A stretch of DNA of 64,000 nucleotides from NCBI GenBank assembly GCA_905235525.1, contig CAJOLW010000025.1:3452-67451 (forward strand), given 5' to 3'. This DNA comes from an uncultured Bacteroidaceae bacterium. GTDB taxonomy: Bacteria > Bacteroidota > Bacteroidia > Bacteroidales > Bacteroidaceae. Both the position numbers and the translations under genes were made by a program. This document shows, piece after piece, positions 1 through 64,000 of this stretch. How positions within the stretch are numbered: the stretch's first letter is position 1; each line of letters begins with the position of its first letter. The notes below the pieces were generated by a model. It worked only from the letters and a program-made list of their open reading frames with translations, was not told the origin of the DNA and made no database searches.

Positions 1-1173
1 GCCCAACGCATCCGTCAAAGACTCATCTATCACCCTTGCAGAACGGGCATTCCAACGTGCCGACTGCACCTTGGTAAGCCTGCCTACACCCCACACGCAA
101 CATCCGATGAAACCAACCGTCGATGCCACCCAAAGGAGGAACCAGATGACACGCTGCATAGCACTCATCGACTTCGTCTTGCCAAACGAACTCACCGCCG
201 CATGAATGGAGCAATAGAGCAGGATGCCAATGGATGTCAACAACAGGACGCCGCAGCAAATGACAGGAATGTAGATGGCCTCGAAATCCTCTATTTCATA
301 CACGTTCCACCATTTGTCAGCCATCTGTTCACTTGCCACCAGGAAAGCCACAAAGAAACACAGCGCCACGATGAAGGCAATGGTGAAGAATGTGCTCAAA
401 CCTACAGAGATGATGCCCAGGAAAATGTCCCAACCAGACTTGCCGTTCTTTTTCTTCTCCTTCGCAAGAGTAGCCTCCTGCACCTCTGCCACCAAGTTCT
501 GCGGATTCACCTCCTTACCCTTCATCTTCAAGGTATCCTCAGCTGTTTTCGTAAGGGGGGCAAAGATGACAACCAGCAGATAGACACACACGGGAAGCAA
601 AGAGAACAGGATACTCAAAACGACCAGTGGCACGGCTAAAATTCCGAAAACCGGACAAGTGGCAAAGGGGAGGGTGAATGTAAGAGGCCAGAAACCGATG
701 ATACAGAACCACAGCACACTGAGAATCACATATCCCCAACGCCAAGCGTCAGCACTTCCACCAAAATACTGTGCACAGCCAGCCAGCACACCAGCCAACA
801 ACTTGTTCTGCGAATCACGGAAGAACTTCTTGTTGTTCTGAGGCTTCTTGGCTTGCCCCGTCTTGGCATAACCGCTGGCACTTCCTGACGGCTCAGTGTC
901 AACTTCACCAGCACCCGCAATCTCCTCCACCTCGCCAATCTGGTGGATGATGTCCTGCACATGCTCAATGGTGATGGCCTCAACGCCCCGTTCCTTCAGG
1001 TCGTCAAACAGTTCTGCGATACGCTCCTCAATGTCGTTCGCTATTTCCTCGCCACCCTCCTGCTTCTTGAAGTAATCACGCAGCGTGTCAGTGTAGTGGC
1101 TCAGCAATTCGTAAGCATCCTCGTCTATCTGATAGAGTCTGCCACAAAGATTGATAGTAATATTCTTTTTCAT
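1..1173 (-). CDS. PspC domain-containing membrane protein (3' end lies beyond the window edge)
   Basis: Absent from the ORF track because the frame never closes inside the window. My reverse translation from ATG 1173-1171 gives MKKNITINLCGRLYQIDEDAYELLSHYTDTLRDYFKKQEGGEEIANDIEERIAELFDDLKERGVEAITIEH. Further on it reads FFRDSQNKLLAGVLAGCAQYFGGSADAWRWGYVILSVLW (PspC-type motif), followed by several hydrophobic spans. Confidence 0.7.
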   Translation of the reverse strand, partial: MKKNITINLCGRLYQIDEDAYELLSHYTDTLRDYFKKQEGGEEIANDIEERIAELFDDLKERGVEAITIEHVQDIIHQIGEVEEIAGAGEVDTEPSGSASGYAKTGQAKKPQNNKKFFRDSQNKLLAGVLAGCAQYFGGSADAWRWGYVILSVLWFCIIGFWPLTFTLPFATCPVFGILAVPLVVLSILFSLLPVCVYLLVVIFAPLTKTAEDTLKMKGKEVNPQNLVAEVQEATLAKEKKKNGKSGWDIFLGIISVGLSTFFTIAFIVALCFFVAFLVASEQMADKWWNVYEIEDFEAIYIPVICCGVLLLTSIGILLYCSIHAAVSSFGKTKSMSAMQRVIWFLLWVASTVGFIGCCVWGVGRLTKVQSARWNARSARVIDESLTDALG

Positions 1174-1215
1174 AAGGCTATTTCTTTTCTATTTATCTGC
1201 GATTGTTACCATTTT

Positions 1216-1935
1216 TCATTTGTCATTTAGCGTCAGCGCTCTGTAAGCAGCAACCAAGGTAAACAGCGTAAATGCCTCCGCAATAAAGACACCGATGCAG
1301 CAGCAGCAGAAACCCAAAATGCCGATACCAATCATGATAATACCCAAGCCCAGCAAAGAGAAGGTATTGCCCGACGAGATGTCCCACGAAGCACTGATTG
1401 ACTCAAAGACACCTGACTCTGGATGCTCCATCTGATACACAGGCGCGAAAAGGACGCGAGGAGCCACGAAAAACACTGGGATGATACAACACAATACAGA
1501 AACCAAGATAATGATGTGAGTTATGAACCCCACCACAAATACCTTAATGTACGTTGCAAAAGGAAGTCTGAAAGCATCAAACGTCACCTCCGAGAAACGT
1601 CCCGCCATCAGTCCTAAAGCCAGATTATACAGACCCACACTGACAATGATACGCACGATGTTGCCCAGCATGCCGCCAAACCATATAATATGATTGCCTG
1701 AACTGAATATCGGTGCCAAACTCCCTACAGTTTGCCAGTCCCCTCTGGCGACAGCCTCCCCTATTGATCGAGAAGTTTCATAATCATAACTGAAAGTAGG
1801 AGTGGATATGTGACCCAGTCCGCCCGACAACATCCCCACCAACAGATAAATCACTGCGATGAGCAGACCATACCTCTTTGTATATTCCCATGCAGTGTTG
1901 AGTACACTGCTAATACTCAATGAATAATTTTCCAT
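1216..1935 (-). CDS. hypothetical multi-pass membrane protein
   Basis: 239-aa ORF with at least five hydrophobic segments and a CCCC-containing C-terminal helix. It lies same-strand and tightly spaced between the PadR and PspC genes. Confidence 0.6.
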   Translation of the reverse strand: MENYSLSISSVLNTAWEYTKRYGLLIAVIYLLVGMLSGGLGHISTPTFSYDYETSRSIGEAVARGDWQTVGSLAPIFSSGNHIIWFGGMLGNIVRIIVSVGLYNLALGLMAGRFSEVTFDAFRLPFATYIKVFVVGFITHIIILVSVLCCIIPVFFVAPRVLFAPVYQMEHPESGVFESISASWDISSGNTFSLLGLGIIMIGIGILGFCCCCIGVFIAEAFTLFTLVAAYRALTLNDK

Positions 1936-1999
1936 AATTTTTATCTTTTTTTAATGAATGTATCTTTATTTATATTATGTCGAATAAAGTGTTCGCCCT

Positions 2000-2350
2000 T
2001 CATGTAGGCTGACCGATCAGCAGCCGTCGCTCCTTCAGGGTGTGAATGGTGCTCTCCAACTCTCCCCATGCTGCATCCAACTGCTCCAAGGTTTCTTTAC
2101 CTTCGTCGGTCAGCACATAATACTTTCGTGGAGGTCCCTGTGTGCTCTCCTGCCATTCATAACCCAGCAAACCATCATTCTTCAGTCGGGTGAGCAACGG
2201 ATACAACGTGCCCTCCACCACCAGCAGGTTCGCCTCCTTCAGACGTTTGATGATGTCCGAAGTGTAGTATGCCTTTTCGCTGAGCAGCAGCATGATGCAG
2301 TACTCCAGCATACCCTTTCGCATCTGCGATTTTGCATTATCCACATTCAT
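2000..2350 (-). CDS. PadR family transcriptional regulator
   Basis: 116 aa with LEYCIMLLLSEKAYYTSDIIKRLKE...GTLYPLLTRLKNDGLLGYEWQES...PRKYYVLTDEGKE, the PadR winged-helix signature. Confidence 0.88.
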   Translation of the reverse strand: MNVDNAKSQMRKGMLEYCIMLLLSEKAYYTSDIIKRLKEANLLVVEGTLYPLLTRLKNDGLLGYEWQESTQGPPRKYYVLTDEGKETLEQLDAAWGELESTIHTLKERRLLIGQPT

Positions 2351-2392
2351 CTCTTAGAGGTGTTTAGATGTTAGTAATTTACAATTTCGCTG

Positions 2393-2400
2393 CAAAGATA
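2393..2400 (-). promoter_or_regulatory. Bacteroidota -7 box (TATCTTTG) for the PadR operon
   Basis: Plus strand reads CAAAGATA, which is TAnnTTTG on the minus strand, 43 nt upstream of ATG 2350. Confidence 0.45.
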
Positions 2401-2471
2401 TGTAAAACATAAATACCTTGCAATACATAGTACCTTTCTTTAACACGATTTAACGAAATAAAGTGGAAAGC

Positions 2472-2532
2472 GTACCCGAGGGGTATAGTGTAGTGTACCC
2501 GAGGGGTACGGCAAGGGGTACTCGAGGGGTAC
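2472..2532. repeat. cluster of GTACCC-GAG-GGGTAC mini-hairpins (REP-like family; second copy at 36205-36275)
   Basis: GTACCCGAGGGGTA occurs at 2472, GTACCCGAGGGGTAC at 2495 and GGGGTACTCGAGGGGTAC at 2515. The block GAAAGCGTACCCGAGGGGTA...TAGTGTACCC recurs inverted at 36205-36275. Confidence 0.75.
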
Positions 2533-2544
2533 GACAACGCAAGC

Positions 2545-2583
2545 GTGTCCATTTCTGGACATTCACTGTCCAGAAATGGACAC
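2545..2583 (+). promoter_or_regulatory. enhancer (UAS) candidate: perfect 17-bp inverted repeat made of two TGTCCA-N4-TGGACA sites
   Basis: The sequence is GTGTCCATTTCTGGACA ttcac TGTCCAGAAATGGACAC. It lies 43 nt upstream of a -24/-12 promoter, and a near copy sits at 9645-9683. Confidence 0.65.
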
Positions 2584-2625
2584 TTGCTGTTTTCAGCATC
2601 ATTGATTATCAGTTAATTGTGCATT

Positions 2626-2640
2626 TGGCACGTGTTTTGT
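2626..2640 (+). promoter_or_regulatory. sigma-54 type -24/-12 promoter (TGGCAC-GTGTT-TTGT) for TolC-HlyD
   Basis: TGGCACGTGTTTTGT lies 35 nt upstream of ATG 2675. The same architecture occurs at 9727-9741, and a sigma-54 activator is encoded in the locus. Confidence 0.6.
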
Positions 2641-2674
2641 GGCTATAAAGGGGCAATAACAATGAATTTCATGA

Positions 2675-4174
2675 ATGAAACAAATGAAAAGATTAGAAAG
2701 AATGAGATGGTTTTGGTTGGGTTTGATATGCCTTTTCTCCATGCTGGGACATGCAGAGAGTGATACCCTGCGCATGAGCCTTGGCGAGTGCATCCTTTTG
2801 GCACGGCGGCAAAGTGTGGATGCGGCAGTGGCATTGGGCGAATTGAAGTCGGCTTATTGGGAGTGGAGGAGCCATAAGGCGAACTTGCTGCCCGAGGTGT
2901 CGCTGTCGGCGAATGTACCCACATATAACAAGCGATACAGCACATACCAGAAAGAGGACGGCACACACTCCTACGTGCGGAACGACTACATGGAGTTGGA
3001 CGGTTCCATTTATGTGAGTCAAAAGATATGGCCTACAGGTGGCACATTGTCGGTGGAATCATCGCTGGATTGGATGCGGCAGATGAGTGGCGACACAAGC
3101 GGAGGCAGGAATCAGTTCATGAGCATGCCCATAGCACTCACGTTGAGCCAGCCACTCTTTGGCGTGAACACTGTGAAGTGGGACCGCCGCATCGAACCTA
3201 TCCGATACAAAGAGGCGAAGGCATCCTTCCTGACAGAGACGGAACAGGTGGCGATGCAAGCCATCAGCCTCTATTTCAATTTGCTGTTAGCAAACGAGAA
3301 CGTGAACATCGCCGAACAGAACCTACAGAATGCAGAAAAACTCTACGAAGTGGCACAGGCAAAGCGCGAGATGGGCAGCATCAGTCAAAACGATGTGCTA
3401 CAGATGCGACTGGGCATGCTGAATGCCCAATCAGCACTCACCTCTGCGGAGAGCCGCCGGAAGGCACAGATGTTTGAATTGAAGGCATTCCTCGATGTGG
3501 AAAGCGACATCGAGCCCATTGTACCCGAAGAGATTCCCGAGGTGACACTTCTCTACGAGGAGGTGCTGGAGAAAGCATTGACAAATAATGCCTTTGCGAA
3601 CAGAATGCGGAGGCGACAACTGGAAGCCGACTATTCGGTGGCATACGCGAAGGGAAACATGAGAAGCGTGACGCTCTATGCACAAGTGGGCTACACAGGC
3701 ACTGACCGCACCTTCGGCGATGCCTACCGAAACCTGTCGAGCAAGCAAGTGGTGCAGGTAGGTGTGTCGTTGCCGCTGCTCGACTGGGGCAAACGGCGCG
3801 GACAGGTGAAGGTGGCAGAGAGTAATCGTGAGATTGTGCGGAACCAAGTGCGGCAACAGTCACAGGAGTTCCGACAGAACCTCTTCGTGCTGACCGAGCA
3901 GTTCAACCACCAGCGGCAGCAACTTCGCATTGCCGAAGAGGCGGACACCATTGCCCAACGTCGCTACCACACCAACGTGGAGACCTTCAAGATTGGCAGC
4001 ATCTCCACCCTCGAACTGTCGGATGCACAAACTGCCAAGGACGAGGCACGGCAACGTCGCATTTCCGAACTGTTCAACTATTGGTACTACTACTACCAGT
4101 TGCGATCCATCACGCTGTGGGACTTTGAGAAAGGACAAAACATCAATGTGGATTTTGAAAAAATAGTAAAATGA
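2675..4174 (+). CDS. TolC family outer-membrane efflux protein
   Basis: 499 aa with a signal peptide (WFWLGLICLFSMLGHA) and two repeats of coiled-coil/beta-barrel TolC-like sequence. It is ATGA-coupled to the downstream adaptor gene. Confidence 0.85.
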   Translation: MKQMKRLERMRWFWLGLICLFSMLGHAESDTLRMSLGECILLARRQSVDAAVALGELKSAYWEWRSHKANLLPEVSLSANVPTYNKRYSTYQKEDGTHSYVRNDYMELDGSIYVSQKIWPTGGTLSVESSLDWMRQMSGDTSGGRNQFMSMPIALTLSQPLFGVNTVKWDRRIEPIRYKEAKASFLTETEQVAMQAISLYFNLLLANENVNIAEQNLQNAEKLYEVAQAKREMGSISQNDVLQMRLGMLNAQSALTSAESRRKAQMFELKAFLDVESDIEPIVPEEIPEVTLLYEEVLEKALTNNAFANRMRRRQLEADYSVAYAKGNMRSVTLYAQVGYTGTDRTFGDAYRNLSSKQVVQVGVSLPLLDWGKRRGQVKVAESNREIVRNQVRQQSQEFRQNLFVLTEQFNHQRQQLRIAEEADTIAQRRYHTNVETFKIGSISTLELSDAQTAKDEARQRRISELFNYWYYYYQLRSITLWDFEKGQNINVDFEKIVK

Positions 4175-5442
4175 AGACAGATAATCAAACCATGGACAGA
4201 GCCATTCCTGTCAGCGTACAGCGCAAAAGAAGAATGGTACGATATGGCAAGTATGCCGCCATCGTGGCTGTTGTGATGGGCGTGGCAGTATGGCTGGGCA
4301 CACTGATGATGAGTTCAGTAGATAAAAAGAGCCTCATCACCTCGCAGGTGGACAGGGGCATCATCGACGTGAGCATCATCGCCACAGGCAAGGTAGTGCC
4401 CGCCTTCGAAGAAGTCATCATCTCACCCATCAGCGCACAGATTCTGGAGGTCTATGCCCATAGCGGCGACACCGTAGATGTGGGCACTCCCCTCCTCCGC
4501 CTTGACCTTCAGTCGGCTCAGGCTGACTACTCCAAAGCCCTCGATGAGCAGGAAATTCGTCGGCAACAGATGGTGCAACTCACCACCAACACCGAAACCC
4601 AACTGAGTGACCGGCGCATGCAGTTGGAGGTGGAGGAGATGAAGATTGGGCAGTTGGAAGCACAACTGCGCAACGAGCAATATCTAGACAGTCTTGGCTC
4701 AGGCACGAAAGACCGTGTGCATCAGGCGGAAATCACCCTCCGCACCGCACAAATGCAACTGAAGCAACTGAGGCAGCAGTATGAAAACGAGGTGCGAGTG
4801 AGAAAAGCCGACCTGCGCATGAAGCAATTACAGGATGGCATTGCCGACAAGAGCCTTGACGAAACACGTCGCACCCTCGATGGTGCCAACATCCGTTCGC
4901 CCCGCAAAGCGACTCTCACCTACATCAGCAACGAAATCGGCAGCATCGTCGGGTCAGGCTCCAAAGTGGCAGTGGTGAGCGACCTCACCCATTTCAAAGT
5001 CGATTGCAGCATTGCCGACACCTATTCCGACCGCGTGATGGCAGGAGGACGTGTACTCGTCAAAATCGGGAGGGAACGCCTTTTCGGCACCATCAACACC
5101 GTCACGCCTCTCAGTCAGGACGGAGTCATCACCTTCACCGTCTTGATGGATAACCCCAGCCACCCCAAACTCCGTTCAGGCTTGAAGGCAGAAGTGTTTG
5201 TCATCACCAACATCAAGGAAGACGTGCTGCGCATCCGCAACGGTTCTTACTATACAGGTGCAGGCGATTATACATTATATATATATAAAGATGAACATAC
5301 CCTTGTGCCCCGCACCATCCACCTCGGCGACTGCAACTATGATTACGTGGAAGTCATCAGCGGATTGGAAGAGGGTGACAGCGTGGTGGTGAGCGACATG
5401 CAGAGGTATAAGGGAAAAGAGAAGATTCGAGTGAATGAGTGA
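4171..5442 (+). CDS. HlyD/MacA-type periplasmic adaptor (membrane fusion protein)
   Basis: 423 aa with an N-terminal TM anchor, a lipoyl-like segment (GKVVPAFEEVIISPISAQILEVYAHSGDTVDVGTPLLRLD), a long coiled coil and a beta-barrel C-terminus. Confidence 0.85.
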   Translation: MKTDNQTMDRAIPVSVQRKRRMVRYGKYAAIVAVVMGVAVWLGTLMMSSVDKKSLITSQVDRGIIDVSIIATGKVVPAFEEVIISPISAQILEVYAHSGDTVDVGTPLLRLDLQSAQADYSKALDEQEIRRQQMVQLTTNTETQLSDRRMQLEVEEMKIGQLEAQLRNEQYLDSLGSGTKDRVHQAEITLRTAQMQLKQLRQQYENEVRVRKADLRMKQLQDGIADKSLDETRRTLDGANIRSPRKATLTYISNEIGSIVGSGSKVAVVSDLTHFKVDCSIADTYSDRVMAGGRVLVKIGRERLFGTINTVTPLSQDGVITFTVLMDNPSHPKLRSGLKAEVFVITNIKEDVLRIRNGSYYTGAGDYTLYIYKDEHTLVPRTIHLGDCNYDYVEVISGLEEGDSVVVSDMQRYKGKEKIRVNE

Positions 5443-5507
5443 AAAAACTGAGTTCTTTAGAAGTTAAATTTTTCACTTTTCATTTTTCATTTTTCACTCA
5501 TATTATT

Positions 5508-5515
5508 TACCTTTG
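5508..5515 (+). promoter_or_regulatory. Bacteroidota -7 box (TACCTTTG) for the response regulator / kinase pair
   Basis: TACCTTTG lies 17 nt upstream of ATG 5532, in the 89-nt gap after the adaptor gene. Confidence 0.5.
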
Positions 5516-5531
5516 CAAAAAATATAAACAC

Positions 5532-7013
5532 ATGATACTGATTGTTGACGATGACAGAGCCATTCGGGTGGCATTGACATTGATGCTGGAACGCAATGAT
5601 TACACGGTGATAAGTGCTGACGGACCTGATGCCGCCATGGAAGTGGTGCGCCACCAAGCCGAGTTGGAACTGGTGCTGATGGACATGAACTACACCCTCT
5701 CCACCGATGGCGAAGAAGGACTCACACTGCTCCGACAGGTGAAGGTGTTCCAACCCAACCTGCCCGTGATTCTCATGACCGCATGGGGCAGCATCGACTT
5801 GGCAGTGCAGGGAATGAGAAACGGAGCCTTCGATTTCATCACCAAACCATGGGATAATGGGGTGCTGCTGGAGCGAATCGAAACCGCCATACTGCTCAAC
5901 CGCCCTCACACAACGGAAGAACCTGCCGATAGACCCTTACACAACCTCTCAACCGACGTCGACGACATCGGTGAGGCGACATCGACGACATCGATTGACC
6001 GACATCGTCGACGTCGGTTTGGAGGTGCTGAAGACACCCTCATCATCGGGCAGTCGCAAAGTCTGCTGAGTGCCCTCGCCACTGTTGAACGAGTGGCACC
6101 TACCAATGCCCCAGTGCTCATCACGGGCGAGTCGGGCACAGGCAAGGAACTCATTGCACAAGCCATCCACGAACAGAGCCGACGGGCAGGAAAACCCTTT
6201 GTGAAAGTGAACCTCGGCGGTATATCAACAGCCCTGTTCGAGAGTGAGATGTTCGGACACAAGAAGGGTTCGTTCACCGATGCCAAGAGTGACCGCACGG
6301 GACGCTTTGAACTGGCAGAGGGCGGCACAATCTTTCTGGATGAAATCGGCGAGTTGGAACTGGCGAGCCAAGTGAAACTCCTGCGGGTGCTGCAAGACCA
6401 GACCTATGAGGTGCTGGGCGACAGCACCAGCCGCCACGCCAACGTGCGTGTGGTGTGTGCCACTAATGCCGACCTCCGCCAGATGGTCAAGGAGAAAACC
6501 TTCCGCGAAGACCTCTTCTATCGCATCAACCTCATCAACATCCATCTCTCACCCCTGCGCGAACGCACAGACGACATCCCTTTGCTCGTTCACCACTTCA
6601 TCCGCCAAACCTGCATGAGCAATAGTTTACCCATTGCCACCGCCTCTGCCGAAGCCATCCGATACCTGCAAACCCTCCCCTTCTATGGCAACATCCGCGA
6701 ATTGAAGAACTTAGTGGAGCGTACACTGCTCATGAGCGCAGACCCCTCCCTCACCTCCCCCAAAGGGGAGGGGTGGATACTTTCCGCAATGAATTTCCAA
6801 GAAGCTTACCAACAGAATCCCGTTGATGGAGGTGACCACTCTCCCCATTTAGGGGGAGCGGGGAGGGGGTCTGCTCTTACCCTTGAAGAAATCGAACGGG
6901 CTTCCATCGCAGCCTCCCTCGAAAAGCACCAAGGCAATCTCTCTCTGGTGGCAAAGGAACTCGGCATCAGCCGTGGGGCACTCTACCGAAAGATAGAAAA
7001 ACACGGGCTGTGA
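5532..7013 (+). CDS. sigma-54-dependent (NtrC-family) response regulator
   Basis: Start placed at MILIVDDD; the ORF-track start 5439 reads through heptad-repeat spacer. It has a receiver domain and an AAA+ sigma-54 interaction domain (GESGTGKELIAQAIH, GSFTDA variant of GAFTGA, IFLDEIGEL, VRVVCATN). It ends in a Fis-type HTH (LVAKELGISRGALYRKIEKHGL). Confidence 0.9.
   Translation: MILIVDDDRAIRVALTLMLERNDYTVISADGPDAAMEVVRHQAELELVLMDMNYTLSTDGEEGLTLLRQVKVFQPNLPVILMTAWGSIDLAVQGMRNGAFDFITKPWDNGVLLERIETAILLNRPHTTEEPADRPLHNLSTDVDDIGEATSTTSIDRHRRRRFGGAEDTLIIGQSQSLLSALATVERVAPTNAPVLITGESGTGKELIAQAIHEQSRRAGKPFVKVNLGGISTALFESEMFGHKKGSFTDAKSDRTGRFELAEGGTIFLDEIGELELASQVKLLRVLQDQTYEVLGDSTSRHANVRVVCATNADLRQMVKEKTFREDLFYRINLINIHLSPLRERTDDIPLLVHHFIRQTCMSNSLPIATASAEAIRYLQTLPFYGNIRELKNLVERTLLMSADPSLTSPKGEGWILSAMNFQEAYQQNPVDGGDHSPHLGGAGRGSALTLEEIERASIAASLEKHQGNLSLVAKELGISRGALYRKIEKHGL
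5951..6019. repeat. 69-bp palindromic element inside the REC/AAA+ linker coding region
   Basis: AACCGACGTCGACGACATCG (5951-5970) matches the reverse complement of CGACATCGTCGACGTCGGTT (6000-6019) at 18/20. It encodes TDVDDIGEATSTTSIDRHRRRRF. Confidence 0.6.
6739..6873. repeat. 135-bp G/C-hairpin element with terminal inverted repeats, in frame inside the regulator gene
   Basis: Left end is CAGACCCCTCCCTCACCTCCCCCAAAGGGGAGG and right end is CTCCCCATTTAGGGGGAGCGGGGAGGGGGTCTG. The right arm is nearly identical to 30378-30408. Confidence 0.75.
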
Positions 7014-7043
7014 AAAATTGAGAGTTGACAGTTAAGGTTAAAA

Positions 7044-8279
7044 ATGAAGATACAGCAATACTTCCTACTGCTTGCAATCATCATTGGCGGTGTGTTTGCC
7101 GCACTGATGTGGCTGACGTTCAGCGTCCGTCCTGTCATCTTCTATGTGACAGAAGGGGTGCTGGTGGTGGTGATTGCCTATCTCATTTTCTTCTACCGAA
7201 AAGTCATCCGTCCCATCGACACGCTGACCAGCGGCATGGAACTGCTGCGCGACCAAGACATGAGCACCACACTCGCCACTTCGGGACAAAGGGAGACTGA
7301 CGAAATCGTGAAAACCTTCAATGCCCTCATCACCCGACTGCGCAATGAACACCTGCGACTCGACGAACAGAACACCTTCCTCAACCTGCTCATCGATGCC
7401 TCGCCGATGGGTGTCATCCTCTGCGACCTCTCAGGCAATGTCCGTTCGATGAACCCTGCTGCCAAGCAGATGCTCACTCCTGCACTTTCGGAGGCACTCA
7501 AGTCACTCCCTTTAGGAAAGGACACGACCCTCCGACTCAGTAATTCACAAATCTACCACCTCTCTCATCTTTCCTTCCGCGACCGAGGCTATCAGCACCC
7601 CTTCTTCCTCATCGAGTCACTGACCTCCGAGGTGATGAAAGCCGAGAAAGCCGCCTATGAAAAGGTCATCCGCATGATTGCCCATGAGGTGAACAACAAT
7701 GTGGCAGGAATTATAAGCACCTTAGATATCATCCAGACGGAACTGCCTGACAACACCGCACAAGAAGCCCTTGAAGCCAGTCGCGAACGCACCCAAAAGA
7801 TGGCTGAGTTCGTCACTCGCTTTGCCAATGTCGTGAAGGTGCCAGAACCTCAACTCACTCTTTGCGACCTGAGCGAGGAAGTGGAAGCCTGTCACTCCTT
7901 CCTCGAAGGGCTTTGCCACACCCACCACATCCGTCTGACCCTCAATCTCACCGATGATGCCACCCCTGTGCACCTTGACACCACATTATTCCAGCAGGTG
8001 CTTGTAAACATTGTAAAGAACGCCATTGAAAGCATTAGCAATGAGGGTGAAATACACATAGAGACCCAACCCAAGACCCTCACCATCACCGACAACGGCA
8101 AGGGCATCTCTCCCGAAGTTGCCCAACACATCTTCACACCTTTCTATTCCACCAAACCCCAAGGCCAAGGGCTGGGATTACTTCTGATTCGTGACATCCT
8201 CACCAAACACGGCTGCACGTTCACCCTCCTCACCAACCCTGACGATGGACTGACCCGCTTCACCATCCTCTTCCCATAA
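7044..8279 (+). CDS. sensor histidine kinase (NtrB-like partner of the sigma-54 regulator)
   Basis: 411 aa with two N-terminal TM helices, H-box IAHEVNNNVAGI, N-box VLVNIVKNAIES and G-boxes DNGKGI / GQGLGLLLIRDI. Confidence 0.88.
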   Translation: MKIQQYFLLLAIIIGGVFAALMWLTFSVRPVIFYVTEGVLVVVIAYLIFFYRKVIRPIDTLTSGMELLRDQDMSTTLATSGQRETDEIVKTFNALITRLRNEHLRLDEQNTFLNLLIDASPMGVILCDLSGNVRSMNPAAKQMLTPALSEALKSLPLGKDTTLRLSNSQIYHLSHLSFRDRGYQHPFFLIESLTSEVMKAEKAAYEKVIRMIAHEVNNNVAGIISTLDIIQTELPDNTAQEALEASRERTQKMAEFVTRFANVVKVPEPQLTLCDLSEEVEACHSFLEGLCHTHHIRLTLNLTDDATPVHLDTTLFQQVLVNIVKNAIESISNEGEIHIETQPKTLTITDNGKGISPEVAQHIFTPFYSTKPQGQGLGLLLIRDILTKHGCTFTLLTNPDDGLTRFTILFP

Positions 8280-8384
8280 CAAAGAGTGTCATCAAACAAA
8301 ATATCAAAGTGAAGATGAACAAATATGTCAAAACAAACGGTACAAAAAGAGCGGTAACAATCCAGAAATGAAGAAAAAATGTAT

Positions 8385-8433
8385 TGGTACACAACTTTGT
8401 GGTCCACAAACTTGTGTACCAATGTTTTTATTT
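8385..8433 (+). terminator. hairpin plus T-rich tail after the kinase gene
   Basis: TGGTACACAACTTTGTGG tc CACAAACTTGTGTACCA (17/18 bp stem) is followed by ATGTTTTTATTTG. Confidence 0.55.
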
Positions 8434-8434
8434 G

Positions 8435-8442
8435 TACTTTTG
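8435..8442 (+). promoter_or_regulatory. Bacteroidota -7 box (TACTTTTG) for the ATPase gene
   Basis: Matches TAnnTTTG, 29 nt upstream of ATG 8471. Confidence 0.45.
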
Positions 8443-8470
8443 CAACGAAAATTAAAAAGAAACAAGACTT

Positions 8471-9598
8471 ATGAACAAGCCATTTATCTATGGAACTGCT
8501 GTCGGTGGAGAGAATTTCACAGACAGAGTGCAGGAAACACGAAGACTGAGAATGGACTTCGAAAATGGACTGAACGCCATCCTGATTTCCCCTCGAAGAA
8601 TGGGAAAAACCTCTCTGGTGCAGAAAGTGAGGAATGAAATGACGGATGAGAAGATTAAGGTGATCTACATGGACATCTACGACTGCAGAAGTGAGTACGA
8701 TTTTCTGGAGCGCTTTGCTTCCATTCTCATCAAGCAGACGGCAGGGAAAGTGGAGATGTTAGCATCCACTGTGATGGAGTTCCTCACAAGAGTTGTTCCC
8801 AAAGTCTCTTTCAGCCCAGAACCCAACTCGGAGTTTTCGCTGTCCCTTGGCATCAACCCTGAAACACATACTCCTGATGAAATACTGAACTTACCTGAAC
8901 GCATTGCGGAAAAACGGGGTGTCCACATCATCGTGTGCATTGACGAGTTTCAACAAGTGGGCGAATTTCCGGATAGTCTCAATGTGCAGAAGCGTATGCG
9001 TGGTGCGTGGCAACACCATAAGAATGCCTCCTACTGTATGTTCGGTAGCAAAAAGCATTTGATGATGAAAATCTTTCAGAGCAAACGGATGCCTTTCTAC
9101 AAGTTTGGCGACACCATATTCCTCGACAAAATACCCGATGCTGACTGGGTTGCTTTTATCCAGTCACGCTTTGCCAACAAGGAGAAAAGCATATCTGAAG
9201 ACTTTGCCAAACGTATCTGCCGCACCGTGGATGGGCACTCTTCATACGTCCAGGAACTGGCATGGAATGTATTTGTCGAAACAGAACGTGAAGTTACTGA
9301 GGACTCGTTCCAAAGGGGGCTTGATGAATTGCTCCATCAAAACTCAGCCCTTTTCCAAAGCCGAATCGAAACACTCACCTCTTTTCAGATGAATTTTCTT
9401 CGTGCCTTGTGTGATGGAATCCACAGTGATTTTGGCAGCAAACGCATCATAGACGCTTACCATTTAGGTACCAAATCAAACATCACCCGTCTCAAGAGCA
9501 GCCTTGAAGACAAGGAACTCATTGAGACCAGCAAGGGGGCAACCACCATTGCAGACCCAGTGTTTTTATTGTGGTTCAAAAGGGAATACATGTCATAA
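8471..9598 (+). CDS. ATP-binding protein (Orc1/Cdc6-like 'archaeal ATPase' family AAA+)
   Basis: 375 aa with Walker A SPRRMGKTSLV and Walker B IIVCIDEFQQ. The C-terminal part resembles a winged-helix module. The family assignment is from memory of this architecture. Confidence 0.7.
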   Translation: MNKPFIYGTAVGGENFTDRVQETRRLRMDFENGLNAILISPRRMGKTSLVQKVRNEMTDEKIKVIYMDIYDCRSEYDFLERFASILIKQTAGKVEMLASTVMEFLTRVVPKVSFSPEPNSEFSLSLGINPETHTPDEILNLPERIAEKRGVHIIVCIDEFQQVGEFPDSLNVQKRMRGAWQHHKNASYCMFGSKKHLMMKIFQSKRMPFYKFGDTIFLDKIPDADWVAFIQSRFANKEKSISEDFAKRICRTVDGHSSYVQELAWNVFVETEREVTEDSFQRGLDELLHQNSALFQSRIETLTSFQMNFLRALCDGIHSDFGSKRIIDAYHLGTKSNITRLKSSLEDKELIETSKGATTIADPVFLLWFKREYMS

Positions 9599-9644
9599 GT
9601 GTCCCATTTACCTCCTTACGGTTTCCTTCGATTCCATAACAAGA

Positions 9645-9683
9645 GTGTCCATTTCCGAACACCAAGTGTCCAGAAATGGACAC
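9645..9683 (+). promoter_or_regulatory. second copy of the enhancer palindrome (one degenerate half)
   Basis: The sequence is GTGTCCATTTCCGAACA ccaag TGTCCAGAAATGGACAC. It has the same spacing to a -24/-12 promoter as at 2545. Confidence 0.6.
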
Positions 9684-9726
9684 TTCATTTTAAAGTTACT
9701 ACTGATTATCAATACATTAATCTTTT

Positions 9727-9741
9727 GGCACGTTCTTTGTT
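9727..9741 (+). promoter_or_regulatory. sigma-54 type -24/-12 promoter (TGGCAC-GTTCT-TTGT) for the ABC exporter genes
   Basis: TGGCACGTTCTTTGT lies 29 nt upstream of ATG 9770. A shared TGATTATCA motif lies 15-16 nt upstream of the TGGCAC at both promoters (2603 and 9703). Confidence 0.6.
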
Positions 9742-9769
9742 GTATATATATGGAAAAACAAAGAACAAG

Positions 9770-11047
9770 ATGAACAAACTACTTATTTACCTACGCCAGG
9801 CTCTCCACATGATGAGGGAGGAGCGGCTCTTCTCCGCCATTTATATTGCAGGAACAGCGTTGGCGATTGCTTTCACGATGGTCATTGCTGTGGTGTATTA
9901 CGCCAAGTTGGCGGACATCGAGCCGGAAGTGAACAGGAGCCGGACGGTGTATGTATTACCGATGTCAGAGACTCCCAAAAACGGAGCAGAACTTAAAGAA
10001 GAAAAGAATTACTTCCTTTCAGATGAAGTGAAAGAATGGTTCTATCCACTGAAAAGCGTTGAGGTAGTCAGTGCTAACCTTAGATTAGAAGAATGGCACA
10101 GCGATAAAATAAACATTTGGAATAAGGAAAATAAAGATTTTAAACCTATTCCCGTGGCGACAAAAATGGTGGATGAGAATTTCTTCAGAGTCTATCACTT
10201 TCAGTTCGTCTATGGACACCCTTTCACAAAAGAGGAAAAGAATTTGAACATCTGCATCATCAGCCGAGACATTTCCGAGAAATTGTTTGGCAAGGGTGTT
10301 GATCCTGTGGGAAAGATGCTCAATCTCGGCGGTGAATTCCGCATTGTGGGCGTGACGGAACCGACCTCGTCTATTGCAGAACAGAGTTTCGCCCAACTTT
10401 TTGTGTACATAGGCGAAGATGAGGCAAGAGATATGATCACCATTGTTTTGAAAGAAGGGTGCAGCGTTGCCGACTTAGAGAAGGAGTTGGAGGAGGTTGC
10501 CCACAAGCGTAGCGTCAGCAGCAAGGACATGAACTATTCGTTCGAAAACAGAGTATTGCCCCATGCTCAACTCCAAATGTCAGGGGGGCGGACGCTCTCC
10601 TCATGGAAAGACATCCTCATTTCTCTCTTTCCACAAGTGTTTGTGTTACTGCTCGTGCCTGCTCTCAATCTGAGCGGATTGGTGGCAGCACGGATGAAAC
10701 GCCGACTGCCTGAGATGGGGGTTCGTAAAGCATTTGGAGCCAAACGGAAAGAACTGATGCATCAGGTCATCATGGAGAATCTGGTGCTCACCCTTTGTGG
10801 CGGCATTGTCGGTTTGTTCATCACCTGGCTGCTGCTCTATGTATTTCGTTCGTGGGTGTTCTTTGCCATCGGAAGCCAGTTCACCATGATGTCCGAACCG
10901 ACCATTGAGGGCGAAATGCTCTTCTCGCCCTTTATCTTCCTTATCGCCTTTGCGGTATGCCTTATCGTGAACATGATGGCAGCCATCATTCCAGCATGGC
11001 TCAGCCTTCGTCATCCAATTGTAGAATCCATGAATCAGAAGAAATAA
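9770..11047 (+). CDS. MacB/FtsX-type ABC transporter permease
   Basis: Start placed at MNKLLIYLRQAL, because the ORF-track start 9599 reads through the enhancer/promoter. It has an N-terminal TM helix, a large extracytoplasmic domain and a C-terminal FtsX domain (RKAFGAKRKELMHQVIMENLVLTL). Confidence 0.85.
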   Translation: MNKLLIYLRQALHMMREERLFSAIYIAGTALAIAFTMVIAVVYYAKLADIEPEVNRSRTVYVLPMSETPKNGAELKEEKNYFLSDEVKEWFYPLKSVEVVSANLRLEEWHSDKINIWNKENKDFKPIPVATKMVDENFFRVYHFQFVYGHPFTKEEKNLNICIISRDISEKLFGKGVDPVGKMLNLGGEFRIVGVTEPTSSIAEQSFAQLFVYIGEDEARDMITIVLKEGCSVADLEKELEEVAHKRSVSSKDMNYSFENRVLPHAQLQMSGGRTLSSWKDILISLFPQVFVLLLVPALNLSGLVAARMKRRLPEMGVRKAFGAKRKELMHQVIMENLVLTLCGGIVGLFITWLLLYVFRSWVFFAIGSQFTMMSEPTIEGEMLFSPFIFLIAFAVCLIVNMMAAIIPAWLSLRHPIVESMNQKK

Positions 11048-11152
11048 TTATATGTACAATTTGACCATGTACAATGTACCATCTATTTTCCATTCGGGAT
11101 GTACGTAAAAAACAGTTCAATCGCTAAATTGTCAAATAAATTGTAAATCACT
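11048..11152 (+). repeat. 105-nt intercistronic element (head ATGTACAATTTGACCAT, tail AAATTGTAAATCACTATG)
   Basis: Homologous along its length to 12464-12568 and shares head and tail with 62473-62593. Contains the mini-ORF 11052-11108. Confidence 0.7.
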
Positions 11153-12463
11153 ATGATGAAACAGATACTCAACAACCTTTGGAGCCAACGAACACAAAAT
11201 GTATGGCTCTTCATCGAACTGGTGGTGGTGTGCTTTGTAGCATGGACACAACTTGACCCGATTGCCGTGAGATTGTACTATAAGAGTTTGCCGAAAGGCT
11301 TTGACAGCGAACGGTTGGTGGTGGCAAACACCAGAACCACCGATATACAATGGATAGACGATGACTCATACAACACGAATAGAGCATTCGTTCAAAAGAT
11401 GATCAAACAAAAATTACAGACATTAGATGAGGTGGAACAAGTGAGCCTCCTTGGACAAATCCAAGGTTTACTGGCTCCTCGGAACATTTTCAATGGTTCA
11501 TCATGGGTCGATCAGGAAGGTGAACAATACATTTATGGAAATGACACCATCCTTGTCTATGAACTATGCTACATTAAGAACGAGCACTTTTTTGAAACTT
11601 ATGGCATTCAAGTAGCGGATGGAAGCCCTACAGCAAAAGAACTATCGAAGTTGGATGATGATGGTGTGGTCATCAGCCGTTCCATTGCCGAGCACTTCTT
11701 TGGGTCTGCCAAGGATGCCATCGGCAAAGAAATTTTTGAAGCTGACATCATGATGAGTCGCCGCATCCGAGGAGTGGTAGAGGATATTCATGTGTCAGAT
11801 TCCAACTTCGACACCTGGCAAATCTATCAATCCACCTCGGACATTAAAATGATTTTTATTAGTAACCACCTCACCATACGCCTGAAACCTGATGTGAACG
11901 TACAGCAATTTATTGAGAAGTACAACTGTCTTCAACAATTTGCTACAGACGGGCTTGCCATCGCCTTCTTCACACCTTACGAGGACATAGCCACGCCCAA
12001 GAATCAGTTTGCTACGCCTATACTCTCCTACGACTTCAATCTCTCTGTCGCCACCGCCATCTTCTTCCTCATCAACCTCTGCTTGGGTGTGATTGGCACG
12101 TTCTGGATGCAGACCAAGCGGCGAACGGAAGAGTCGGGCATCATGCGGGCATTCGGATCTACGAAGCGACGCATCATGGGAATGTTCTTGGCGGAGGGCT
12201 TCGTGCTCACCACCTTCAGCATGTTCATCACCTGCATCCTCTACCTCAACTATGTGAAGACAGGACTTGGTACCTTGTGCATCCCTCCTCATGAGCCATA
12301 TGCACAACCCGACCCCACATGGGTGGCAGACAAGCCCCTGCACTTCCTCATCATCTCCGGCATCGTCTATCTCATCATACTCATCACTGTCTCCATCGGC
12401 ATCACCATCCCTGCATGGAACATCGTCAGGACAAAGCCTGTGGAAGCACTGAGAGAAGAATAA
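11153..12463 (+). CDS. MacB/FtsX-type ABC transporter permease (paralogue)
   Basis: 436 aa with the same topology as the upstream permease and an FtsX domain MRAFGSTKRRIMGMFLAEGFVLTT. Confidence 0.85.
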   Translation: MMKQILNNLWSQRTQNVWLFIELVVVCFVAWTQLDPIAVRLYYKSLPKGFDSERLVVANTRTTDIQWIDDDSYNTNRAFVQKMIKQKLQTLDEVEQVSLLGQIQGLLAPRNIFNGSSWVDQEGEQYIYGNDTILVYELCYIKNEHFFETYGIQVADGSPTAKELSKLDDDGVVISRSIAEHFFGSAKDAIGKEIFEADIMMSRRIRGVVEDIHVSDSNFDTWQIYQSTSDIKMIFISNHLTIRLKPDVNVQQFIEKYNCLQQFATDGLAIAFFTPYEDIATPKNQFATPILSYDFNLSVATAIFFLINLCLGVIGTFWMQTKRRTEESGIMRAFGSTKRRIMGMFLAEGFVLTTFSMFITCILYLNYVKTGLGTLCIPPHEPYAQPDPTWVADKPLHFLIISGIVYLIILITVSIGITIPAWNIVRTKPVEALREE

Positions 12464-12568
12464 ATATAATGGACAATTTGTACCATGGACAATGGACAAT
12501 TTATGAATTGGATGATTTTCGTAAATGACTCAATCAAAAAAATTAAATAGTAAATTGTAAATATCATT
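12464..12568 (+). repeat. 105-nt intercistronic element (second copy)
   Basis: ATGGACAATTTGTACCATGGACAATGGACAAT ... TAAATAGTAAATTGTAAATATCATTATG. Contains the mini-ORF 12469-12528. Confidence 0.7.
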
Positions 12569-13246
12569 ATGGAAACAATCATTAAATTGACAAACATCAA
12601 CAAGGTGTATCGCACTGAGGAAATTGAGACTCAGGCATTGGAGAACGTGAACATCGAAGTGGAAAAGGGAGAGTTCCTCAGCGTGATGGGACCATCGGGC
12701 TGTGGCAAATCGACTTTGCTCAACATCATGGGACTGCTCGATGAACCCACCAGCGGCGAGATTGAACTGTGTGGCACAAAGATTGATTCCACACTGAGCG
12801 ACAACCGATTGGCAGAGTTCCGCAACAAGACGCTGGGCTTCGTGTTCCAGTCGTTCCACCTCATCAGTTCGCTCAACGTGCTCGACAACGTGCAGTTGCC
12901 ACTCCTCTATCGGGGTGTCGGCTACAGCGAACGCATGAAACGCGCCAAAGAAGTCATTGAGCGAGTGGGACTGTCCCACCGCATGAAACACACACCCGTG
13001 CAACTCTCAGGTGGTCAGTGCCAGCGTGTTGCCATTGCCCGTGCCATCATCGGCAACCCCGAAATCATCCTCGCCGACGAACCGACAGGTAACCTCGACT
13101 CGAAGATGGGTGCCGACATCCTCGGACTGCTCAAGCAACTGAACGAGGAGGATGGACGCACCATCGTGATGGTGACACACAACGAACAGCAGGCACAGCA
13201 AACGAGCAGAATCATCAAGTTCTTGGACGGAAGACAAATCATGTGA
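12569..13246 (+). CDS. ABC transporter ATP-binding protein (MacB/LolD-like)
   Basis: 225 aa with Walker A GPSGCGKSTLL, signature LSGGQCQRVAIARA and Walker B IILADEPTGNLD. Confidence 0.92.
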   Translation: METIIKLTNINKVYRTEEIETQALENVNIEVEKGEFLSVMGPSGCGKSTLLNIMGLLDEPTSGEIELCGTKIDSTLSDNRLAEFRNKTLGFVFQSFHLISSLNVLDNVQLPLLYRGVGYSERMKRAKEVIERVGLSHRMKHTPVQLSGGQCQRVAIARAIIGNPEIILADEPTGNLDSKMGADILGLLKQLNEEDGRTIVMVTHNEQQAQQTSRIIKFLDGRQIM

Positions 13247-13410
13247 TTATGCACAAAAATAATATATATGTTCTACTCTCAACACCTTTGGTGTCTCAAA
13301 AAACAATAATTACCAATAGCATGTCGGCTTGTGTCGCGTCAGCCCATCTTTTATATCTTTTCCATCTTTGTTGATAAATAAACTATTTTTGCTCACCTAC
13401 TTAGTTAAAT

Positions 13411-13460
13411 AATAAAAATGATTTTATTTTGTATAGTGTTTGGCTTTCACTAACTTTGCA
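13411..13460 (+). repeat. 50-nt promoter cassette, copy 1 (-33 TTTG, -7 TAACTTTG)
   Basis: AATAAAAATGATTTTATTTTGTATAGTGTTTGGCTTTCACTAACTTTGCA is near identical to 14226-14275. Confidence 0.7.
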
Positions 13461-13485
13461 GCAGAAACCAATACGATCATGAATC

Positions 13486-14128
13486 ATGACATATCTCAAT
13501 CTGTTCCACAAAGAAGTGACGGAGCGCAAGAAGCGGAAAATAGCCGCATCTCAGCAATCGCCGATGAACTCAAACGACTTTGCGCAGTATATGAAGCACA
13601 ACGTGGAACTGGCAAAGCAGATGTAACCCATTCGAGACAGAGCAGCGGGTTGCTGAGCAACTTGCCAAGTCACTGGACTTTTGGATTCCTATGCCAGAAG
13701 TATTTAATCTTGGCGTTCCAGGACCAAGTGGTCATGAGAACGACACCTACGTTGCAGAAAAAGTCATCTATAAGGTGAACAATCTGCTGAATAGTGGAAG
13801 CATTGTCGGACTTCTGCAAAAAATCATGATGCACAACACAATTTTTCCAGACACCGCTTACTCCTTCTATGGCTTTGCAGGCTTTGATGGTCGCACGGTT
13901 CAGCCAATCATTGTTCAGCCCCGTGTCGCTAATGCCCACCCAGCAACGCAGATTATGATTGATACTTATATGGCAGCCTTGGGATTTGAGAAGGCTGCCG
14001 ATGAAGGACGTTTCACTAATGGAGAGTACGACGTATGGGATCTCTTACCTCGTAATGTCCTGACAGACAACGAGGGCGACATTTTTGTTGTTGATGCGGA
14101 GATAAAACATATCGTTGTAAAACCATGA
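13486..14128 (+). pseudogene. frame-disrupted gene of unknown function with a kinase-like catalytic-loop motif
   Basis: Frame 1 reads MTYLNLFHKEVTERKKRKIAASQQSPMNSNDFAQYMKHNVELAKQM and stops at 13626. Frame 2 is open from 13595 and continues ...NPFETEQRVAEQLAKSLDFWIPMPEVFNLG... to 14128. The C-terminus reads WDLLPRNVLTDNEGDIFVVDAEI. Confidence 0.45.
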
Positions 14129-14225
14129 TTAAACAGATTTGACTTTTTCATTCTTCCTTTTGTTTTTCCTTCATTAATTGCACATTGAGCATCAATCCAA
14201 GTTAGGATGCGCCTCAACAATAAAA

Positions 14226-14275
14226 ATAAAAATGATTTTATTTTGTATAGTGTTCAACTTTCACTAACTTTGCAC
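14226..14275 (+). repeat. 50-nt promoter cassette, copy 2
   Basis: AATAAAAATGATTTTATTTTGTATAGTGTTCAACTTTCACTAACTTTGCA, 40 nt upstream of the SGNH gene start. Confidence 0.7.
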
Positions 14276-14314
14276 ATGGCAAAAGACAAATAGAAAATTA
14301 CTAAACCTATTTAT

Positions 14315-14970
14315 TTGATGAAAAAGTTTTTTATCCTTATGCTGATGGCTGCTATGGTGGTGGCTGCATCGGCACAAACAAAGAAGGTGTCCATTTTGGG
14401 CGACTCTTATTCTACATTCCAGGGTATCATCCCTGCTAATTACTCTACCTTCTACCCCAACAACCAGAATGATGTGAAGGAGGTGGAGCAGACGTGGTGG
14501 AGCCTCTACATCAAGGCGAAGGGCTATGCGCTGGAAAAAAATGACTCTTGGGGCGGCACCACCATTTGCGGCACGGGATATGGTCGCATGGATTCGTCAC
14601 GCAGCAACTTCATCTCACGTGTGGACAGTCTGGGCAATCCCGACATCATCTTTGCGGCACGAACGATGCTTGGGCAAACTCTCCAGTGGGCGAGTATCAG
14701 TACTCGGATTGGACGAAGGACGATTGCAAGAATTTCCGCCCTGCCCTCGCCTGCCTGTTTGACATGCTTCAGAAGCGTTATCCAAAGGCAAAACTGGTCT
14801 CTCTCCTGAACTCTGAGTTGCGGGAACCTATCAACGAGTCAATGCGTGAGGTGTGCAAGCACTACAAAGTGCAACTCATCGAACTGCACGACATCGAGAA
14901 GCAGAACGGTCACCCATCCATCAGCGGCATGAAGAGCATCTGCGAACAATTGGTGGAAGCAGGGTTGTAA
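14315..14970 (+). pseudogene. SGNH/GDSL-family hydrolase, frameshifted
   Basis: The N-terminal ORF has a signal peptide and ILGDSYS (block I). After PDIIF it leaves frame. The overlapping ORF 14548-14970 carries CGTNDAWAN (block III) and HPS (block V-like). One extra T in the TTT run at about 14650 would restore PDIIFCGTNDAW. Confidence 0.65.
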
Positions 14971-14971
14971 A

Positions 14972-15006
14972 AGCCCCCTCTAACTCCCCATAGGAGAGAG
15001 AGGAGT
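14972..15006. repeat. single arm of the G/C-hairpin element family
   Basis: AGCCCCCTCTAACTCCCCATAGGAGAGAGAGGAG resembles the left arms at 6741, 23443 and 48185. Confidence 0.55.
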
Positions 15007-15007
15007 G

Positions 15008-15086
15008 AAAAGTTAAAAGTAGAAGTTACCTACCATACGGGGTGTTGGTGCCCTGTTTGCAAAGGTAACTTCTACTTTTAACTTTT
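15008..15086. repeat. perfect 23-bp inverted repeat (long hairpin built of A/T heptads)
   Basis: AAAAGTTAAAAGTAGAAGTTACC (15008-15030) is the exact reverse complement of GGTAACTTCTACTTTTAACTTTT (15064-15086). Confidence 0.8.
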
Positions 15087-15243
15087 AGTTTTTAACTTTT
15101 CACTTTTTCATTACGTTGGCTCCGCCGAAGTTAAGATGCACCTCAACAATAGTTTTCATTAGAAAAACAAAGAAAAAGGTTCTATCCCAATACCTTGAAA
15201 AAATAATCTTAGACTTGTCTTTGGAAATAAAGGGAATCATTCG

Positions 15244-15251
15244 TAACTTTG
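15244..15251 (+). promoter_or_regulatory. Bacteroidota -7 box (TAACTTTG) for the ORF6N gene
   Basis: TAACTTTGTAGGCGAAAAGA lies 45 nt upstream of ATG 15296. The same 20-mer, with one mismatch, precedes the helicase gene. Confidence 0.5.
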
Positions 15252-15295
15252 TAGGCGAAAAGAGTATAAGGCATAGCGAAGGAGGAAGCGGAAAT

Positions 15296-15925
15296 ATGAA
15301 CAACATTCAGATTATTCAGAGTAAAATATATGAAATACGTGGTCAACGCGTGATGCTTGATCGGGATTTGGCAGAACTTTATCAAGTTACAACAGGAAAC
15401 CTGAATAAAGCAGTGAAGCGAAACATCAGACGCTTTCCGCCAGATTTTATGTTCCAGTTAACAAAAAAAGAATTTGAATTCTTGAAACAATCTTTGATAT
15501 TCCAAAATGGAATTTCAAACGATAAGGTAAAGGATGCCAAGGGTATTCTTCGGACAGGCCGTGGTGGTGTTCGTCAATTGCCCTATGCTTTCACTGAACA
15601 GGGGTTAGCGATGCTCTCTGGCATTCTGAACAGCGACGTTGCTATTGATGTGAACATATCTATCATGCGTGCTTTCGTTGCTATTCGCCGCATGGCGGCT
15701 TCCCTTCAGCCCTCCAGCCCATCTGCTGACATCACTCAATTACGCAAAGATTTCGAAGATTTGAAACTTGACATTGAGGACATTTTTCATGACCAGAACG
15801 ACATCAACGAGTCAACTCGTATGCAGTTGGAAAACATCACACTGGCACTTGCCGAGTTACAAGGAACTTCACATGAGCAGAAGCCACGGAGAAGAATTGG
15901 ATTTGTGCAGGATGAAAACAGTTAA
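15296..15925 (+). CDS. ORF6N domain (KilA-N/Bro-N-like DNA-binding) protein
   Basis: Start placed at [60 protein letters not shown], the ORF6N signature. The C-terminal half is a coiled coil. Confidence 0.8.
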
Positions 15926-15989
15926 ATGAGATTCCCCTTCACAATACAAACAAATTCTTTTTATATGTGGAAAAATGAAATAAAATGAT

Positions 15990-15997
15990 TAACTTTG
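15990..15997 (+). promoter_or_regulatory. Bacteroidota -7 box (TAACTTTG) for the helicase-methylase array
   Basis: TAACTTTGTGGGCGAAAAGA lies 20 nt upstream of ATG 16017. Confidence 0.5.
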
Positions 15998-16016
15998 TGG
16001 GCGAAAAGAAAAATAT

Positions 16017-18860
16017 ATGTTTTATAAACTCATAGAAAAGAAGCGCAATGAATGGCTGGCATCGTCAGAATGCACAATCTCCGAATTGCTCAAATATATT
16101 GAACAACGCGGAATGATGCGTGATGCACAGTTGGAAGCCATCAAGACATATTTGTTTCTGAAGATTGCCTGTCAGAACAGACCTTTATGGGAACTATTTG
16201 TGAATGGTGTCTTCAATGACACCAACATCGGACAAGTGGAACTGACAGAGACGGCACGGGAAATCTTCAGAAAGAATAAAGCCGCTGTTGCCTTGTTCCA
16301 GTATTCGAGGTTGGAAGATAAAGGAGGAAATCAACTGGCTCCCAAACTGGAGCAGTTCATCAAGCAGAATGCCGACAAGATAGATTACGAGACGGCTTTC
16401 AAAGAGATTTTCTATGGGGTCAACTACACAGACTATCTTTTCAGCCTTCCGATGGGTGCTGGCAAAACCTACTTGATGGCAGCATTCATTTATCTGGACC
16501 TTTATTTTGCGCAGAAAGATCCTGATCACCCATGCTTTGCCCATAACTTCATGGTGATGGCACCTTCTGGCTTGAAATCTTCTATCGTGCCCAGTTTGAA
16601 GCATATCAAGGAGTTTGACCCATCATGGATTATACCTGAGCCAACAGCCTCACAACTTCGGAGACTCATTAAGTTTGAGATACTCGATGAACAGAAGGCT
16701 GCCAACAAGAGCAATCGTGTCAAGAATCCCAATGCACAGAAAATCAACAACCATCAACCCTTGGAAGACTTGATGGGGTTGGTGGCAATCACTAATGCCG
16801 AGAAGGTCATCCTCGACCATTACGAGGAAAGCCTGATGCCTCTTTTTATTTCTCAGCAGAACTTTTATAAGGCTACTTGTGCCAATGAATTGCGTGAAAT
16901 CATTGGCAAAATTCCTCATTTAGCCATCTATATTGACGAGGTGCATCATGCAGCCGATGGAGACATCAAACTGAGGCAGGTTATCAATGACGAATGGACA
17001 AAAAGCAACACTTTCAATTCCGTGTTGGGTTTCTCTGGCACTCCTTATCTGGACAAGGCAGAACAGGTCTTGCTGGCAGGGGAGTTCTCCATTAAAAACA
17101 CCGACCTCGCCAACGTTGTGTATTATTACCCTTTGATAGAGGGCATCGGCAATTTTCTGAAAAAACCTGAGGTGAATTATACAGACAATGACATACAAAC
17201 GATTGTAACAAACGGAGTCAGCGAGTTTCTTGACCACTATCGTGACACCCTCTATGCTAATGGAACTTGTGCCAAGTTGGCAATCTATTGCGGACAGATT
17301 GAGACACTTGAAGAGGTCATCTATCCGCTTGTGGCAGAAATCGTGGCTTCATACGGACTGAATCCCACCGATGTCATTCTGAAATATCATGGAGGCAACA
17401 GGCAATATCCTCAACCGGAAGGGTCAGAGGCAGCGTTTGCTTCGCTCGACACGACCATTTCCAAAATAAAAATAGTTCTCCTTGTTCAGATAGGTAAGGA
17501 AGGTTGGGACTGCAAGAGCCTGACGGGAGTCATCCTGCCCCAAAAAGGTGTCTGCCCTACGAACATGGTGTTGCAGACCTCATGCCGCTGTCTGCGTCAA
17601 GTGGTCAAGAATAGCACAGAAACGGCTTTAATCTGGCTGAACAAATGGAATGCTGACACGTTGAATCAGCAATTGAAAAGGCAACAAAACATCACATTGA
17701 AGGAGTTTGGCAGCAAACAACCATCTGTCAAGAATATTGAAAGATTCTCTCGCATGGAGCACATGCAGGTGCCACCCATTGACTTCTACCAACTGAAAGT
17801 CAATTATGAGACCTTGGTGATAGATGAAACCAACGAGCCTGCACAAAGGCTGAAGGATTCTTCATTGCTTTCTGAAGCAGACGTTTCCCTGATTCATCAG
17901 CAGGACATGGAAAGCAATCTGCTCGCTAGTTTCCAACAGGAATCAACAGAAGAAGTCTGCGTGTCCTTCCGTTGGTGGATTCATCAGATAGCCAAGGAGA
18001 GTTTTGGCACTTTGAAAATAGCCGACCTGAAAACTTGTGAAGCGGAACTGCAGAGCATTTTTGAACAAACGACGATGGAGAAGGATGGCACAAGGATAGA
18101 AAATCCGAAGTATGACCATCAGCGCATCCGTTCGCTCATCCGTCAGGCTTTTGTACCTCTGCGTAACATTCTGGTGAAAGAAGAAATTGTGCCAGAGCAA
18201 GCACAACTCTTGCAGATTGAAAAACTGACCTCGCCTGTAGAAAACAGCGAAAAATATTATCCTAATCAGCAAGTTGTCCATGAAATCATGGAATGGGACA
18301 AGAAGCCTCCACAGCGAGAACAAAGTCCGGAAGTGCTCAAGATGCTGGAGCAACTGAAAGCAATGGGGCAGGATGTGTCAGCCATCCAACCGCAAAAAGA
18401 CCCATATCCAGAGCGTACACAGACCTATCACTACTTACCTTATCGTTTCGACAGCTATCTGGAGAAGAAATTCCTTTCAGAAGAGATCTTGCCCATTATC
18501 AGGGACAAGCATCTAGAGGTGTATTTCAATGGCGATGACACACTGACAGAGTTCAAAATCAACTGCTACAGCAAGCAAGGAGATGGCTGGCGATATATTG
18601 GTAAGTACGTACCAGATTTTTTGCTGCTCAGTCGTAATGAAGACAAGCAAATTGACAAGGTGATTATCATCGAGACCAAAGGTGAAGGCTTTGCAGCCAA
18701 GTTCAAGGATAAACTCAAATTCATGTCAGCGTTTGTGGAGAAGAACAATGACAAGTTTGGTTATAAGCGTTTTGACTTCCTCTATTTGGAGGATGTACTA
18801 AAGCAAGAGGAGCGCAGAAGAAAGACGCTGAAAGCCATCCAAGATTTCTTTAACATGTAA
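16017..18860 (+). CDS. Type III restriction Res-like SF2 helicase with C-terminal PD-(D/E)xK nuclease motif
   Basis: 947 aa with motif I SLPMGAGKTYLM, motif II IYIDEVHHA, GFSGTP, KEGWDCKSL and motif VI QTSCRCLRQ. The C-terminus reads KYVPDFLLLS...KVIIIETKGEGF. Confidence 0.8.
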   Translation: MFYKLIEKKRNEWLASSECTISELLKYIEQRGMMRDAQLEAIKTYLFLKIACQNRPLWELFVNGVFNDTNIGQVELTETAREIFRKNKAAVALFQYSRLEDKGGNQLAPKLEQFIKQNADKIDYETAFKEIFYGVNYTDYLFSLPMGAGKTYLMAAFIYLDLYFAQKDPDHPCFAHNFMVMAPSGLKSSIVPSLKHIKEFDPSWIIPEPTASQLRRLIKFEILDEQKAANKSNRVKNPNAQKINNHQPLEDLMGLVAITNAEKVILDHYEESLMPLFISQQNFYKATCANELREIIGKIPHLAIYIDEVHHAADGDIKLRQVINDEWTKSNTFNSVLGFSGTPYLDKAEQVLLAGEFSIKNTDLANVVYYYPLIEGIGNFLKKPEVNYTDNDIQTIVTNGVSEFLDHYRDTLYANGTCAKLAIYCGQIETLEEVIYPLVAEIVASYGLNPTDVILKYHGGNRQYPQPEGSEAAFASLDTTISKIKIVLLVQIGKEGWDCKSLTGVILPQKGVCPTNMVLQTSCRCLRQVVKNSTETALIWLNKWNADTLNQQLKRQQNITLKEFGSKQPSVKNIERFSRMEHMQVPPIDFYQLKVNYETLVIDETNEPAQRLKDSSLLSEADVSLIHQQDMESNLLASFQQESTEEVCVSFRWWIHQIAKESFGTLKIADLKTCEAELQSIFEQTTMEKDGTRIENPKYDHQRIRSLIRQAFVPLRNILVKEEIVPEQAQLLQIEKLTSPVENSEKYYPNQQVVHEIMEWDKKPPQREQSPEVLKMLEQLKAMGQDVSAIQPQKDPYPERTQTYHYLPYRFDSYLEKKFLSEEILPIIRDKHLEVYFNGDDTLTEFKINCYSKQGDGWRYIGKYVPDFLLLSRNEDKQIDKVIIIETKGEGFAAKFKDKLKFMSAFVEKNNDKFGYKRFDFLYLEDVLKQEERRRKTLKAIQDFFNM

Positions 18861-18873
18861 ACAACCGTAAGTT

Positions 18874-20843
18874 ATGGCCATCAAATACGTTCCCTATTAT
18901 CCCAATACGCTTGAGGGACAAGCAATCTTAGATAATTTTGTGCGTACCAAGCGAGTGCTTCGCTATCGTGACAACGATCAAGTCATAGAGCGTGTTCAGC
19001 GAGGCATGCCCCTTTATGAGATGGAGCAGAAAGAGCAGATTGGCACGAATCCACATCACAACATGGTGATTCGTGGTGAGTGCCTTTCGGCTTGTGCCTA
19101 TCTGAGAGATCAAGGGGTACAGGTTGATCTTGTGTATATTGATCCACCCTTTGCTAGTGGTGCCGACTATGCAAAAAAAGTGTATATTCGCCGTAATCCT
19201 AAAATTGCAGAAGCCATTGCAAAGGCAGAAGAGGAACTTGACTTGGAAGAGTTAAGAACTTTCGAGGAGAAAATGTATGGGGATGTATGGGACAAAGAAA
19301 AATATTTAAATTGGATGTATGAAAATCTCATGGCAATAAAATGAGTGATGAGGCTAGTATTTACGTACACCTAGATTATAACATTGTTCATTATGTCAAA
19401 GTTTTGATGGATGAGATTTTTGGAGGGTATGAATTTACAGAAATCACTTGGATTTGTGGACTAATGGGTGCGGGTGAACGATTTCCAAAATCTCATGAAA
19501 CAATATTGTATTATTACAAAGCAGATAGTGTTTTTAATATACAAACAAGGTTGGGATATTCCGATAGAATTACGAAAGCATTACAAAAAGACGAAAAAGG
19601 ATGGTTTTACACAAGAGGTCGTGAGAGTAGTGGAGGGATGAACTGTCTGAAAACTTATATTTGTGAGAATCCATTGTTAACAAAGGAGGAAGCAATAAAA
19701 TGGGCAGAAAAGAATAGACCACAACCATGTTGGGATACTTGGATTGGAAAACCTGAGATTGCCAAAACCTATGGAGATTATGGTACAGGAACTTATGCAT
19801 ACACTCCTAATGAAAATGTAAATTATGCCACTCAGAAACCAGAAGCCCTCCTTGAACGTGTCATTAAAGCCAGCAGTGATGAGGGGATGCTTGTTGCCGA
19901 CTTCTTTGGTGGCAGTGGCGTGACAGCAGCGGTGGCCAATAAGTTGGGACGCAATTTTATTCATTGCGATATAGGTATCAATAGCATTCAGACAGCCAGA
20001 GACCGTTTGGTGGCAGACAAGGCAGAGTTTGAAGTGTTGGAGGTGAAGGATGGTGTATCGCTTTATCGCAATCCTGTTCAGACAATGGATAAGTTGAAAA
20101 GTCTGATTCAAGGTCTGCGCAACGAGGACGTGCTGGATAAATTCTGGGAAGGAAGCATTATGGATACGAAATTTGGCATGATGCCAGTTTATCTGCCCAA
20201 CCTGATGGACAGCAGTACCCGTCTGCTTGATATACCTCAGATGAACCGCATCATCCGTGAGGCTTTGCCTGACCTGCCAGACGACATCCAACGTGTCATT
20301 GTCTATTACATTGACATCACAGACCGCAACGATATAGAGCAATTTATCAAGGAACAGAATGACCAGACAACAATTGACATAGAATTGCGTGACTTGAAGC
20401 AGGTGCTGGATGATATAGTATTAGAGGATGAGGCTGAATGGGAAGTAAGTGAAACGCATGATTCCATTTGGTCGGGGTGGCAAGTGGAAATGAAGAGTTT
20501 CCACAGCGACCGTGTGCTGAAAAAGATAGAGGAAGTGAACCTGAAAGCCGAACAGCAAGCCATGCAGAAAAGGGCAAAAGGTAAAGACGTGCCTTTCAAC
20601 CCCATCAGAATCAGCGATGAGGGACTGGAAACCATCGAATGGGTGAGCCTTGACTGCACCAATGCCGACAAGCAGGCTCCTTGGCACAGTGATGCAGAAG
20701 TGAAGATTGACCGTCTCGGCTTTGTCATCCTCAATGGCAAGAAGACTGCAAACTTTTGGGATGCCACCATCCGAAGCAACCAGAAGCCTCTCCGTATGAA
20801 AATCCGCAATATTTGTGGAGATGAAACTATGTTTATAATATAA
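18874..20843 (+). pseudogene. beta-class N6-adenine/N4-cytosine DNA methyltransferase (Type III Mod-like), split into 156-aa and 500-aa ORFs
   Basis: ORF1 carries motif IV VDLVYIDPPFASGADY and ends ...NLMAIK*. ORF2 (frame -1) starts [28 protein letters not shown] and carries motif [26 protein letters not shown]. One extra A in the AAAA run at 19338-19341 would fuse them. Confidence 0.8.
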
Positions 20844-20853
20844 ATTATTGTTT

Positions 20854-21831
20854 ATGAGTCAAGATTCAACCGATAGCAAAGGAAATCTCGTGTCTAAATA
20901 TGGGACGTTGTTTCTTATTGTTTTGTCTATTTTTACCATCTTATTTTGTGTTTTTTTATATTTCGCAAATGTGGAATTTCGTAATTCACAGGAAGAAATA
21001 AAGAAAAGTTATGTTGACCATATACGAAGAGCCGATAGTTTATATTTCGACATGGTTGTATATAATAAGGAATATGTTCATGGTGTTAGTGATATAAATG
21101 CAGCCATTCTTACTGATTCATTAGTAAAGAACGCTATCATTCCAAATGGTGGACTCGCACAGTCACAATATCAGAATCTTTCAACTATTATTTCAAGCCA
21201 TTTCGAGAATATAGAAAAACTGCATGCTACATACGATGACAAAATGACGCGTGATTCTCTACTTTTAGTGACAGAGCGACAAGTTTTAGAAGGACAAACA
21301 AAGACAATGCTTGACTTGCATCTGAACAAAATAGAGCATGAATATAGTAATATTACAATATGGGCAGCAGTGCTAACAATTCTTTTTCTTGTATTTAGTT
21401 TTTATTCTATTTTCAAAATGGATGAGTTGATTCAGCAAGGAAATGAAGGCGTTAAAAGCATTAGACAATTACATACAAATGGAGAAAACTTAATTAATTC
21501 AATTTCAGAAAAAGGAGAGAAAACTTTCAAGAAAGCGGATGAGAAATTGAAAAATCTTGTTAATAGCCAACAACAAATAGTGGCTGAAACAATTGGACAG
21601 ACAAATAGTATGCTTGAGAATCAAAAAGAGCAGTATAGACAAATAATAAATAAATTAGAAGACATAAACAAAACTCGAGATGAATACACGAAAATTCTAA
21701 GTGATCAGTTGGAACAAATAGAAACAAAATATGACAAGATGTTACAAGAAAAAATTAAAGAACTGTATTCTGATATGGAGGCGATAAGACAATTTATGGA
21801 TGATAATGGTATTAAGCATCAGGATATATAA
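20854..21831 (+). CDS. hypothetical 2-TM protein with cytoplasmic coiled-coil tail
   Basis: ATG at 20854 (the track start 20848 is TTG). TM1 is LFLIVLSIFTILFCVFLYFANV, followed by a roughly 140-aa loop domain. TM2 is ITIWAAVLTILFLVFSFYSIF, followed by a roughly 130-aa K/E/Q-rich heptad-like tail. Very AT-rich. Confidence 0.6.
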   Translation: MSQDSTDSKGNLVSKYGTLFLIVLSIFTILFCVFLYFANVEFRNSQEEIKKSYVDHIRRADSLYFDMVVYNKEYVHGVSDINAAILTDSLVKNAIIPNGGLAQSQYQNLSTIISSHFENIEKLHATYDDKMTRDSLLLVTERQVLEGQTKTMLDLHLNKIEHEYSNITIWAAVLTILFLVFSFYSIFKMDELIQQGNEGVKSIRQLHTNGENLINSISEKGEKTFKKADEKLKNLVNSQQQIVAETIGQTNSMLENQKEQYRQIINKLEDINKTRDEYTKILSDQLEQIETKYDKMLQEKIKELYSDMEAIRQFMDDNGIKHQDI

Positions 21832-21846
21832 TAAAAGAGAGGTGTC

Positions 21847-22311
21847 ATGGCTGATTTATTTATAGATTCGTCAAATGCACTAGCAAGTGCAGAAAAAGAG
21901 CAAAGGAAGATCTCTCAAAAAGAATTTGAGATAAAACTTGCAGATATTAATAACAGATATTCTGCAACAAATGGTAGTAGTTCCTATTATTATAACCAAC
22001 AGAAGAAAATGCTGTTGGAAACAGAGGTATCTTCATATAAGAACCAGCGTGACAATTATATAAACGTGGCATTATTATATGCATTGAATTTAGGAGAATT
22101 GGAAGTTATGAGGAACGAAACTTATTCAAGGGCTTCTATAGCACTTGCGAGTATATGTACTTTTCTTACAATACAAAATATCCATATATCATTATCTTAT
22201 TCTATTATTCAGAAAATCTGTTCATTGAGTTCTATACTTACATTACATCCTCGTGATTTTTTCTCATTAAGACAATCGTTGAATAATCTAAAAACATTTT
22301 TGGGGATCTAA
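21847..22311 (+). CDS. hypothetical 154-aa protein (N-terminal helical region, hydrophobic C-terminal half)
   Basis: The ORF starts 15 nt after the previous gene and has the same AT-rich composition. I recognise no motif. Confidence 0.5.
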   Translation: MADLFIDSSNALASAEKEQRKISQKEFEIKLADINNRYSATNGSSSYYYNQQKKMLLETEVSSYKNQRDNYINVALLYALNLGELEVMRNETYSRASIALASICTFLTIQNIHISLSYSIIQKICSLSSILTLHPRDFFSLRQSLNNLKTFLGI

Positions 22312-22420
22312 CGGTATTTCTTGTTATAAAGGTGGATATGAGAAACAAGAATAAAATACTTAATACAGACAGTGAGCGAACAAAGATATTGTTCGAAGTA
22401 GAATCTAAGATAAATAATTG

Positions 22421-22460
22421 AAAAGCCTCAATGTCAAACAAAGGACTTTGGGGCTTTTTC
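22421..22460 (+). terminator. weak hairpin plus T-run closing the island
   Basis: AAAAGCC...(24-nt loop)...GGCTTTTT. The stem is short and imperfect. Confidence 0.3.
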
Positions 22461-22515
22461 GTTGGAGTGATGCTCAATTCTTTATTTTCATTCTTCATTC
22501 TTCATTAAAATGTCG

Positions 22516-22523
22516 TACCTTTG
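22516..22523 (+). promoter_or_regulatory. Bacteroidota -7 box (TACCTTTG) for leuS
   Basis: 29 nt upstream of ATG 22552. Confidence 0.5.
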
Positions 22524-22551
22524 CAGTTGAAATTTAGAAAACTAATAAGCA

Positions 22552-25479
22552 ATGGAATACAATTTTAGAGAGATTGAGCAGAAATGGCAACAGCGATGGG
22601 TGGAAGAGAAGACCTATCAGGTTGCTGAGGACAAGAGCAAACCGAAGTTTTATGTGTTGAACATGTTCCCCTACCCCAGTGGGGCGGGTCTGCATGTGGG
22701 ACACCCATTAGGATATATTGCGAGTGACATCTATGCGCGTTTCAAGCGTCTGCAGGGATATAACGTGCTGAACCCGATGGGGTATGATGCGTATGGTCTG
22801 CCTGCTGAACAGTATGCGATTCAGACGGGTCAGCACCCTGAGAAGACGACCTTCCAGAACATTGACCGCTATCGTGAGCAACTGGACAAGATTGGCTTCT
22901 GCTTTGACTGGGACAGAGAGGTGAGAACTTGTGCACCTGGCTACTACAAGTGGACGCAATGGGCGTTCCAGAAGATGTTCAACTCTTTTTTCTGTCTGAA
23001 AGAGCAGAAGGCAATGCCGATTGAGAAACTCATCCAGCGTTTCGAAACCAAGGGAACGCTGAGCGACGATGGCGGCACGGTGCAGGTGGCTTGTACGGAA
23101 GAACTGCACTTCACTGCTGAGGAGTGGAACTCGTGGGACGAGAAGAAGAAGAGTGACGTGCTGATGAACTACAGGATTGCCTTCATGGGCGAGACGATGG
23201 TGAACTGGTGTGCTGGACTGGGTACCGTGCTGGCGAATGACGAGGTGGTTGACGGTGTGAGTGTGCGTGGCGGTTTCCCTGTGGAGCAGAAGAAGATGAG
23301 GCAGTGGTGCTTGAGAGTGAGTGCCTACGCACAGCGACTTTTGGACGGACTGGACACGATAGAGTGGAGCGACAGCATCAAGGAGACGCAGAAGAACTGG
23401 ATTGGCCGAAGTGAAGGTACGGAAGTGGAATTCAAGATTGCCAGCCCCCTCCCAACCTCCCCCAAGGGGGAGGAGAACCATCCGGATGGCAATCACTCTC
23501 CTTTGGGGGAAACGGAAGGGGCCTCCTTCACCATCTTCACCACCCGTGCCGACACGATGTTTGGTGTCACCTTCATGGTGCTGGCTCCTGAGAGTGAACT
23601 GGTGGAGAAAGTGACGACGGCTGAACAGAAGGCTGCCGTGGAGGAATATATCAAGTATGTGAAGGGCCGCACGGAGCGTGAGCGCATGATCGACCACAAG
23701 GTAACGGGTGTGTTCTCGGGTTCTTACGCCATCAATCCTTTCACTGGCGAGAAAAATCCTATCTGGATTTCTGAGTATGTATTGGCAGGTTACGGTACGG
23801 GTGCCATCATGGCTGTGCCTGCGCATGACAGCCGCGACTACGCTTTTGCCAAGCATTTCGGCTTGCCGATTATTCCGCTGATTGAAGGGGCTGACGTGAG
23901 CGAGGAGAGTTATGATGCCAAGGAGGGTATCGTGACGAACTCACCACGGAAGGATGTGAAGCCATACATCGACTTCAGCCTCAACGGACTGACCGTGAAG
24001 GAGGCGATTGCTGCCACGAAGAAGTATGTGACGGAGACTGGTATTGGTCGTGTGAAGGTGAACTACCGTCTGCGTGATGCCATCTTCTCCCGTCAGCGTT
24101 ATTGGGGCGAGCCCTTCCCTGTCTATTACAAGAACGGCATCCCGACGATGATTCCAGAGGAGTGCTTGCCTATCGAACTGCCGGAGGTGGATAAGTTCCT
24201 GCCTACGGAGACGGGTGAACCGCCTCTGGGCAATGCTACCGTATGGGCTTGGGATGAGGTGAACAGGAAGATTGTGGAAAACACGAAGATTGACAACAAG
24301 ACGGTGTTCCCTATTGAACTCTACACCATGCCTGGCTTTGCAGGCAGTTCGGCTTACTATCTGCGCTATATGGATCCACATAACGACAAGGCACTGGTGA
24401 GCAAGGAGGCTGACGAATATTGGCAGAATGTGGACTTGTATGTGGGTGGTAGCGAACACGCTACGGGTCACTTGATTTACAGCCGCTTCTGGAACAAGTT
24501 CCTCTTCGACCTTGGCGTATCCTGCAAGGAAGAACCTTTCCAGAAATTGATTAACCAAGGTATGATTCAGGGCAGGAGCAACTTCGTGTATCGCATCAAG
24601 GACACGAACACGTTTGTCTCCTTCGACAAGAAAGATGGCTATGACGTGACACCTATCCATGTGGATGTGAACATCGTGAGTGCCGATGTGCTGGATGTGG
24701 AGGCCTTCAAGGCTTGGCGTCCTGAGTACAACACCGCCGAGTTCATCTTGAACGACGAGGGCAAGTACATCTGCGGATGGGCTGTGGAGAAGATGTCGAA
24801 GAGTATGTTCAACGTGGTGAACCCTGATATGATTGTGGAGAAGTTTGGTGCTGACACGCTGCGTCTCTACGAGATGTTCCTCGGTCCTGTGGAGCAGAGT
24901 AAACCTTGGGATACCAATGGCATTGACGGTTGCCACAGATTCCTGAAGAAATTGTGGAAGTTCATGACCACAGAGGAAGGTGCCATCAACGCTACCGACG
25001 GTGCTGCCTCGAAGGAGGAACTCAAGGCACTGCACACTCTCATCAAGAAAGAGACAGCCGACATCGAAGCGTTCTCATACAACACAACCATTGCTGCCTT
25101 CATGGTGTGCCTCAACGAACTGACAAAGTTGAAGAGCGAGAGCCGTGAGGTGAAGGAGACGCTGGCCATCCTGCTGGCACCGTTCTGTCCTCATGTGGCT
25201 GAAGAGTTCTGGCACCTGCTGGGACATGACACCACGGTGTGCGACGCTCCATGGCCATCCTTCAACGAAGACTACCTGAAGGAAGACTCGGTGAAGATGA
25301 TGGTGGCGTTCAATGGTAAGGCACGCTTCCCACTGGAGTTCCCCGCTGACGTGACTAAGGAGGAAGCGGAGAAGGCTGCGCTTGAAAGCCCACAATCAGC
25401 CAAGTGGATGGAAGGATTCACGGTGGCAAAGGTGATTGTGGTGCCGGGCAAGATGATTAATGTGGTATTAAAAAAGTGA
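22552..25479 (+). CDS. leuS: leucine--tRNA ligase
   Basis: 975 aa with HIGH-type motif [19 protein letters not shown] motif VEKMSKSMF and editing-domain sequence [21 protein letters not shown]. Confidence 0.97.
23443..23524. repeat. G/C-hairpin element with inverted arms, in frame inside leuS
   Basis: AGCCCCCTCCCAACCTCCCCCAAGGGGGAGGAG ... CTCTCCTTTGGGGGAAACGGAAGGGGCCT. It encodes [27 protein letters not shown] between the conserved GTEVEF and [10 protein letters not shown] blocks. Confidence 0.7.
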
Positions 25480-26726
25480 AAAGGTCTTACATTTTTCATG
25501 AATTAAAGGATTATGCCCTCATTGCTGTGGGTGTAATCCTTTATGCGATTGGTGTGACAGTATTCATGCTACCCTACAGTCTGACTACGGGTGGTGTGGC
25601 TGGTGTGGCATCAATTATTTACTATGTCACAGGTGTTGAGGTGCAAGTCACTTACATTATTGTCAACATCATCCTACTGATTATTGCCGTGAAGGTGTTG
25701 GGCATCCGTTTCTGCATCAAAACGATTTATGCCGTTGCTGTCATGACTTTCGTTTTGTGGCTTTTGCAACGACTCATTGAAGTGCCTGATCCTGCCAATC
25801 CCCAAATAATGGTGTTGCCAAAACTGATTGGTGACGAGTCTTTTATGGCATGTGTGTTGGGTGCTATTTTTGAAGGTGTTGGATTGTATATTTGTTTTGA
25901 ACACAATGGTTCCACAGGCGGTACAGACATCATCGCCCTCATCGTACAGAAATTTCGTACCATGTCACTTGGTTCCATCCTCATGGCATGCGACATCATC
26001 ATCATCTCTTCCTGTTATTTCGTCTTCCATGATTGGTTCCGTGTCATTTATGGTTTTGTCTTTCTTTTCATTAGTTCGATGACACTCGACTATTGTATCC
26101 GTCGGCGTCATCAATCCGTACAGTTCATGATTTTCTCACGTAATCCTAATGCCATTGCCGATGCCATTGTCAGCACTGGTCATGGAGTGACGGTGTTGGA
26201 TGGTGAAGGCTGGTACACTCATACTGACCGGAAAGTGGTGGTGAGTATCATTCGTCAACGAGAGCAGGTTCTTATGCAACGCATGATCCAGCAAATTGAC
26301 CCTTATGCTTTTGTATCGATGACAGATGCCAGTGGTGTGTGGGGTGAAGGATTTGACGCCATCAAGGTGAAAGACCGTAAACCACGGTCGGAAAGAAACA
26401 AGAAGAATGCTGTGCTGGTGTGTGTGACCAACAACACCACTAAGATAGATACTGCCCAACAGGTGTTGGGTGACTACTACGATGTGCGCTCTCTGCTACA
26501 AGTGGGTTGTGACACCCGCAAGGAGTTCTATTCAGTGGTGCTGGGACAAGAACCTCGCAAACGAGTTTCTTTCATCAAGAAATTCTTTGGATTCGATGCC
26601 TTCTACCTCGCCAAAGATGGTACTGTCACTTTGGTGCAGGGAAATTATGGTCAGAATGAGTATGACATCACGGAGTACAAGAATCTGGAAGAAATGAAAC
26701 AATATCTGGAGACAAAAAAAGCCTGA
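25476..26726 (+). CDS. YitT family membrane protein (DUF2179) with extra C-terminal domain
   Basis: 416 aa. YitT-type TM core ([28 protein letters not shown]), DUF2179-like [40 protein letters not shown], then about 110 additional residues. Confidence 0.85.
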
Positions 26727-26728
26727 GA

Positions 26729-27208
26729 ATGGAACGTAAAAAGCATATCTACACGGAACAGGAGGCTTATTTGAAACTTTCTGCTCTGTGTGCAATGAGC
26801 GAACTGTGCTGCCATGATGTGCTACAGAAAATGAAGCGATGGGAGATGGCTGATGCTGTGGCGGAGAAAATTGTGACTCGATTGGTGAAGGAACGGTTTA
26901 TAGATGAGGAACGGTTTGCCAAAGCGTTTGTAAGAGATAAGTTCCGCTACAACCATTGGGGCAAGGTGAGGATTGCCCAAGAACTGAAAAAACGAAAGAT
27001 TGCTGAACGACACATTGACGAGGCATTGGAAGAAATTGAAGAGAAAGACAATCTGGAAACACTACGAGACATCATCAAGAAGAAACGTCCTTCAGTGAAA
27101 GGACGGAACGAATATGAAATCAAGGGTAAACTGATTCGGTTTGCCTTGGGAAGAGGCTTTCAGATGGATGACATCGTGAAGGTGGTGGGGAGTCTGGAGG
27201 AGGTGTGA
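26729..27208 (+). CDS. recX: recombination regulator RecX
   Basis: 159 aa with AYLKLSALCAMSELCCHDVLQKMKRW...VTRLVKERFIDEERFAKAFVRDKFRYNHWGKVRIAQELKKRKI. Confidence 0.85.
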   Translation: MERKKHIYTEQEAYLKLSALCAMSELCCHDVLQKMKRWEMADAVAEKIVTRLVKERFIDEERFAKAFVRDKFRYNHWGKVRIAQELKKRKIAERHIDEALEEIEEKDNLETLRDIIKKKRPSVKGRNEYEIKGKLIRFALGRGFQMDDIVKVVGSLEEV

Positions 27209-27217
27209 ATGAAGAAT

Positions 27218-27326
27218 GAGGAGTTAAAGGAGTTATCGCTCCGCTCAGGAGTTAAAAGCCGATACTCTGACACTAGCATGACATTTGGCTCTAACTCCTT
27301 TAACTCCCTATAACTCCTTTAACTAC
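27218..27326. terminator. long nested hairpin of GGAGTTA heptads between convergent recX and ribD
   Basis: GGAGTTAAAGGAGTTAT (27220-27236) pairs with ATAACTCCTTTAACTAC (27310-27326). An inner pair is GGAGTTAAAAGCC / GGCTCTAACTCC. Confidence 0.5.
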
Positions 27327-28327
27327 AAAGAAGTTTCGCAAGTTGCGAAACTTGAATTCTCATTCCCATACCTTTCTATCATTTGTCCAAATGAATCATC
27401 CACACTTATCAATGTTGCTTTTGAACTAAGTTGAGGGGCTTTGACGTGCCCACAAATAGGTTGAGTGCCTTTCTCTATGTAACATTCATCCCACAAACCA
27501 CTATTGATAAAAGATTGATGCAACATGGCTCCTCCCTCCACTAACACGGTCTGAATGCCATCTTCATACAACTGATGAAGGATGTTATCAACACTTGTTG
27601 ATTGTATCAAATGATAGCCTTCAGGTAGAGTCAAGGATTGTGAGGACACCACATAGCGTTTTGGCGAAGTACCATACCACTCGCGTGTGTTAAGCGAAGG
27701 ATGATCTATCTCAAAAGTCCGTCTTCCCACTAAGATGGCTTGATGTTCTGCTCTGCGTTTATGACAAATCATCTGAGTGTAAGTGTTGGAGATATGACCA
27801 TCTATAAAGCCATCAGGTGACTCAGCCCACTTCAAAGTGACATAAGGACGATGCTTGCCATGAAAGGTCATGAAGCGTTTGTTCAAGCATTCACATTCGG
27901 TTTTCAACATCCCCACCGTCACTTCTATGCCAACATCTCTAAGTTTTTGTATGCCACGACCTTGCACCTTGGAAAAAGGGTCTTGACAACCGATGACACA
28001 ACGCTTGAAACCCTTACTTATTAACAAGTCAGCACAAGGGGGTGTCTTGCCATAATGACTGCAAGGTTCCAGACTCACATAGATGGTGCTTTCCTTCAAC
28101 AAATGTTCATCTTCTTTCCTAACTGACGCACAAGCATTTACCTCTGCATGACCTTCTCCACAACGCACATGATACCCTTCACCAATGATACGATCTTCAT
28201 GCACAATCACAGCCCCCACCATCGGATTGGGCTGGGCATTCTGCCGACCATTACTTGCCAACTGTAGGCAACGGCGCATATACATCTCATCCTTGTTGAT
28301 TTCATCAGTTATCAACACACTATTCAT
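27323..28327 (-). CDS. ribD: bifunctional riboflavin biosynthesis deaminase/reductase
   Basis: 334 aa with the deaminase zinc motifs GHAEVNA and EPCSHYGKTPPCADLL, and a C-terminal reductase domain. Confidence 0.93.
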   Translation of the reverse strand: MNSVLITDEINKDEMYMRRCLQLASNGRQNAQPNPMVGAVIVHEDRIIGEGYHVRCGEGHAEVNACASVRKEDEHLLKESTIYVSLEPCSHYGKTPPCADLLISKGFKRCVIGCQDPFSKVQGRGIQKLRDVGIEVTVGMLKTECECLNKRFMTFHGKHRPYVTLKWAESPDGFIDGHISNTYTQMICHKRRAEHQAILVGRRTFEIDHPSLNTREWYGTSPKRYVVSSQSLTLPEGYHLIQSTSVDNILHQLYEDGIQTVLVEGGAMLHQSFINSGLWDECYIEKGTQPICGHVKAPQLSSKATLISVDDSFGQMIERYGNENSSFATCETSL

Positions 28328-28568
28328 AACTTATCAACTTCATTATTAACATTATTAACACTGCAAAATTACTCATTCTTACTCAAAAACAAAAGAAACC
28401 CAATCATTTTCATTCTCAAATGTTTGTCATGTCATCCAAATCCACTAACTTTGCAACTTGTCAAATGGTTATTGACAGTATTATCAATATCTACAAACAA
28501 CATTTATCCACAACACCATCAACACCTAAAAAATGGCAAATGGTAAATGATTAAATAGTTAATGCGAA

Positions 28569-28760
28569 GTGAGTGACGGAAATTTCAACAGACAATTACT
28601 TCCTAAGACAGACCTTTCTTCAGGTCTTCGTGCTGGAAAAGCCCAAATGCGTCAGAAGGCAGAACATGCTTTTGACGAAGTGGTCAATGACTTCATTCTC
28701 AACGAGGGAGAACTGAAAGAAGCCATGAAGAAACGATTTCTGGAATTATTGAGTAAATAG
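28569..28760 (+). CDS. hypothetical small protein (GTG start)
   Basis: 63-aa charged helical ORF. There is no other support. Confidence 0.3.
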   Translation: MSDGNFNRQLLPKTDLSSGLRAGKAQMRQKAEHAFDEVVNDFILNEGELKEAMKKRFLELLSK

Positions 28761-29152
28761 TTTAGAGATTAAGAGTAAAAGTTAGGGTGAAGGTTCAAGT
28801 CAAATATTCATAAACCTGTTCACATCCTTGTTAAAAAGTAATTAACAACTTACTCATAACTTTTAATAACTTTTCTTGCCAACTTCAATCACATTTATAT
28901 ACCTCATTTATTTTGATACCACCAAAAAAAGTTATTCTTTTTTTTCATCCTTTTTTCAATACCTTCTTCACCACTTATCTACACGCCAACTCTTTGAAAA
29001 ACAATACTACTTCACCACTTATCCACATCATCCACACGCTAATAATATCAACATATAAGTTTTTTAAAATTTAAAAGAAAAAAGAGTATATATATAATTA
29101 TGTGTTGAATTGGTTGATGAAAAAATTGGCGACTTTCTTCGGTTGGGTGTTC

Positions 29153-29701
29153 TTACCATAATTTATTCTCAGGATGTTCCTTGATGATTTCTTGGATGTC
29201 CTCCTTCGTGAGTCCGCTTTTTTCCTCCTCTATCTTTATGCTACGTACAGAGTAGTCCAATACGGTTTCTGTTTTTTCATCCACGCTGCTATATACCCAT
29301 GCGGTGAAGATGTCATCTGGGTTATCAAGAAATACAATGTAGATCAAGGCTCCTCCTCCAATGTATGGAGAGATGGAGAACACTGTGAATTGTCCACAAA
29401 TCTTGCCTTTGTACGCGTCTAATGCCTCGTCCTCGATTTTTCCCTCGTTGTAATCGGTGATGTATTGGCGTAGACTGCGGATGTACTCATTGTCCACCCA
29501 GTCCTCATCCGTGAAGTGATTGAAACGAATCGCGTTGAGTCCTCCAAACTCCCCTTCACCTTCCTCTTCCTCTTCAGTCACAACACTATCAACAGGCGTG
29601 CTAATTGTATCAGCAGGAGCCTGTTCTGTTGTTTTTTCCTTGTGCGTGCAACCTGTGATCATCAATGGGAGCACCATCATTGTGAAAAGTATCTTTTTCA
29701 T
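29153..29701 (-). CDS. hypothetical lipoprotein
   Basis: Start placed at MKKILFTMMVLPLMITGC (lipobox with Cys), followed by an acidic linker EEEEEGEGE. Confidence 0.7.
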   Translation of the reverse strand: MKKILFTMMVLPLMITGCTHKEKTTEQAPADTISTPVDSVVTEEEEEGEGEFGGLNAIRFNHFTDEDWVDNEYIRSLRQYITDYNEGKIEDEALDAYKGKICGQFTVFSISPYIGGGALIYIVFLDNPDDIFTAWVYSSVDEKTETVLDYSVRSIKIEEEKSGLTKEDIQEIIKEHPENKLW

Positions 29702-29911
29702 AAAAAAATGATTATTAATTTGATAAAAACTTATTTTGTACAAAGATACAACTTTCAATACTTTACTTCCAAATTTTTCCCTTTTATTTAAACACTTAAT
29801 AATGATAGTAAAGAAAAAGATAAGATGAAGCTATTTCTTCGAGATTGACCTTTTGGATGTTTTGTCAGTCAATATGACATTGTGTCACGATGTCATGTTT
29901 ATGTTAGGATG

Positions 29912-29926
29912 TGGCACATGGTTTGT
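29912..29926 (+). promoter_or_regulatory. candidate -24/-12 (sigma-54-like) promoter upstream of groES
   Basis: TGGCAC-ATGGT-TTGT has the same form as the two promoters at 2626 and 9727 and lies 65 nt upstream of ATG 29991. I see no TAnnTTTG box in this leader. Confidence 0.35.
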
Positions 29927-29990
29927 TTATCTTTTTTGTGGAATAGAATTTCTATACATGTTTTAATAACAAACAAAAACCAAAACAACT

Positions 29991-30263
29991 ATGAACATTC
30001 AACCATTGGCAGACAGGGTGCTGGTGCTCCCTAAGCCTGCGGAAGAAAAGACGGTGGGCGGAATAATCATCCCTGACACCGCAAAGGAAAAGCCCCTGCA
30101 GGGCGAGGTTGTCGCTTGCGGCAACGGTACGAAGGACGAGGAAATGGTCGTGAAAGTGGGCGACCAGGTTCTCTATGGCAAGTACTCAGGCACGGAACTG
30201 GAATATGAGGGCGTGAAGTACCTCATGATGAGACAGAGCGATGTGCTGGCTATTCTCAAATAA
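29991..30263 (+). CDS. groES: co-chaperonin GroES
   Basis: 90 aa: [46 protein letters not shown]. Confidence 0.97.
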
Positions 30264-30264
30264 G

Positions 30265-32042
<1,778 letters not shown>

Positions 32043-32118
32043 CCAGCCCACGCGCTGGGCGATTTTCTCCATGCGGCGAGCCAGCCCATGCGCTAGGCGA
32101 AGGTTTCCATGCGGCGAG
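32043..32118. repeat. 2 x 38-nt tandem direct repeat just after the groEL stop
   Basis: CCAGCCCACGCGCTGGGCGATTTTCTCCATGCGGCGAG / CCAGCCCATGCGCTAGGCGAAGGTTTCCATGCGGCGAG. The word CCATGCGGCGAG recurs at 62511. Confidence 0.8.
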
Positions 32119-32156
32119 AAAGTCGTGATGACAAGATAACAACATAATCCATAAGA

Positions 32157-32191
32157 AAAGGGGCTCTGAGCATGACGCTTGGAGCCTTTTT
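32157..32191 (+). terminator. rho-independent terminator candidate for groESL
   Basis: AAAAGGGGCTC tgagcatgacgcttg GAGCCTTTTT. Confidence 0.5.
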
Positions 32192-32278
32192 GTGCTGCAT
32201 TTGGGATTAATGTTAGAGTTTCTCGTTTTTGTCCTATTCTTGTTTGTTTTCATCCCATCTTTTATCACGAAAAAAACG

Positions 32279-32286
32279 TACCTTTG
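32279..32286 (+). promoter_or_regulatory. Bacteroidota -7 box (TACCTTTG) for the GH2 gene
   Basis: 63 nt upstream of ATG 32349. Confidence 0.45.
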
Positions 32287-32348
32287 CACATAGAACAATC
32301 TAAACAATTATTCTTTTTCCATTCATTAACTGTTTAACAATCTACGGC

Positions 32349-35300
32349 ATGAACTTAAAAAAGTACACTCTTTGCCTGTTGGCTGCTTGTTCGTTGCAGG
32401 CAAACGCTCAGTATTTGGAACATATCTATGACTATATAGAGAACACCTCAGTCTTTGAAGAGAATCAAGAGGAGGGACACGCTTATTATCTCGCCAAGGA
32501 ACATCTGTCGCTCAATGGCGATTGGCGTTTTTTCTTTGCCAACACCCCTGAGGAGGTGCCGCAGACTTTCTTCCAGACAGACTTCAAGGACAGCAAGTGG
32601 AACACCATCCATGTGCCAAGCAACTGGGAGATGGAAGGGTATGGCGATGCACAGTTCCGCAATGTGCCTGCACCTTTCAGAGCCAATCCGCCTTTTGTGC
32701 CGAGAGATTATAACCCGACGGGAGCCTATCGGAAGACTTTCACCTTACCCTCCAACTGGAAGGGTCAGCAGGTATTTCTGCGTATGGAGAAGACACAGAG
32801 CGGCTCGTTTGTGTGGCTGAACGGTCAGCAGGTGGGTTATAATGAGGGTGGACAGGAACCTGCTGAGTATGACGTGACGCCTTACTTGAAGCCTGGCAAG
32901 AATGTGCTGGCTGTGTGTGTGGTGAAATATTGTGACGGTTACTATCTGGAAGGTCAGGACTACTGGCGACTGGCTGGTATCTTCGACGATGTGACACTCT
33001 ATGCCACACCCAAGACCCGACTCTTCGACTGGTATGTGACCACCGACCTCGACGACCAGTATCGGGACGCTACCCTCAAGGTGCAGGTGGATGTGAAGAA
33101 ATATGAGGACGCACGGGGTTCCTATGCCGTTCGTGCCACACTGACCGACCCCAAAGGCAACAAAGTGAAGGAGATGTTGTCCGACCGTTTCACAATGGAC
33201 GGAAAGGGAAAGAAGACGGTAGAACTCTCGTCGCTGATAACGAACCCCGACAAGTGGACTTGTGAGACTCCCGTGCTCTATGGACTCAAGTTGGAACTGC
33301 TGAACGAGTCGGGGGCAGTGATGCAGGACATCGCCAGCAAGATGGGATTCAAGGAGACGGAAATCAGACACCAGACTTTCTACCTGAACGGAAAACCCAT
33401 CAAGGTGAACGCCACCAACACTCACATGCAGCATCCTGAACTGGGTCATACCATGAACGAAGAGACCATCCGCAAGGATATGGAGATACTGAAACAGCAC
33501 AATTTCAATGGTGTGCGCACCTCGCACTATCCTCCTGTCAACAAGTATCTGGAACTGGCTGACGAATATGGTCTCTACATCATCGATGAGGCTGGTACCG
33601 AGGCTCATGCCACGGAATACATCTCCAACGACCAGCGGTTCCGTGAGATGTATTTGGAACGTGTTCAGAAACTGGTGCTCCGTGACCGCAACCACGCTTG
33701 TGTCCTCTTTTGGAGTGCAGGCAACGAGAGTGGTGAAGGACCTCTCATCACCGAAGTCATCAAAGAAGGTAAACGTCTTGACCCCACACGCTATTTCATG
33801 TATGGCGGCAACGCCTACGCTCATCCCGGCGAAGAAATCATCGGTCCCCGCTATCCCGCTCCTTATGAGTTGGAAATGAACACGGCGATGGTGCCTGAGG
33901 AGCAAGACCCACGTCCTTCATTCATGGACGAATACCTGTCGGTGGCAGGTAATGCAGGTGGCGGTATGGACGAATACTGGGCTATCATTCGTCGTCATCC
34001 ACGCCTGATGGGTGGAGCCATCTGGGATTTTGTCAACCCTGGTCTCACCGAGCATATCCGTCCGTTGAAAGACAGTTCGCCCTACAACACCCCTGTTCAC
34101 CTCATGGGTCATTCGAAGGTGGAGAAGGGAGTGCTGCACCTGAGCGGACACGACGAGTGGGTGGAAGTCTATCGCAGCAACAATGTGGAACTCTCCAGCA
34201 AGGCACTCACCATCAGTTTCGATGTCAAGCCGGGCAAACTGTGTGGCACCTACGAGGGAGCACCCTACATCACGAAAGGTAACACCCAGTTCGGTGTGGT
34301 GCAGAAAGGGGCTGACAAACTCCAGTTCTATCTGCATTCGGGTGTGAAACATGCCCTAACCGTCGATTTGCCTGCCAACTGGATTGGCAACTGGCATCAT
34401 GTCACAGCCTCATGGGATGGCAAGGAAATGAAACTCTACATTGACGGACAACTGAAGGGCACCGAGACCATCGCACAGCCCGAACCCAACAACAACCGCC
34501 GTGGCAACAACGGAGGGGGTGAACGGGGCATGCTGAGCAACTTCCCCTATCCTATCAATATCGGCAGAATAGCAGGCAACCACGCCCAAGACCCTCAGAC
34601 CACCTACACCGCCGATGCCGAAATGGACAATGTGGCGATTTACAGCCAGTGTCTTGCCGACGGTGAGGGGAAAGCCGAAGATGCTGTGCTCTATCTCACC
34701 TTCGATGGCAATGGCGACGAAGGCACTTTCTACACCATTGGCGGCAACATGCGCACCTACGGCAGCATCTGGCCTGACCGCACGGTGCAACCTGAGATGA
34801 AGCAGATGAAGTGGACCACCCAACCTGTCAGTGTCCGTCTGCTCAATGCCGAGACTGGTGAGGCAGAAGTGACCAACCGCCTCTTCTTCACCGACCTCAC
34901 CCAATACGCTTCCCACTGGGCACTGATGGCAGACAACCAAGTGTTGGAAGAGGGCGATATTCAGTTCACCACGGCTCCACAGCAGGCACAGGTCATCCAG
35001 ATACCTTATCATAAGCCTACGATTGTGGCAGGAAAAGAATACCGTGTCCTCATCACCTCCAAGTTGAAGAAAGACGAGGTGTGGGCAAAAGCAGGTCATG
35101 AAGTGGCATGGAACCAGTTGGAACTCTCCTCATGGAACCTTCCTGCCCCTGCCGAACAACTCTCTGCCAAGCAAGTGAACGCACAGGAAGACGAGAAGCA
35201 AATCAAGATCAGCGGCAAGGATTTCTGCTATATAATCAGTAAGGAGACAGGTAATCTGGAGCAGATGGAAGTAGGTGGAAGACCCCTCCTCAAAGCCCCA

Positions 35301-36119
35301 GTCACCTTCAACCTCTGGCGCGCACCTATCGCCAACGAGTTCGACTCATGGGATGCCTTCCGTGTCAATGGAGGCTATGCCGAAGGTTATGGCAATCAAG
35401 TCGCCACACTCTGGTACAGCAAGGGTGTCAATCAGGTGCTTCCTCGTCCTACTGCCGTTCGCCTCCAACGCAACGAGCACGAGACCACCGTCACCGTGAG
35501 TCAGTTTGTGCAGGTAGGCGCATCCTCCTACGGTGCCCTCGACCTCTACATCTCTGGTGTGCAGTTTGCAGGATATATGCTCGACTACACTTACAGTTTC
35601 TACGACGATGGTACGGTCAAGATTCACAACCACCTGAGTCCAAACGGCAAACTGCCCGAAATCCTGCCACGCATCGGCTTCACCACCTCCGTAGCCAACG
35701 AGTTCGACCACATCACATGGTACGGACGTGGACCCGAAGAGAACTACCCCGACCGCAAGACAGGTTATCAGTTGGGCATCTGGAACAAGACCGTCGCCGA
35801 TATGTACGAGCCTTACCTCTTCCCCCAAGACCATGCCCTGCGTACCGAAAACCGCTATGTGCAATTGCTCAACAAGGAAGGTAAGGGTGTACAGATTTCC
35901 ATGAACGAGCCCTTCAACTTCAACGCCTATCAGTTCACAACTGACAACTTGACCAAGAGCCAGTTCACTTATCAACTACAACCTCAGTCAGACCGATACA
36001 CCCTCAACCTTGACTATACTACTACAGGTGTAGGCTGCACTTGTATCTATGTGCTCGATGAGTACAGGGTGAAGCCTGTCGCTTTCGATAGAGATGTTAC
36101 TATAAAGCCAGTACAATAA
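32349..36119 (+). CDS. glycoside hydrolase family 2 beta-galactosidase with inserted LamG-like lectin domain
   Basis: 1256 aa with a signal peptide, GH2 sugar-binding, Ig and TIM-barrel blocks (NGVRTSHYPP, FWSAGNESG) and a C-terminal beta-galactosidase small-chain-like domain. Central segment: WHHVTASWDGKEMKLYIDGQLKG. Confidence 0.9.
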   Translation: MNLKKYTLCLLAACSLQANAQYLEHIYDYIENTSVFEENQEEGHAYYLAKEHLSLNGDWRFFFANTPEEVPQTFFQTDFKDSKWNTIHVPSNWEMEGYGDAQFRNVPAPFRANPPFVPRDYNPTGAYRKTFTLPSNWKGQQVFLRMEKTQSGSFVWLNGQQVGYNEGGQEPAEYDVTPYLKPGKNVLAVCVVKYCDGYYLEGQDYWRLAGIFDDVTLYATPKTRLFDWYVTTDLDDQYRDATLKVQVDVKKYEDARGSYAVRATLTDPKGNKVKEMLSDRFTMDGKGKKTVELSSLITNPDKWTCETPVLYGLKLELLNESGAVMQDIASKMGFKETEIRHQTFYLNGKPIKVNATNTHMQHPELGHTMNEETIRKDMEILKQHNFNGVRTSHYPPVNKYLELADEYGLYIIDEAGTEAHATEYISNDQRFREMYLERVQKLVLRDRNHACVLFWSAGNESGEGPLITEVIKEGKRLDPTRYFMYGGNAYAHPGEEIIGPRYPAPYELEMNTAMVPEEQDPRPSFMDEYLSVAGNAGGGMDEYWAIIRRHPRLMGGAIWDFVNPGLTEHIRPLKDSSPYNTPVHLMGHSKVEKGVLHLSGHDEWVEVYRSNNVELSSKALTISFDVKPGKLCGTYEGAPYITKGNTQFGVVQKGADKLQFYLHSGVKHALTVDLPANWIGNWHHVTASWDGKEMKLYIDGQLKGTETIAQPEPNNNRRGNNGGGERGMLSNFPYPINIGRIAGNHAQDPQTTYTADAEMDNVAIYSQCLADGEGKAEDAVLYLTFDGNGDEGTFYTIGGNMRTYGSIWPDRTVQPEMKQMKWTTQPVSVRLLNAETGEAEVTNRLFFTDLTQYASHWALMADNQVLEEGDIQFTTAPQQAQVIQIPYHKPTIVAGKEYRVLITSKLKKDEVWAKAGHEVAWNQLELSSWNLPAPAEQLSAKQVNAQEDEKQIKISGKDFCYIISKETGNLEQMEVGGRPLLKAPVTFNLWRAPIANEFDSWDAFRVNGGYAEGYGNQVATLWYSKGVNQVLPRPTAVRLQRNEHETTVTVSQFVQVGASSYGALDLYISGVQFAGYMLDYTYSFYDDGTVKIHNHLSPNGKLPEILPRIGFTTSVANEFDHITWYGRGPEENYPDRKTGYQLGIWNKTVADMYEPYLFPQDHALRTENRYVQLLNKEGKGVQISMNEPFNFNAYQFTTDNLTKSQFTYQLQPQSDRYTLNLDYTTTGVGCTCIYVLDEYRVKPVAFDRDVTIKPVQ

Positions 36120-36204
36120 GGTCAAAGATACATTATATCTATTCTTTAGACAGAAAAAGCCCTTTGAAAATGGTGTGAATAGGATTCGGGATAGATAAAA
36201 GAAA

Positions 36205-36275
36205 CGTACCCCTCGCATACGGCACATCGTACTCGAGGGGTACACTATGCCGTACCCCTCGGGTACGCCTTTCAA
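36205..36275. repeat. GTACCC hairpin cluster, inverted copy of 2466-2540
   Basis: The reverse complement reads GAAAGGCGTACCCGAGGGGTACGGCATAGTGTACCCCTCGAGTAC...GAGGGGTAC. Confidence 0.75.
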
Positions 36276-36353
36276 TATGTTATTTGGGGTAACACCATTT
36301 CGGCATAGGATTTATGCCGGACTCATCTAAATAGTAGTGGAGGATGTCCAACT

Positions 36354-38099
36354 TTAGAGTTTGGAGAAGGTTTGGACTTGCTGCATGATACGTAGGAAGT
36401 TGCCTCCCCAAATCATCTGTATCTGTTCTTCGGTGTAGCGTTCACGAAGTAAATGACGAGTGAAATTGATGAGTTCGCTGGCTGAAGCACAACCACGTAT
36501 ACCGCCGTCACCGTCAAAGTCGGTGCCGATGCCTACGTGTTCGATACCCATGATGTTGACCATGTGGTTGAGGTGCTCAATGGCATCGAGGATGGTGGCT
36601 TCGGTCTGCTTTTTCAGGAATCCGTGGTAGAGTGTCACCTGTGCCACACCGCCAGCCTTGGCGAGGGCACGCATCTGCTCGTCGGTGAGGTTGCGTGGAT
36701 GGTCGCACAGGGCACGTGCGGAGGAATGGCTACATACAATGGGGGTCTTGCTGATTTGCAAGGCATCGTAGAAACTCTCCTCACCTGCATGACTAAGGTC
36801 AACCATCATACCCACTCGGTTCATCTCCTCAATCACTTGTTTACCGAACTTGCTCACGCCACCATGTTCGTGGTTGCCACGTGCAGAGTCGCAGATGTCA
36901 TTGTCGCCGTTGTGGCAGAGGGTCATATACACCACGCCGCGCTTGCGGAAGGCTTCCACATTGCGAATGTCCTTGCCAATGGCGTAACCGTTCTCAATGC
37001 CGAGCATGATAGCACGTTTGCCATCCTTCTTTAATTGCCATAGATCATCTGGGGTATAAGCAATATCAACGGCTGTACAGTTTTTCGCCACCATCTCCTC
37101 AATTTGGGTGAGGATTTGGTTTGCCTTGGCTGTGGCATTTTCAAGGGAAGCCTCGTCACGTTCCTTTTGTTCGAGATAAGCCACCATGATGCTGGCATCG
37201 AGGTGACCTTCGGTCATCTTGTGGAGGTCAACGAGTATCTTGGAGTCTCTTGATGCGAAATTGATGCCCTGTGGGAAGAACATGGGGGTGTCGCAGTGGC
37301 TGTCGAGGGTGAGGATTTTGCTGTGCAATTTCTTTGCCTGTTTGAACTCGGCACTCTCGCTGATAAGCCATTCGAAGATGGGCAGCATCTCCTTGCTGTT
37401 GCGGAGGATGTAGGTTTCGGGGTGCCATTGTACACCCATGATGGACTTGAATTCATCACTCTCGATGGCCTCAATCACACCATCGGAACTCATGGCAGTG
37501 ACTTTCAATCCAGGAGCAGCCGACTTGCAAGCCTGATGATGGAAGGAGTTAACAGCCAACTCTGTACCAAAGAGTTTTTCGAGAATGGAACCCTTCGAAA
37601 TGATCACTTGATGGGATGGATAACGGCGGTCTTGGTCTTGGCTGTGCTTGATGCGGATGCCTTCCATCTGTGTGTGGATATCTTGGTAGAGTGTTCCTCC
37701 AAGGGCGGCATTGATGACTTGGATGCCTTTGCAGATGCCCAGCATGGGAATCTGACGGTCATACGCCAAACGAGCCAGCAGCAACTCTTGTTGGTCACGC
37801 TCAGGGGTGATGCTGTGGAGTTCCTTGATAGGCTCTTCGCCTAATAGTAAGGGATTGATGTCGCCCCCACCGCTGAAGATGATGCCATCCAAGCGGTCGA
37901 GTAGTTCTCCCAGATGGTCTGTCTCATAGAAAGGAGGGATGATGAAGGGGATGCCTCCCGCCTTCAAGACAGACTGGTAGTAGCCTTCTGCCAATGTGCA
38001 AGTCTCTTGATTGTAGTTACCTGTGATGCCAATGACAGGAAGTGTCTCCTTGGTGCTGAAAGTGCTGTTGAGACTTTCGTAGATGCCTTGCCAATTCAT
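36354..38099 (-). CDS. fusion protein: class-I glutamine amidotransferase / peptidase C26 domain + M19 membrane dipeptidase domain
   Basis: 581 aa. The N-terminal half has GICKGIQVINAALGG, FHHQA and GVQWHPE. The C-terminal half has LDSHCDTP, MTLCHNGDNDICDSA, VDLSHAGEESF, VCSHSSARALCDHPRNLTDEQ and GIGTDFDGDGG. Confidence 0.85.
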   Translation of the reverse strand: MNWQGIYESLNSTFSTKETLPVIGITGNYNQETCTLAEGYYQSVLKAGGIPFIIPPFYETDHLGELLDRLDGIIFSGGGDINPLLLGEEPIKELHSITPERDQQELLLARLAYDRQIPMLGICKGIQVINAALGGTLYQDIHTQMEGIRIKHSQDQDRRYPSHQVIISKGSILEKLFGTELAVNSFHHQACKSAAPGLKVTAMSSDGVIEAIESDEFKSIMGVQWHPETYILRNSKEMLPIFEWLISESAEFKQAKKLHSKILTLDSHCDTPMFFPQGINFASRDSKILVDLHKMTEGHLDASIMVAYLEQKERDEASLENATAKANQILTQIEEMVAKNCTAVDIAYTPDDLWQLKKDGKRAIMLGIENGYAIGKDIRNVEAFRKRGVVYMTLCHNGDNDICDSARGNHEHGGVSKFGKQVIEEMNRVGMMVDLSHAGEESFYDALQISKTPIVCSHSSARALCDHPRNLTDEQMRALAKAGGVAQVTLYHGFLKKQTEATILDAIEHLNHMVNIMGIEHVGIGTDFDGDGGIRGCASASELINFTRHLLRERYTEEQIQMIWGGNFLRIMQQVQTFSKL

Positions 38100-38177
38100 A
38101 AGTGCGCTGCGCTAAGTGATAAATGAAAAATGAGGAATTGAATCTCTAATCTTTCTAAACCCTAACCCATAAACTTC

Positions 38178-40238
38178 TTATTTCTTTTTCTTCTTCTTGA
38201 AGTTCTCGTAGAAGGGTTGTGACTCTACTTGTCCCTCGAAGAACTTAGCCCATTCGGCAGCACCTTTGGGTCCACGAGCCTCGGTGTAGCCTTGTTCTTC
38301 ACGAGAAGGTTTGGCTGCTGCGCCGCGAATGACACCACTGCCTTTCTTGTTCCTCTTCTCATTTCTCTTTTCGCCGTGGAAACGATTGTCTTCCCTTTCA
38401 TGGCGGTTATCACGGCGATTGGTGCGTTCACCTCTCACCGAGCGAAAACCGCCCCTTTCCTTGCCTCCACGTTTCTTCTCCCCACTCCGCTGTCCTTCGG
38501 GTTGATCTGTCACTTCCACATTCACCTTTCTGCCGTCGAAGTCAGTACCATTGAGCACATTCAGCACGGTTTTGGTCTGTCCCTCAGGAACCTCAAAGAA
38601 GGAGAAGTTCTGCATCAGGTCGATGCGTCCGAGGTCGATGTGCTGTCCCTGTGCTACACGGTTGATGAAACCCATGAAGACTTTAGGGTTGATGCCGTCC
38701 TTCTTGCCGAGATTGATGAAGAGACGAGTGTAACCTGCTTCAGCGGTACGACTACGTTCTCCACCCCGACCCCGACGTTCTCCACGTCCACGCTTCTCTC
38801 CGAATCCTTCAGCCTTGTCGCCACGACGGTCGCCCTTCTCTGATGGCTGGATGATTTCGGGGGCATTCTTGTAATAGTTGAGGAAGGTGTTGAATTCCAT
38901 TGACACCATGCGTTTGATGAGGTCTTCCTTCTCCATCATGTCAAACTTGCGATACACTTCAGGAAGGAACGGAGCAATCTCCTCTTCATCCACCTCGACC
39001 TTCTCAATGTCGTCAATCACCTTATAGAGTTGCTTGGCACAGATTTCCTGACCTGTTGGCAGGATGCCAGGAAACTTCTTCTGAATCTGCTGTTCGATGG
39101 CACGCACCTTGCCCTTCTCCTTCACATGGATGATGGAGATGGAAGTGCCAGAGCGTCCTGCACGACCTGTACGGCCCGAACGGTGGGTGTAACTCTCGAT
39201 GTCATCAGGCAATCCATAGTTGATGACATGGGTGAGTTCATCCACATCCAAGCCACGGGCAGCCACGTCAGTCGCCACCAGCAACTGCACCCGATGCTGA
39301 CGGAACTTCTGCATCGTCAGGTCACGTTGTGCCTGTGAGAGTTCCCCGTGCAAGGATTCAGCATTGTAGCCGTCCTTAATCAGTTTGTCAGCAATCTCCT
39401 GTGTCTCCATACGGGTGCGGCAGAAGATGATGGCGTATATCTCTGGGTAATAGTCAGCCACGCGCTTCAGGGCATTGTACTTGTCACGTGCACTGACCAT
39501 ATAGTAGATGTGGTTTACATGTTCAGCACCCTCGTTGCGGCTTCCCACTACAATCTCCTTGGCATCGTGCAGGTAGTTCTTGGAGATGCGTTCAATCTCC
39601 TTGCTCATGGTGGCAGAGAAGAGCAGGGTGTTGCGTTCGGCCGGCACTCCTGCGAGGATGGTGTCAATGCTCTCCGAAAAGCCCATGTTGAGCATTTCGT
39701 CAGCCTCATCCAGCACCACATTCTCCACAGTGCCAAGTTTAGCCACCCCACGTTCCATCAAATCGACCAAACGTCCTGGTGTGGCAACGATGACCTGCAC
39801 CCCTTTCTTCAATGCACGAATCTGTGGTTCGATGCTGGCACCGCCATAAACAGCCAGCACGTGCAGTCCATCAATATATTTGGAGTAATCTTTCAGATCA
39901 TCTGTGATTTGCAGACACAACTCACGCGTAGGTGCCATGATGACCGCCTGCACTTCGTTGCGGCTGGTGTCAATCTTCTGCAACACGGGCAGACCGTAGG
40001 CAGCAGTCTTTCCTGTGCCTGTCTGAGCCAGTGCCACCACGTCATTATTGTGTCCCAACAGATAGGGAATCACCTTCTCCTGCACAGGCATGGGCGCTTC
40101 ATACCCCATCTCCCGGATGGCTCGGAGAATCTCTCCCGACACACCCAGTTCCTCAAACGTCGATTCCACTTTAGGCATTCCGTTTTCCTGCATTTCTTGA
40201 CTCTCCTGAGTCTCCATATATTCCTTAGTTTCTTCCAT
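38178..40238 (-). CDS. DEAD-box ATP-dependent RNA helicase with DbpA-like RNA-binding domain and RG-rich basic tail
   Basis: Q-motif FEELGVSGEILRAIREMGYEAPMPVQ, then AQTGTGKTAAYGLP, LDEADEML, SAT and HRSGRTGRAG. The C-terminal tail is RGGERSR... and ends KKKKK. The start is 40238 or 40217; the track start 40361 overlaps pfkB. Confidence 0.9.
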   Translation of the reverse strand: MEETKEYMETQESQEMQENGMPKVESTFEELGVSGEILRAIREMGYEAPMPVQEKVIPYLLGHNNDVVALAQTGTGKTAAYGLPVLQKIDTSRNEVQAVIMAPTRELCLQITDDLKDYSKYIDGLHVLAVYGGASIEPQIRALKKGVQVIVATPGRLVDLMERGVAKLGTVENVVLDEADEMLNMGFSESIDTILAGVPAERNTLLFSATMSKEIERISKNYLHDAKEIVVGSRNEGAEHVNHIYYMVSARDKYNALKRVADYYPEIYAIIFCRTRMETQEIADKLIKDGYNAESLHGELSQAQRDLTMQKFRQHRVQLLVATDVAARGLDVDELTHVINYGLPDDIESYTHRSGRTGRAGRSGTSISIIHVKEKGKVRAIEQQIQKKFPGILPTGQEICAKQLYKVIDDIEKVEVDEEEIAPFLPEVYRKFDMMEKEDLIKRMVSMEFNTFLNYYKNAPEIIQPSEKGDRRGDKAEGFGEKRGRGERRGRGGERSRTAEAGYTRLFINLGKKDGINPKVFMGFINRVAQGQHIDLGRIDLMQNFSFFEVPEGQTKTVLNVLNGTDFDGRKVNVEVTDQPEGQRSGEKKRGGKERGGFRSVRGERTNRRDNRHEREDNRFHGEKRNEKRNKKGSGVIRGAAAKPSREEQGYTEARGPKGAAEWAKFFEGQVESQPFYENFKKKKKK

Positions 40239-41151
40239 AATTCTTTGCAAATTCTTTACTGATTGAGTTGTTGAGGCTCTGACACACTTCGGCTGCAAAT
40301 GCCATGCCATGAGCAATGATATTGTTCCACTGTTCCTCAGTGATAGAGGCAATGCCATCACGGCTAATGCCCTCTTTCAGCAAGCCAAACACAATGCCTG
40401 CATTGAAATTGTCTCCTGCACCGATGGTGGAAACTGTTTCTATTTTGTTGACCCGATATTTCTTTGTCACACTTGGCGAGAAAAGACAGATGTCCCCCTC
40501 AGCATCAGTGCACAGCATCTGCTTGCAGTGATAAGCCACCTCTTGCTTGTACACCTTCTCAGGGTCTGAGAAATTGAACATATTCTGAAAATCCTCCGTA
40601 GAGCCACGCACAATGCTGGCATACTCAAAGTTCTCCAGAATGGACGACCGCAACTTGATGGCTTCCGATGCATGAGAAGAGCGGAAATTGATGTCATAAT
40701 AAATCAGAGCCTCCTGCTTTGAAGCATAATCCAGAAACTCCTTCACCTTGTTGCGCAGGATGGGGTTCAGCACAAAATACGAGCCCATCATCACAATGTC
40801 ATCCTTGTTCACTTCTGGCCATTCCACATCGAGCCTTGCATTGGGGTAGTCCTTATAGAAAGTGTAGTCAGCATCGTTGCGTTCATTCAGATACGCCAAC
40901 GAGATGGCGGTGCGTCCATCCTTATACATGCACACATAATCGCTGCTCACGCCATTCTCTTCCATAAATGCTTTGATCGTCTTCCCTACGCGGTCATTCC
41001 CCGTTTCGGTGATCATAGTGACAGGCAAGCCCATCCTTCCCAAAGAGATGAGTCCATTGAATGTAGAACCTCCAGGCACAGCAGCAGTGGGCTGCTCGTT
41101 CTTGAAAATGATGTCAAGAATCGTCTCTCCTATTCCTATTACTTTTCTCAT
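40225..41151 (-). CDS. PfkB-family carbohydrate kinase (fructokinase-like)
   Basis: 308 aa with IGETILDIIF, GGSTFNG and a C-terminal GAGDNFNAGIVFG motif. Confidence 0.85.
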   Translation of the reverse strand: MRKVIGIGETILDIIFKNEQPTAAVPGGSTFNGLISLGRMGLPVTMITETGNDRVGKTIKAFMEENGVSSDYVCMYKDGRTAISLAYLNERNDADYTFYKDYPNARLDVEWPEVNKDDIVMMGSYFVLNPILRNKVKEFLDYASKQEALIYYDINFRSSHASEAIKLRSSILENFEYASIVRGSTEDFQNMFNFSDPEKVYKQEVAYHCKQMLCTDAEGDICLFSPSVTKKYRVNKIETVSTIGAGDNFNAGIVFGLLKEGISRDGIASITEEQWNNIIAHGMAFAAEVCQSLNNSISKEFAKNYGRN

Positions 41152-42401
41152 GAGTTAAAAATCAATGTTGTTAATCCTTCCTCATCAAACATCTCCCGTG
41201 CCACCTGCTGCAAAAGTTGTGGTGTCACTTTCTTCAGATGCTCTATCGTATCGTTCATCCCCTCAAACTTATTGTAGTGCAGATAAGACTTCGCCATGTC
41301 GAGCGCATAGTTCTCGAAGTTGTCGCAAGCCACACCTATCTGTCCTTTCATCTGTTTCAACGCCGCCTGAAACTGCCTTTCTGTCAAAGGCTCATTCATC
41401 AGTTTGTCCAATTCCCTCCTCACAATCCTCAGGCACCTCTCCACGTCTTCCTCATCACAACCGAAGTAAATCGCCCAAGTGGAAGTGTCCGTGTAATTCG
41501 TCAGGGAACTCTCCACCGTATAGACAAGCCCCCTGTGTTCTCTCAATGCAATGTTCAAGCGGGAATTCATGCCAGGACCCCCCAAGATGTTGTTGAGGAA
41601 ATAGAGCGCAATCCGCTTGTCATCCTTCGAACCATATCCAGCCCTGCCTATCATCACATGGGCTTGATGCGTACTCCGATTTTCCGTGAAAATGCCAGCG
41701 TGAGGCTTCACCAGTTCTTCCTGAATCTCCAGTTTCTCCTGAATCTCCAGTTTTCTCCTTTCCATCCCTTTCACCTGCTTCTCCACCATCCTCTTCACCT
41801 GTTCAAACTTCACGTCGCCAAACACAAAAAACACCATCTTCTCGGGGCGATAGAGCCTTCTCACAAACCTGAGCGCATTTTCCGTTTTGAATCTCCTCAC
41901 ATTCTCCGCCGTTCCCAAGATGTCATGCCCAAGGCTGTTCCCCTCATAGATGAGGTCTTCAAAACGGTCAAAGATGAGGTCAGAAGGCGTGTCGTTGTAA
42001 CTCTCTATCTCATCCACAATCACCTCACACTCCTTGTCCATCTCATGCTGAGGAAAGGTGCTGTGAAACACGATGTCGAAAATCAGTTCTGCAGCACGTT
42101 CCAAATGCTCCTTCATGAAGGCAGCATACACCACCGTCTCCTCCTTGTTCGTGTAAGCATTCAAGTCGCCACCCACAGCCTCCATCCTGTTGATGATGTG
42201 CCACGCCCTTCGCTTCTTCGTTCCCTTGAACATCATGTGCTCGCAGAAGTGCGCCATGCCTTCCTCGCCATCCAGTTCGTCACGTGTGCCCGCATCAATG
42301 CTGATACCACAATACGCCACATTTGTCGGCGATGGTATTTGAATCAGCCGCAACCCGTTCTCAAACGTATGAGTTCTTGCCACTTCAGCCATTGTTCTCA
42401 T
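41148..42401 (-). CDS. M16 (insulinase/pitrilysin) family zinc peptidase
   Basis: HxxEH motif in GMAHFCEHMMFKGT. The start at 42401 gives a TGATG overlap with the upstream chrA stop; ATG 42392 is an alternative. Confidence 0.85.
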   Translation of the reverse strand: MRTMAEVARTHTFENGLRLIQIPSPTNVAYCGISIDAGTRDELDGEEGMAHFCEHMMFKGTKKRRAWHIINRMEAVGGDLNAYTNKEETVVYAAFMKEHLERAAELIFDIVFHSTFPQHEMDKECEVIVDEIESYNDTPSDLIFDRFEDLIYEGNSLGHDILGTAENVRRFKTENALRFVRRLYRPEKMVFFVFGDVKFEQVKRMVEKQVKGMERRKLEIQEKLEIQEELVKPHAGIFTENRSTHQAHVMIGRAGYGSKDDKRIALYFLNNILGGPGMNSRLNIALREHRGLVYTVESSLTNYTDTSTWAIYFGCDEEDVERCLRIVRRELDKLMNEPLTERQFQAALKQMKGQIGVACDNFENYALDMAKSYLHYNKFEGMNDTIEHLKKVTPQLLQQVAREMFDEEGLTTLIFNS

Positions 42402-42973
42402 CAATAAATCAGCAATCCTGCCAATCCGCACAACAGAATCATGATGATGGGATGCACTTTATACAGTCTCGTTCCCACAAAAGCCAAGAGGAAGATGGTA
42501 ATGCTGACTATAAACACAAACGGCGATTCCGAAGGGTCGCCAAAGTTCTCCTTCGACATCAGCATGATAGCAGCCGCTGCAATCAATCCCACAATGACAG
42601 GTCTCAATGTGGCAAACACACTCGTCACCGTCTTTGAGTCACGGTGTTTGATAAGATACTTACTGACGCACACCATCAGAATGAATGGTAACCAAATCAC
42701 ACTCAACGATGCCAACACAGCACCTAACACTGCTGCCCATGTGGGATAACCTGCATGAATCACAGCCGTATAGCCCGTGTAAGTGGCACAGTTGATGCCG
42801 ATAGGTCCTGGAGTTGATTGGCTGATGGCTACAATATCCGTGAATTCGTTGATCGTCATCCAATGATGCTTGTTCACCACTTCATCCTGAATGAGTGACA
42901 GCATCGCATAGCCACCTCCAAAATTGAAGATGCCTATCTTTGAGAAGACGTAAAATAATTCCAAGAATATCAT
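42401..42973 (-). CDS. chrA: chromate transporter family protein (C-terminal-half homologue)
   Basis: Start placed at MIFLELFYVFSKIGIFNFGGGYAMLSLI. ATGA overlap with the upstream half-gene. Confidence 0.8.
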   Translation of the reverse strand: MIFLELFYVFSKIGIFNFGGGYAMLSLIQDEVVNKHHWMTINEFTDIVAISQSTPGPIGINCATYTGYTAVIHAGYPTWAAVLGAVLASLSVIWLPFILMVCVSKYLIKHRDSKTVTSVFATLRPVIVGLIAAAAIMLMSKENFGDPSESPFVFIVSITIFLLAFVGTRLYKVHPIIMILLCGLAGLLIY

Positions 42974-43503
42974 TGTTTGAGTTTTCCGTATAAGAATCCA
43001 CCAATGCCTGCGATCAGGATGCACCAAATGGGTGACACGCCAAAAGCAGAGATTAACACTGCCGCCACCACAGGAATCCACCAGTTAAACTTGTTGAGTT
43101 TCGCCTTCTTTGCCATGCCAAAACATGGTGCAAGAATCAGCGCCACCACACAAGGACGTACACCCATGAACACTTTCTCCACATAGACATTTTCCTTGAA
43201 CGTCTGAAAGAACAGGGCTATAAGCAGGATTGCCACAATGGAAGGCAAGGCTGTGGCAATGGCTCCCACAATCCCCCCTCCTGTTCCCTTCAACTTCATG
43301 CCGATGTGAGATGCCATATCTATGGCAAAGATGCCAGGAGTGCTCTGTGCCACCACCAGCATATCCATAAATTCTTCATGGTCAAGCCAGTGCTTTCTAT
43401 CTACCACTTCCCTTTCCATCATCTGCACCATGGCGAAGCCTCCCCCGATGGTGAAACTGCCAATCTTGGCAAATGTGAGAAATATCTGTGTGTAGGTGCT
43501 CAT
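42970..43503 (-). CDS. chrA: chromate transporter family protein (N-terminal-half homologue)
   Basis: Start placed at MSTYTQIFLTFAKIGSFTIGGGFAMV. The ATG overlaps the purL stop (ATGA). Confidence 0.8.
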   Translation of the reverse strand: MSTYTQIFLTFAKIGSFTIGGGFAMVQMMEREVVDRKHWLDHEEFMDMLVVAQSTPGIFAIDMASHIGMKLKGTGGGIVGAIATALPSIVAILLIALFFQTFKENVYVEKVFMGVRPCVVALILAPCFGMAKKAKLNKFNWWIPVVAAVLISAFGVSPIWCILIAGIGGFLYGKLKQ

Positions 43504-46500
43504 TTCCCCATCTTCTTTTCCACCCACTTTCTGGCATTGACAAATGCTTCAATCCAAGGGGTTACCTCGTCTGCCTTGCGGTCGGCAGGATAGTTAGCCT
43601 GTTGCCAAGGGAAGATGGCGCGCTCCAAGTGAGGCATCATCGCCAAGTGGCGACCATCAGCCGAAGCGATACCAGCCACGTCGTAAGTGGAGCCGTTCGG
43701 GTTGCCTGGATAGCCAGAGTAGTTATATTTCGCTACGATGTTGTAGTCCTTCTCGGCCTTTGGCAGACGGAAGTTACCCTCTCCGTGAGCCACCCACAAG
43801 CCGAGTTTGCTGCCGCTCAATGAACCGAACATCACCGACTTGTTCTCTGGTATTTGCAGCGTGATGAACTCACTCTCAAACTTATGGCTCACGTTGTGAA
43901 GCATCTGTGCATAGTCCTTTGCGTCAGTCACAGCGTGGTTATTGTTGATGAGACCCAGTTCCACCATCAACTGGCATCCGTTGCAGATACCCAGCGACAA
44001 CGTGTCCTCCCTTGCATAGAAAGCATCGAGTGCAGCCTTTGCTTTCGGGTTGAAGAGGAAGGCTCCTGCCCATCCCTTGGCACTACCGAGCACGTCGGAG
44101 TTGGAGAAGCCGCCACAGAAAACAATCATGTTGATGTCTTCCAATGTCTCACGACCGCTCACAAGATCGGTCATCATCACGTCTTTCACATCAAAGCCTG
44201 CCAGATAGAGCGAGTAAGCCATTTCGCGTTCACCGTTCGTACCCTTCTCACGAATGATGGCAGCCTTGATACCTGTACGCTCACGGCGGTCAGCGCTGAT
44301 GCCATATTGCGTCAACTTTCCTGTGAAGGAGGCTGGGAACTTATGCTCGATAGGTTGGTTCTTATAGTTCTCAAAACGTTGCTTCGCCATGCCGTTGAAA
44401 GACTGCTTGGTGTCGAGGCGGTAAGAAGTGCTGTACCAGATGTCACGCAGTTTGTCAATGTCGAAGTAGCGGTTGCGACCTCCCTTCTTCACCACAATCT
44501 GACGCTCCTCGATGGGCTGACCAATTTCCACAAAGCCAACACCAGCCTTGTTCAGTAGGTTTTCCACCGCACGCTTGTCGGTATTCTTCACCTGAATGAC
44601 CACACCTGGATTCTCTGCAAAGAGCAATTTCACAGGGTCTTTCTCCTCCAAACCGTTGAGGTTGGCCTTGATGCCGCCTTTCTGATTGGCAAAAGTCATC
44701 TCCAGCAAGGTGGTGATGAGACCACCGGCACTGATGTCGTGACCTGCCAAAATGAGCCCTTCCTTCACCAGTTCCTGCACAGCCAAGAAGGCATCGCGGA
44801 AATATTCAGGATTCTTCACCGTAGGCACATCGCTACCCACCTTGCCAAGACTTTGAGCAAAGGCTGAACCACCCAGTTTCAAGGTGTCGAAAGAGAAGTC
44901 GATGTGATAGAGTGCCGTGTTCTTGTCGTTGACCAGCACGGGGCTAACCACCTTCTTCACATCGCTCACCTCGCCGCCCGACGACACAATCACAGTGCCC
45001 GGAGAGACAATTTTGCTGCCGTCAGGATATTTCTGCGTCATGGAGAGTGAATCCTTGCCTGTCGGCACATTCACCTGCAAGGCACAGCAGAAGTCGCTCA
45101 ATGCCTGCACACCCTCGTAGAGACGGGCGTCCTCACCCTTCTGCGAACGGCAGGGCCACATCCAGTTGGCGGAGAGACTTACGGAGTCAAGACCTTCTGC
45201 TAAGGGTGCCCAAACAAGGTTGGTCAATGATTCAGCCACCGACAGCACACTACCTGCTTTGGGGTCAGCCAGTCCTGCCTGTGGCGCATGACCGATGGCG
45301 GTGGCAATACCCTTCTCGCCACGATAATCCAAAGCCACTACACCGCAGTCGCTCAAAGGCAACTGAATCTCGCCTTGACATTGCTGACGGGCAATCTTAC
45401 CAGTCACCGAACGGTCCACCTTGTTGGTCAACCAGTCCTTACAAGCCACTGCTTCCAACTGCAACACATTCTCCAGATAAATCTCTATTTCGTTATAAGA
45501 ATAGGATACATCCTCATACTTCCTCACCACCGTCTCATCATGCATGTACGTCTTGGGAGAGTGACCAAACATCTGTGCCACATCCAAGTCGAAGGGACGC
45601 ACACCGTCACCCTGCTCGAAAGCAAAGTGGGCATCGCCCGTCGTTTCGCCCACCACATACAGCGGTGCACGTTCACGCTCTGCAATCTGACGCACATGTT
45701 CGATGTGCTTTTCATCGATGAGCAGACCCATGCGCTCCTGACTCTCGTTGGCAATGATTTCCTTCGAAGAAAGAGTCTGGTCACCAATAGGCAGTTTGGT
45801 CATGTCAATGAGACCGCCACACTCCTCTACCAACTCGGACAGACAGTTCACATGACCTGCCGAACCGTGGTCGTGAATGCTCACCACGGGGTTCACCTCC
45901 TCTTCGCAGAGAGCACGAACCAAGTTGTTGGCACGTTTCTGCATCTCAGGGTTGGCACGCTGCACGGCATTCAACTCGATGCCCGACGAGTAGCGACCCG
46001 TATCCACCGAAGACACACTGCCACCACCCAGACCGATGCGGTAGTTGTCACCACCCACCACAACAATCTTGTTGCCTTTCTCAGGAGTGCCCTTCAGGCA
46101 GTCGCGCTTGGTGCCATAACCTACACCACCTGCCAGCATGATGACCTTGTCGTAACCATATTCCTCAGTTGTGTCGCCCTGCTGTTCAGCATGCTCAAAA
46201 GTGAGCACCGAACCACAGATGAGTGGCTGGCCAAACTTGTTGCCGAAGTCACTCGCACCGTTCGACGCCTTGATGAGAATCTGCTCAGGAGTTTGATACA
46301 GCCACTTGCGCACAGGCAGAATCTCTTCCCAAGGACGGATGTCACCCTCCTTGTCCGACTTTGTCCATTTCGCATAACTGTGCGGTTGACTGGGCGCCAC
46401 CCCATTGCGTGGGTAACTGGTCATATACACAGCCGTTCCAGCGATAGGCCATGAGCCTACACCGCCACCCATACGGTCGCGGATTTCACCACCCGTACCC

Positions 46501-47288
46501 GTAGCGGCACCGTTAAATGGCTCCACCGTGGTGGGGAAGTTGTGTGTTTCAGCCTTCAGCGAGATGACTGACTCAATATCCTTCACCTCAAAGTAGTCGC
46601 TCGTGGAGTGGTCGGCAGGAGCAAACTGCTCCACCACAGGACCTTGACTGAACGCTACGTTATCTTTATAGGCAGAAAGAATCTTGTTGGGATTCTCCTG
46701 CGTGGTCTTCTTGATCATCTGGAAGAGTGAACTCTCCTTCTCCTTGCCGTCGATGATGAAGGTGCCGCCGAAAATCTTGTGGCGGCAATGCTCAGAGTTG
46801 ATTTGTGCAAAGCCGAACACCTCAGAGTCCGTCAACTTTCTGCCCAACTGACCTTCCACCTTGTGCAGATAGTCAATTTCTTCAGGAGAGAGAGCAAGAC
46901 CCTCTTGTTCGTTATATTCTTCCAGGTTCTCGATATGCAGAATGGGAGCAGGCTCGATGTTTACCGTGAAGATGTCCTGATTCAAGTCCTTGTACATGCG
47001 CTGCAGCATGGGGTCGTACTCAGCATCTTCGCTGTCTACAGGGAAATACTCCTCAATGCGCTGCACACCTTGGATAGCCATGTTCTGCGTGATTTCCACA
47101 GCGTTGGTGCTCCAAGGCGTAATCATCTCACGGCGTGGACCTACATAAAAACCTTTCAAATTGTCTTCGCTTTCGGGTTGAGCTTCACCATACAGCCAGC
47201 AAAGTTCATTGGTTTCATCAGCGGAAAGTTCGTGATTCACCTGAGTGGCAATCACACTTTGCACTGGTGTTCTGAAAAAGTAAATCAT
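43500..47288 (-). CDS. purL: phosphoribosylformylglycinamidine synthase (single-chain large PurL)
   Basis: About 1260 aa with FGAM synthase blocks and a C-terminal glutaminase domain (LGICNGCQLM). Start placed at MIYFFRTPV, because the track start 47318 is the TTG inside the -7 box. Confidence 0.95.
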   Translation of the reverse strand: MIYFFRTPVQSVIATQVNHELSADETNELCWLYGEAQPESEDNLKGFYVGPRREMITPWSTNAVEITQNMAIQGVQRIEEYFPVDSEDAEYDPMLQRMYKDLNQDIFTVNIEPAPILHIENLEEYNEQEGLALSPEEIDYLHKVEGQLGRKLTDSEVFGFAQINSEHCRHKIFGGTFIIDGKEKESSLFQMIKKTTQENPNKILSAYKDNVAFSQGPVVEQFAPADHSTSDYFEVKDIESVISLKAETHNFPTTVEPFNGAATGTGGEIRDRMGGGVGSWPIAGTAVYMTSYPRNGVAPSQPHSYAKWTKSDKEGDIRPWEEILPVRKWLYQTPEQILIKASNGASDFGNKFGQPLICGSVLTFEHAEQQGDTTEEYGYDKVIMLAGGVGYGTKRDCLKGTPEKGNKIVVVGGDNYRIGLGGGSVSSVDTGRYSSGIELNAVQRANPEMQKRANNLVRALCEEEVNPVVSIHDHGSAGHVNCLSELVEECGGLIDMTKLPIGDQTLSSKEIIANESQERMGLLIDEKHIEHVRQIAERERAPLYVVGETTGDAHFAFEQGDGVRPFDLDVAQMFGHSPKTYMHDETVVRKYEDVSYSYNEIEIYLENVLQLEAVACKDWLTNKVDRSVTGKIARQQCQGEIQLPLSDCGVVALDYRGEKGIATAIGHAPQAGLADPKAGSVLSVAESLTNLVWAPLAEGLDSVSLSANWMWPCRSQKGEDARLYEGVQALSDFCCALQVNVPTGKDSLSMTQKYPDGSKIVSPGTVIVSSGGEVSDVKKVVSPVLVNDKNTALYHIDFSFDTLKLGGSAFAQSLGKVGSDVPTVKNPEYFRDAFLAVQELVKEGLILAGHDISAGGLITTLLEMTFANQKGGIKANLNGLEEKDPVKLLFAENPGVVIQVKNTDKRAVENLLNKAGVGFVEIGQPIEERQIVVKKGGRNRYFDIDKLRDIWYSTSYRLDTKQSFNGMAKQRFENYKNQPIEHKFPASFTGKLTQYGISADRRERTGIKAAIIREKGTNGEREMAYSLYLAGFDVKDVMMTDLVSGRETLEDINMIVFCGGFSNSDVLGSAKGWAGAFLFNPKAKAALDAFYAREDTLSLGICNGCQLMVELGLINNNHAVTDAKDYAQMLHNVSHKFESEFITLQIPENKSVMFGSLSGSKLGLWVAHGEGNFRLPKAEKDYNIVAKYNYSGYPGNPNGSTYDVAGIASADGRHLAMMPHLERAIFPWQQANYPADRKADEVTPWIEAFVNARKWVEKKMGK

Positions 47289-47315
47289 AAAGTTATGTGT
47301 CTGAAAATTTGGGTA

Positions 47316-47323
47316 CAAAGGTA
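47316..47323 (-). promoter_or_regulatory. Bacteroidota -7 box (TACCTTTG) for purL
   Basis: Plus strand reads CAAAGGTA, 28 nt upstream of ATG 47288. Confidence 0.5.
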
Positions 47324-47765
47324 CGACTTTTTTCCCGAACCCTCACCACAAAATAACGGCAACTTACATTATTTATAGAAAAAACGCTCACCATTCATTA
47401 TTTTCCCTCTTTTCAACGGCAACAGTAAAGCGACTTACACCGCACCTCAAGAAAGGGTCACACTCGTCATCACAATTACCTTATGCCCATCAAGGTAATT
47501 ACGGCTACGAGCGTACCATATTACCCATAAAACGTGACTTCGTGTGAAGCAGAGCCTCATTAGTTACGCACTTTTGTGTTATACTTACATTTTTTATCGT
47601 CACAAATTGACAATCTTTTTCTTTCCCCACCAACAATTCTCACAAAATTTTTCCCTCGTCTCATATATTCTCAGAAAAACACCTACCAACCATTTCGCTG
47701 ACATCACCGAAATGGTTGCCTATAAGAAAAAATCGAATATGTTTGTATGCTCCAAAGAAAAGCAC

Positions 47766-47773
47766 TACCTTTG
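47766..47773 (+). promoter_or_regulatory. Bacteroidota -7 box (TACCTTTG) for the thioesterase gene
   Basis: 15 nt upstream of ATG 47788. Confidence 0.5.
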
Positions 47774-47787
47774 CAAAAATAATCAAT

Positions 47788-48180
47788 ATGGCAAATTATA
47801 TTTTTGAGTTGAAGGATAAGGTACGTGACTATGAGTGCGACCTTCAGGGCATTGTGAACAATGCGAATTATCAGCACTATCTGGAGCATTGCCGACATGA
47901 GTTTCTGCTGGCGCACAACATCAGTCACGAGAAGGGGACGGATGCCGTGGTGGCTCGTCTGACGATGCAGTTTAAGGTGCCGCTGAAGAGTCGTGATGAG
48001 TATGTGACGAAACTCTGGATTAAGAAGGAAGGCGTGCGCTACATCTTTATGCAGGACATCTTCCGTCTGCCCGACATGAAGTTGTGCATCCGTGCACAGG
48101 TGGATTCGGTGTGTCTCGTGAATGGCACACTGGCTGAGAGCCCTGAACTGAACGAGAAATTTGCTCCCTTTCTTCAATAG
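47788..48180 (+). CDS. acyl-CoA thioesterase (4HBT/YbgC-like hot-dog fold)
   Basis: Start placed at MANYIFELKDKVRDYECDLQGIVNNANYQHYLEHCRHEFL. Confidence 0.85.
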   Translation: MANYIFELKDKVRDYECDLQGIVNNANYQHYLEHCRHEFLLAHNISHEKGTDAVVARLTMQFKVPLKSRDEYVTKLWIKKEGVRYIFMQDIFRLPDMKLCIRAQVDSVCLVNGTLAESPELNEKFAPFLQ

Positions 48181-48184
48181 TTAA

Positions 48185-48218
48185 AGCCCCCTCCGACTCC
48201 CCTGTTTAGGGGAGTGAG
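48185..48218. repeat. single arm of the G/C-hairpin element family
   Basis: AGCCCCCTCCGACTCCCCTGTTTAGGGGAGTGAGG, immediately after the thioesterase stop. Confidence 0.6.
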
Positions 48219-48230
48219 GTTAGGATTATC

Positions 48231-48293
48231 GTTGAGGTTTAGGGTTGACAGTTGTCCGTTGTCTGTTGTCTGTTTAGGGATAAGGTAAAGGTT
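48231..48293. repeat. nine in-phase heptads (TTGTCYG / TTTAGGG type) leading into the dprA start
   Basis: gttgagg|tttaggg|ttgacag|ttgtccg|ttgtctg|ttgtctg|tttaggg|ataaggt|aaaggtt. Confidence 0.7.
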
Positions 48294-48296
48294 TTC

Positions 48297-49427
48297 ATGA
48301 ACACACAAGAAATCATTTCTTCCATTGCGCTGACCAAACTGAAAGGTTTGAGTCTGCTGAATGCCCGTACCCTGATAGACACATTGGGGTCGGCAAGTGA
48401 GGTGTTTGCCCATCGGAAGGAAATTGTGGGCCTTATTCCTGATGCCAGTAAACGATTGGTGGCAGCATTTGACAAAACGGACGAGGTGCTGAGGCTTGCG
48501 GAAGAGGAGATGAAGTCTGTTGAGCAGAAAAAGTTGAGGGTGCTCACGTTGAATGACGAGGATTATCCGCAGCGACTGAGGGAGTGTGAGGATGCTCCGT
48601 TGGTGCTATATTCTTGTGGTTCTGCCAACTTGAACAGCCAGCGCATCGTCAGCATTGTGGGCACAAGGAAGTGTTCGGAATATGGGCGTGAGGTGTGCAA
48701 CAATTTCATTGCCGACTTGAAACGCTACTACCCTGACACGTTGATTGTGAGTGGACTGGCATACGGCATTGATGTTTGTGCCCATCGTGCGGCTCTTGAC
48801 AATGATATGTCAACGGTAGGGGTGCTGGCACATGGTTTGGACACCATTTACCCCTCCATGCATCGACAGGTGGCGGCAGACATGGTGCATCAGCAGGGAG
48901 GGTTGTTGACGGAATATCCCCTTCATACGCAAATTGAGAAGGGGAATTTTGTGCGTCGCAACCGCATTGTTGCTGGCTTGTGCGATGCTTGTATTGTGGT
49001 GGAGAGTTCGGAACGGGGTGGCTCCCTCATCACTGCCGAATTGGCTATGGAATACAATCGTGATGTGTTTGCTTTTCCGGGACGGGTGTATGATGAGTAT
49101 AGTCGGGGATGCAATCATCTCATCCGTAAGCAGCGGGCAACTTTGCTCACTTGTGCTGCCGACCTTCTCGATGCGATGGGTTGGAAGAATCCGTTGGCAC
49201 AAACATCTCCCCAAAAGGTTGTTCAACAAGAACTTTTCCCAAACCTTACCGCTGAGGAACATGTGTTGGTGAACACGCTCAAGGATGTGGATGATAAGCA
49301 CATCAATCAGATTGCCATCGATGCCAATATTCCTTACTCACGCGCCAGCATGATTCTTTTTGATTTAGAGATGAAGGGGATAGTGAAGGCACTCGGAGGA
49401 GCAAGATACAGGCTGGTGCATAAGTGA
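48297..49427 (+). CDS. dprA: DNA-processing protein DprA
   Basis: Start placed at MNTQEIISSIALTKLKGLS. Rossmann-like block IVSIVGTRKCSEYGREV...VSGLAYGIDVCAHRAAL...GVLAHGLDTIYP. Confidence 0.9.
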   Translation: MNTQEIISSIALTKLKGLSLLNARTLIDTLGSASEVFAHRKEIVGLIPDASKRLVAAFDKTDEVLRLAEEEMKSVEQKKLRVLTLNDEDYPQRLRECEDAPLVLYSCGSANLNSQRIVSIVGTRKCSEYGREVCNNFIADLKRYYPDTLIVSGLAYGIDVCAHRAALDNDMSTVGVLAHGLDTIYPSMHRQVAADMVHQQGGLLTEYPLHTQIEKGNFVRRNRIVAGLCDACIVVESSERGGSLITAELAMEYNRDVFAFPGRVYDEYSRGCNHLIRKQRATLLTCAADLLDAMGWKNPLAQTSPQKVVQQELFPNLTAEEHVLVNTLKDVDDKHINQIAIDANIPYSRASMILFDLEMKGIVKALGGARYRLVHK

Positions 49428-49482
49428 AAAATCTAAGTTACATGCTATGCGGGATGTTCCTCATGAACAAAGTAATTTAGAT

Positions 49483-49503
49483 TTTTCACTTTTCACTTTT
49501 CAC
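49483..49503. repeat. 3 x TTTTCAC perfect heptad array
   Basis: ttttcac ttttcac ttttcac between the convergent dprA and msbA-like stops. The same heptad occurs 4 times at 5470-5497. Confidence 0.8.
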
Positions 49504-49507
49504 TTCC

Positions 49508-51274
49508 TCACAACGCCTGCATGTCGTTCAGTTTCTTGTAGTAGCCATTCATTCCTATCAACTCCTCGTGCGTTCCACGCTCCACTATCTTTCCTTCATG
49601 AAGCACAAAAATCTCATTGGCATTCTTGATGGTGGAAAGACGGTGTGCAATGGCTATGGTGGTACGTGACCTCATGAGTTTTTCCAATGCGTCCTGCACG
49701 AGGCGCTCACTCTCTGTATCGAGTGCCGAGGTGGCTTCGTCAAGAATGAGGATGGGGGGATTCTTCAAGATGGCTCGTGCAATGGAAATGCGTTGACGCT
49801 GTCCGCCAGAAAGCCTGCCGCCTCTGTCGCCCACATTCGTCTGATACCCCTGTTCCATCTCCATGATGAAGTCGTGGGCATTGGCAATCTTAGCCGCAGC
49901 CTCTACCTGTTCCTGTGTGGCATTCTCCACACCAAAGGCGATGTTGTTGAAGATGGTGTCGTTGAAGAGAATAGCCTCCTGATTCACGTTACCGATGAGG
50001 CTACGTAAGGAGTGGATACACAGGTTGCGTACATCTTCCCCGTCAATCTTGATGGCACCAGAAGAGACATCGTGATAGCGTGGAATGAGGTCAACGAGTG
50101 TGCTCTTTCCTGAACCGGACTGTCCTACGAGCGCAATGGTTTGCCCTTTCTTAATGGTGAGATTGATGTCATGCAGAATCTCATGCCCCTCGTTGTAGGA
50201 GAAATGTACATTCTCCAACTGTATGGAGTCGTTGAGTGCCTCTATCTGCTTGGGTTCAGCCACTTCTTTGATATTGTTCTCGGCATGGAGAATCTTATTG
50301 ATACGCTCTAACGAGGCAAGTCCTTTCTGGATGCTATAACCTGCCTTGGAGAGGTCTTTGATGGGTTGGAGAGTGGTGTAGAGAATGACCAGATAGTAGA
50401 TGAATCCGCTGGCATCAATGGGGCTGCTGCCCGAGAAGATGAGATAGCCGCCAAACCACAAGACAATGACAATCATGCAGGTGCCTAAAAACTCACTGAC
50501 GGGGTGGGCTGCTGATTGACGAATCGCCACTTTCATGGAGGCATTGCGGAACTCGTTGTTCACTGCCGTGAAGCGGTCTTCCATCTTTTTTTCTGCAATG
50601 AAGGCCTTGATGATACGGAGTCCTCCGAGGGTTTCCTCTATCTGACTGATTCCATCGCTCCATTTCGATTGTGCATAAAGGGAGTTCTGCTTGAGTTTCT
50701 TGCCGATACGCCCGATGCCGCCTGCCAGCAGAGGCACTACCAGCAGGGTGAAAAGCGTGAGTTGCCAACTCATGGTAAACATCGTTCCTACATATACCAA
50801 AATGAAGATGGGGTTCTTGATAATCATGTCGAGCGATGAAGTGATGCTGCTGTCAATCTCATTCACATCGGTCGAGACACGTGCCAAGATATCGCCTTTC
50901 CGTTCCTCAGAGAAGAACGAAAGCGGCAAGGAAAGAATCTTCTTGTAGATGTCGGCACGGACATCGCGGATGATGCCTGTGCGGAGAGGCATCAAACAGG
51001 CTGAACCGCCAAAATAGGTGGCAGTCTTCAGCAAGGTGAGGCTGGCAAGCACAATGCCTAACACCAACAGCGTTGTGGCAGGACCATAGGTGTCGACCAG
51101 ACATTGCGAGTAGTAGTAGCCGTTGTTTGTCATCACCTCCACCAGATTATCCACATTGCATGTGCTCCAATCCACCAGTTCGTACCGCTCAGTGTTCACC
51201 TTGAAGAGAATCTGCAGAATCGGCAACAAGATGGAGAAGGAGAATACGTTGAAGAGTGCTGCCAAGATATTCAT
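49508..51274 (-). CDS. ABC transporter permease/ATP-binding fusion (MsbA-like exporter)
   Basis: 588 aa with a six-TM domain plus NBD (GQSGSGKSTLV, LSGGQRQRISIARA, ILILDEATSALD). The 5' end is possibly disrupted; see findings. Confidence 0.88.
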   Translation of the reverse strand: MNILAALFNVFSFSILLPILQILFKVNTERYELVDWSTCNVDNLVEVMTNNGYYYSQCLVDTYGPATTLLVLGIVLASLTLLKTATYFGGSACLMPLRTGIIRDVRADIYKKILSLPLSFFSEERKGDILARVSTDVNEIDSSITSSLDMIIKNPIFILVYVGTMFTMSWQLTLFTLLVVPLLAGGIGRIGKKLKQNSLYAQSKWSDGISQIEETLGGLRIIKAFIAEKKMEDRFTAVNNEFRNASMKVAIRQSAAHPVSEFLGTCMIVIVLWFGGYLIFSGSSPIDASGFIYYLVILYTTLQPIKDLSKAGYSIQKGLASLERINKILHAENNIKEVAEPKQIEALNDSIQLENVHFSYNEGHEILHDINLTIKKGQTIALVGQSGSGKSTLVDLIPRYHDVSSGAIKIDGEDVRNLCIHSLRSLIGNVNQEAILFNDTIFNNIAFGVENATQEQVEAAAKIANAHDFIMEMEQGYQTNVGDRGGRLSGGQRQRISIARAILKNPPILILDEATSALDTESERLVQDALEKLMRSRTTIAIAHRLSTIKNANEIFVLHEGKIVERGTHEELIGMNGYYKKLNDMQAL

Positions 51275-51340
51275 GGCAAACGTTCCTGCAATGTATCCTT
51301 TGTAGCGGGCAAAGTATTTGCTGGTTGAAGAATTCTTTCA

Positions 51341-51769
51341 TTAACTATTGTTTTTTGCTTTGAATGCCATCGCATAGAGTTTCATCTGCTTCAGCATTGC
51401 CAAAAGCCCGTTGCTGCGTGTGGGAGAAAGGTGCTCCTTCAAACCGATGTCCTCAATAAAATGAAGATCGGCATTCAAGATGTCGTCGGGTGTCTGGTTG
51501 TCCAACACACGGATGAGCAAGGTGACAATACCCTTCACGATGAGCGCATCACTCTCTGCCTGATAGTGAATCTTCCCTTCTGGCGTGAGGTCTGCCTGCA
51601 ACCACACACGGCTTTGGCAACCATCAATGAGGTTGCTCTCCACCTTGTATTGTTCGGGCAGTGGTTCTTGTTCACTGCCTAAGTCGATGAGCATCTGATA
51701 TTTGTCCATCCAATCATCGAAACCTTCAAACTCTTCGATGACTTCCTGCTGTACTTCTTCTATTGTCAT
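51341..51769 (-). CDS. sufE: SufE-family sulfur acceptor protein
   Basis: Start placed at MTIEEVQQEVIEEFEGFDDWMDKYQ (ATGA overlap with the upstream stop). Conserved LIDGCQSRVWL. Confidence 0.85.
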   Translation of the reverse strand: MTIEEVQQEVIEEFEGFDDWMDKYQMLIDLGSEQEPLPEQYKVESNLIDGCQSRVWLQADLTPEGKIHYQAESDALIVKGIVTLLIRVLDNQTPDDILNADLHFIEDIGLKEHLSPTRSNGLLAMLKQMKLYAMAFKAKNNS

Positions 51770-52737
51770 TGTTCTGTCCATATCACCTCCAGCATGGTTT
51801 GCCCCACTGCCTTCAGTGTTTCTTTGTTGATGTTCTTGATATTGTCGTCCAAAGTGTGCCAAGTGCTGGGGAATCCTCCATTTTTTGTGTCGGAGCCAAT
51901 CACGTCTATGCAGGGGATGCCTCCTTGATTCACTTGTAGGTGGTCGTCGGTGATGTAACCGCCTTCTTGGTCGTAACTGAAATATTTGCCATATCCGATG
52001 CGTCCAGCAGCACCCCATACTTTGTCCACGATGGAGGGTGCATAACTCATGGAGTACTGCTCACGATAGAAGACTGTGTTGCCACCTCCCACCATGTCGA
52101 GGTTGATGCCATAACGTGCTGTGTAACCCTCCACATGACGTTTGCCTGACCAGTACTGGCTGCCTAAGCACCAACTGCTTGCGTTGTTGCTGCCGCCACC
52201 TTCACCACTGTCTTCAGCATCCCAACAGATGAAATCCACACCCATCTTTACTTGGTTGGAATCGTTTGCCAACTGCAACTGACGTGCTATCTCCAGCATC
52301 ACACCAATGGAACTGCCACCATCGTTGGCACCATCAATCGGGGTATTGTGATTTGCTTCATCAGGGTCATTGTCTGCCCATTGACGGCTGTCCCAATGTC
52401 CTGCAATCAAGATTCGTTCTGCTGCTTCAGGGTTGTAAGAGGCAATGATGTTGCGCATCTTGATGGGGGTGCCGTCATAGAGTTTCGCGTCGGTATACTG
52501 ATCATATACCACAGCACCGAAACTCTTGAATTTTTGGGCAATATACTCCCCACACGAATCGTGTGCCACCGAGTTCATCACACGGGGACCAAATGCACAT
52601 TGTTCAGCCACGTATGTATAGGCAGAATCTTCACAAAAAGCGGGTGCCGGTGACACGTAATCGGCCACCTCCACCTTCTTTTCCTTGCAACCTGCCAGTA
52701 GCAGAGCCAATGCTACAAAATATAGTATTTTCTTCAT
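51766..52737 (-). CDS. M28-family lipoprotein, glutaminyl-peptide cyclotransferase-like
   Basis: Start placed at MKKILYFVALALLLAGC (lipobox). Contains IAGHWDSRQWADND...DGANDGGSSIGVMLEIAR. The glutaminyl cyclase assignment is from memory of oral Bacteroidota enzymes. Confidence 0.75.
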   Translation of the reverse strand: MKKILYFVALALLLAGCKEKKVEVADYVSPAPAFCEDSAYTYVAEQCAFGPRVMNSVAHDSCGEYIAQKFKSFGAVVYDQYTDAKLYDGTPIKMRNIIASYNPEAAERILIAGHWDSRQWADNDPDEANHNTPIDGANDGGSSIGVMLEIARQLQLANDSNQVKMGVDFICWDAEDSGEGGGSNNASSWCLGSQYWSGKRHVEGYTARYGINLDMVGGGNTVFYREQYSMSYAPSIVDKVWGAAGRIGYGKYFSYDQEGGYITDDHLQVNQGGIPCIDVIGSDTKNGGFPSTWHTLDDNIKNINKETLKAVGQTMLEVIWTEQ

Positions 52738-52757
52738 TTTTGATGATTTAGCAGGTG

Positions 52758-52765
52758 CAAAGGTA
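52758..52765 (-). promoter_or_regulatory. Bacteroidota -7 box (TACCTTTG) for the M28/sufE pair
   Basis: Plus strand reads CAAAGGTA, 21 nt upstream of ATG 52737. Confidence 0.45.
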
Positions 52766-52771
52766 CGGATT

Positions 52772-53371
52772 TTAATTGAAAAATAGAAACTCTGCCAGTT
52801 TTTCCACTGCTTTTGCACGGTGACTGATGTTATTTTTCACCTCATTGCCCAATTCGGCAAAGGTCTTTTCATAGCCATCAGGTACAAAAAGTGGGTCATA
52901 ACCGAAGCCTCCATCGCCATGTTTTTCCGTGATGATATGTCCCTCGACAACTCCATCGAAGAAGTGTGTCCCACCCTCATAAATCAAGGCAATGCAAGTA
53001 CGGAAACAAGCCTTTCGGTTCTCTTTTCCAGCCAGTTTCTCAAGCAGCACATCCATGTTGGCATCGTCCTTGCTGCCAGCGGTCACCTGACGGCCATTCT
53101 TTACAGCATAACGTGCTGAATACACACCGGGATCTCCCCCTAATGCTTCCACTTGCAGACCTGAATCGTCGGCAAAGCAGTCCAATCCGAAATGCTCCTT
53201 CACATAGCGAGCCTTCTGCAGGGCATTTTCGCGAAATGTCGTCCCTGTTTCTGGGATGTCCACGTTGCAGTCGATGTCCTTCAGGCTTTTCACGTCAAAT
53301 TTGTTGCCAAGAATGGCACGTATCTCTTCCAACTTATGTGCATTGTTGCTGGCGAACACCAATGTTTTCAT
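52772..53371 (-). CDS. rdgB: non-canonical purine NTP pyrophosphatase (RdgB/HAM1)
   Basis: 199 aa with [55 protein letters not shown] and GFGYDPLF. Confidence 0.93.
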
Positions 53372-53567
53372 ATCTTTTCTTTATTTTGTGCAAAAATAGC
53401 ATATTCTTTTTACATTGGTTAACACATTCATACTATTTTTTATCTTTTTCTGCATTTTTTCTTCTTTTTCTTTGACAAATAGAAAAAAAAGACCTACTTT
53501 TGTTTACAATTTGTTTTTCACATATTCATAAATAAAGAAAAAAGACAACCGATAACTTCCTTAAATA

Positions 53568-54092
53568 ATGGAAAAGATAGATAAACTTGACAAGCAGATT
53601 ATGGAGATCATCTCCGCTAATGCCCGTATTCCTTTCAAAGATGTTGCAGCCGTTTGTGGTGTATCTCGAGCAGCCATCCATCAGCGCGTTCAGCGTTTGA
53701 TTGATACCAATGTCATCGTGGGTTCGGGCTACGTCATCAACCCCAAGAGCCTCGGCTACAAGACTTGTACCTATGTGGGTATCCGTCTGGAGAAAGGTTC
53801 TATGTATGAACGTGTGGTGAGTGAACTCAACAAGATTCCTGAAATTGTGGAATGCCACTACACCACTGGTCCCTATACCATGATGGTGAAACTCTACGCT
53901 CGCGACAATGAGCAACTCATGGATCTTCTCAACCGTAAGATTCAGGGTATCACAGGTGTCGATTCCACCGAGACCCTCATCTCGCTCGACCAGAGCATCA
54001 AAAAGGAGGTACCTATCTGCGTGACTGATAAGGCTGAAGAGAAAATCCAAAAGGGTGGTAAGGCAAAAATCATCCTCGCAGAAGACGAATAA
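53568..54092 (+). CDS. Lrp/AsnC family transcriptional regulator
   Basis: 174 aa with HTH LDKQIMEIISANARIPFKDVAAVCGVSRAAIHQRVQRL and a RAM/ACT-like C-terminal domain. A TACTTTTG box lies at 53495. Confidence 0.88.
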   Translation: MEKIDKLDKQIMEIISANARIPFKDVAAVCGVSRAAIHQRVQRLIDTNVIVGSGYVINPKSLGYKTCTYVGIRLEKGSMYERVVSELNKIPEIVECHYTTGPYTMMVKLYARDNEQLMDLLNRKIQGITGVDSTETLISLDQSIKKEVPICVTDKAEEKIQKGGKAKIILAEDE

Positions 54093-54130
54093 GCAAAAAC
54101 AGATAGATAGACATTTTAAAATCGATAAAG

Positions 54131-54169
54131 ACGGGCACTCAGCACGAAATAATACTGCTGAGTGCCCGT
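54131..54169. terminator. perfect 14-bp stem hairpin between convergent genes
   Basis: ACGGGCACTCAGCA cgaaataatac TGCTGAGTGCCCGT. There is no clear T-run, so its function as a terminator is uncertain. Confidence 0.45.
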
Positions 54170-54197
54170 AATACGATGTGCGCGGTGTGTGAATAGA

Positions 54198-54246
54198 GAC
54201 CCTTCAACTCCCTTGTATAGGGGAGAGAAAGCCCCCTCCAACTCCA
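54198..54246. repeat. G/C-hairpin element family member (arm plus partial arm)
   Basis: GACCCTTCAACTCCCTTGTATAGGGGAGAGAAAGCCCCCTCCAACTCC. Confidence 0.55.
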
Positions 54247-54372
54247 ATAAAATGACGTCAGTTCGATGAATTCCAACAAAAATAATTGATGAAAAATTGG
54301 CGTAGCCAATGACCAGGAATTAATCACAAATTTTTCATGAATTTAATATTTGTAGTTTTCGTTGAATTCACG

Positions 54373-55014
54373 TTATTTTAGATGGCGTGAATGGTGAAGG
54401 TTTTCGTCGAAGACTTTGAATTCGTAGCCTTCATTGCGGAGCCATTCAATGCATTGTGGCAGTATCTTCTTCAGTTTGTCGATGCTGCGGAGAGAGTCGT
54501 GGAAAGTAATAATAGAACCGTTGCGGGTGTATCGCTTCACATTCTCGAACACCTCTTCGGCTGTGAGGCGTTTGGAGTAATCGCGTGTGACAAGGTCCCA
54601 CATGATAATGGTGTAGTGGCGGCGCAGGCTGATGTATTGGGCATTGCGCATCCATCCACGAGGGGGGCGGAAAAGATTTGAGTGGATGAGTTTGTCGGCT
54701 TCGTTGGCATTACGCAGGTAGCGACCACTACCCACCAGAAGTCCGCCGATGTGGTTGAAGGTGTGGTTGCCCAGACGATGCCCATGAGAATGGATGAGTT
54801 CAAGTAGGTGAGGGTATTTCCTCACGTTGTCACCCACCATGAAGAAGGTGGCTTTGACGTCGTAGCGATCAAGAGTCTCGATGAGCCACGGGGTCGATTC
54901 GGGGATGGGTCCGTCGTCGAAGGTCAGATAGACTGCTTTCTCTGTCGGATCCATTCTCCAGATGGCACTGGGATACAACCAGCGCAGCCATTTGGTGGGT
55001 TGTTCGATGATCAT
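54373..55014 (-). CDS. polysaccharide deacetylase (NodB-homology) family protein
   Basis: 213 aa with YLTFDDGP, ATFFMVGDNV and HGHRLGNHTFNH. Confidence 0.88.
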   Translation of the reverse strand: MIIEQPTKWLRWLYPSAIWRMDPTEKAVYLTFDDGPIPESTPWLIETLDRYDVKATFFMVGDNVRKYPHLLELIHSHGHRLGNHTFNHIGGLLVGSGRYLRNANEADKLIHSNLFRPPRGWMRNAQYISLRRHYTIIMWDLVTRDYSKRLTAEEVFENVKRYTRNGSIITFHDSLRSIDKLKKILPQCIEWLRNEGYEFKVFDENLHHSRHLK

Positions 55015-55032
55015 AGTTTAGTGGTAGATGTC

Positions 55033-55145
55033 AAATGTTAGATATTAAATGTAAAATATAAAATGTCAAATAAACCTTTAAGAATGCTTACATTACATCG
55101 GGTCATACTTAACATCTGTCATTTTACATCTAACATCTAACATTT
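55033..55145. repeat. 25-bp imperfect inverted repeat built of AAATGTN/AGATGTT heptads
   Basis: AAATGTTAGATATTAAATGTAAAAT (55033-55057) matches the reverse complement of ATTTTACATCTAACATCTAACATTT (55121-55145) at 23/25. Confidence 0.7.
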
Positions 55146-55151
55146 TGCATA

Positions 55152-58100
55152 TTATTGTAATTGTATGCCAGCGTTCTCGCACTTTGACATAAAAGCACTG
55201 TATAACGTTTGGATTTCGCTATCCATCTTTATGGCTTTCTTACCGTAGTCAGATGCCTTGGCGGTTTTCGATTTGGCAAGTTTATTGTAACTGTCTTGAA
55301 TTGCAGCCAATGCATAAACTTCCTGATGGCAATCGCGGACGCTGCCTGCAAAATAGACATTACTCAACGACAGATACCACCTGATGTATTCCTTGGAATG
55401 CTTCTCGATTTGATCGAGGATGGGGACAGCCCTTTCGGGTTTGTCACATGCAATGAATGCATCGGCTATGTCAAGCGATGAACTGTTGAGGCTGTGTGGC
55501 ACGTTGTATGAAGGAATTTCCTTCTCGCACTTGTCAAGTGCTTTAAGTGCCATGTCTGTCTTGCCCTCTTTCACAAGGTTGGTGATGAGAGTGGCAAACC
55601 AACGACGATGGGTGTAGCACATGCGCATTGTAGTTTCGTCAATGTACAGACCTGGTTGCTTCAAGTTACCATAGTGGTACTTGTTCATCATGTTGTCATA
55701 CATTTTTTCTGTGTCTGCCACTGCATGTACAACGCCATGTATAATCTCATTTTCGGGGAAGACATATGGTGCGATTCGCCATGCCATTCCTTCCAAGATG
55801 AAGTGACGCCAAAGATTGCCAAAATTGCTGGAACCTACAGTGGTGGACATATAGAGTGGTCGTGAGAAATTGCTCTGTGCAATCATCTCCAACATCATGA
55901 TGAAACTCTTTGATACTCGTCCTTGGCCAGCCAAACTGATGGTCATTTGGTCAGGAATGACTTTGTTACCCAATGTGTCGGTCGGAATCATCATACCTGA
56001 GCGACGAACGGCTTCTTTATCAACGGTCACATACAATGTGTCGCTGGGCAGACAAGCAGGGAGTGATGCCACCAATTCCTTGTCGCTTTCCGACAGATCT
56101 CCATAGTTTTTCAGAAGGAATTTTTGGATGGCTGTCTTCAGTTCGAATGGGTTGTCCCCCCACAGACGTTTGGCAAGAGCCGGATCTTGTGCTGTCACTT
56201 CCTTGACAAGGTCTTTCATGCTTATCAATCCATCGCCAATCTTCACTTCTGGATTCACGTCTGTCATCTCTTGTTTGCCAGCCGTGTATTGGTAACGTTT
56301 CCATGAGATGGGAAGTGGGCTTGACTGACCTTCGCCAGAGAAGGCTGGACGCTTCATCTGGTCTATGTACCAGTCGGTTTGGAGGTAGGAGAGATTGCAC
56401 ACACGTACATCAGTGCGTTTTCCCTCAGTGTCCTCGTTGTACCAAAGTGGGAAGGTGTCGTTGTCACCATTGGTGTAAATGACACCATCATGTGGGATAG
56501 TTTCAAGATAATTCAATCCGAAATCTCGACACATGTAGCGATCAGAGCGGTCGTGGTCGTCCCACGTCTGGCTCACCATCTGCAAGGGCACTGCTACAGC
56601 GGGCACAAGACCTACTGCACCGGCAATAATGCCTGCCATACGCTTTTCCATCTTCTCGCCAAGCCACTTGCCCAACAGGTCGTAGATGGCAGCGATACCA
56701 AGTCCGCACCACATGGCGAATGCATAGAATGAACCAGCATAGGCATAGTCACGTTCACGGGGTTGGAGTGGCGTCTGATTCAGATAGATGACGATGGCGA
56801 CACCTGTCATGAAAAAGAGGAAAAATACGACCCAGAACTGTTGGATGCCTTTCTTGTCACGGAATGCCTGCCAGAAAAGACCGAGGAGACCAAGAATGAG
56901 TGGAAGACAATAGAAGACGTTATGCCCCTTGTTTTCTTTTAAATCGGAAGGCAATAAATCTTGATTGCCTAAACGCATGTTGTCAAGCCAGTCGAAACCT
57001 GAGAGCCAGTTGCCGTTCTCAAGTTCGCCATTGCCCTGAATATCGTTTTGGCGACCGGCAAAGTTCCACATGAAGTAACGCCAATACATCCAGTTCATCT
57101 GATAAGAGAGGAAAAAACGGATATTGTCTATCTGTCCTGGAATCTCGAGAGTTTGGGGTTCACGCCCTGGCACTTTGTATTCTACCGAATGATAAGAGAC
57201 ATTGCCCAGCCATGACTCATATGCTTGCACATGATATGGTTCGTCGCTATAAATGCGAGGGAAGAGCATGCACTGGTTGGTGGGGTATTTGAGGGAGAAC
57301 TTGTCGCGAATCTTCACGTATTCGTCTTTTTCATTCTCATTTTCCTTATCCTTGCGTTGATAGACAGGTGCACCTTTCTCTGTTGCATATGTGAGGTAAC
57401 CGTCACCATTGTCCTTCAGTTCTGGCTGCGACTTGTAAGTCTGACCAAAGAAGAGGGGGCGTTCGCCATACTGCTCACGACCTAAGTATTCACCCAGTGT
57501 AAACACATCCTCTGGAGAGTTCTGGTCCATGGGAGGATTGGCTGTGGAACGGATAACGATGACAGCATAGGAACTGTAGCCTACGGTCATCAGGGTCATG
57601 CATAAGATGGCGGTATTGAGGATGCGTGGGGTTGCCTTTTTTGTATAGAAAAGCACGCCAGCAATAATGCCCAGCACAATGATACCAATTACAACAGATG
57701 CCACGCCATGTCCATAGAAAGGGATGCCGAGGAGTGCGGTGCAGACAATGAACGAGACGTACATATGGTTCTCATTCTTAGCCTGAGTGGTCTCTCGTAA
57801 TGCCCAAACAAGCGCAATGGCAAGCAGGGTGAGGTAGATGTAAAGTCCGATGTTGTAAGGCATGCCCAATGTGTTGACAAATAACAACTCAAACCATCCG
57901 CCAATCTTCACGATGCCTGGAACGATACCGTAGAGCACGGCAGCCACGATGATGACCGAAACACCCAACACGATGAGTGACCCTTTTCCTGTAGGATTCT
58001 TGCTCATCTTGTAATAATAGACAAGCACGATAGCGGGGATACAAAGGAGGTTCAGCAGGTGGACACCGATGGAAAGCCCCACTAAATAGGCAATGAATAC

Positions 58101-58631
58101 AAGCCATCGGTCAGAATGGGGGGCATCAGCATTATCCTCCCATTTGAGGATGAGCCAGAATACCAATGCGGTGAAGAAACTGGAGAAGGCATATACTTCA
58201 CCCTCAACGGCTGAAAACCAGAAAGTATCAGACCATGTGTAGATGAGTGCACCAGCAATACCGCTGCCCATTACAGCAAGAATGTGTCCGGTGGTGGGAA
58301 CCTCCTCGTCTTTGATCAACAGTTTCTTGGCCAAATGTGTCACGCTCCAAAAGAGGAAGAGGATACACCCGGCACTGAGCAGGGCACTCATTGTATTGAT
58401 CATCTTAGCCACTTGTGAAGCATCGCTGGCAAAAAGGGAAAATAAATTGCCGAAGAGCATGAAGAAAGGTGCGCCAGGTGGGTGACCTACTTCTAACTTA
58501 TAGGCAGTGGTGATGAATTCAGGGCAGTCCCAAAAACTTGCCGTGGGTTCGATGGTAGAACAGTAGGTGAATGCCGCAATGGCAAAGACCGCCCAACCGA
58601 CTACATTATTGATGATATTATATTTTTTCAT
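55152..58631 (-). CDS. DUF2723 domain-containing large membrane protein (glycosyltransferase-C-like)
   Basis: 1159 aa. N-terminus FTYCSTIEPTASFWDCPEFITTAYKLEVGHPPGAPFFML, many TM helices and a TPR-like C-terminal region. Confidence 0.8.
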   Translation of the reverse strand: MKKYNIINNVVGWAVFAIAAFTYCSTIEPTASFWDCPEFITTAYKLEVGHPPGAPFFMLFGNLFSLFASDASQVAKMINTMSALLSAGCILFLFWSVTHLAKKLLIKDEEVPTTGHILAVMGSGIAGALIYTWSDTFWFSAVEGEVYAFSSFFTALVFWLILKWEDNADAPHSDRWLVFIAYLVGLSIGVHLLNLLCIPAIVLVYYYKMSKNPTGKGSLIVLGVSVIIVAAVLYGIVPGIVKIGGWFELLFVNTLGMPYNIGLYIYLTLLAIALVWALRETTQAKNENHMYVSFIVCTALLGIPFYGHGVASVVIGIIVLGIIAGVLFYTKKATPRILNTAILCMTLMTVGYSSYAVIVIRSTANPPMDQNSPEDVFTLGEYLGREQYGERPLFFGQTYKSQPELKDNGDGYLTYATEKGAPVYQRKDKENENEKDEYVKIRDKFSLKYPTNQCMLFPRIYSDEPYHVQAYESWLGNVSYHSVEYKVPGREPQTLEIPGQIDNIRFFLSYQMNWMYWRYFMWNFAGRQNDIQGNGELENGNWLSGFDWLDNMRLGNQDLLPSDLKENKGHNVFYCLPLILGLLGLFWQAFRDKKGIQQFWVVFFLFFMTGVAIVIYLNQTPLQPRERDYAYAGSFYAFAMWCGLGIAAIYDLLGKWLGEKMEKRMAGIIAGAVGLVPAVAVPLQMVSQTWDDHDRSDRYMCRDFGLNYLETIPHDGVIYTNGDNDTFPLWYNEDTEGKRTDVRVCNLSYLQTDWYIDQMKRPAFSGEGQSSPLPISWKRYQYTAGKQEMTDVNPEVKIGDGLISMKDLVKEVTAQDPALAKRLWGDNPFELKTAIQKFLLKNYGDLSESDKELVASLPACLPSDTLYVTVDKEAVRRSGMMIPTDTLGNKVIPDQMTISLAGQGRVSKSFIMMLEMIAQSNFSRPLYMSTTVGSSNFGNLWRHFILEGMAWRIAPYVFPENEIIHGVVHAVADTEKMYDNMMNKYHYGNLKQPGLYIDETTMRMCYTHRRWFATLITNLVKEGKTDMALKALDKCEKEIPSYNVPHSLNSSSLDIADAFIACDKPERAVPILDQIEKHSKEYIRWYLSLSNVYFAGSVRDCHQEVYALAAIQDSYNKLAKSKTAKASDYGKKAIKMDSEIQTLYSAFMSKCENAGIQLQ

Positions 58632-58671
58632 ATGGATGACAGAAATGATTCTAATTCAGTGCTTGGGCTGG

Positions 58672-59685
58672 TTATTCAATTCCCTTCAATTCGACAGTGA
58701 AGATGAGGGCTGAATAAGGCTTGATGTCATCACCTGCCCCACGTTCGCCGTATCCCAATTGATAAGGGATGTAAATTTCCCACTTCGAGCCCATAGGCAT
58801 CAGTTGCAGGGCTTCTGTCCAACCTGGAATGACTTGATTAACCCCGAAGGTAGTGGGTGTTCCTCGCTTATAACTGCTGTCAAACACGGTGCCATCGATA
58901 AGGCGGCCCTCGTAGTCAACCGTCACCTTTTGATCGGCTTTAGGTTTGTCACCTGTGCCTTGTGTGATAATCTTGTACTGAAGACCGCTGGCTGTACTAA
59001 CTACACCAGGTTTGGTACGGTTCTCCTCAAGGAACTTCTCACCTGCCACACGGTATTTCTCATTGTTGGCAACCTGACGCTCTTTCATGCGTGTTTGGAA
59101 CACTCTTGAAGCGCTATCAACAGGCACATCGTTCTGTCCGAGCAAGCCAGCCACAATGCCACTTGCCACGATGGAGGGATTGACACTCTTTCCCTCATCG
59201 GGGGTGTAGTAATCTGTAGAGAACTGCTTGGTCATATCTACGATTCTTTCACCAATTTGGGTGCCAGCACCCAATGCCGCATCCTCCTTGTCGTTGGGGT
59301 CAGCATTGGCACGATTGAGAATGCCTTCAGCAAACTTGCTGAGATGATCTTCGTCCACACCAAACTGCTGGGTGGCATATTCTTTCAAACCATTTGATTG
59401 GGCAATGCCGAACAGGTAAGCCAGTTCTTCGTCAGCATTCGTAATGGCGGGCTTTTCGAAGTTTACGGTGTTGGTTGCCTTTTTGCCACTTTTTTGTGCT
59501 TCAATGAAAGCGGCAAGTTCTGCCTTCTGCTTCTCCTTAAAGGCCTTCAAGTCTGCAGCATCCTGCACCTTCTTTGCCTTGGCGGCTTCTTTGGCTGCCC
59601 ATGCGGCATCTTTAGCCTCTGTCTGTGCGAAAACAGCGTTTGCCATGGCAAACGCTGCTATAGTAAGTGTGAGTATTTTCTTCAT
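58672..59685 (-). CDS. FKBP-type peptidyl-prolyl cis-trans isomerase (Mip/FkpA-like, secreted)
   Basis: 337 aa with a signal peptide and C-terminal VTVDYEGRLIDGTVFDSSYKRGTPTTFGVNQVIPGWTEALQLMPMGSKWEIYIP. Confidence 0.9.
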   Translation of the reverse strand: MKKILTLTIAAFAMANAVFAQTEAKDAAWAAKEAAKAKKVQDAADLKAFKEKQKAELAAFIEAQKSGKKATNTVNFEKPAITNADEELAYLFGIAQSNGLKEYATQQFGVDEDHLSKFAEGILNRANADPNDKEDAALGAGTQIGERIVDMTKQFSTDYYTPDEGKSVNPSIVASGIVAGLLGQNDVPVDSASRVFQTRMKERQVANNEKYRVAGEKFLEENRTKPGVVSTASGLQYKIITQGTGDKPKADQKVTVDYEGRLIDGTVFDSSYKRGTPTTFGVNQVIPGWTEALQLMPMGSKWEIYIPYQLGYGERGAGDDIKPYSALIFTVELKGIE

Positions 59686-59737
59686 TTTTTTATCTTTTCA
59701 AACTCTATACTCTGATTTCTGCATCTTCATCGCATCA

Positions 59738-60601
59738 TTATTTCAACACTTCAATCGTGAAGATAAGTGTAGAGAAAGGTTTGATGAGACCTTGGTTCTG
59801 AGTGCCATAGGCTAATTCCTGTGGAATAGTAACTTCCCATTTTGAACCAGCGGGCATCATCTTCAGGGCTTCCACCCAACCTTCAATAACACGTGGCATA
59901 GACATATCAACTGTGAATGGCATATTGCGCTCGTAACTGCTGTCAAATACAGTACCGTCAATCAGTTTGCCTTCATAGTTCACCTGTACCTTTGATGTAT
60001 CAGTAGGAAGGGCACCTGTGCCTTCTACGAGCACCTTATACTGCAAGCCACTTTTAGTCTCCTTCACACCCTCTTTCTTCTTGTTTTGAGCCAGATACTT
60101 CTCACCGGCAGCCTTGTTATCACCAAAATCCTTCAGAAGTTGTGTTTCACGGATGGGTTCCAACTTTTTGTTGAAATCAGTGTATGCCTGTTCTGCTGTA
60201 CGACTGTCTGTACCCTTCAGACCTGCCATGAAACCGGCAATGATGGTCTTGATGTTCACACTCTTTGTCGAGTCATCGCCATACACCTGTTGAGTCAGGC
60301 TTTTTCCCAAACTCTGGATGTCCTTACCTACTTCCAATCCCTTCAAATAGGCTTCCTTTTTGGGGTCACTTTCATTCACGGCACCTTCTTTCATTCCTTT
60401 GATGAAGTCGTCGATATAGGCAGAATCAATGCCCAACTGCATTGTCATGTACTGCTTCAGACCTTCTGATTGGAATACACCAAGATCGTAAGCAAGAGAG
60501 TCAACACCATCTTTAAGGTCGGCTTTGCTGCCACCATCGCAAGAAATCATTGTAATGGCAGTCATTGCAACAGCCGCTGCCATCGTCATAAATTTTTTCA
60601 T
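59738..60601 (-). CDS. FKBP-type peptidyl-prolyl cis-trans isomerase (lipoprotein paralogue)
   Basis: 287 aa with lipobox AITMISC and C-terminal VQVNYEGKLIDGTVFDSSYERNMPFTVDMSMPRVIEGWVEALKMMPAGSKWEVTIP. Confidence 0.9.
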   Translation of the reverse strand: MKKFMTMAAAVAMTAITMISCDGGSKADLKDGVDSLAYDLGVFQSEGLKQYMTMQLGIDSAYIDDFIKGMKEGAVNESDPKKEAYLKGLEVGKDIQSLGKSLTQQVYGDDSTKSVNIKTIIAGFMAGLKGTDSRTAEQAYTDFNKKLEPIRETQLLKDFGDNKAAGEKYLAQNKKKEGVKETKSGLQYKVLVEGTGALPTDTSKVQVNYEGKLIDGTVFDSSYERNMPFTVDMSMPRVIEGWVEALKMMPAGSKWEVTIPQELAYGTQNQGLIKPFSTLIFTIEVLK

Positions 60602-60923
60602 TGTCTTTTATGTTTTGATTTAGTGATATTATTCTTTATTCTATCAATTTTGTCTCTCCTCCCCCATAACTCTCCTATCTTCACAAAAAATAGAGACCCA
60701 CCTATGGGTGAGGCTGGTATAAAATCATGCAAAGATAGCGTTTATTTTATTGATTATCCGTTCATGTTCTATAAAAAGTGTATTTTTTTAATGTTTTTTG
60801 TAAAAAAACGTGGCGTTTTGTGGAATAACGAGGTCTTACATAAAGAAAGCAGCAACTCCCCAAAGGAATCGCTGCTCGTTATAGTTGAATCAAATTTTGT
60901 TTTCTTTTCTTCCGTCCTCCGAG

Positions 60924-60957
60924 AAAACTCAAGTGCCAAATTGCACTGAGTTTTTTT
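60924..60957. terminator. bidirectional hairpin terminator
   Basis: AAAACTCA agtgccaaattgcac TGAGTTTTTTT. The plus strand has a T7 tail, and the minus strand reads AAAAAAACTCA...TGAGTTTTCTC. Confidence 0.55.
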
Positions 60958-60991
60958 ACGGAATTCTTTGTAGAGACGTTCAACCTTGTAA

Positions 60992-61069
60992 TTATTTGAA
61001 GATTGAAACATTGCATGCGATGGCTGCTACAGCCACAATCGCTACTGCGATAATTGTCATAGTTTCCAT
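60992..61069 (-). CDS. 25-aa hydrophobic micro-protein candidate
   Basis: METMTIIAVAIVAVAAIACNVSIFK. AGGAG lies 8 nt upstream of the ATG (61078-61082, minus strand), and a hairpin terminator lies 35 nt downstream. Confidence 0.4.
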   Translation of the reverse strand: METMTIIAVAIVAVAAIACNVSIFK

Positions 61070-61460
61070 AAAACAATCTCCTTTCTTAAAATCAATTAAT
61101 AATTACTGTCCAATGTTTAACTAAACCAATTCTATTAACTAAATCTTTTTACCTTATATATGTTGTATAGCCTTGCGGCTGAAAGTTTCAAAAAATTGGA
61201 GGAGGGCTTCTCACGAAGACCTAACTCCTAAATAACAATCTTTTACTAACCTAAATCTAATACCTTTACCAAAACCTATATGATAGAAAAACTAACCTGT
61301 TTGTTTTTATCAAACTATTGTGTTTGTTGTCTTAGGCAAAGGGCTCACTCGCTCTTTTTTTCCTTTTGACGATGCAAAGTTACGGCCTTTTCAGAGTGTG
61401 ACCAACAAAAATGCAAAAAAACGAAGAAAAACGTGTATTTTGTTGATTTATGTCAATGAT

Positions 61461-61508
61461 TGTGTACGCACACACATCAAAAAGCACATTTTTTTGTGTG
61501 CGCACACA
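61461..61508. promoter_or_regulatory. pair of TGTGTRCGCACACA palindromes upstream of the sdh/frd operon
   Basis: TGTGTACGCACACAC at 61461 and the perfect 14-bp palindrome TGTGTGCGCACACA at 61495, centres about 34 bp apart. Confidence 0.4.
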
Positions 61509-61688
61509 GTTTTTGGAGTGAAGCGATTTCTATCTCAAAAAAACAAGGATATAATGAGAAGGTGTTTTTGTCTATTATGATGGAAATAGAGGGTGCTTTT
61601 GAAGTCGAAAAGCGATGTAAAGGGAGAAAAATGAAGTATAAAAACAAACATTTTCCCGAAAAGACTTGGGCATTTGGGAAAATAGAGG

Positions 61689-61696
61689 TATTTTTG
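61689..61696 (+). promoter_or_regulatory. Bacteroidota -7 box (TATTTTTG) for sdhC
   Basis: Matches TAnnTTTG, 69 nt upstream of ATG 61765. Confidence 0.4.
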
Positions 61697-61764
61697 CAGT
61701 TACTCTTGAGAGAGAAGCAAAAAAGAACATATAATAATTAATAACTTAAATTCTTTAACATTTT

Positions 61765-62472
61765 ATGTGGTTAATCAACTCTTCAATCGGAAGGAAAGTG
61801 ATCATGTCGGTGACTGGCTTGGCACTGATTCTCTTCCTGACGTTCCATGGATGCATGAACGTAGTGGCACTTTTTAGTGCGGAGGCGTATAACCAGATTT
61901 GTGAATTGCTCGGCTCCAACTGGTATGCCATTGCGGCTACTTGCGCCTTGGCTGCCCTGATGGTCATTCACATCATCTACGCCTTCATCCTCACCTTCCA
62001 GAACCGGAAGGCTCGCGGTAACAACAAGTATGCTATTACCGACAAGCCCAAGGCTGTGGAATGGGCAAGCCAGAATATGCTGGTGCTGGGTCTTATTGTG
62101 TGTCTCGGACTCATCCTTCACTTAAAGGACTTTTGGGCAAACATGATGTGGGCTGAGATTATTGGTGCGGAAGGTCAGTTCGGCCCGACCGATGGTTTTG
62201 GCTGGATTAAGTACACGTTCTCCAACCCCATCTTCACGGCTCTCTACCTCGTTTGGATTGTGGCCATCTGGTTCCACCTCACTCACGGCTTCTGGTCAGC
62301 CCTGCAGACTCTCGGCTGGAGCGGCCACACTTGGTTCCTCCGCTGGAAGAACATCGGTTACATCTGGTCCACTGCCGTGATGGCCCTGTTTGCTCTCGTG
62401 GCTATCGCCTTCGCTGTATGCCCCGACTGCCTTGGCGGAATGGAAGGCAAGGTGGTTCCTTTCTGGATGTAA
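61765..62472 (+). CDS. sdhC: succinate dehydrogenase/fumarate reductase cytochrome b subunit
   Basis: 235 aa with five TM helices and MWLINSSIGRKVIMSVTGLALILFLTFHGCMN. Confidence 0.9.
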   Translation: MWLINSSIGRKVIMSVTGLALILFLTFHGCMNVVALFSAEAYNQICELLGSNWYAIAATCALAALMVIHIIYAFILTFQNRKARGNNKYAITDKPKAVEWASQNMLVLGLIVCLGLILHLKDFWANMMWAEIIGAEGQFGPTDGFGWIKYTFSNPIFTALYLVWIVAIWFHLTHGFWSALQTLGWSGHTWFLRWKNIGYIWSTAVMALFALVAIAFAVCPDCLGGMEGKVVPFWM

Positions 62473-62593
62473 TCTCATGTACCATTTGACCATTTACTAT
62501 TTACTATTTGCCATGCGGCGAGTGGGTCAGTTGTAAAATGGCTAAATTGGGAAAAAATTGTAAATTGTAAATCGCTAAATTGTAAATAACATT
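62473..62593 (+). repeat. 121-nt intercistronic element (third family member)
   Basis: The head is ATGTACCATTTGACCATTTAC and the tail is CGCTAAATTGTAAATAACATTATG. Contains the mini-ORF 62477-62536. Confidence 0.65.

Positions 62594-64000
<1,407 letters not shown>

Follow-up and report, generated by a model that had tools for sequence, protein, structure and literature searches.

A few described systems provide a frame for the locus analysed here. In the NtrC/glnAp2 system of enteric bacteria, paired dyads on one helical face nucleate the activator oligomer. The target of the E. coli activator AtoC at atoDAEB is an inverted repeat of two 20-bp sites located upstream of a sigma-54 promoter. BceR, the regulator of the BceRS-BceAB system of Firmicutes, is of the OmpR type and acts at sigma-A promoters. 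For the Bacteroidia, the accessible part of a study from 2025 gives computationally predicted sigma-54 promoters in front of genes for FtsX-type (COG0577) 'antimicrobial peptide' ABC permeases (PMC12316311). In our literature search, this Bacteroides/Prevotella system was covered by computational predictions only and we found no experimental study; nor did we find a description of an enhancer motif, its geometry or a cognate regulator.

We analysed a stretch of 64,000 nucleotides from an uncultured Bacteroidaceae bacterium, subsequently referred to as the window. Our reading is that positions 2545-2640 are most probably the control region of a sigma-54-dependent operon that starts with a tolC-like and an hlyD-like gene and reads on into the genes for a regulator and a kinase. 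As in the NtrC/glnAp2 system, we find a two-component activator with REC, AAA+ and Fis-type HTH domains, two adjacent dyads and a -24/-12 element downstream of them. The features are listed in Table 1.

Table 1. Predicted regulatory elements and genes of the efflux locus (window coordinates)
Feature	Position	Strand	Remarks
PadR gene, divergent	2000-2350	-	195 bp upstream
Perfect inverted repeat, 17-5-17	2545-2583	.	contains both dyads and their complementary N4 spacers
Putative distal enhancer dyad, TGTCCA-TTTC-TGGACA	2546-2561	.	centre at about -98 from the inferred start
Putative proximal enhancer dyad, TGTCCA-GAAA-TGGACA	2567-2582	.	centre at about -77 from the inferred start
IHF-like bend site, TATCAGTTAATTG	2607-2619	+	WATCAR-N4-TTR; 19 nt upstream of TGGCAC
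Putative sigma-54 promoter (-24/-12), TGGCAC-GTGTT-TTGT	2626-2640	+	start inferred at about 2651-2652
OEP/TolC-family outer-membrane efflux protein	2675-4174	+	first operon gene; Pfam OEP 1.5e-42; NCBIfam TolC below cut-off
HlyD/MacA-type periplasmic adaptor	4171-5442	+	Pfam HlyD_3, HlyD_D23; TIGR01730 RND_mfp above cut-off
NtrC-type response regulator, sigma-54 activator	5532-7013	+	REC, AAA+, HTH_8; ORF opens at 5439
Sensor histidine kinase	7044-8279	+	Pfam HAMP, PAS, HisKA, HATPase
ATPase_2 gene	8471-9598	+	Pfam
Second module copy	9646-9740	+	dyads, IHF-like site, -24/-12
IHF-like site of second module, TATCAATACATTA	9707-9719	+	WATCAR-N4-TTR
MacB_PCD/FtsX permease	about 9770-11047	+	Pfam
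MacB_PCD/FtsX permease, second	11153-12463	+	Pfam
ABC ATPase (ABC_tran)	12569-13246	+	Pfam

The inverted repeat consists of GTGTCCATTTCTGGACA (2545-2561), the spacer ttcac (2562-2566) and TGTCCAGAAATGGACAC (2567-2583). It is perfect over 17 bp, as the original prediction had stated, and each arm does contain a TGTCCA-N4-TGGACA dyad. Enhancers (UAS) of the NtrC type consist of sites with dyad symmetry that lie 70-150 bp upstream, mostly in pairs on one face of the helix, and are syntenic with the activator gene. The two dyads, 21 bp apart from centre to centre and next to an activator gene, have this arrangement. The promoter string TGGCACGTGTTTTGT begins 43 nt past the last repeat base (2626 versus 2583), again as predicted. 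The distance from its end to the ATG, previously put at 35 nt, is actually 34 nt (2640 to the first ATG of the OEP/TolC ORF at 2675); a second in-frame ATG is found at 2684. The -24 element is of the TGGCAC type (2626-2631) and has the GG doublet (2627-2628). The GC doublet of a TTGC element at -13/-12, ten bases after GG, is present by half: the G at -13 is kept (2639), and the base at -12 is a T (2640). Directly upstream, a cluster of REP-like hairpins (GTACCC-GAG-GGGTAC, 2473-2535) abuts the repeat.

Within the window, TGTCCA-N{3,5}-TGGACA has three matches, where 0.03 are expected. The genome search that had been suggested for TGTCCA-N4-TGGACA returned three exact dyads in 2.77 Mb, all of them at this locus. 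TGGCAC-N5-TTGT is found 26 times in the genome, compared to 22-28 copies for each alternative last base. Since no last base is enriched genome-wide, this motif by itself cannot define promoters; the match at 2626 gains its weight from the fixed 43-nt offset to the tandem dyads and from conservation.

The genes of the locus include all parts of a MacAB-TolC-like tripartite exporter, namely OEP, HlyD_3, MacB_PCD and FtsX (in two genes) and ABC_tran. For the ATPase and the adaptor, the best NCBIfam matches are the darobactin exporter proteins DarD and DarC, respectively, both below cut-off. A sigma-54 activator with a Fis-type HTH had been predicted at the locus, and Pfam finds the complete domain set of a group I NtrC-type regulator (Response_reg 1.6e-22, Sigma54_activat 2.2e-68, HTH_8 3e-12). 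Its true start is probably the ATG at 5532 (MILIVDDD...). The recognition helix reads ISRGALYRKIEKHGL (6966-7010). A search for orthology to a named activator (NtrC, AtoC, ZraR, GlrR and others) gave only NCBIfam equivalog scores below cut-off. The best was NtrC with 358 bits against a cut-off of 558.6, so the protein is no ortholog of NtrC. In its L1 loop, GSFTDA (6267-6284) takes the place of the canonical GAFTGA; among the orthologs we counted GAFTDA 62 times and GSFTDA 17 times, with F and T retained. In D. vulgaris, the single variants GAFTDA and GSFTGA belong to those considered compatible with activation (PMC4641369). GSFTDA combines the two substitutions that were reported there singly.

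In the kinase, a loop of about seven residues connects two transmembrane helices, which places the protein in the intramembrane-sensing type. In the 90-nt gap between hlyD and the ATG at 5532 we noticed TACCTTTG, a Bacteroidetes-type -7 box, at position 5508. The sensor pair is probably expressed at a basal level, with read-through from the sigma-54 promoter in addition.

The genome encodes the sigma factor that such a promoter needs: rpoN is present as an intact frame of 524 aa with one Sigma54_DBD match (131 bits). There are only two true sigma-54 activators. The second one (406 aa, GSFTGA loop) lacks a receiver domain and is the counterpart of the activator conserved in Bacteroidetes. Upstream of groES (29912 in the window), grpE, a dnaJ-domain gene, htpG and dnaK, there are intergenic TGGCAY-N4-TTTGN sites, and these heat-shock promoters carry another upstream motif, TGACA-N3-TGTCA or TGTCA repeats (e.g. 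29875-29887). They agree with the sigma-54 heat-shock regulon mapped in Flavobacterium psychrophilum (PMC9723704) and with the predictions in the accessible part of PMC12316311. With two activators, two enhancer motifs and two regulons, the TGTCC-N6-GGACA dyads can be assigned to the locus regulator by exclusion.

A different division of labour would leave promoter and enhancer real, with the locus regulator mainly repressing or insulating, or with the second activator working from solution. PspF-like proteins can serve several promoters, which together with the missing receiver domain would suit the latter version, and the proximal dyad is unusually near the promoter (about -77). We nevertheless judge this arrangement very improbable, because the promoters of the second activator have a distinct upstream motif of their own and the dyads track the locus regulator, not the ubiquitous second activator.

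The module occurs more than once in this genome. The second copy in the window has dyads at 9646-9661 (TGTCCATTTCCGAACA, two mismatches) and 9667-9682, followed by the promoter TGGCACGTTCTTTGT (9726-9740), once more at an offset of 43 nt and in front of the ATG at 9770. The genes under its control (9770-13246) would be those for both FtsX/MacB-type permeases and for the ABC ATPase. A third tandem pair, which the original prediction had missed, is located on contig C17. Each of its dyads has one mismatch, the offset to TGGCAT is 43 nt, and the gene that follows encodes an outer-membrane beta-barrel protein of 1021 aa (OMP_b-brl_3). This promoter reads TGGCATGTTTTTTTTGT, with TTGT two bases late. 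A relative from the same genus, whose ortholog is 93% identical, has dyads and a regular TGGCACAATTTTTGT at the equivalent position. A match on contig C10 was rejected as a further site, since it is a CRISPR spacer.

We also examined 80 loci that encode relatives of the regulator (54-71% identity) in Prevotellaceae, Bacteroides, Phocaeicola, Mediterranea, Parabacteroides and Tannerella. The tolC, regulator and kinase genes form a conserved core in them, with hlyD and permease/ABC genes close by. We found 49 modules from 44 sources (Prevotellaceae, Bacteroides, Phocaeicola, Parabacteroides and Tannerella) that consist of two dyads, a discrete gap and TGGCAY-N4-TTTGN. They lie upstream of tolC-like genes adjoining the orthologous regulator and kinase genes, or upstream of permease/ABC transporter genes, and the regulator is the sole DNA-binding protein syntenic with them. 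The proximal dyad agrees with TGTYCR-N4-YGRACA in all 12 positions in 47 modules and in 11 positions in the other two. The distal dyad is also present in the orthologous loci but more degenerate, 19-23 bp upstream of the proximal one. TGGCAY is found in 46 of the 49 modules. According to the centre-to-centre distance of the dyads and the gap, the modules fall into geometry classes of (23, 31) with 17 members, (19, 44-45) with 19 members, and (21-23, 43-45), the Prevotellaceae group. The module was not seen in many of the loci labelled Prevotella (L013-L025, L027, L028). Several of these cases are explained by pump genes that precede tolC, which puts the operon start outside the fetched DNA, or by a contig cut; a few (e.g. 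L014 and L018) have no pump genes near the regulator.

Within the genus, 11 of 31 genomes carry the tandem site, each in one to four copies; a search with the reversed pattern as control gave no matches. All 18 complete genus modules (the genome of the window included) have (A/T)GGCAY 42-44 nt further on, and one relative (G062) has an identical perfect 17-5-17 repeat. Among 30 genus genomes, 9 of the 10 with the site and none of the 20 without it encode a regulator ortholog of at least 73% identity (hypergeometric 7e-7, uncorrected for phylogeny). The correlation between site and regulator is confounded by common descent. The same applies to the recognition helix: SRGALYRK pairs with TGTCCA half-sites and SRAALYRR with TGTYCG, in few independent events. 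This pairing is consistent with direct recognition of the dyads by the regulator but likewise confounded by phylogeny.

This survey also bears on the question of which protein binds the dyads. They could be operators of another factor, for example of the PadR repressor encoded 195 bp upstream on the opposite strand, with transcription from a sigma-A-type promoter and a fortuitous TGGCAC-N5-TTGT string. That the -24/-12 string alone is not enriched and lacks the C at -12 would be in line with this explanation. However, none of the 80 related loci has a PadR gene, although dyads and promoter are found among them, and PadR was ruled out as the dyad binder. The reported operator of PadR proteins is ATGT-N8-ACAT, unlike the TGT-N10-ACA spacing seen here. 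A scan for sigma-70-type promoters (with the consensus of E. coli, not that of Bacteroidetes) gave zero matches at the region, and no TAnnTTTG -7 box of the Bacteroidetes type could be read by eye in 2584-2674. Moreover, TGGCAY stands at a fixed distance from the dyads across the 49 modules. We therefore give an operator for PadR or a similar factor very little credence.

The complementarity between the two dyads is limited to the half-site consensus in most orthologous loci (e.g. CGTCCGCTAACGAACA and TGTCCGAAAATGAACA); the long hairpin is therefore not conserved, although each dyad is. That the repeat acts as a hairpin, either an intrinsic terminator or a mobile REP-like palindrome, and not as a protein-binding enhancer is hence the least credible explanation and hardly worth maintaining, even though it folds stably as single-stranded DNA (-20.5 kcal/mol, z = -9.3), scores as terminator-like with a T-rich tail (TTGCTGTTTT) and neighbours the REP-like cluster, because no plus-strand gene ends upstream of it (PadR, its neighbour, is divergently encoded), the element keeps a fixed offset to the -24/-12 motif and accompanies the regulator gene, and one to four copies per genome are unlike a dispersed repeat family.

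A further element lies between enhancer and promoter. This IHF-like site had not been noticed in the original prediction. In the modules with a long gap, WATCAR is found exactly at -19 in 13 of 32 and anywhere in 15 of 32, whereas shuffled sequences average 1.7 and reach 6 at most; it is found in none of the 17 short-gap modules. Nine modules, both window promoters included, have the full WATCAR-N4-TTR. We had considered TGATTATCA, which is common to both window promoters, as the trace of a recent duplication, but dropped this idea when the WATCAR core proved to be conserved in position in the wider alignment. The genome has seven PF00216 matches, including a tandem pair on contig C14, which can be assigned at the level of the HU/IHF family. 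To our knowledge, IHF has not been characterized in the phylum Bacteroidota. Because WATCAR is positionally conserved in the long-gap class and HU/IHF-family genes are present, an enhancer as near as -77 is likely brought to the promoter by an IHF-like bend.

The base at -12 deserves a separate comment. The original prediction had described TTGT for every site in the window. This is true for the three intergenic sites (2626, 9726 and 29912); the only exact TTGC match, at 39098, lies inside an ORF of 727 aa. The plausible sigma-54 promoters of this genome have TTTGT (TTTGA at htpG) and never TTGC, and TTTGT is also usual at -12 in the genus modules. In the orthologous efflux promoters, the -12 base is C in 28, T in 16 and A in 6 cases, a tally that still includes one overlapping false AGGCAT match in L077, which was dropped later to give the 49 modules. 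In groES promoters from 30 Bacteroidales families, TGGCAY is invariant, as is the G at -13 (30 of 30); the base at -12 is A in 17, C in 8 and T in 5. Judging from these counts, the lack of the C characterizes the lineage, as Bacteroidales tolerate A, C or T, and is not a defect of this promoter.

The predicted circuit of enhancer, -24/-12 promoter and activator thus finds support in the conserved dyads, the fixed offset, rpoN, the syntenic activator and the co-occurrence in the genus, all at the level of sequence. For a sigma-54-dependent efflux operon under control of the locus regulator, the following course of events can be proposed, in which binding, bending and start site as well as inducing signal and substrate are inferred. 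The intramembrane-sensing kinase (7044-8279) would phosphorylate the NtrC-type regulator (5532-7013), whose dimers would occupy both TGTCCA-N4-TGGACA dyads, two helical turns apart, via the Fis-type HTH and there nucleate the AAA+ ring. A bend at WATCAR-N4-TTR (about -40), probably made by an HU/IHF-family protein, would bring the ring to the sigma-54 holoenzyme that waits in a closed complex on TGGCAC-N5-TTGT, and ATP hydrolysis through the GSFTDA loop would open the promoter. The same regulator would also drive the modules at 9646-9740 and before the beta-barrel gene on the other contig. Together, the three modules could provide coordinated induction of the MacAB-TolC-like tripartite exporter, while read-through into the regulator genes may add positive feedback on top of the basal internal promoter.

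In weighing this interpretation, we counted several observations against it: the -12 element without C, the L1 loop GSFTDA in place of GAFTGA, the late TTGT at the third promoter and the terminator-like score of the repeat. The lack of enrichment of the TGGCAC-N5-TTGT string alone and the fact that no IHF-specific protein could be singled out were counted in the same way.

Control by sigma-54 as proposed here is very probable but follows a textbook mechanism, and the module is conserved in Bacteroidales of rumen and gut. The value of the analysis therefore lies in annotation and regulon mapping, not in a new principle. What is modestly new is the motif to which the regulator would bind, the presence of an IHF-like site in Bacteroidota, and the latitude at -12 throughout the order. 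The module amounts to a testable cis-code (two TGTYCR-N4-YGRACA dyads, spacing classes and a -24/-12 variant) for a two-component system adjoining TolC/MacB-type exporters in many of these bacteria, which allows regulon prediction in any Bacteroidales genome. It also gives a pointer to an IHF-like architectural factor in Bacteroidota, and in Bacteroidales, many sites will escape sigma-54 scans that rely on TTGC.

A broader and more tentative idea, which we consider rather doubtful as a whole, is that sigma-54 of Bacteroidales uses a relaxed -12 element, in which only T-14/G-13 and an upstream T matter and the C is dispensable, joined in the efflux regulon by GxFTDA activators and, in long-gap promoters, by an IHF-like site, and that the regulon is a Gram-negative sigma-54 analogue of the Bce co-sensor modules. 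If the relaxed element were real, genome scans with a TTGC matrix would undercount the sigma-54 regulons of the phylum, and there the -12 fork junction may lock the closed complex in a different way. The analogy to Bce, in which the transporter is the co-sensor, rests on the lack of an extramembrane sensing domain in the kinase.

How does the locus compare to the known systems? The sites of NtrC are TGCACC-N5-GGTGCA at about -140 and -108 without IHF, whereas the TGTCCA-N4-TGGACA sites found here are centred at about -98 and -77 and accompanied by an IHF-like site, and the target is an efflux pump instead of nitrogen assimilation. AtoSC is similar in that AtoC is the next-best NCBIfam match of the regulator and AtoS the best of the kinase, but with scores of 354 (cut-off 714) and 154 (cut-off 646), both are far below equivalog level. 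In contrast to AtoSC, the kinase described here has no periplasmic domain and the regulon is that of an ABC-type exporter. The NifA UAS and nifH share with this locus the TGT-N10-ACA consensus, which the dyad fits, and an IHF-type site between UAS and -24. However, NifA is a GAF-domain activator with a UAS that is usually single and further upstream, while the protein encoded here is a response regulator, and of the HU/IHF-family paralogs found here none can be named as the IHF ortholog.

The predictions closest in gene class and clade are those in the accessible part of PMC12316311. They were made with a matrix of TGGCAC-N5-7-TTGCT, and we did not encounter the enhancer motif, its geometry, the cognate regulator or the IHF-like site in that part of the study. 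BceRS-BceAB of Firmicutes also has an intramembrane-sensing kinase with a minimal loop beside a MacB/FtsX-type ABC transporter under its control. It differs in its output, which in our locus is an NtrC-type activator with sigma-54 in a diderm that has TolC and an adaptor. By analogy, one may speculate that the kinase described here senses through the transporter as in the Bce system.

We found the whole module that precedes the efflux operon, comprising an enhancer, an IHF-like site and a TGGCAC-N5-TTGT promoter, a second time in the window, upstream of FtsX/MacB permease genes. The permease ORF called from GTG 9599 is therefore overlong, and translation probably begins at ATG 9770. Contig C17 of the same genome carries another pair of tandem dyads, the third, whose 43-nt offset to TGGCATGTTTTTTTTGT equals that of the window modules. 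The gene downstream encodes an OMP_b-brl_3 outer-membrane protein of 1021 aa. One genus relative (L122) keeps this arrangement, with a regular TGGCACAATTTTTGT, and more distant orthologs do not conserve it.

Among the related regulator loci L031-L089, the modules fell into two spacing classes. Those of the Bacteroides type have a gap of 31 nt with a C-rich tract and lack the IHF-like site, whereas Prevotellaceae- and Parabacteroides-type modules have a gap of 43–45 nt and contain the site. The gap difference amounts to about one helical turn, which suggests that the same regulator may be served by two architectural solutions.

The regulator carries GSFTDA instead of GAFTGA in its sigma-54 contact loop. 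Its orthologs, surveyed over 80 loci, read GAFTDA (62) or GSFTDA (17), which marks the G-to-D substitution as characteristic of the family. The N-terminus of the ORF as called from GTG 5439 (5439-5531) is implausible, and ATG 5532 is the likely start. TACCTTTG resembles a Bacteroidetes -7 box and would provide the sensor pair with a basal promoter of its own. The ATPase_2 gene looks like an insertion into the efflux locus, because no counterpart occurs at the corresponding place in L011, the locus most closely related to this one. Distant ATPase_2 homologs adjoin the regulator gene in two other related loci, L023 and L025.

Positions of the features discussed
Feature	Position	Remarks
Second module	window 9646-9740	
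Third tandem dyad pair	L009 (own-genome locus):6848-6945 = C17:28847-28944	minus strand
Regulator contact loop	window 6267-6284	
TACCTTTG	window 5508	
ATPase_2 (AAA-type) gene	window 8471-9598	between kinase gene and second promoter
Mini-palindrome cluster	window 2473-2535	directly adjoins enhancer
CRISPR array	C10:~157300-157700	repeat GTCTTAATCCTTATTCTGATGGAATATACTCTTTGAG
groES sigma-54-type promoter TGGCACATGGTTTGT	window 29912-29926	29875-29926 with upstream motif
Second, receiver-less activator	L010 (own-genome locus):5190-6410	

GTACCC-GAG-GGGTAC mini-palindromes cluster beside the first enhancer. A like cluster lies on C17 just 5' of 36416, upstream of a -24/-12-like site that is followed by a gene for a PPDK_N-domain protein (994 aa). 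These clusters look like a dispersed REP-like repeat landing in promoter regions. Own-genome contig C10 carries a CRISPR array; a TGGCAC-N5-TTGC match on this contig was rejected as a promoter, being a chance match within a spacer of this array.

In the window, TGACATTGTGTCA lies upstream of the groES promoter. Elsewhere in the genome, grpE, dnaK, htpG and a dnaJ-domain gene are likewise preceded by a TGTCA-type motif and a -24/-12 element. On the strength of these motifs, we predict that the five promoters form a heat-shock regulon under sigma-54, with the second activator as its presumed driver. In groES upstream regions from 30 Bacteroidales families (L091-L120), neither TTGGCAY nor the -13 G varies (30/30). 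The -12 base is the canonical C in eight families, A in 17 and T in five, and scans with a TTGC matrix would overlook most of these promoters.

Follow-up and report, generated by a model that had tools for sequence, protein, structure and literature searches.

Arms of a GC-rich hairpin repeat probably flank native linker sequence, in frame, in a sigma-54-dependent regulator gene of a Bacteroidaceae bacterium

The 135-bp segment at positions 6739-6873 of the window, that is, of the whole 64,000-nucleotide stretch of DNA analysed, consists of two inverted 42-bp arms around approximately 51 bp of the host regulator's own sequence. We propose, with a probability of roughly 70%, that two inverted arms of about 42 bp from a selfish repeat family stand in frame on both sides of the lid tail and linker of this regulator. 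The features at this locus are as follows.

5532..7013, plus strand: host gene, an NtrC-family sigma-54-dependent response regulator (Pfam domains, orthologues, synteny)
6739..6780, plus strand: left arm, C-rich strand first, CAGACCCCTCCCTCACCTCCCCCAAAGGGGAGGGGTGGATAC (unit HMM match 6740-6779, E = 6e-9; arm alignment)
6781..6831, plus strand: bracketed host sequence, not repeat DNA (orthologue alignment, AlphaFold, match to L003 only)
6832..6873, plus strand: right arm, inverted copy of the unit, GTGACCACTCTCCCCATTTAGGGGGAGCGGGGAGGGGGTCTG (unit HMM match 6872-6834, E = 2e-8)

In the Pfam search, the domain order of the host gene (REC, sigma-54 AAA+, lid and HTH_8) was of the NtrC-family type, with matches to PF00072, PF00158, PF25601 and PF02954, each above the cut-off, and the neighbourhood was a conserved OEP, HlyD-like, regulator and histidine-kinase cluster. 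The gene had 120 orthologues, and synteny with orthologues was shared. The ORF that contains the segment runs from 5439 to 7013 on the plus strand, and the start at 5532 (MILIVDDD) is likely real. AAA_lid_14 ends at residue 408 of 493 and HTH_8 begins at residue 450, and the product of 6739-6873 falls between them; only one of the six reading frames of the segment is open, and it is the frame in use. The first-pass annotation had placed 135 bp, or 45 codons, in frame in the AAA+/HTH linker, and the coordinates, the ORF and the Pfam domains agreed with this. In NtrC1 and ZraR, 20-25 residues likewise separate the lid from the HTH. Compared with an arm-less orthologue, the arms lengthen the AAA+-to-HTH linker by approximately 14 residues and replace a few native linker residues.

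The left arm contains its own small hairpin (CCTCCCC/GGGGAGG) and translates as (A)DPSLTSPKGEGW(I), and the right arm shares its subtype with the right arm of intercistronic copies. One such copy and two further family members were located elsewhere in the window.

30265..30408, plus strand: intergenic family member in the groES-groEL spacer (sequence comparison; the spacer of L120 differs)
23443..23526, plus strand: short in-frame family member in LeuRS (allele comparison of L120, L121 and L122)
48183..48223, plus strand: solo arm, 3 nt past the stop of the ORF at 47716..48180 (unit HMM E = 1.5e-4)

Between 6832-6873 and the right arm of 30265-30408, 36 of 42 positions agreed, and the identity reached 94% over the 35 nt of 6838-6872 and 30374-30408. 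Moreover, the 20-mer GGGGAGCGGGGAGGGGGTCT occurred exactly twice in the window, in the right arm and in the groES-groEL copy, with 0 occurrences expected. The earlier assignment of both copies to one repeat family was thus upheld. The same annotation had the right arm matching 30378-30408 at all but one inserted base; the inserted base was found as described, but the first base was an additional mismatch. The imperfect terminal inverted repeats that it reported were recovered as GC-rich inverted ends with 71% identity over 28 nt without gaps and approximately 80% over 42 nt with gaps. Linkers are often of low complexity and variable in length, and an ordinary Pro/Gly/Ser-rich linker, formed by slippage or protein-level convergence, or an assembly artefact, would require no mobile DNA at all. 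This explanation is extremely improbable, given the identity to intergenic copies at the DNA level, the hundreds of copies in many MAGs and independent assemblies, and the presence of the same 135 bp in an independent NCBI MAG.

The product of 6781-6831, LSAMNFQEAYQQNPVDGG, forms the conserved strand and helix of the lid tail and part of the linker. Its peptide WILSAMNFQEAY aligned with a conserved I/L-x-x-A-x-D-F motif of arm-less orthologues. Homologous motifs in the same synteny were seen in P0109 (LLMS-PDRE-IVTADDFKANLQ), P0023 (PDA-QLSAADF) and P0056 (NPNEP-QLAATDF), in which the spacing between the lid helix and the motif is typical of the family, and the Pfam lid profile reaches across PDREIVTADDFKANLQPDT in the arm-less P0109. 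Across 50 orthologues, L417, D421 and F422 were at least 90% conserved. AlphaFold modelled residues 415-427 as a strand and a helix (E415-417, H419-427) with pLDDT values of 72-77, and residues 430-448, which belong to the right arm, had pLDDT below 50 and were predicted to be disordered. The core DNA matched orthologue L003 only and was absent from every other copy of the repeat, unlike the groES-groEL core, part of which recurs at many loci. Furthermore, sister orthologues carry differing arm subfamilies around the same core. Most orthologues carry the arms at the same two places, and several lack them; the arm-less ones are basal or interspersed in the tree and share a common 4-residue PDxx "empty" state. 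At the DNA level, the similarity of the regulator core to arm-less linkers was non-significant, and so was that to canonical element cores in either direction. In Pfam lid constructs with the arms removed, the score was 72.6 bits compared with 69.6 bits for a scrambled motif, a weakly discriminating difference. Since the DNA comparisons were non-significant, the case for a native core is carried by the conservation of the protein, by its structure and by the uniqueness of the core.

The main alternative is that a complete MITE-like element of approximately 135 bp was inserted once, perhaps replacing the native linker, that selection afterwards reshaped its core into an open and functional sequence, and that the arm-less orthologues are its decayed descendants. 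Elsewhere in the family, whole elements have entered genes without shifting the frame and have taken the place of native codons, as in LeuRS. The regulator arms show the convergent arrangement that is canonical for the family, and those of L002 mirror each other almost perfectly, which is more easily reconciled with one event than with two separate ones. The predicted fold pairs part of the core, and the palindromy of 6739-6873, which extends some way into it, counts against the native-core reading; in addition, the right arm of L006 looks decayed, and the canonical core peptide ISANEE faintly resembles the ILSAMNF of the regulator. No intermediate was found at the regulator locus that would explain how arms in the canonical convergent orientation came to bracket native sequence. 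Nevertheless, a single insertion is distinctly unlikely. The motif is present in the arm-less orthologues, with their basal or interspersed tree positions and their shared PDxx state, and NtrC1 and ZraR possess the same kind of segment. The three near-invariant residues lie in a segment modelled as structured and unique to the regulator gene, its likeness to canonical cores was non-significant, and the core evolves vertically while the arm subtypes switch. L005, with 0 arm units in 17.6 kb, comes close to a repeat-free, arm-less carrier of the I-x-x-A-x-D-F segment.

The middle of 6739-6873 is host sequence, and the arms are repeat DNA that also occurs in intergenic and other genic copies. The description of the segment as a single 135-bp element with a remodelled core was rejected, the middle being native lid-tail sequence; of the earlier "same element" claim, the family membership of the arms stood. 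The suggestion that an element core had been opened by selection after insertion was not supported, on the grounds of the orthologues, the conservation, the AlphaFold model and the uniqueness of the core. The contrast on which it was built, between open cores and AT-rich, stop-containing ones, did hold across the family, where genic cores are short and open and intergenic cores are longer, AT-rich and stop-containing. When the regulator was aligned with orthologues lacking the insert, the homologous core motif was present in them and the arms were absent. This occurrence of the core motif in orthologues without arms tells against the earlier claim as far as the core is concerned, and leaves the arms unaffected.

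A different explanation is that selection maintains the paired arms at this site because of a nucleic-acid function, such as an mRNA hairpin that pauses ribosomes where the AAA+ coding part gives way to that of the HTH or that acts on mRNA decay, or a DNA cruciform or G-rich/C-rich structure acting in cis. For the RNA of 6730-6882, the predicted fold was a single long hairpin (-78 kcal/mol, z = -6.4), and none of 200 shuffled sequences was as stable. The stems are conserved and the loops vary, with three of the four differences to L003 falling in a loop; the left and right loops co-vary within copies, matching in 12 of 22 cases compared with 5.7 expected; and most orthologues keep the arms at the same two positions. 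However, dozens of unrelated genes and spacers contain the same arms, and the stability therefore belongs to the repeat and not to the regulator site. Several orthologues do without arms, and the high identity to L003 spans the gene's entire 3' end (93-98% over 370 bp, compared with approximately 80% elsewhere) rather than the arms alone. No Rfam family matched at the gathering score across the whole window, and the sub-threshold matches, such as whalefall-1 at 20.6 bits against a cut-off of 37 bits, were all at chance level. A selected nucleic-acid function thus appears very unlikely.

The groES-groEL copy at 30265-30408 occupies the entire spacer, with the upstream stop at 30263 and the groEL ATG at 30411. 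It is laid out as a left arm, an AT-rich core, a conserved box TAGAATACCTCCCCACTAACATTCTACTC and a right arm that ends 2 nt before the ATG. In L120, a close relative, the groES-groEL spacer is an unrelated sequence of 131 bp without arms. The LeuRS copy at 23443-23526 has the frame and the orientation seen in the regulator arms, and its 84 bp stand in place of 15 native bases (DS[DN]ES). Empty, solo-arm and 120-bp alleles of the same LeuRS site were present in L120, L121 and L122, and the 120-bp allele stands in place of 39 bp. Capture of the core of the 120-bp allele from native site-3 sequence was considered and dropped, as the DNA similarity between the native LeuRS codons and this core was non-significant. 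The comparison of filled and empty LeuRS sites and of the groES-groEL spacer showed a loss of native bases and no duplication, and the sequences flanking 22 canonical copies contained no consistent target-site duplication. For the intercistronic subtype, duplication of a TA target was considered and rejected, since genic copies lack TA flanks. Insertion of the repeat thus proceeds without target-site duplication and at the expense of native bases.

The family is a large, apparently undescribed hairpin repeat, probably non-autonomous and selfish, approximately 42 bp long and GC-rich, of rumen Prevotella-like bacteria. At least 113 stretches contained the 22-mer AGACCCTCCCCTCACCCTCCCT, and every one of them came from a ruminant-gut Prevotellaceae/Bacteroidaceae MAG. 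For the census, approximately 1 Mb was sampled as 8-kb stretches from loci seeded with one arm subtype, and copies were called genic by an ORF heuristic (ORFs of at least 200 codons). The unit HMM detected 306 arms, arranged as 120 convergent pairs, compared with 2 divergent ones, and 66 solo units; each arm possesses its own hairpin. Arms thus occur mostly in convergent pairs and also alone, and their subtypes differ between sister orthologues at one site. The canonical element measures 110 bp, and its terminal inverted repeats match perfectly over at least 22 bp. Fifty-four of the 120 pairs (approximately 45%) were in frame inside ORFs of at least 200 codons; 25 of 59 solo arms were in frame in long ORFs, in both orientations. 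Genic copies retain the reading frame and encode conserved peptides of 37-41 residues, and nearly all 110-bp copies in genes share one frame and one orientation, giving (Q/K/E)TLPSPSLQGGSSISANEETNEQGNHSLPVGRVRGGS. The host genes include those for Mfd, UvrA, MutS2 and LeuRS, and the copies in Mfd, MutS2 and UvrA are at domain borders.

Clustering of the 1424 ORFs of the approximately 1-Mb loci yielded no recurrent transposase-like ORF family, which is weak evidence from a small sample, and phmmer with an approximate IS200/IS605 TnpA query gave no match in the window or in these loci. Neither the arm 20-mer nor the 22-mer was present in viral contigs. The 33-residue LeuRS insert retrieved a single irrelevant repetitive protein from the protein representatives, and the homology search with the canonical peptide gave no word-sharing candidate, a result that is index-limited and not evidence of absence. 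A literature search, including the exact sequence and peptide strings, retrieved no description of the family.

As for the mechanism, the arms are almost without stop codons, and the peptide that they encode is Pro/Ser/Gly-rich and probably disordered; both properties would therefore allow them to be tolerated in flexible inter-domain linkers. We tentatively suggest that the repeat spreads by a REPIN-like mechanism, based on hairpins or single-stranded DNA and on a putative enzyme. The arms may later be renewed in place by ectopic gene conversion or by templating from the partner arm, and homologous recombination may move arm-bearing gene segments between lineages. The differing arm subtypes of sister orthologues, the raised identity to L003 in the 3' 370 bp of the gene and the matching loops within copies speak for such turnover and recombination. 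The effect on the regulator would be near neutral, neutrality being our assumption. A further and unlikely reading holds that the arms are modular, self-symmetrising hairpin units that bracket host DNA, including coding segments, with deletion but no duplication of target bases, and that the intercistronic subtype (30265-30408) is a mobile operon-junction cassette giving portable translational coupling. Such a cassette would place GGAGG 8 nt before the downstream ATG, and pairing of its arms would bring the upstream stop codon beside the downstream start codon. Bacteroidota largely ignore Shine-Dalgarno signals.

Rickettsia palindromic elements (RPEs) and REPINs are the closest analogues of the family. 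RPEs (Ogata et al. 2000), in the summary given by PMC10969869, are palindromic repeats of approximately 100-150 bp with a large share of copies in frame in unrelated housekeeping genes; that summary mentions a conserved peptide, sites compatible with protein folding and no encoded transposase. The present family resembles them in its palindromic repeat of similar length, its large share of in-frame copies in unrelated housekeeping genes, its conserved peptide, its sites compatible with protein folding and the lack of an encoded transposase. However, it belongs to a different phylum, to Bacteroidota that are free-living gut anaerobes, a relation in sequence is not expected, and its arms are extremely G+C-rich. 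Its arms are also modular (solo arms, subtype swaps at a fixed site and bracketed host sequence), its insertion replaces native bases, and a sister subtype resides at operon junctions. The family thus seems to work like RPEs and is not placed as a member of them, all matches being from Prevotellaceae/Bacteroidaceae MAGs.

REP sequences and REPINs, which are mobilised by RAYT, are extragenic by definition and known mainly from Proteobacteria (Bertels and Rainey 2011, PMC3116915). The likeness to them lies in the short, GC-rich, imperfectly palindromic unit, the inverted doublets around a spacer, the solo units as remnants, the lack of target-site duplication, the high copy number and the vertical inheritance within a lineage. 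Unlike REPINs, approximately 45% of the sampled pairs of the present family are intragenic and translated, there is no clear GTAG or CGTC tag, and no RAYT flanked by repeats was found in the window or in the approximately 1 Mb of loci. Bacterial MITEs (Correia, ERIC, Nezha and QMITE; PMC10969869, PMC11602168) are similar in having terminal inverted repeats, in being small, non-autonomous and multi-copy, and in their occasional in-frame fusions. Nevertheless, they normally show target-site duplications and terminal repeats common to an IS, neither of which was seen for this family in the approximately 1-Mb sample, and about 90% of the catalogued prokaryotic MITEs are intergenic (PMC11602168).

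For palindromic repeats that colonise housekeeping genes in frame, there is so far essentially one textbook case, the Rickettsia RPEs, and on such repeats elsewhere in prokaryotes a 2024 review merely speculates (PMC10969869). The window indicates a second such system, independent and much larger, among the abundant Bacteroidota of gut and rumen, extending to LeuRS, Mfd, UvrA, MutS2 and two-component regulators. The allele series at one site (empty, solo arm, short and long) makes the insertion chemistry readable, together with the tolerance of proteins for inserts of 12-40 residues. In addition, the repeat may serve as a marker for lineages of rumen Prevotellaceae and for their host ranges. 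Annotation and the comparison of MAGs are affected by the repeat inserts, because of which the lengths of orthologues differ by up to approximately 100 residues.

The 135 nt at 6739-6873 fall within ORF 5439..7013 (+), which encodes an NtrC-type sigma-54 response regulator with a probable true start at 5532 (MILIVDDD). By Pfam, they are located after AAA_lid_14 (ending at residue 408 of 493) and before HTH_8 (starting at residue 450), which bears out the first-pass annotation in placing an in-frame segment in the AAA+/HTH linker. The imperfect terminal inverted repeats that it described were recovered as well, over 28 nt at 71% without gaps and over 42 nt at approximately 80% with gaps, and the frame in use was the one open frame of six across the 135 bp. 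The right arm was confirmed as a near-copy of the end of the intergenic copy, with a 94% match to 30374-30408 across 35 nt; the 20-mer GGGGAGCGGGGAGGGGGTCT occurred exactly twice in the window and never in shuffles. That the segment is just a low-complexity linker of the ordinary kind, or an artefact, is hardly credible. The arms and the other copies in the window were as follows.

6739-6780: left arm in the regulator, repeat DNA
6832-6873: right arm in the regulator, repeat DNA
23443-23526: short in-frame copy within leucyl-tRNA synthetase (LeuRS, 22552-25479), sharing the frame and orientation of the regulator arms
30265-30408: copy filling the whole groES-groEL spacer (upstream stop 30263, ATG 30411)
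48183-48223: solo arm (AAAGCCCCCTCCGACTCCCCTGTTTAGGGGAGTGAGGTTAGG), beginning 3 nt past the stop of ORF 47716..48180

When all arms were aligned, the unit was approximately 42 bp, with the consensus AAGACCCTCCCC-N-CCCTCCC-loop-GGGAGGG-AGTGGTTAC; every unit holds a small hairpin of its own, and the element ends are inverted copies of one unit. The solo arm is placed like a terminator-like hairpin, without a T run.

The first-pass annotation had further read the segment as a single 135-bp insertion, the core of which was opened by selection afterwards, and had proposed an alignment with orthologues lacking the insert. In the alignment of 120 orthologues (60-81% identity; the OEP, HlyD-like, regulator and kinase synteny was common to those with fetched contigs), the arms were indeed absent from such proteins, but the core segment was present. 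Just past the lid helix ERTLLM, by a few residues, all aligned orthologues kept the segment [ILV]-x-[ST]-A-x-[DN]-F-[QK], including the arm-less P0109 (LLMS-PDRE-IVTADDFKANLQ...TLEEIER), P0023 (PDA-QLSAADF) and P0056 (NPNEP-QLAATDF). In the window protein, this segment (W415-ILSAMNFQEAY) sits between both arms, and L417, D421 and F422 were at least 90% conserved among 50 orthologues. AlphaFold2, run with those 50 orthologues, modelled a strand at residues 415-417 and a helix at 419-427 (pLDDT 72-77), with right-arm residues 430-448 below 50. Moreover, the Pfam lid profile reaches across the segment in P0109, the lid-to-HTH spacing is also 20-25 residues in NtrC1 and ZraR, and the core DNA (6777-6840) matched the orthologue in L003, a locus of another MAG, and nothing else, unlike the groES-groEL core, whose right part recurs in many loci. 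From this sequence and model evidence, we conclude that the middle is host sequence and the repeat DNA the two arms. W415 and I416 come from the left arm, whose inner 8 nt (GTGGATAC) encode them, and therefore the arm/core junction is fuzzy by 2-3 codons. Compared with P0109, the arms replaced a few native residues and lengthened the linker by approximately 14 residues, not 45. The convergent orientation of the arms, the mirror-image arms of the L002 orthologue and the habit of the family of replacing native bases speak for a single insertion with a remodelled core; with the motif present in arm-less orthologues and the core DNA matching L003 only, we consider it unlikely. The reading we prefer, with a probability of roughly 0.7, is that the flexible linker tolerated a pair of arms from a selfish, non-autonomous hairpin repeat, which bracket native sequence there. 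The arms may have spread in a REPIN-like way, through a hairpin or single-strand DNA, and gene conversion and allelic recombination may have acted on them afterwards.

The arm subtype varied among regulator orthologues at two fixed positions, while the core was orthologous codon by codon. The window and L003 carry AGACCCCTCCCTCACCTCCCCC..., and the sister lineage L002 carries AGCCCCCTCCCATCCTCCCCC..., its two arms being near-perfect mirror images; in L004, the left subtype differs from the right, which matches the element in the other linker of the same gene. The arm-less regulators were basal or interspersed in a rough NJ tree, so that several gains or several losses are needed. The 3' end of approximately 370 bp, arms included, was 93-98% identical between the window (6640-7013) and L003 (10900-11277; MAG GCA_034185845.1), compared to approximately 80% for most of the gene. 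This mosaic suggests, at the sequence level, a recent homologous (allelic) exchange of the arm-bearing 3' end between lineages. As RNA, the 6739-6873 region was predicted to fold into a single long hairpin (-78 kcal/mol, z = -6.4), as might be expected of an RNA or DNA structure under selection at this site; the high-identity block points to allelic recombination rather than special conservation of the arms, and we judge such selection distinctly improbable.

Empty and filled alleles were compared at LeuRS. Orthologues of 86-95% identity are 947-1051 residues long because of three separate in-frame repeat insertion sites.

Forms of the window's LeuRS site
L120 (95% identical protein): empty, GCG GAC AGC AAC GAG AGT TTC
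L121: 36-bp solo arm
Window: 84-bp form, equal to the 120-bp form less 39 internal bases
L122: 120-bp form, the same 120 bp also present at a second site in place of 39 native bases

No target duplication was found at any LeuRS site compared; native codons were lost at filled sites (15 bp and 39 bp), and all length changes were multiples of three. In L120, the groES-groEL spacer measures 131 bp, carries no arms and is unrelated to that of the window.

A genome-collection scan with a 22-mer from the left arm of the groES-groEL copy matched at least 113 stretches. Among the matches listed, every one came from ruminant-gut Prevotellaceae/Bacteroidaceae MAGs, very many from RUG242, and these included a canonical element of 110 bp (112 bp with the usual C...G), whose terminal repeats are perfect over 22 bp or more and whose conserved 28-bp core occurs in either orientation; variants were 113 to 151 bp. 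The flanks of 22 canonical copies showed no consistent target duplication. Within copies, the hypervariable loops of the left and right arms were equal in 12 of 22 cases (5.7 expected; 12 was reached by 1 of 5000 shuffles), which fits either the transposition of symmetrical elements as a whole or the use of one arm as template for the other.

A unit HMM run on the window and approximately 1 Mb of loci found 306 units, forming 120 convergent pairs, 2 divergent neighbours and 66 solo units. By an ORF heuristic (ORF length of 200 codons or more, with 30 or more open codons to either side), and in loci seeded from one arm subtype, 54 of the 120 pairs were genic, with lengths of 110 bp (22 copies), 122 bp (9), 115 bp (6) and 118 bp (3); the non-genic pairs were mostly 123-236 bp, with AT-rich, stop-containing cores. 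Nearly all 110-bp genic copies share one frame and core orientation, giving a peptide starting (Q/K/E), and a second subtype gives DPPLTLPVREGVVTFEDESTLPSKHSTPSLIGRVRGGS. Solo arms were in frame within long ORFs in 25 of 59 cases, in both orientations. In-frame hosts include DNA-repair genes with one to three copies each, namely Mfd (L094, three copies in one gene), MutS2 (L073 and L113) and UvrA (L115), with inserts at domain borders: immediately after UvrA_inter and immediately before MutS_V. In L045, L053, L064 and L004, several mechanically called ORFs start with a short leader that runs into a right-type arm peptide, e.g. MVEKQQSILSTPLPHREGQGGESD...; either arms just upstream of the true start extend the gene calls, or these are N-terminal extensions, and start sites in these MAGs are likely to be mis-annotated on this account.

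The nearest known system functionally is the Rickettsia palindromic elements, likewise in frame and encoding a conserved peptide, with about half of the copies in ORFs (PMC10969869). In architecture, it is the REPINs, inverted doublets of a GC-rich palindrome without duplication (PMC3116915), which are, however, extragenic. The family resembles generic MITEs in its terminal repeats and multiple copies but differs in lacking the target duplication; MITEs were intergenic in approximately 90% of cases in a pan-prokaryote census (PMC11602168). Neither a transposase candidate, a RAYT nor a cognate IS was found in the window and approximately 1 Mb of loci, a small sample. No Rfam family matched the arms, and no published description of them was found in the literature, exact sequence and peptide strings included.

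A further subtype is intercistronic. Eighteen copies, 30265-30408 and 17 others (L012, L021, L023, L028, L030, L034, L038, L051, L065, L087, L090, L095, L105, L108), carry a box CCYCCCCAC-N-ACATTCTACTC and a right arm AGGGGGAGCGGGGAGGGGGTCT, involve about ten different genes and are all oriented alike relative to them. The right arm ends 2-5 nt ahead of an ORF-opening ATG in all 18 (exactly 2 nt in 14), which puts GGAGG 8 nt ahead of the start codon; the box loop carries CCUCC, and the left arm of most copies begins 0-6 nt past the upstream stop codon. Pairing of the arms would bring the upstream stop beside the downstream start. Its placement suggests that the subtype is a mobile operon-junction cassette, which may couple termination to re-initiation.

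The canonical 110-bp element was also present in the REC-to-AAA+ linker of the L001, L004 and L079 regulator orthologues. The same linker of the window regulator instead holds, in frame, an 83-bp near-perfect palindrome at 5944-6026 (NLSTDVDDIGEATSTTSIDRHRRRRFGG), which is unrelated to the GC-rich arms and has no second copy in the window. Three 23-bp CGACRTCGWCGACRTCGG repeats make up this palindrome, and its 41-nt arms, separated by 1 nt, are 78% complementary.

Follow-up and report, generated by a model that had tools for sequence, protein, structure and literature searches.

The two genes that follow the methylase gene of this restriction locus, here called g5 and g6, probably form an autonomous, portable and membrane-acting second-line defence module, while the core of the locus is a two-gene Type III-like restriction operon, res-mod. 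This is the reading that we favour for the defence block of the 64-kb stretch of DNA analysed here (the window); the function of g5-g6 is suggested by their position and neighbourhood. On the same reading the locus is made of three independent layers, namely the res-mod core, an upstream ORF6N gene and the downstream g5-g6 cassette. The only new thing in the locus is this cassette, an uncharacterised pair of genes that includes a membrane protein.

An initial annotation had described the block upstream of leuS (start at 22552) as a candidate composite defence locus with a reversed gene order, a split methylase and a co-regulated ORF6N gene. Its genes, motifs, gaps and repeated 20-nt word were all found where it had placed them, and we likewise found no integrase or transposase ORF between 13246 and 22552, using the ORF listing and Pfam. 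These sequence features and the identification as a defence locus hold, whereas the peculiar gene order, the split methylase, the composite system and the co-regulation are not supported. The genes res, mod, g5 and g6 are packed on the + strand with gaps of 13, 10 and 15 nt. The features are as follows.

15220..15263, + strand: ORF6N promoter, with a -33-like TTTG (15220-15223), a 20-nt spacer and the -7 box TAACTTTG (15244-15251)
15296..15925, + strand: ORF6N gene, 209 aa, with the ATG placed at 15296
15990..16009, + strand: res promoter -7 box and leader, with TAACTTTG at 15990-15997; the res ATG is at 16017
16017..18860, + strand: res, 947 aa, SF2 helicase and C-terminal PD-(D/E)xK endonuclease, Type III-like
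18874..20843, + strand: mod, beta-class N6/N4 DNA methyltransferase, 658 aa in its intact form
18874-19344 and 19341-20843, + strand: the two mod frames in the window, with an ATGA overlap
19437..19824, + strand: hypervariable centre of mod, presumed target-recognition domain, about residues 200-320 of intact Mod
20835..22406, + strand: swapped cargo segment in comparison with L007, the closest species, delimited by blastn breakpoints
20854..21831, + strand: g5, 325 aa counted from the ATG
21847..22311, + strand: g6, 154 aa

The Core Is a Two-Gene Operon of a Large Bacteroidota Family

As had been proposed, Res combines an SF2 helicase with a PD-(D/E)xK nuclease at its C-terminus. The motifs lie at residues 147 (GAGKT), 307 (DEVH), 495 (EGWDCKS), 520 (QTSCRCLRQ), 865 (VPDF) and 883 (IIIETKG). 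In 22 diverse family members, down to 30% identity, GAGKT, DE-HH, GTP, EGW-C, R-CLR and the nuclease residues P866/D867/E886/K888 are invariant. Database models recognise the protein poorly. Pfam ResIII gave a passing score of 29.5 bits, in a model that is generic for SF2 enzymes, and the RE_endonuc match was weak, this model being found in 6 of the 22 members with a best E-value of 5.5e-5. The only NCBIfam match was a C-terminal one of 30 bits (cut-off 800), the PADLOC REase_III models did not match the window Res, and the EcoP15I chain in PDB was recovered neither by phmmer nor by the Res family profile. Using hhalign, the C-terminal nuclease aligned in register with canonical Type III Res proteins (E=1e-4, probability 57%), with the blocks YDS-x-x-E, PDF and ETK matched to the Res of P1, Neisseria, Lactococcus and a planctomycete. 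The helicase part reached a probability of only 18% against EcoP1I Res, over motifs I-II. The AlphaFold model of Res was unusable (pLDDT 41). By sequence, the assignment of Res to Type III is therefore weak. The family itself is large, comprising 5217 proteins in 853 clusters at 50% identity, and its proteins carry only the NCBI name 'DEAD/DEAH box helicase family protein'.

Mod proved to be the beta-class methyltransferase that it had been taken for. It matches Pfam N6_N4_Mtase with E=4e-28, profile positions 1-36 falling in the first of the two pieces present in the window and 44-219 in the second. DPPF is found in the N-terminal piece, at residue 90, and FFGGSG in the C-terminal piece, at residue 188, hence motif IV precedes motif I. 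Among PADLOC models, two MTase_III models matched (E=8e-28 and 8e-27) and one MTase_II model matched more strongly (1e-32). Column conservation over 73 Mods falls to 0.17-0.49 in the central residues 200-320, compared to 0.8-0.96 in the flanks, and the DNA homology to L007 is interrupted exactly across 19437-19824. Going by this architecture and the conserved catalytic residues, Mod would methylate a short asymmetric site that it recognises through a swappable central domain, and Res would cut unmodified DNA only when complexed with Mod.

The gene order had been regarded as reversed and as a peculiarity of this locus. Comparison with 80 species-level relatives from across the Bacteroidota (Res identity 54-94%) revealed that res precedes mod in all 79 loci with both genes on the contig; the remaining contig ends before mod. 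The two genes are directly adjacent in 67 of the 79 and separated by an inserted gene in the other 12. We conclude from these loci that a closely packed res-then-mod arrangement is the norm of a large, divergent Bacteroidota family.

The split of mod is likewise no property of the locus. It is due to a private 7-bp deletion (AAGTGTG after 19340) relative to otherwise 100% identical contigs; six contigs (L001-L006), 99.6-100% identical overall and with an identical Res, carry mod as a single 658-aa ORF. With mod broken in this assembly, either the system would be off in this strain or the assembly would be wrong. A decaying remnant would require that the deletion is real, that modification was lost and restriction with it, since by analogy with Type III the Res would depend on Mod, and that the rest of the block is drifting. 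In favour of decay, the deletion falls within residues 141-160, where Mod is conserved most strongly (column conservation 0.96), and the window has two further private deletions, one of 7 bp that likewise disrupts a GDSL lipase gene at 14653 and one of 6 bp at 11402. However, over 22.8 kb the window and L001 differ by these three 6-7-bp deletions only and by no substitution, res, g5 and g6 are intact, and so is mod in every other contig with an identical Res. The pattern of deletions looks more like an assembly or processing artefact than like decay, and we regard a remnant as a possibility of rather low probability.

The ORF6N Gene Is an Occasional Neighbor

The 64 kb contain exactly two copies of the 20-nt word TAACTTTGTRGGCGAAAAGA, at 15244 and 15990 and both on the + strand, and 100 shuffles gave an expectation of 0 copies even when three mismatches were allowed. 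The first 8 nt of the word correspond to TAnnTTTG, the -7 box of the Bacteroides promoter consensus, which is generic to Bacteroidota. The 12 leader bases that follow the box are common to the ORF6N and res promoters, and the similarity between the two upstream regions reaches the -33 region; it is also kept in L007. Among the 80 related loci, a TAnnTTTG box lies 26-28 nt 5' of the res ATG in about a dozen and anywhere within 70 nt upstream of res in 38, and the 12-nt extension is retained in the nearest relative, L007, only. Thus, the proposal that the shared word co-regulates the two genes finds no support. The ORF6N gene would rather be driven by a near-consensus Bacteroidota promoter of its own that resembles the res promoter.

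The encoded protein belongs to the ORF6N family (Pfam E=8.5e-33, 113 bits against a cut-off of 27.8). It also matches three PADLOC models of PDC-S05 (E=1e-50 to 3e-35) and the PHROGs family phrog_4792 (E=6.8e-39). PDC-S05 is a candidate single-gene defence family that lacks validation, and the window protein is a short ORF6N form of it; PHROGs members with the same fold are annotated as anti-repressors. Five related loci have RhuM-type PDC-S05 proteins between res and mod or 3' of mod. An ORF6N gene itself accompanies res-mod in only two loci out of 80 relatives, L007 and L084; in L084 it is located between res and mod. This KilA-N-like gene is an occasional neighbor of the res-mod family and no fixed member.

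The Position After mod Is a Variable Cargo Slot

A co-oriented gene follows within 150 nt 3' of mod in 50 of 71 loci, with a median gap of 20 nt. The 123 proteins that neighbor related res-mod loci fall into 98 clusters and include SIR2/Dsr2-like (6), AbiH (5), RhuM/PDC-S05 (5), AAA_21/AriA-like (5-6), Fic (3) and NACHT (2) proteins. Compared to L007, the swapped segment of the window runs from 9 nt short of the mod stop codon to 145 nt short of leuS; L007 has a 1182-aa SIR2/Dsr2-like gene in the same place, with matches to Pfam SIR2_2 and to PADLOC Dsr2/ThsA. These comparisons indicate that the position 3' of mod is a hypervariable cargo slot of the family. More than 40 different gene families occur in it, many without annotation, and mining it might yield new defence genes.

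In the window this slot is occupied by g5-g6. Neither gene was found by tblastn or profile HMMs in any of the 80 related res-mod loci, and we therefore conclude that they are no part of this restriction system. Together with the presence of ORF6N in 2 of 80 loci, this disagrees with the composite four- or five-gene system that had been suggested. The absence of linkage between the last two genes and Res/Mod homologues in 80 of 80 loci is also half of what the initial annotation had named as speaking against its proposal.

g5 and g6 Encode a Membrane Protein and a Small Protein of No Known Family

Hydropathy analysis placed two hydrophobic segments in g5, at residues 11-42 and 163-190. The protein is all-helical, with TM1 (11-42), a conserved helical hairpin, a nearly invariant TM2 (163-190) and a variable coiled-coil tail; an alignment of 40 homologues, out of 540, contains an invariant LHLNKIEHEYSNIT-WAAVLTILFLVFSFYS block. 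The AlphaFold2 model (pLDDT 75) shows two long helices and found no fold match in PDB, where a sequence match was lacking as well. No consistent family emerged from Pfam, NCBIfam or PADLOC. Weak matches to ZorA, SLATT, AI-2E and YtvI were all sub-threshold and inconsistent across members. We rejected SLATT (NCBIfam SLATT_1 at 16.3 bits against a cut-off of 41, matched by 4 of 40 homologues at E<=0.05; no Pfam SLATT family among the matches of the 40), and also ZorA and KwaA, which reached only E=7e-4 and 7e-3 in a library of 5027 models; NCBIfam ZorA_3 was matched by 5 of 40 members, far under its cut-off. g6 has no hydrophobic segment by hydropathy. It shows conserved helical motifs, among them Q-x-QISQKEFE, and no match in Pfam, NCBIfam, PADLOC, PHROGs or PDB. 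Since these five resources gave nothing informative for either protein, the earlier view that known families leave the last two genes unexplained stands.

The Cassette Recurs at the Ends of Different Restriction Operons

The pair g5-g6 is near-obligate and recurs at the 3' end of several kinds of restriction operon in gut and rumen Bacteroidales. In nearly all g5 loci that extend far enough, g6 lies directly 3' of g5 with a gap of -11 to +26 nt, and in many the stop and start codons overlap or are a few nucleotides apart, which fits coupled expression. In the window, the 10-nt gap suggests that the cassette is probably co-transcribed with res-mod.

We tabulated 82 g5-g6 loci, about 72 of which have the upstream gene on the contig. 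Of these, 45 have a restriction or methylase gene directly 5' of the cassette and in the same orientation, out of all 82, a number that overstates the independent events because of near-duplicates among the metagenome loci. These 45 comprise Type ISP (28), Type I (6), the res-mod family of the window (5), IIG-like (2) and SMC/MTase cluster (4) loci. The cassette follows the last gene of the operon whichever this is, for example hsdM in L087 and hsdR in L118. In about a third of the tabulated loci no restriction gene directly abuts, and some neighbors are housekeeping or mobile-element genes. Some cassettes stand behind non-restriction systems (a TOTE context, DUF4062/TIR), and distant relatives have Detocs-like or STAND genes upstream.

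Pairwise comparisons delimit the unit that is exchanged. A Type I locus (L087) and an SMC/MTase locus (L088) share 89.5% DNA identity that is limited exactly to g5-g6, and L137 and L138 are 98% identical, with a 3.7-kb IIG restriction gene 5' of g5 in only one of them. As judged from such alignments, the mobile unit is exactly two ORFs, or 1.4 kb. The tail of g5 does not vary with the kind of partner operon (regression coefficient -0.03). The res-mod family of the window carries g5-g6 in two other lineages (L094/L095/L107, and L126); the three g5 copies linked to this family are not mutual nearest relatives, pointing to independent acquisition. Many copies reside on mobilisable elements adjoining relaxase and MobC genes, and other neighborhoods contain integrase, resolvase, relaxase or conjugative-transposon genes. 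The cassettes of the window and of L094 are chromosomal, and mobility genes were not found nearby. A search of 72,556 plasmid records recovered no g5-g6, and 2.9 million viral contigs contained a single one.

What the Cassette Might Do

As an autonomous defence module, the cassette would pass from operon to operon and co-evolve with none. g5 would act as an effector inserted in the membrane, which it would compromise through its conserved TM2 and outward-facing hairpin. g6 would be its partner in the cytoplasm, bound to the variable coiled-coil tail and serving as a sensor or restraint. The outcome would be a backup of the abortive-infection type, expressed along with restriction. A narrower version, which we hold to be doubtful, is a backup that has specialised in the tails of restriction operons with a motor enzyme (Type I, ISP, IIG-like, III-like) and that senses disabled or failed restriction or independently aborts infection at the membrane.

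One might still think of the four genes from res to g6, possibly joined by ORF6N, as one system in which the extra proteins are integral subunits of a new Type III-like machine. The common strand and short gaps, the persistence of the four-gene array in six near-identical contigs and the two further lineages in which the same family bears g5-g6 would agree with this. The absence of g5 and g6 from all 80 relatives, the SIR2 gene in the same place in the closest species, the occurrence of the cassette beside four or more unrelated restriction architectures as well as beside none, and the apparently independent acquisition of the three res-mod-linked copies largely refute a single machine, which we consider highly improbable. 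Another reading is a generic accessory or guard of ATP-dependent restriction enzymes, which would either tether translocating enzymes to the membrane where DNA enters, or be a PrrC-like latent effector that is restrained by the restriction complex and freed when a phage anti-restriction protein disables it. Of the 82 tabulated loci, 39 have the cassette at the end of an operon for a motor-driven restriction enzyme (Type I, ISP, III-like), and its expression appears tightly coupled. There is also a precedent: PrrC is embedded in the Type IC EcoprrI locus and becomes active once the enzyme is blocked by T4 Stp (review PMC12707154). Furthermore, the Type I loci L087 and L091, which carry g5-g6, have an AAA_13 gene between hsdS and hsdM, which is the position of PrrC. 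However, the variable cytoplasmic tail of g5 does not follow the kind of partner, near-identical cassettes stand behind different systems or none, as in L137 and L138, and some cassettes follow non-restriction systems. This indirect evidence leans against a specific partnership of the PrrC type, and taken together the tether and guard versions seem unlikely.

The cassette might also have no antiviral role and be a selfish or element-borne module. It could, for instance, act as an addiction pair of the toxin-antitoxin kind or mediate entry exclusion for mobilisable elements, and it would ride along at operon ends because an insertion is tolerated there and also transcribed. The copies beside relaxase and MobC, the integrase, resolvase and conjugative-transposon genes of other neighborhoods, the overlapping layout of a membrane protein and a small protein, and a mobile unit of exactly two ORFs speak for such a module. 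Against it, the neighbors are overwhelmingly defence and not transfer genes, the window and L094 copies lie on chromosomes away from mobility genes, and the pair is virtually missing from the plasmid and viral collections. We judge a selfish module to be just as unlikely as an accessory and retain the autonomous defence module as our explanation.

By itself, the restriction operon is of minor interest, being a member of a large and poorly annotated Type III-like Bacteroidota family, although correct labelling of this family would improve censuses of defence systems in gut and rumen genomes. The cassette matters more. It amounts to hundreds of protein clusters in human-gut and rumen Bacteroidales, forms the tail of five restriction architectures and appears to be exchanged as an exact 1.4-kb unit. 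If it is a defence module, it would bring a new membrane-based mechanism, together with one more case of layered immunity being built into restriction operons, in a phylum with few experimentally tested defence systems. The hypervariable slot after mod is a practical discovery resource, for which the res-mod family would serve as a ready-made bait.

Comparison With Known Systems

The core resembles Type III systems (EcoP1I, EcoP15I, LlaFI-like) in the size of Res (947 vs. 970 aa) and Mod (658 vs. about 646 aa), in two adjacent genes (13-nt gap in the window), in a Res whose SF2 motor is N-terminal and whose PD-(D/E)xK nuclease is C-terminal, and in a beta-class Mod with a central variable recognition domain. 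It differs in gene order, since the P1, Lactococcus and Neisseria examples have mod before res, an order that is usual for Type III and not strictly defining. Type III enzymes are further characterised by cleavage that depends on ATP and on a pair of unmethylated sites in inverse orientation, and by hemimethylation of their asymmetric site. The helicase half is strongly diverged, too much to be recognised by the PADLOC REase_III models or by the family profile searched against PDB, so that neither curated models nor similarity to the EcoP1I/EcoP15I motor identify this Res. In addition, a variable cargo gene lies 3' of mod in about 70% of the loci of the window family.

g5-g6 recall lambda RexA/RexB, Kiwa KwaA/KwaB and Zorya ZorA/ZorB, in which a membrane protein and a soluble partner are likewise found in defence islands. 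However, g5 has two TM segments and not four, significant homology is lacking and g6 is unlike any known partner. The resemblance would be an analogy of design only.

The genomic arrangement has parallels as well. Restriction-linked ORFs (rlo) of Campylobacter are defence-like genes attached to restriction operons. TgvAB lies inside the Type I cluster of V. cholerae VPI-2 (PMC11411939). Like PrrC, rlo and TgvAB, g5-g6 are strain-variable defence genes, here putative, that are unrelated to the restriction genes against which they are packed in the same orientation. They share no detectable sequence or domain with these examples, they occupy the 3' end of the operon and not a position between hsd genes, and one and the same cassette serves five operon types.

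Gene content of the defence block

The defence block lies on the + strand and is bounded by an ABC ATPase gene (end 13246) and leuS (start 22552). It comprises the following features:

13691-14128, +, Kinase-PolyVal gene, probably truncated
14315-14970, +, GDSL-like lipase gene, broken into two frames
15296 (ATG) to 15925 (stop), +, ORF6N gene
16017-18860, +, res, SF2 helicase-nuclease of 947 aa
18874-19344 and 19341-20843, +, mod, DNA methyltransferase in two overlapping frames
20854-21831, +, g5, 325 aa, two hydrophobic segments, long coiled coil
21847-22311, +, g6, 154 aa

The window sequence bears out the motifs of the initial annotation, its spacings of 13, 10 and 15 nt between genes, and its two occurrences of TAACTTTGTRGGCGAAAAGA, one at 15244 and one at 15990. 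The Kinase-PolyVal reading frame encodes 145 aa and matches a domain characteristic of the polyvalent proteins that phages and conjugative elements carry (Pfam, E=1.9e-20). Since this frame is 216 aa long in the related contig L003, the window copy is probably truncated, and it may be what is left here of an older mobile element.

The split of mod traces to a short deletion

Eight public metagenome contigs encode a Res identical to that of the window. In each of the six listed, mod is a single ORF of 658 aa and the lipase gene a single ORF of 219 aa. Comparison with one of them, L001, revealed no substitution across 22.8 kb, the sole differences being three short deletions in the window: one of 6 bp after 11402, one of 7 bp that interrupts the lipase gene after 14653, and one of 7 bp (AAGTGTG) after 19340, which breaks mod and falls within the most conserved stretch of Mod. 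Judged from the alignment, three gaps of 6-7 bp combined with zero substitutions suggest an artefact of assembly or processing rather than decay. The split methylase, initially listed as a trait of the system, therefore reduces to a 7-bp deletion in the window.

The restriction operon belongs to a large divergent Type III-like family

Searches of a 90%-clustered collection recovered 5217 Res homologues at E<=1e-5, which form 853 clusters at 50% identity and whose full-length members reach down to about 30% identity. A scan with one genome per species yielded 252 related res-mod loci, and we analysed the best 80 of these (Res identity 54-94%), found in Prevotellaceae, Bacteroidaceae, Muribaculaceae, Alistipes, Parabacteroides, Capnocytophaga and other hosts. 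Among these best 80, the contig is long enough in 79 loci, and every one of these has mod downstream of res in the same orientation; mod follows immediately in 67 of the 79, and one or two genes intervene in the other 12. The res-mod order had been regarded as reversed and peculiar to this locus, and it turns out to be the norm of the family. In a Type III review we found no passage on gene order. In NCBI, these proteins carry only the label 'DEAD/DEAH box helicase family protein'. The family is large and under-annotated, and the restriction operon of the window is an ordinary member of it.

Several features place the operon with Type III systems by architecture. The helicase motifs (Walker A, DE-HH, GTP, EGW-C, R-CLR) do not vary across 22 diverse Res members, nor do P866, D867, E886 and K888 of the nuclease. 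In Mod, motif IV lies N-terminal to motif I, and a hypervariable block (approximately residues 200-320) is flanked by highly conserved sequence. Swapping of such a central block is how recognition domains are exchanged among Type III Mod proteins. DNA homology between the window and L007, the contig of the closest other species, is interrupted exactly over it (19437-19824). Profile-profile alignment to four canonical Type III Res sequences (from P1, Neisseria, Lactococcus and a planctomycete) placed the C-terminal nuclease in register (YDS-x-x-E, PDF, ETK) at E=1e-4 and a probability of 57%.

Membership by sequence is weak. The motor domain reached an alignment probability of only 18% with EcoP1I Res. 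The PADLOC REase_III models did not match the window Res, and EcoP15I was found in the PDB neither by a phmmer search with Res nor by the 22-member family profile. The sole NCBIfam match was C-terminal, at 30 bits, to the 'BPTD_3080 family restriction endonuclease' model (cut-off 800), and we found no mention of BPTD_3080 in the literature. The AlphaFold2 model of Res, built from a 10-sequence alignment, was unusable (pLDDT 41). Since the architecture is that of Type III and sequence membership is weak, we refer to a divergent Type III-like family.

Promoters and the ORF6N gene

The element TAnnTTTG, which we take to be the Bacteroidota -7 promoter consensus and which is our basis for reading the repeated word as a promoter, is fitted by TAACTTTG, and TTTG or TGTG is located 20 nt 5' of both copies of the word. 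The two look-alike promoters of ORF6N and res are real. Among the best 80 of the 252 relatives, TAnnTTTG stands 26-28 nt upstream of the res ATG in a dozen loci and anywhere within 70 nt upstream of res in 38. The 12-nt extension of the word is kept only in the nearest species, L007, where the ORF6N copy has one mismatch, so that the proposed dedicated co-regulation through the shared word finds no support across the family. As a family-wide operator the 20-nt word was rejected, because only the -7 box recurs among relatives. A separate -7 box, TACCTTTG at 22516-22523, lies 29 nt upstream of the leuS ATG, and the defence block therefore appears transcriptionally separate from leuS.

The ORF6N gene accompanies res-mod in just two of the best 80 of the 252 loci, and in one of these two, L084, it lies between res and mod. 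Its product in the window matches the PADLOC candidate family PDC-S05, and RhuM-type PDC-S05 genes occupy an inter-gene or post-mod position in five other related loci.

A hypervariable cargo slot follows mod

L007 has the same synteny as the window (lipase, ORF6N, res, mod, X, leuS), X being a SIR2/Dsr2-like gene of 1182 aa in L007. Homology between the two stops 9 nt 5' of the mod stop and restarts 145 nt 5' of leuS, which defines a swapped segment at 20835-22406 of the window. Among the 80 related res-mod loci (best 80 of 252), neither g5 nor g6 was detected by tblastn or by profile HMMs. The initial annotation had counted these two genes as unexplained passengers of the restriction system; known families indeed do not explain them, and, being absent from 80/80 related loci, they do not belong to this restriction system.

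A co-oriented gene starts within 150 nt 3' of mod in 50 of 71 loci (median gap 20 nt), and the 123 genes found downstream of mod or at the res-mod junction form 98 sequence clusters. Recognisable cargo includes SMC_N-type ATPases (7), SIR2/Dsr2-like (6), AAA_21/AriA-like (5-6), AbiH (5), RhuM (5), Fic (3) and NACHT/STAND (2) genes. Because the co-oriented genes after mod are so varied, we regard this position as a hypervariable cargo slot, filled mostly by stand-alone defence genes. The res-mod junction, with genes inserted in 12/79 loci, is a second cargo site. Inserts at this junction (L011, L012, L016, L018, L038, L046, L061 and L084) include RhuM-family genes of 337-399 aa and the ORF6N gene of L084.

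g5-g6 is a portable pair at the tails of restriction operons

A word-seeded search found 540 homologues of g5 and 19 of g6, none of them named. Genomic contexts were drawn from exact look-ups and 66 metagenome loci. In nearly all loci that are long enough, g6 lies 3' of g5 at a distance of -11 to +26 nt, and we regard the two as an obligate pair. A restriction or methylase gene stands directly upstream of g5 and co-oriented with it in 45 loci, and the pair is joined to at least five distinct operon architectures.

Operons upstream of g5-g6. Many loci are near-duplicates, so the counts do not represent independent events.
Type ISP (called from Mrr_cat_2, helicase, ISP_coupler, N6_Mtase and Type_ISP_C domains): 28 loci
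Type I (hsdM last in some, hsdR in others): 6 loci
res-mod family of the window (three lineages): 5 loci
SMC-like ATPase/methyltransferase cluster: 4 loci
Type IIG-like fusion of 1286 aa: 2 loci

The Type ISP-g5-g6 loci are often on mobilisable elements that carry relaxase and MobC genes. Further contexts include a TOTE primase-helicase gene, GmrSD genes and, behind Type I or IIG clusters, DUF4062/TIR genes. g5 was absent from PLSDB plasmids and present in 1 of 2.9 million viral contigs. g5-g6 is a well-defined, widespread and portable pair, closely tied to restriction-operon tails in Bacteroidales.

Pairwise comparisons delimit the unit that moves. Over 1406 bp, from 21 nt inside g5 to 4 nt past the g6 stop, the DNA of L087 (Type I) is 89.5% identical to that of L088 (SMC/methylase cluster), and the two have nothing further in common. 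L137 and L138 are 98% identical over g5-g6 and 4.6 kb downstream, and differ in the presence of a 3.7-kb Type IIG-like gene (1286 aa; L137 5096-8821) between g5 and a common 287-bp upstream segment. Each of the three res-mod-linked g5 copies is closest to a copy from a different context. With N-terminal divergence controlled, similarity of the g5 tails was not raised by a shared type of upstream enzyme (coefficient -0.03), and co-evolution of tail and enzyme type was rejected for want of signal. Together, these four results speak against g5-g6 being a dedicated physical partner of any single restriction enzyme. A role of g5-g6 as a guard of restriction enzymes is possible and has a precedent in PrrC (PMC12707154), but the portability of the pair speaks against it. 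We favour the reading that g5-g6 is a self-contained module that lands, and is expressed, at the 3' ends of restriction operons.

Several neighbouring genes deserve mention. In L087 (6149-7333) and L091 (3109-4254), an AAA_13 ATPase gene lies between hsdS and hsdM of Type I operons carrying g5-g6, the same position as that of the PrrC anticodon nuclease in EcoprrI, and each of these two loci may carry a stack of two accessory modules. In L088 (4034-9011; also in L089, L090 and L108), g5-g6 is preceded by a five-gene cluster that matches no recognised system and encodes an SMC_N-like ATPase of 671 aa, proteins of 193, 240 and 121 aa and a methyltransferase of 436 aa with faint N6_N4_Mtase/UPF0020 matches. 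Its gene content suggests a further, uncharacterised defence system that includes a methylase. In L137, L138 and L140 (~10387-14937), g6 is followed by two large genes, of 656-662 aa and 827-831 aa, that are conserved among the three loci.

The g5 and g6 proteins

The hydrophobic segments of g5 span residues 11-42 and 163-190, and AlphaFold2 modelled the protein (pLDDT 75) as two long helices, residues 17-97 and 105-319. Taken together, these place a predicted helical hairpin (about 120 residues) and a coiled-coil tail (about 130 residues) on opposite sides of the membrane. Among 40 sequences (overall identity 36-95%), conservation peaks in the hairpin and the second hydrophobic segment (TM2), where LHLNKIEHEYSNIT-WAAVLTILFLVFSFYS is nearly invariant, and the tail varies in length and sequence. 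A Foldseek search of the PDB with the g5 model gave no match below E=2.6, and the g5 profile retrieved only coiled-coil noise from the PDB (apolipoproteins, designed bundles). Homology to SLATT, ZorA, KwaA and AI-2E/YtvI was rejected, as matches were sub-threshold and inconsistent over the 40 homologues. In the literature we found no description of a restriction-linked membrane protein resembling g5.

g6 has no TM segment and no recognisable catalytic motif. Its polar residues Q19, S23, Q24, E26, E28, N35, R68 and E86 are invariant, and it has no match in Pfam, NCBIfam, PADLOC, PHROGs or the PDB.

Distant g5-like proteins, with 29-39% identity over the TM2 region, were seen in L161 (1759-8301) and L167 (3593-7313). 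In L161 the g5-like protein follows a Detocs-like trio (1120 aa, 150 aa and a 419-aa receiver + PNP_UDP_1 protein) and precedes a 160-aa gene; in L167 it follows an 878-aa NB-ARC/NACHT STAND NTPase. The g5 membrane module may be in wider use as an effector.

A candidate defence module and its relation to known systems

The interest of this locus rests on the g5-g6 cassette and its cargo slot, the reversed order, the split methylase and the promoter word having been explained. We propose that res-mod would act like a Type III enzyme and that g5-g6, probably co-transcribed with it, would provide a second line of defence independent of it. In g5, the conserved TM2 and hairpin would make up the effector that disturbs the membrane; sensing or restraint would fall to g6 and the variable cytoplasmic tail of g5. 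As a defence module, g5-g6 is an unproven candidate. The nesting of defence genes in restriction clusters is well established, TgvAB of V. cholerae being an example (PMC11411939). In its design, the g5-g6 pair is similar to two-gene systems of the RexAB and Kiwa types, without being homologous to them.

Follow-up and report, generated by a model that had tools for sequence, protein, structure and literature searches.

A stretch of 64,000 nt from an uncultured Bacteroidaceae bacterium (the window) carries two small genes directly behind a restriction helicase and a DNA methyltransferase gene, and the question is what such a pair does in that position. The 1.46-kb segment at 20854-22311 is a two-gene module, as the preliminary description of this DNA had stated: both forward-strand ORFs were found intact, P1 at 20854..21831 (325 aa) and P2 at 21847..22311 (154 aa, predicted to be a five-helix bundle). 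The ATG at 20854 is the probable start of P1, as the resulting 325-aa product matches a 95%-identical relative (P0001). The AT-richness of the pair relative to the helicase and methylase genes was also confirmed. P1 and P2 together had a GC content of 0.31, and 500-nt windows gave 0.30-0.33 over 20750-22500 versus 0.42-0.48 over the res/mod span and 0.47-0.56 over the leuS span. GC3 was ∼0.26 in P1 and 0.25 in P2, lower than in the neighboring Res (0.53), Mod (0.41-0.44), leuS (0.67) and yitT (0.48) genes, and the AT-richness therefore represents a difference in codon usage that goes beyond the effect of K/E/N/I-rich proteins. P1 and P2 are real genes: both have relatives, those of P1 in several hundred clusters, P2 trails P1 at most loci, and dN/dS was low (0.08-0.27 in four deeper pairs).

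The partner system, which lies outside the P1-P2 cassette, starts with a Res-like subunit (16017..18860, + strand, 947 aa) that combines a ResIII helicase (Pfam, 8e-7) with a C-terminal endonuclease (RE_endonuc, 0.0055) and clusters with 954-963-aa proteins from two other loci, L001 and L028. The Mod methyltransferase follows at 18874..20843 on the same strand (Pfam N6_N4_Mtase, 4e-28; PADLOC MTase_III) and is split into a 156-aa and a 500-aa ORF that overlap at an ATGA (19341-19344). Compared with the intact 657-aa Mod of L028, it has lost 7 bp where the two ORFs meet and contains a divergent block, 19423-19824. A pattern scan placed a Bacteroides-type -7 motif, TAACTTTG, at 15990..15997 (+ strand), 20 nt before res; the same motif precedes res in L028, and from 19663 to 22516 the + strand has no such motif. 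The position of this motif makes it the likely promoter of a res-mod-P1-P2 operon, a call that is one of placement because such motifs were not enriched across the window (46 found, 34 ± 6 expected). Behind P2, a terminator-like hairpin at 22420..22459 (+ strand; 12-bp stem with A-tract/U-tract arms), which a simple terminator scan missed because of its long loop, appears to close the operon ahead of the leuS promoter motif at 22516-22523; the RNA fold of 22312-22475 had an energy of -36.9 kcal/mol (z = -2.76). A blastx search of 22312-22551 for a further gene or micro-ORF showed nothing shared with other loci except the homologous intergenic sequence of L028.

In a congener (G021) the site is empty and a GDSL-like gene adjoins leuS, which indicates that positions ∼14970-22478 (∼7.5 kb) are a single insertion. 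This island was found in one other genome, L028, with res, mod, P1 and P2 all 92-93% identical and dS values of 0.06-0.21, versus 1.54 for the flanking leuS. Judged by the equal identity and the low dS, the four genes travelled together. The empty site and the uniform identity thus contradict the earlier proposal that the pair was acquired more recently than the helicase and methylase genes. No repeats or att-like sequences were found flanking P1-P2 itself, and the window, ∼7.5-kb island included, contained no mobility genes.

P1 is predicted to be all-helical. Hydrophobic windows at residues 18-38 and 167-187 divide it into an N-terminal tail (1-17), TM1 (18-38), an outer helical hairpin (39-166), TM2 (167-187) and a cytoplasmic helix (188-325), and the AlphaFold2 model (mean pLDDT 76) contains helices 14-97 and 105-319 connected by a single turn at 98-104. 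Both agree with the arrangement of TM1, external domain, TM2 and coiled coil that had been described. A positive-inside count weakly backs an N-in/C-in orientation. The outer hairpin is nearly constant in length (121-131 aa, typically ∼129 aa), and the cytoplasmic helix ranged from 114 to 173 aa in the 55 main-clade sequences measured; total lengths of 254-402 aa across the family point to a shorter or longer helix outside the main clade. This great variation argues against precise signalling through the cytoplasmic helix. Conservation in P1 is highest in the constant-length hairpin and in TM2 with the adjoining outer juxtamembrane motif. TM2 itself (WAAVLTILFLVFSFYS) is near-invariant throughout the family and forms, together with the outer juxtamembrane segment, the family signature DLHLNKIEHEYSNITIWAAVLTILFLVFSFYSIF (21313..21414, + strand). 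Nine residues, E163, W170, T175, F178, L179, F181, S182, F183 and S185, were invariant in 36 sequences with identities down to 25%. The outer hairpin exceeds the needs of a simple pore-former; its appearance is rather that of a surface for sensing or contact.

P2, for which 19 relatives were found, comes after P1 in most loci, and the start and stop codons of the two genes overlap at many of them. It had been described as a small membrane protein with a hydrophobic C-terminal half. However, this half peaks at a KD19 of just 1.56, and the confident structure model (pLDDT 92, pTM 0.84) contains helices at 4-39, 44-88, 95-110, 118-133 and 139-152, of which the three short ones (14-16 residues) pack against a long hairpin. 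P2 is accordingly modelled as a compact, soluble-looking five-helix bundle with no membrane tail, and its assignment as a membrane protein was abandoned. Fold searches gave no recognisable DNA-binding fold, and the pI among relatives ranged from 5.9 to 9.8. An ESCRT-III/PspA-like reading of the hairpin was also rejected, as no such structure was among the fold-search matches. The inner juxtamembrane segment of P1, KMDELIQQGNEGVKSIRQLHTNG (21415..21483, + strand), is conserved in the main clade and replaced in distant clades, where P2 is swapped for non-homologous helical small proteins (k8); hhalign (probability 0.2%) did not support these as diverged forms of P2. We propose this segment as the docking site of P2. 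The near-invariant TM2 and the non-homologous replacement of the partner suggest that P1 could be an effector-like core with a swappable partner.

The preliminary description had recognised no family for either protein, and this was upheld: no relatives of P1 or P2 were found in Pfam, NCBIfam, PADLOC, PHROG, PDB or BFVD, and none of the PADLOC v2 models, not even those of candidate families, matched either protein. A word-index search returned 540 relatives of P1, and the family comprises ∼326 clusters at 50% identity among 1.84 billion representatives. It was seen only in Bacteroidales; a pattern scan detected it in only 16 species genomes, all of this order, and it was absent from 24/24 other species of the genus and from 400/400 other genomes sampled across the phylum. 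In the fold searches, P2 reached at best E 0.036 in the PDB and 0.052 in BFVD, with generic helical bundles (syntaxin, STAT, 14-3-3), nothing below E 4 was obtained for P1 in the PDB, and profile searches of PDB sequences found nothing. The earlier likening of P1 to a miniature MCP receptor did not extend beyond the topology of TM, outer helical domain and TM, as no HAMP or MCPsignal domain was matched after TM2 in P1 or 56 relatives. Weak matches to MCP, ZorA and KwaA, and likewise to AI-2E/YtvI, ATP-synthase b, DUF948, apolipoprotein and tape-measure proteins, were confined to TM-plus-helix or coiled-coil stretches, and these identities were rejected. SLATT effectors resemble P1 in having two TMs followed by a helix and in occurring in conflict systems. 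NCBIfam SLATT_1 scored 16.3 bits (cut-off 41; E 0.007) and matched 5/56 family members (best E 0.0038), no Pfam SLATT family was matched at E ≤ 0.05, and the SLATT motifs QINWY and WxxYR are missing. An hhalign comparison of the family alignment with 16 SLATT_1 domains from Bacteroidales genomes (probability 0.06%, E 0.73) led to the rejection of SLATT membership.

The genomic contexts of the family were then compared. The P1 loci formed 52 groups at ≥90% identity, of which 44 were informative, and in these the P1-P2 pair was the last co-directional unit. Restriction genes lay directly upstream on the same strand in 29 of the 44: 15 Type ISP, 5 Type I, 3 Type III-like, 3 Type IIG-like, 2 with an HsdR-like helicase plus methylase, and 1 with a methylase. 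At one further locus (L107) a nearby methylase is divergently oriented. Elsewhere the pair follows Septu PtuAB, a STAND NTPase or a PD-(D/E)XK nuclease, lies between DUF3990 and AbiTii, or occurs in variable islets with HicB, GmrSD or HEPN-MNT; a few contexts were not defence-like (MFS transporter, LRR protein). In raw counts, 35 of the 44 groups thus lay in a restriction- or defence-type context (29 with restriction genes upstream and 6 others), although co-location in defence islands is by itself guilt by association. The homologues are thus found overwhelmingly in restriction or defence settings, in line with the restriction-locus setting originally pointed out, and conserved housekeeping contexts were not seen. 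The distance to the upstream gene was mostly -59 to +51 nt, and stand-alone P1-P2 copies exist with their own promoter-like TAnnTTTG motif. Since related pairs follow ten or more different partner types and some stand by themselves, the pair qualifies as a separate unit, as had been proposed, but not as one that joined this helicase and methylase later. The GC content of P1-P2 was 27-35% in 20/20 loci tested, with host values of 38-55%. On the P1 tree, 15 partner changes were counted over 31 labelled tips, with clear clusters (an ISP clade and a short Type I clade), a pattern compatible with linkage and with functional coupling alike. In at least eight groups the pair is part of an element that encodes a relaxase, a primase or mobilisation functions; two of these groups are located at an element edge beside a tRNA. 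A phage or plasmid origin was rejected, as there was no match in 72,556 plasmid records, none in 50,697 phage records and a single one in 2.9 million viral contigs. The cassette can be separated from its partners and is associated with defence operons, and its family is rare and an orphan.

From this distribution, P1-P2 is likely to be a defence-linked, portable accessory cassette. A membrane-acting second line of defence, carried by gut and rumen Bacteroidales at the tail of anti-invader operons, is the most likely function of the cassette, and we favor it tentatively; that P1 is specifically the membrane-acting effector and P2 its regulator or sensor is an equally tentative proposal. We infer the defence role, the contact between P1 and P2, the trigger and the membrane damage as follows. 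P1 would reside in the inner membrane, N-in and C-in, with a rigid outer helical hairpin and a hydroxyl stripe along TM2 (T168/T175/S182/S185), and would oligomerise via its variable cytoplasmic helix. Translational coupling would yield P2 in stoichiometric amounts, and P2 would bind the conserved inner juxtamembrane segment, where it may hold P1 inert or serve as a sensor. When an invader evades or disables the upstream nuclease, P2 would release P1, and the freed TM2 helices could, by rearranging, open a leak or pore; the membrane potential would then collapse and the infection be aborted. An abortive-infection reading appears plausible, with the invariant TM2, the swappable partner, the translational coupling and the defence setting as indirect support. 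Against the proposed mechanism, the libraries searched contained no known effector homologous to P1 or P2, and the great diversity of the partners makes it unlikely that each enzyme is guarded by direct physical contact. A more speculative and rather improbable extension is that P1-type proteins serve DNA-translocating restriction enzymes in general, as a device for membrane coupling or alarm, with TM2 and the hairpin marking or sensing the site at which foreign DNA passes the inner membrane. The stalk and an adaptor (P2 or its non-homologous replacements) would then present the nuclease to entering DNA, or trigger a membrane response when the nuclease is blocked, which, if true, would amount to an unrecognised "membrane arm" of restriction-modification.

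The conservation of P1, which is greatest in the outer hairpin, the outer juxtamembrane motif and TM2, would also suit a non-suicidal sentinel or entry blocker, in which hairpin and TM2 sense or obstruct the delivery of phage or conjugative DNA at the inner membrane, and P2 and the stalk act on incoming DNA or keep the co-expressed nuclease near the entry site. Superinfection-exclusion proteins, Kiwa and Zorya are envelope-acting precedents. ATP-dependent DNA-translocating enzymes that meet incoming DNA (Type I, ISP, III-like and HsdR-like) make up 25 of the 44 contexts, although this preference is a raw count, and the weak tail-like PADLOC matches to ZorA and KwaA (E 7e-4 and 7e-3) would fit as well but comprise coiled coil only, the MotA/ExbB part being absent. 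Stand-alone copies occur without any nuclease, P2 has no recognisable DNA-binding fold and a variable pI, and exclusion genes are usually phage-borne, whereas the phage records gave no match and the viral contigs only one. We consider such a sentinel possible but somewhat unlikely.

Less likely still is a selfish island stabiliser, with P1 as a membrane toxin and P2 as its antidote, or an entry-exclusion pair, hitch-hiking without a role in phage defence. The groups on mobile elements, the translational coupling, the rare and patchy distribution and the consistently low GC content would fit such a pair; on the other hand, most contexts, this ∼7.5-kb island included, have no mobility genes within reach, the usual antidote-first gene order was not seen, plasmid records held no match, and the pair is tied more tightly to the 3′ ends of nuclease operons than to element backbones. 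An ordinary envelope or cell-biology pair, such as a division or polysaccharide-chain-length coiled coil lying near restriction genes by chance, is very improbable. The order of TM, outer helical hairpin and TM presumably recalls polysaccharide co-polymerases, and one locus lies within a polysaccharide gene cluster, but that copy is flanked by DUF3990 and AbiTii and represents an inserted islet. Furthermore, Pfam searches gave no match to Wzz or families like it, and a housekeeping context conserved among the homologues was never seen. The absence from all other congeneric species and phylum genomes sampled largely refutes this explanation.

The membrane-acting second line of defence thus remains the preferred reading, and P1-P2 is a good candidate for a new defence module of this kind. 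Abundant phages, the crAss-like ones among them, have major hosts in gut Bacteroidales, and few of the defences of these bacteria have been tested. The pair is notable for its compactness (1.46 kb), the lack of any named relative, its many restriction partners and its near-invariant membrane helix. If it is a defence, it would constitute a new effector family and offer a tractable case for the wiring of membrane responses to restriction enzymes, comparable to Ronin and PrrC, and the annotation of several hundred genes now called "hypothetical" in metagenomes from gut and rumen could be improved.

Among known systems, Kiwa and Zorya also combine a membrane protein with a cytoplasmic partner, and ZorA has a long helical cytoplasmic tail as well. 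The PADLOC matches covered only residues 163-311 of P1 for ZorA3 and 161-219 for KwaA, that is, the coiled coil or one TM. P1 has no MotA_ExbB Pfam match and no adjacent zorB-like gene, it does not have the four-TM architecture of KwaA, P2 matched nothing in PADLOC or Pfam, and no ZorB-, ZorC-, ZorD- or KwaB-like (DUF4868) genes were found at the locus. PrrC is an anticodon nuclease encoded in a Type I restriction locus, where it provides a back-up against phages that inhibit the enzyme. PrrC in EcoprrI and P1-P2 are alike in being accessory genes carried in a restriction operon, but PrrC is a cytoplasmic, tRNA-cutting ATPase-nuclease, whereas neither P1 nor P2 contains an enzyme domain, and P1 is placed in the membrane. 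PrrC has been cited alongside RonA of the Ronin system, a 61-aa membrane protein of E. coli ECOR55 linked to HsdMS, which kills when anti-restriction proteins appear and which its partners otherwise keep inactive, until an attack on restriction frees it to arrest growth (Silas et al., bioRxiv 10.1101/2023.04.06.535777). RonA and P1 are both membrane proteins genetically tied to restriction-type genes, and RonA is the model that we borrowed for P1. The two are set apart by description: RonA has ∼61 aa and a single TM and is always found with hsdS/hsdM, whereas P1, with 325 aa and two TMs, also has an outer hairpin plus a long helix on the inner side; it is paired with a small partner of its own, follows ten or more kinds of system and occurs in stand-alone copies. 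Finally, the embedded genes of R-M and BREX systems often turn out to be defences (Payne et al., bioRxiv 10.1101/2024.01.29.577857); while those genes are nested inside defence systems and P1-P2 occupies the operon tail, the logic of the inference is the same.

In the window, the methylase gene and leuS were separated by two co-directional open reading frames, which encode the two-TM membrane protein P1 and its small helical partner P2. The P1 frame spanned 20848/20854-21831; the ATG at 20854 is its probable start, and the resulting 325 aa equal the length of P0001, a 95%-identical relative. P2 (154 aa) was encoded at 21847-22311. The windowed GC content was 0.30-0.33 across 20750-22500, versus 0.42-0.48 in the restriction (res) and methylase (mod) genes and >0.5 over most of leuS. 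The contrast was sharper at third codon positions (P1 0.26 and P2 0.25 versus Res 0.53, Mod 0.41-0.44 and leuS 0.67), so that the AT-richness is real and not merely an amino-acid effect. Both measures bore out the preliminary description, in which the stretch was more AT-rich than its surroundings. The same composition was seen in 20 of 20 loci tested, where cassettes of 27-35% GC were embedded in surroundings of 38-55%. The dN/dS ratio was 0.08-0.27 across four deeper pairs and 0.63 between the P1 genes of the window and of locus L028 (GCA_965339045.1), a very close pair with few changes.

The hydrophobic segments of P1 were located at residues 18-38 (TM1) and 167-187 (TM2). An AlphaFold2 model built with a 56-sequence alignment was all-helical (mean pLDDT 76): a first helix extends from TM1 as far as residue 97, the chain turns at 98-104, and another helix leads back through TM2 and on to residue 319. 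From this course the outer part is predicted to be a helical hairpin, while the inner part is modeled as a single helix of ~130 residues that would need partners for stability. Segments and model agreed with the previously described succession of TM1, outer domain, TM2 and coiled coil, and the positive-inside count mildly favored an N-in/C-in orientation. The distance between TM1 and TM2 was 121-131 residues in 55 relatives, the C-terminal part measured 114-173 residues, and the total length in the wider family was 254-402 aa. Conservation was concentrated in the outer hairpin and was strongest in the motif DLHLNKIEHEYSNITIWAAVLTILFLVFSFYSIF. Residues E163, W170, T175, F178, L179, F181, S182, F183 and S185 were invariant among 36 aligned sequences with identities as low as 25%. 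As read from the sequence, T168, T175 and S182 follow each other at seven-residue spacing in TM2 and therefore form a hydroxyl stripe along one face of the helix. In the P2 model (pLDDT 92, pTM 0.84), helices 4-39 and 44-88 form a long hairpin, and three short helices cap it. The most hydrophobic window of P2 reached 1.56, which points to a soluble-looking bundle and not to the hydrophobic C-terminal membrane tail that had been proposed; that proposal was abandoned.

Searches of Pfam, NCBIfam, PADLOC and PHROGs returned no match for P2 and only sub-threshold matches for P1, all to proteins combining TM segments with a coiled coil. Neither Foldseek against the PDB and BFVD nor profile searches of PDB sequences gave anything significant for either protein, in line with the earlier statement that no family was recognized. 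The one suggestive P1 match, SLATT_1 (E 0.007, 16 bits against a cut-off of 41), was rejected, as the profile-profile probability was 0.06% versus 16 genuine SLATT_1 domains from Bacteroidales genomes. The P1 family is an orphan. A profile of its conserved N-terminal 210 positions, searched against 1.84 billion representatives, recovered 326 clusters at 50% identity, whose members were nearly all 250-400 aa long with a common layout; one carried C-terminal TPR-like repeats, as judged by eye. When 185,579 species genomes were scanned by pattern, the 16 loci recovered all belonged to Bacteroidales, and the family was not found in 24 other species of the genus or in 400 other genomes sampled across the phylum. 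Phage and plasmid records yielded zero matches and IMG/VR one. Several cassette copies resided on elements with relaxase and primase genes, two of which adjoined a tRNA. At L007 (~9490-9700) and L019 (~8250-8450) the cassette was the outermost cargo of a mobilizable element (primase, NikA-like, relaxase, Type ISP) and adjoined the 3' end of an apparent tRNA gene, where the integration site likely lies.

In the congener genome G021 a GDSL-like gene directly adjoined leuS, which identifies ~14970-22478 of the window (ORF6N gene, res, mod, P1 and P2) as a single insertion. In L028, res-mod-P1-P2 likewise lay on this side of leuS and was 92-93% identical. The dS between L028 and the window was 0.06-0.21 in the island versus 1.54 in leuS, which indicates recent, joint movement of the restriction genes and the cassette. 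The separate, later acquisition of the pair that had been suggested thus does not apply to this genome; at larger scale the cassette is indeed separable. A Bacteroides-type -7 motif was present at 15990-15997 (+ strand), 20 nt before res, and another at 22516-22523 before leuS; none was found on the + strand before P1 or P2 in the window. The res-mod-P1-P2 unit is closed by a hairpin (22420-22459) that has a 12-bp stem and carries A and U tracts. Judged from these signals, co-transcription of the pair with res-mod is likely.

Other features of the island were recorded. The Mod gene (18874-20843) was split into ORFs of 156 and 500 aa overlapping at ATGA. Compared with the L028 gene, which is intact at 657 aa, it lacked 7 bp at ~19341, and a block at 19423-19824 could not be aligned and looks like a swapped target-recognition region. 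The ORF6N-domain gene (15116-15925, true start probably ~15290; Pfam 1.5e-32; PADLOC candidate PDC-S05, 8e-51) came first in the island and was missing from the otherwise near-identical L028 island. The 20 nt upstream of it (15244-15263, with TAACTTTG) recurred before res (15990-16009) at 95% identity. At the left island edge, just past the GDSL-like gene, a 24-nt sequence (15008-15031) was repeated perfectly in inverted orientation at 15063-15086, with extensions at 15004-15018 and 15090-15104; the repeat may represent a terminator or have been left behind by the insertion mechanism. The GDSL/SGNH-like lipoprotein gene to its left (14315-14970) consisted of two ORFs, 14315-14809 and 14548-14970, that overlap but lie in different frames, which suggests a frameshift or sequencing error. 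In G021 (L143), the unoccupied site that separates the GDSL-like gene from leuS contained tandem ATGATAA/TTGATAA-type heptamers (reverse strand, ~10320-10400), an array not present in the window.

P1 loci were gathered from assemblies, species genomes and metagenomes, their ORFs were called and clustered, and neighboring genes were named using Pfam, NCBIfam and PADLOC. The loci formed 52 groups at a P1 identity of at least 90%, with usable context in 44. Restriction genes lay directly upstream on the same strand in 29 of these 44: 15 Type ISP, 5 Type I, 3 Type III-like (window included), 3 Type IIG-like, 2 HsdR-like helicase plus methylase, and 1 methylase. In the L107 group an N6 methylase was nearby in divergent orientation. 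Other groups were situated behind Septu PtuAB, a STAND NTPase or a PD-(D/E)XK nuclease, or between DUF3990 and AbiTii; two stand-alone groups, possessing their own TAnnTTTG motif, occurred in variable islets with HicB, GmrSD, DUF1016 and HEPN-MNT genes. A few contexts were not defence-like (MFS transporter, LRR protein, REC-phosphorylase). The pair almost always came last in its operon, mostly at -59 to +51 nt from the preceding gene, and the P1 and P2 codons frequently overlapped. The P1 tree clustered by partner (an ISP clade, a short Type I clade, a IIG pair), with at least 15 partner changes among 31 labeled tips. In distant clades the inner juxtamembrane segment of P1 differed and P2 was swapped for other small helical proteins without detectable homology to it. 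P1-P2 is a conserved and rare pair of portable genes, attached to the tail ends of nuclease-type defence operons.

An AlbA_2/HATPase_c_4/HTH protein of ~460 aa often followed the pair (L004, 8656-10038; also L012, L014, L021, L022, L037, L077, L085, L115 and others) and, where Type ISP loci were split, stood between the two ISP genes. The protein aligned to pAgo-associated Schlafen-like regions (PADLOC, 4e-17) and may be a third, optional member of the accessory set; it was not present in the window. One distant clade (~30% identity) showed a fixed six-gene array (L125, 1833-9768; also L124-L132, L138, L139) of HTH, HsdR-like helicase, N6 methylase, P1-like protein, an unrelated 168-aa helical protein and a HEPN-like protein, then a GIY-YIG/RAMA protein (PADLOC PDC-S14, 7e-81). 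In the L018, L100, L101 and L103 group no P2 was called in the ~600-nt gap after P1, and two GmrSD genes came next; a 1286-aa Type IIG gene was upstream in some and lost in others. L109 retained P2 between P1 and GmrSD. The GmrSD-linked loci show gain and loss around a fixed P1.

We infer that the pair contributes to defence. The model we favor, tentatively and at somewhat below an even chance, is an effector with its regulator. P1 would be the conserved membrane-acting part, the polar stripe of its invariant TM2 suiting helix-helix assembly or pore lining, and P2 or its replacements an exchangeable regulator or sensor that may dock on the inner juxtamembrane segment of P1; the pair would fire upon failure of the co-expressed nuclease. 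The main rival, a non-suicidal sentinel or entry blocker using the conserved outer hairpin, appears doubtful; it draws on the constant length of that hairpin and on the preponderance of DNA-translocating enzymes among the partners, in raw counts that are not normalized. Both of these readings are likelier than the remaining two, of which a selfish addiction or element function is improbable and a housekeeping role highly so.

The firing of an effector-plus-regulator pair when restriction fails would have precedents in RonA/Ronin (bioRxiv 10.1101/2023.04.06.535777) and in PrrC/EcoprrI (cited in the same work). Genes carried as passengers by R-M and BREX operons frequently turn out to be defences (bioRxiv 10.1101/2024.01.29.577857), a finding that fits this model. 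P1-P2 joins the accessory genes known to ride restriction systems, and is noteworthy for its invariant membrane helix and the breadth of its partners.
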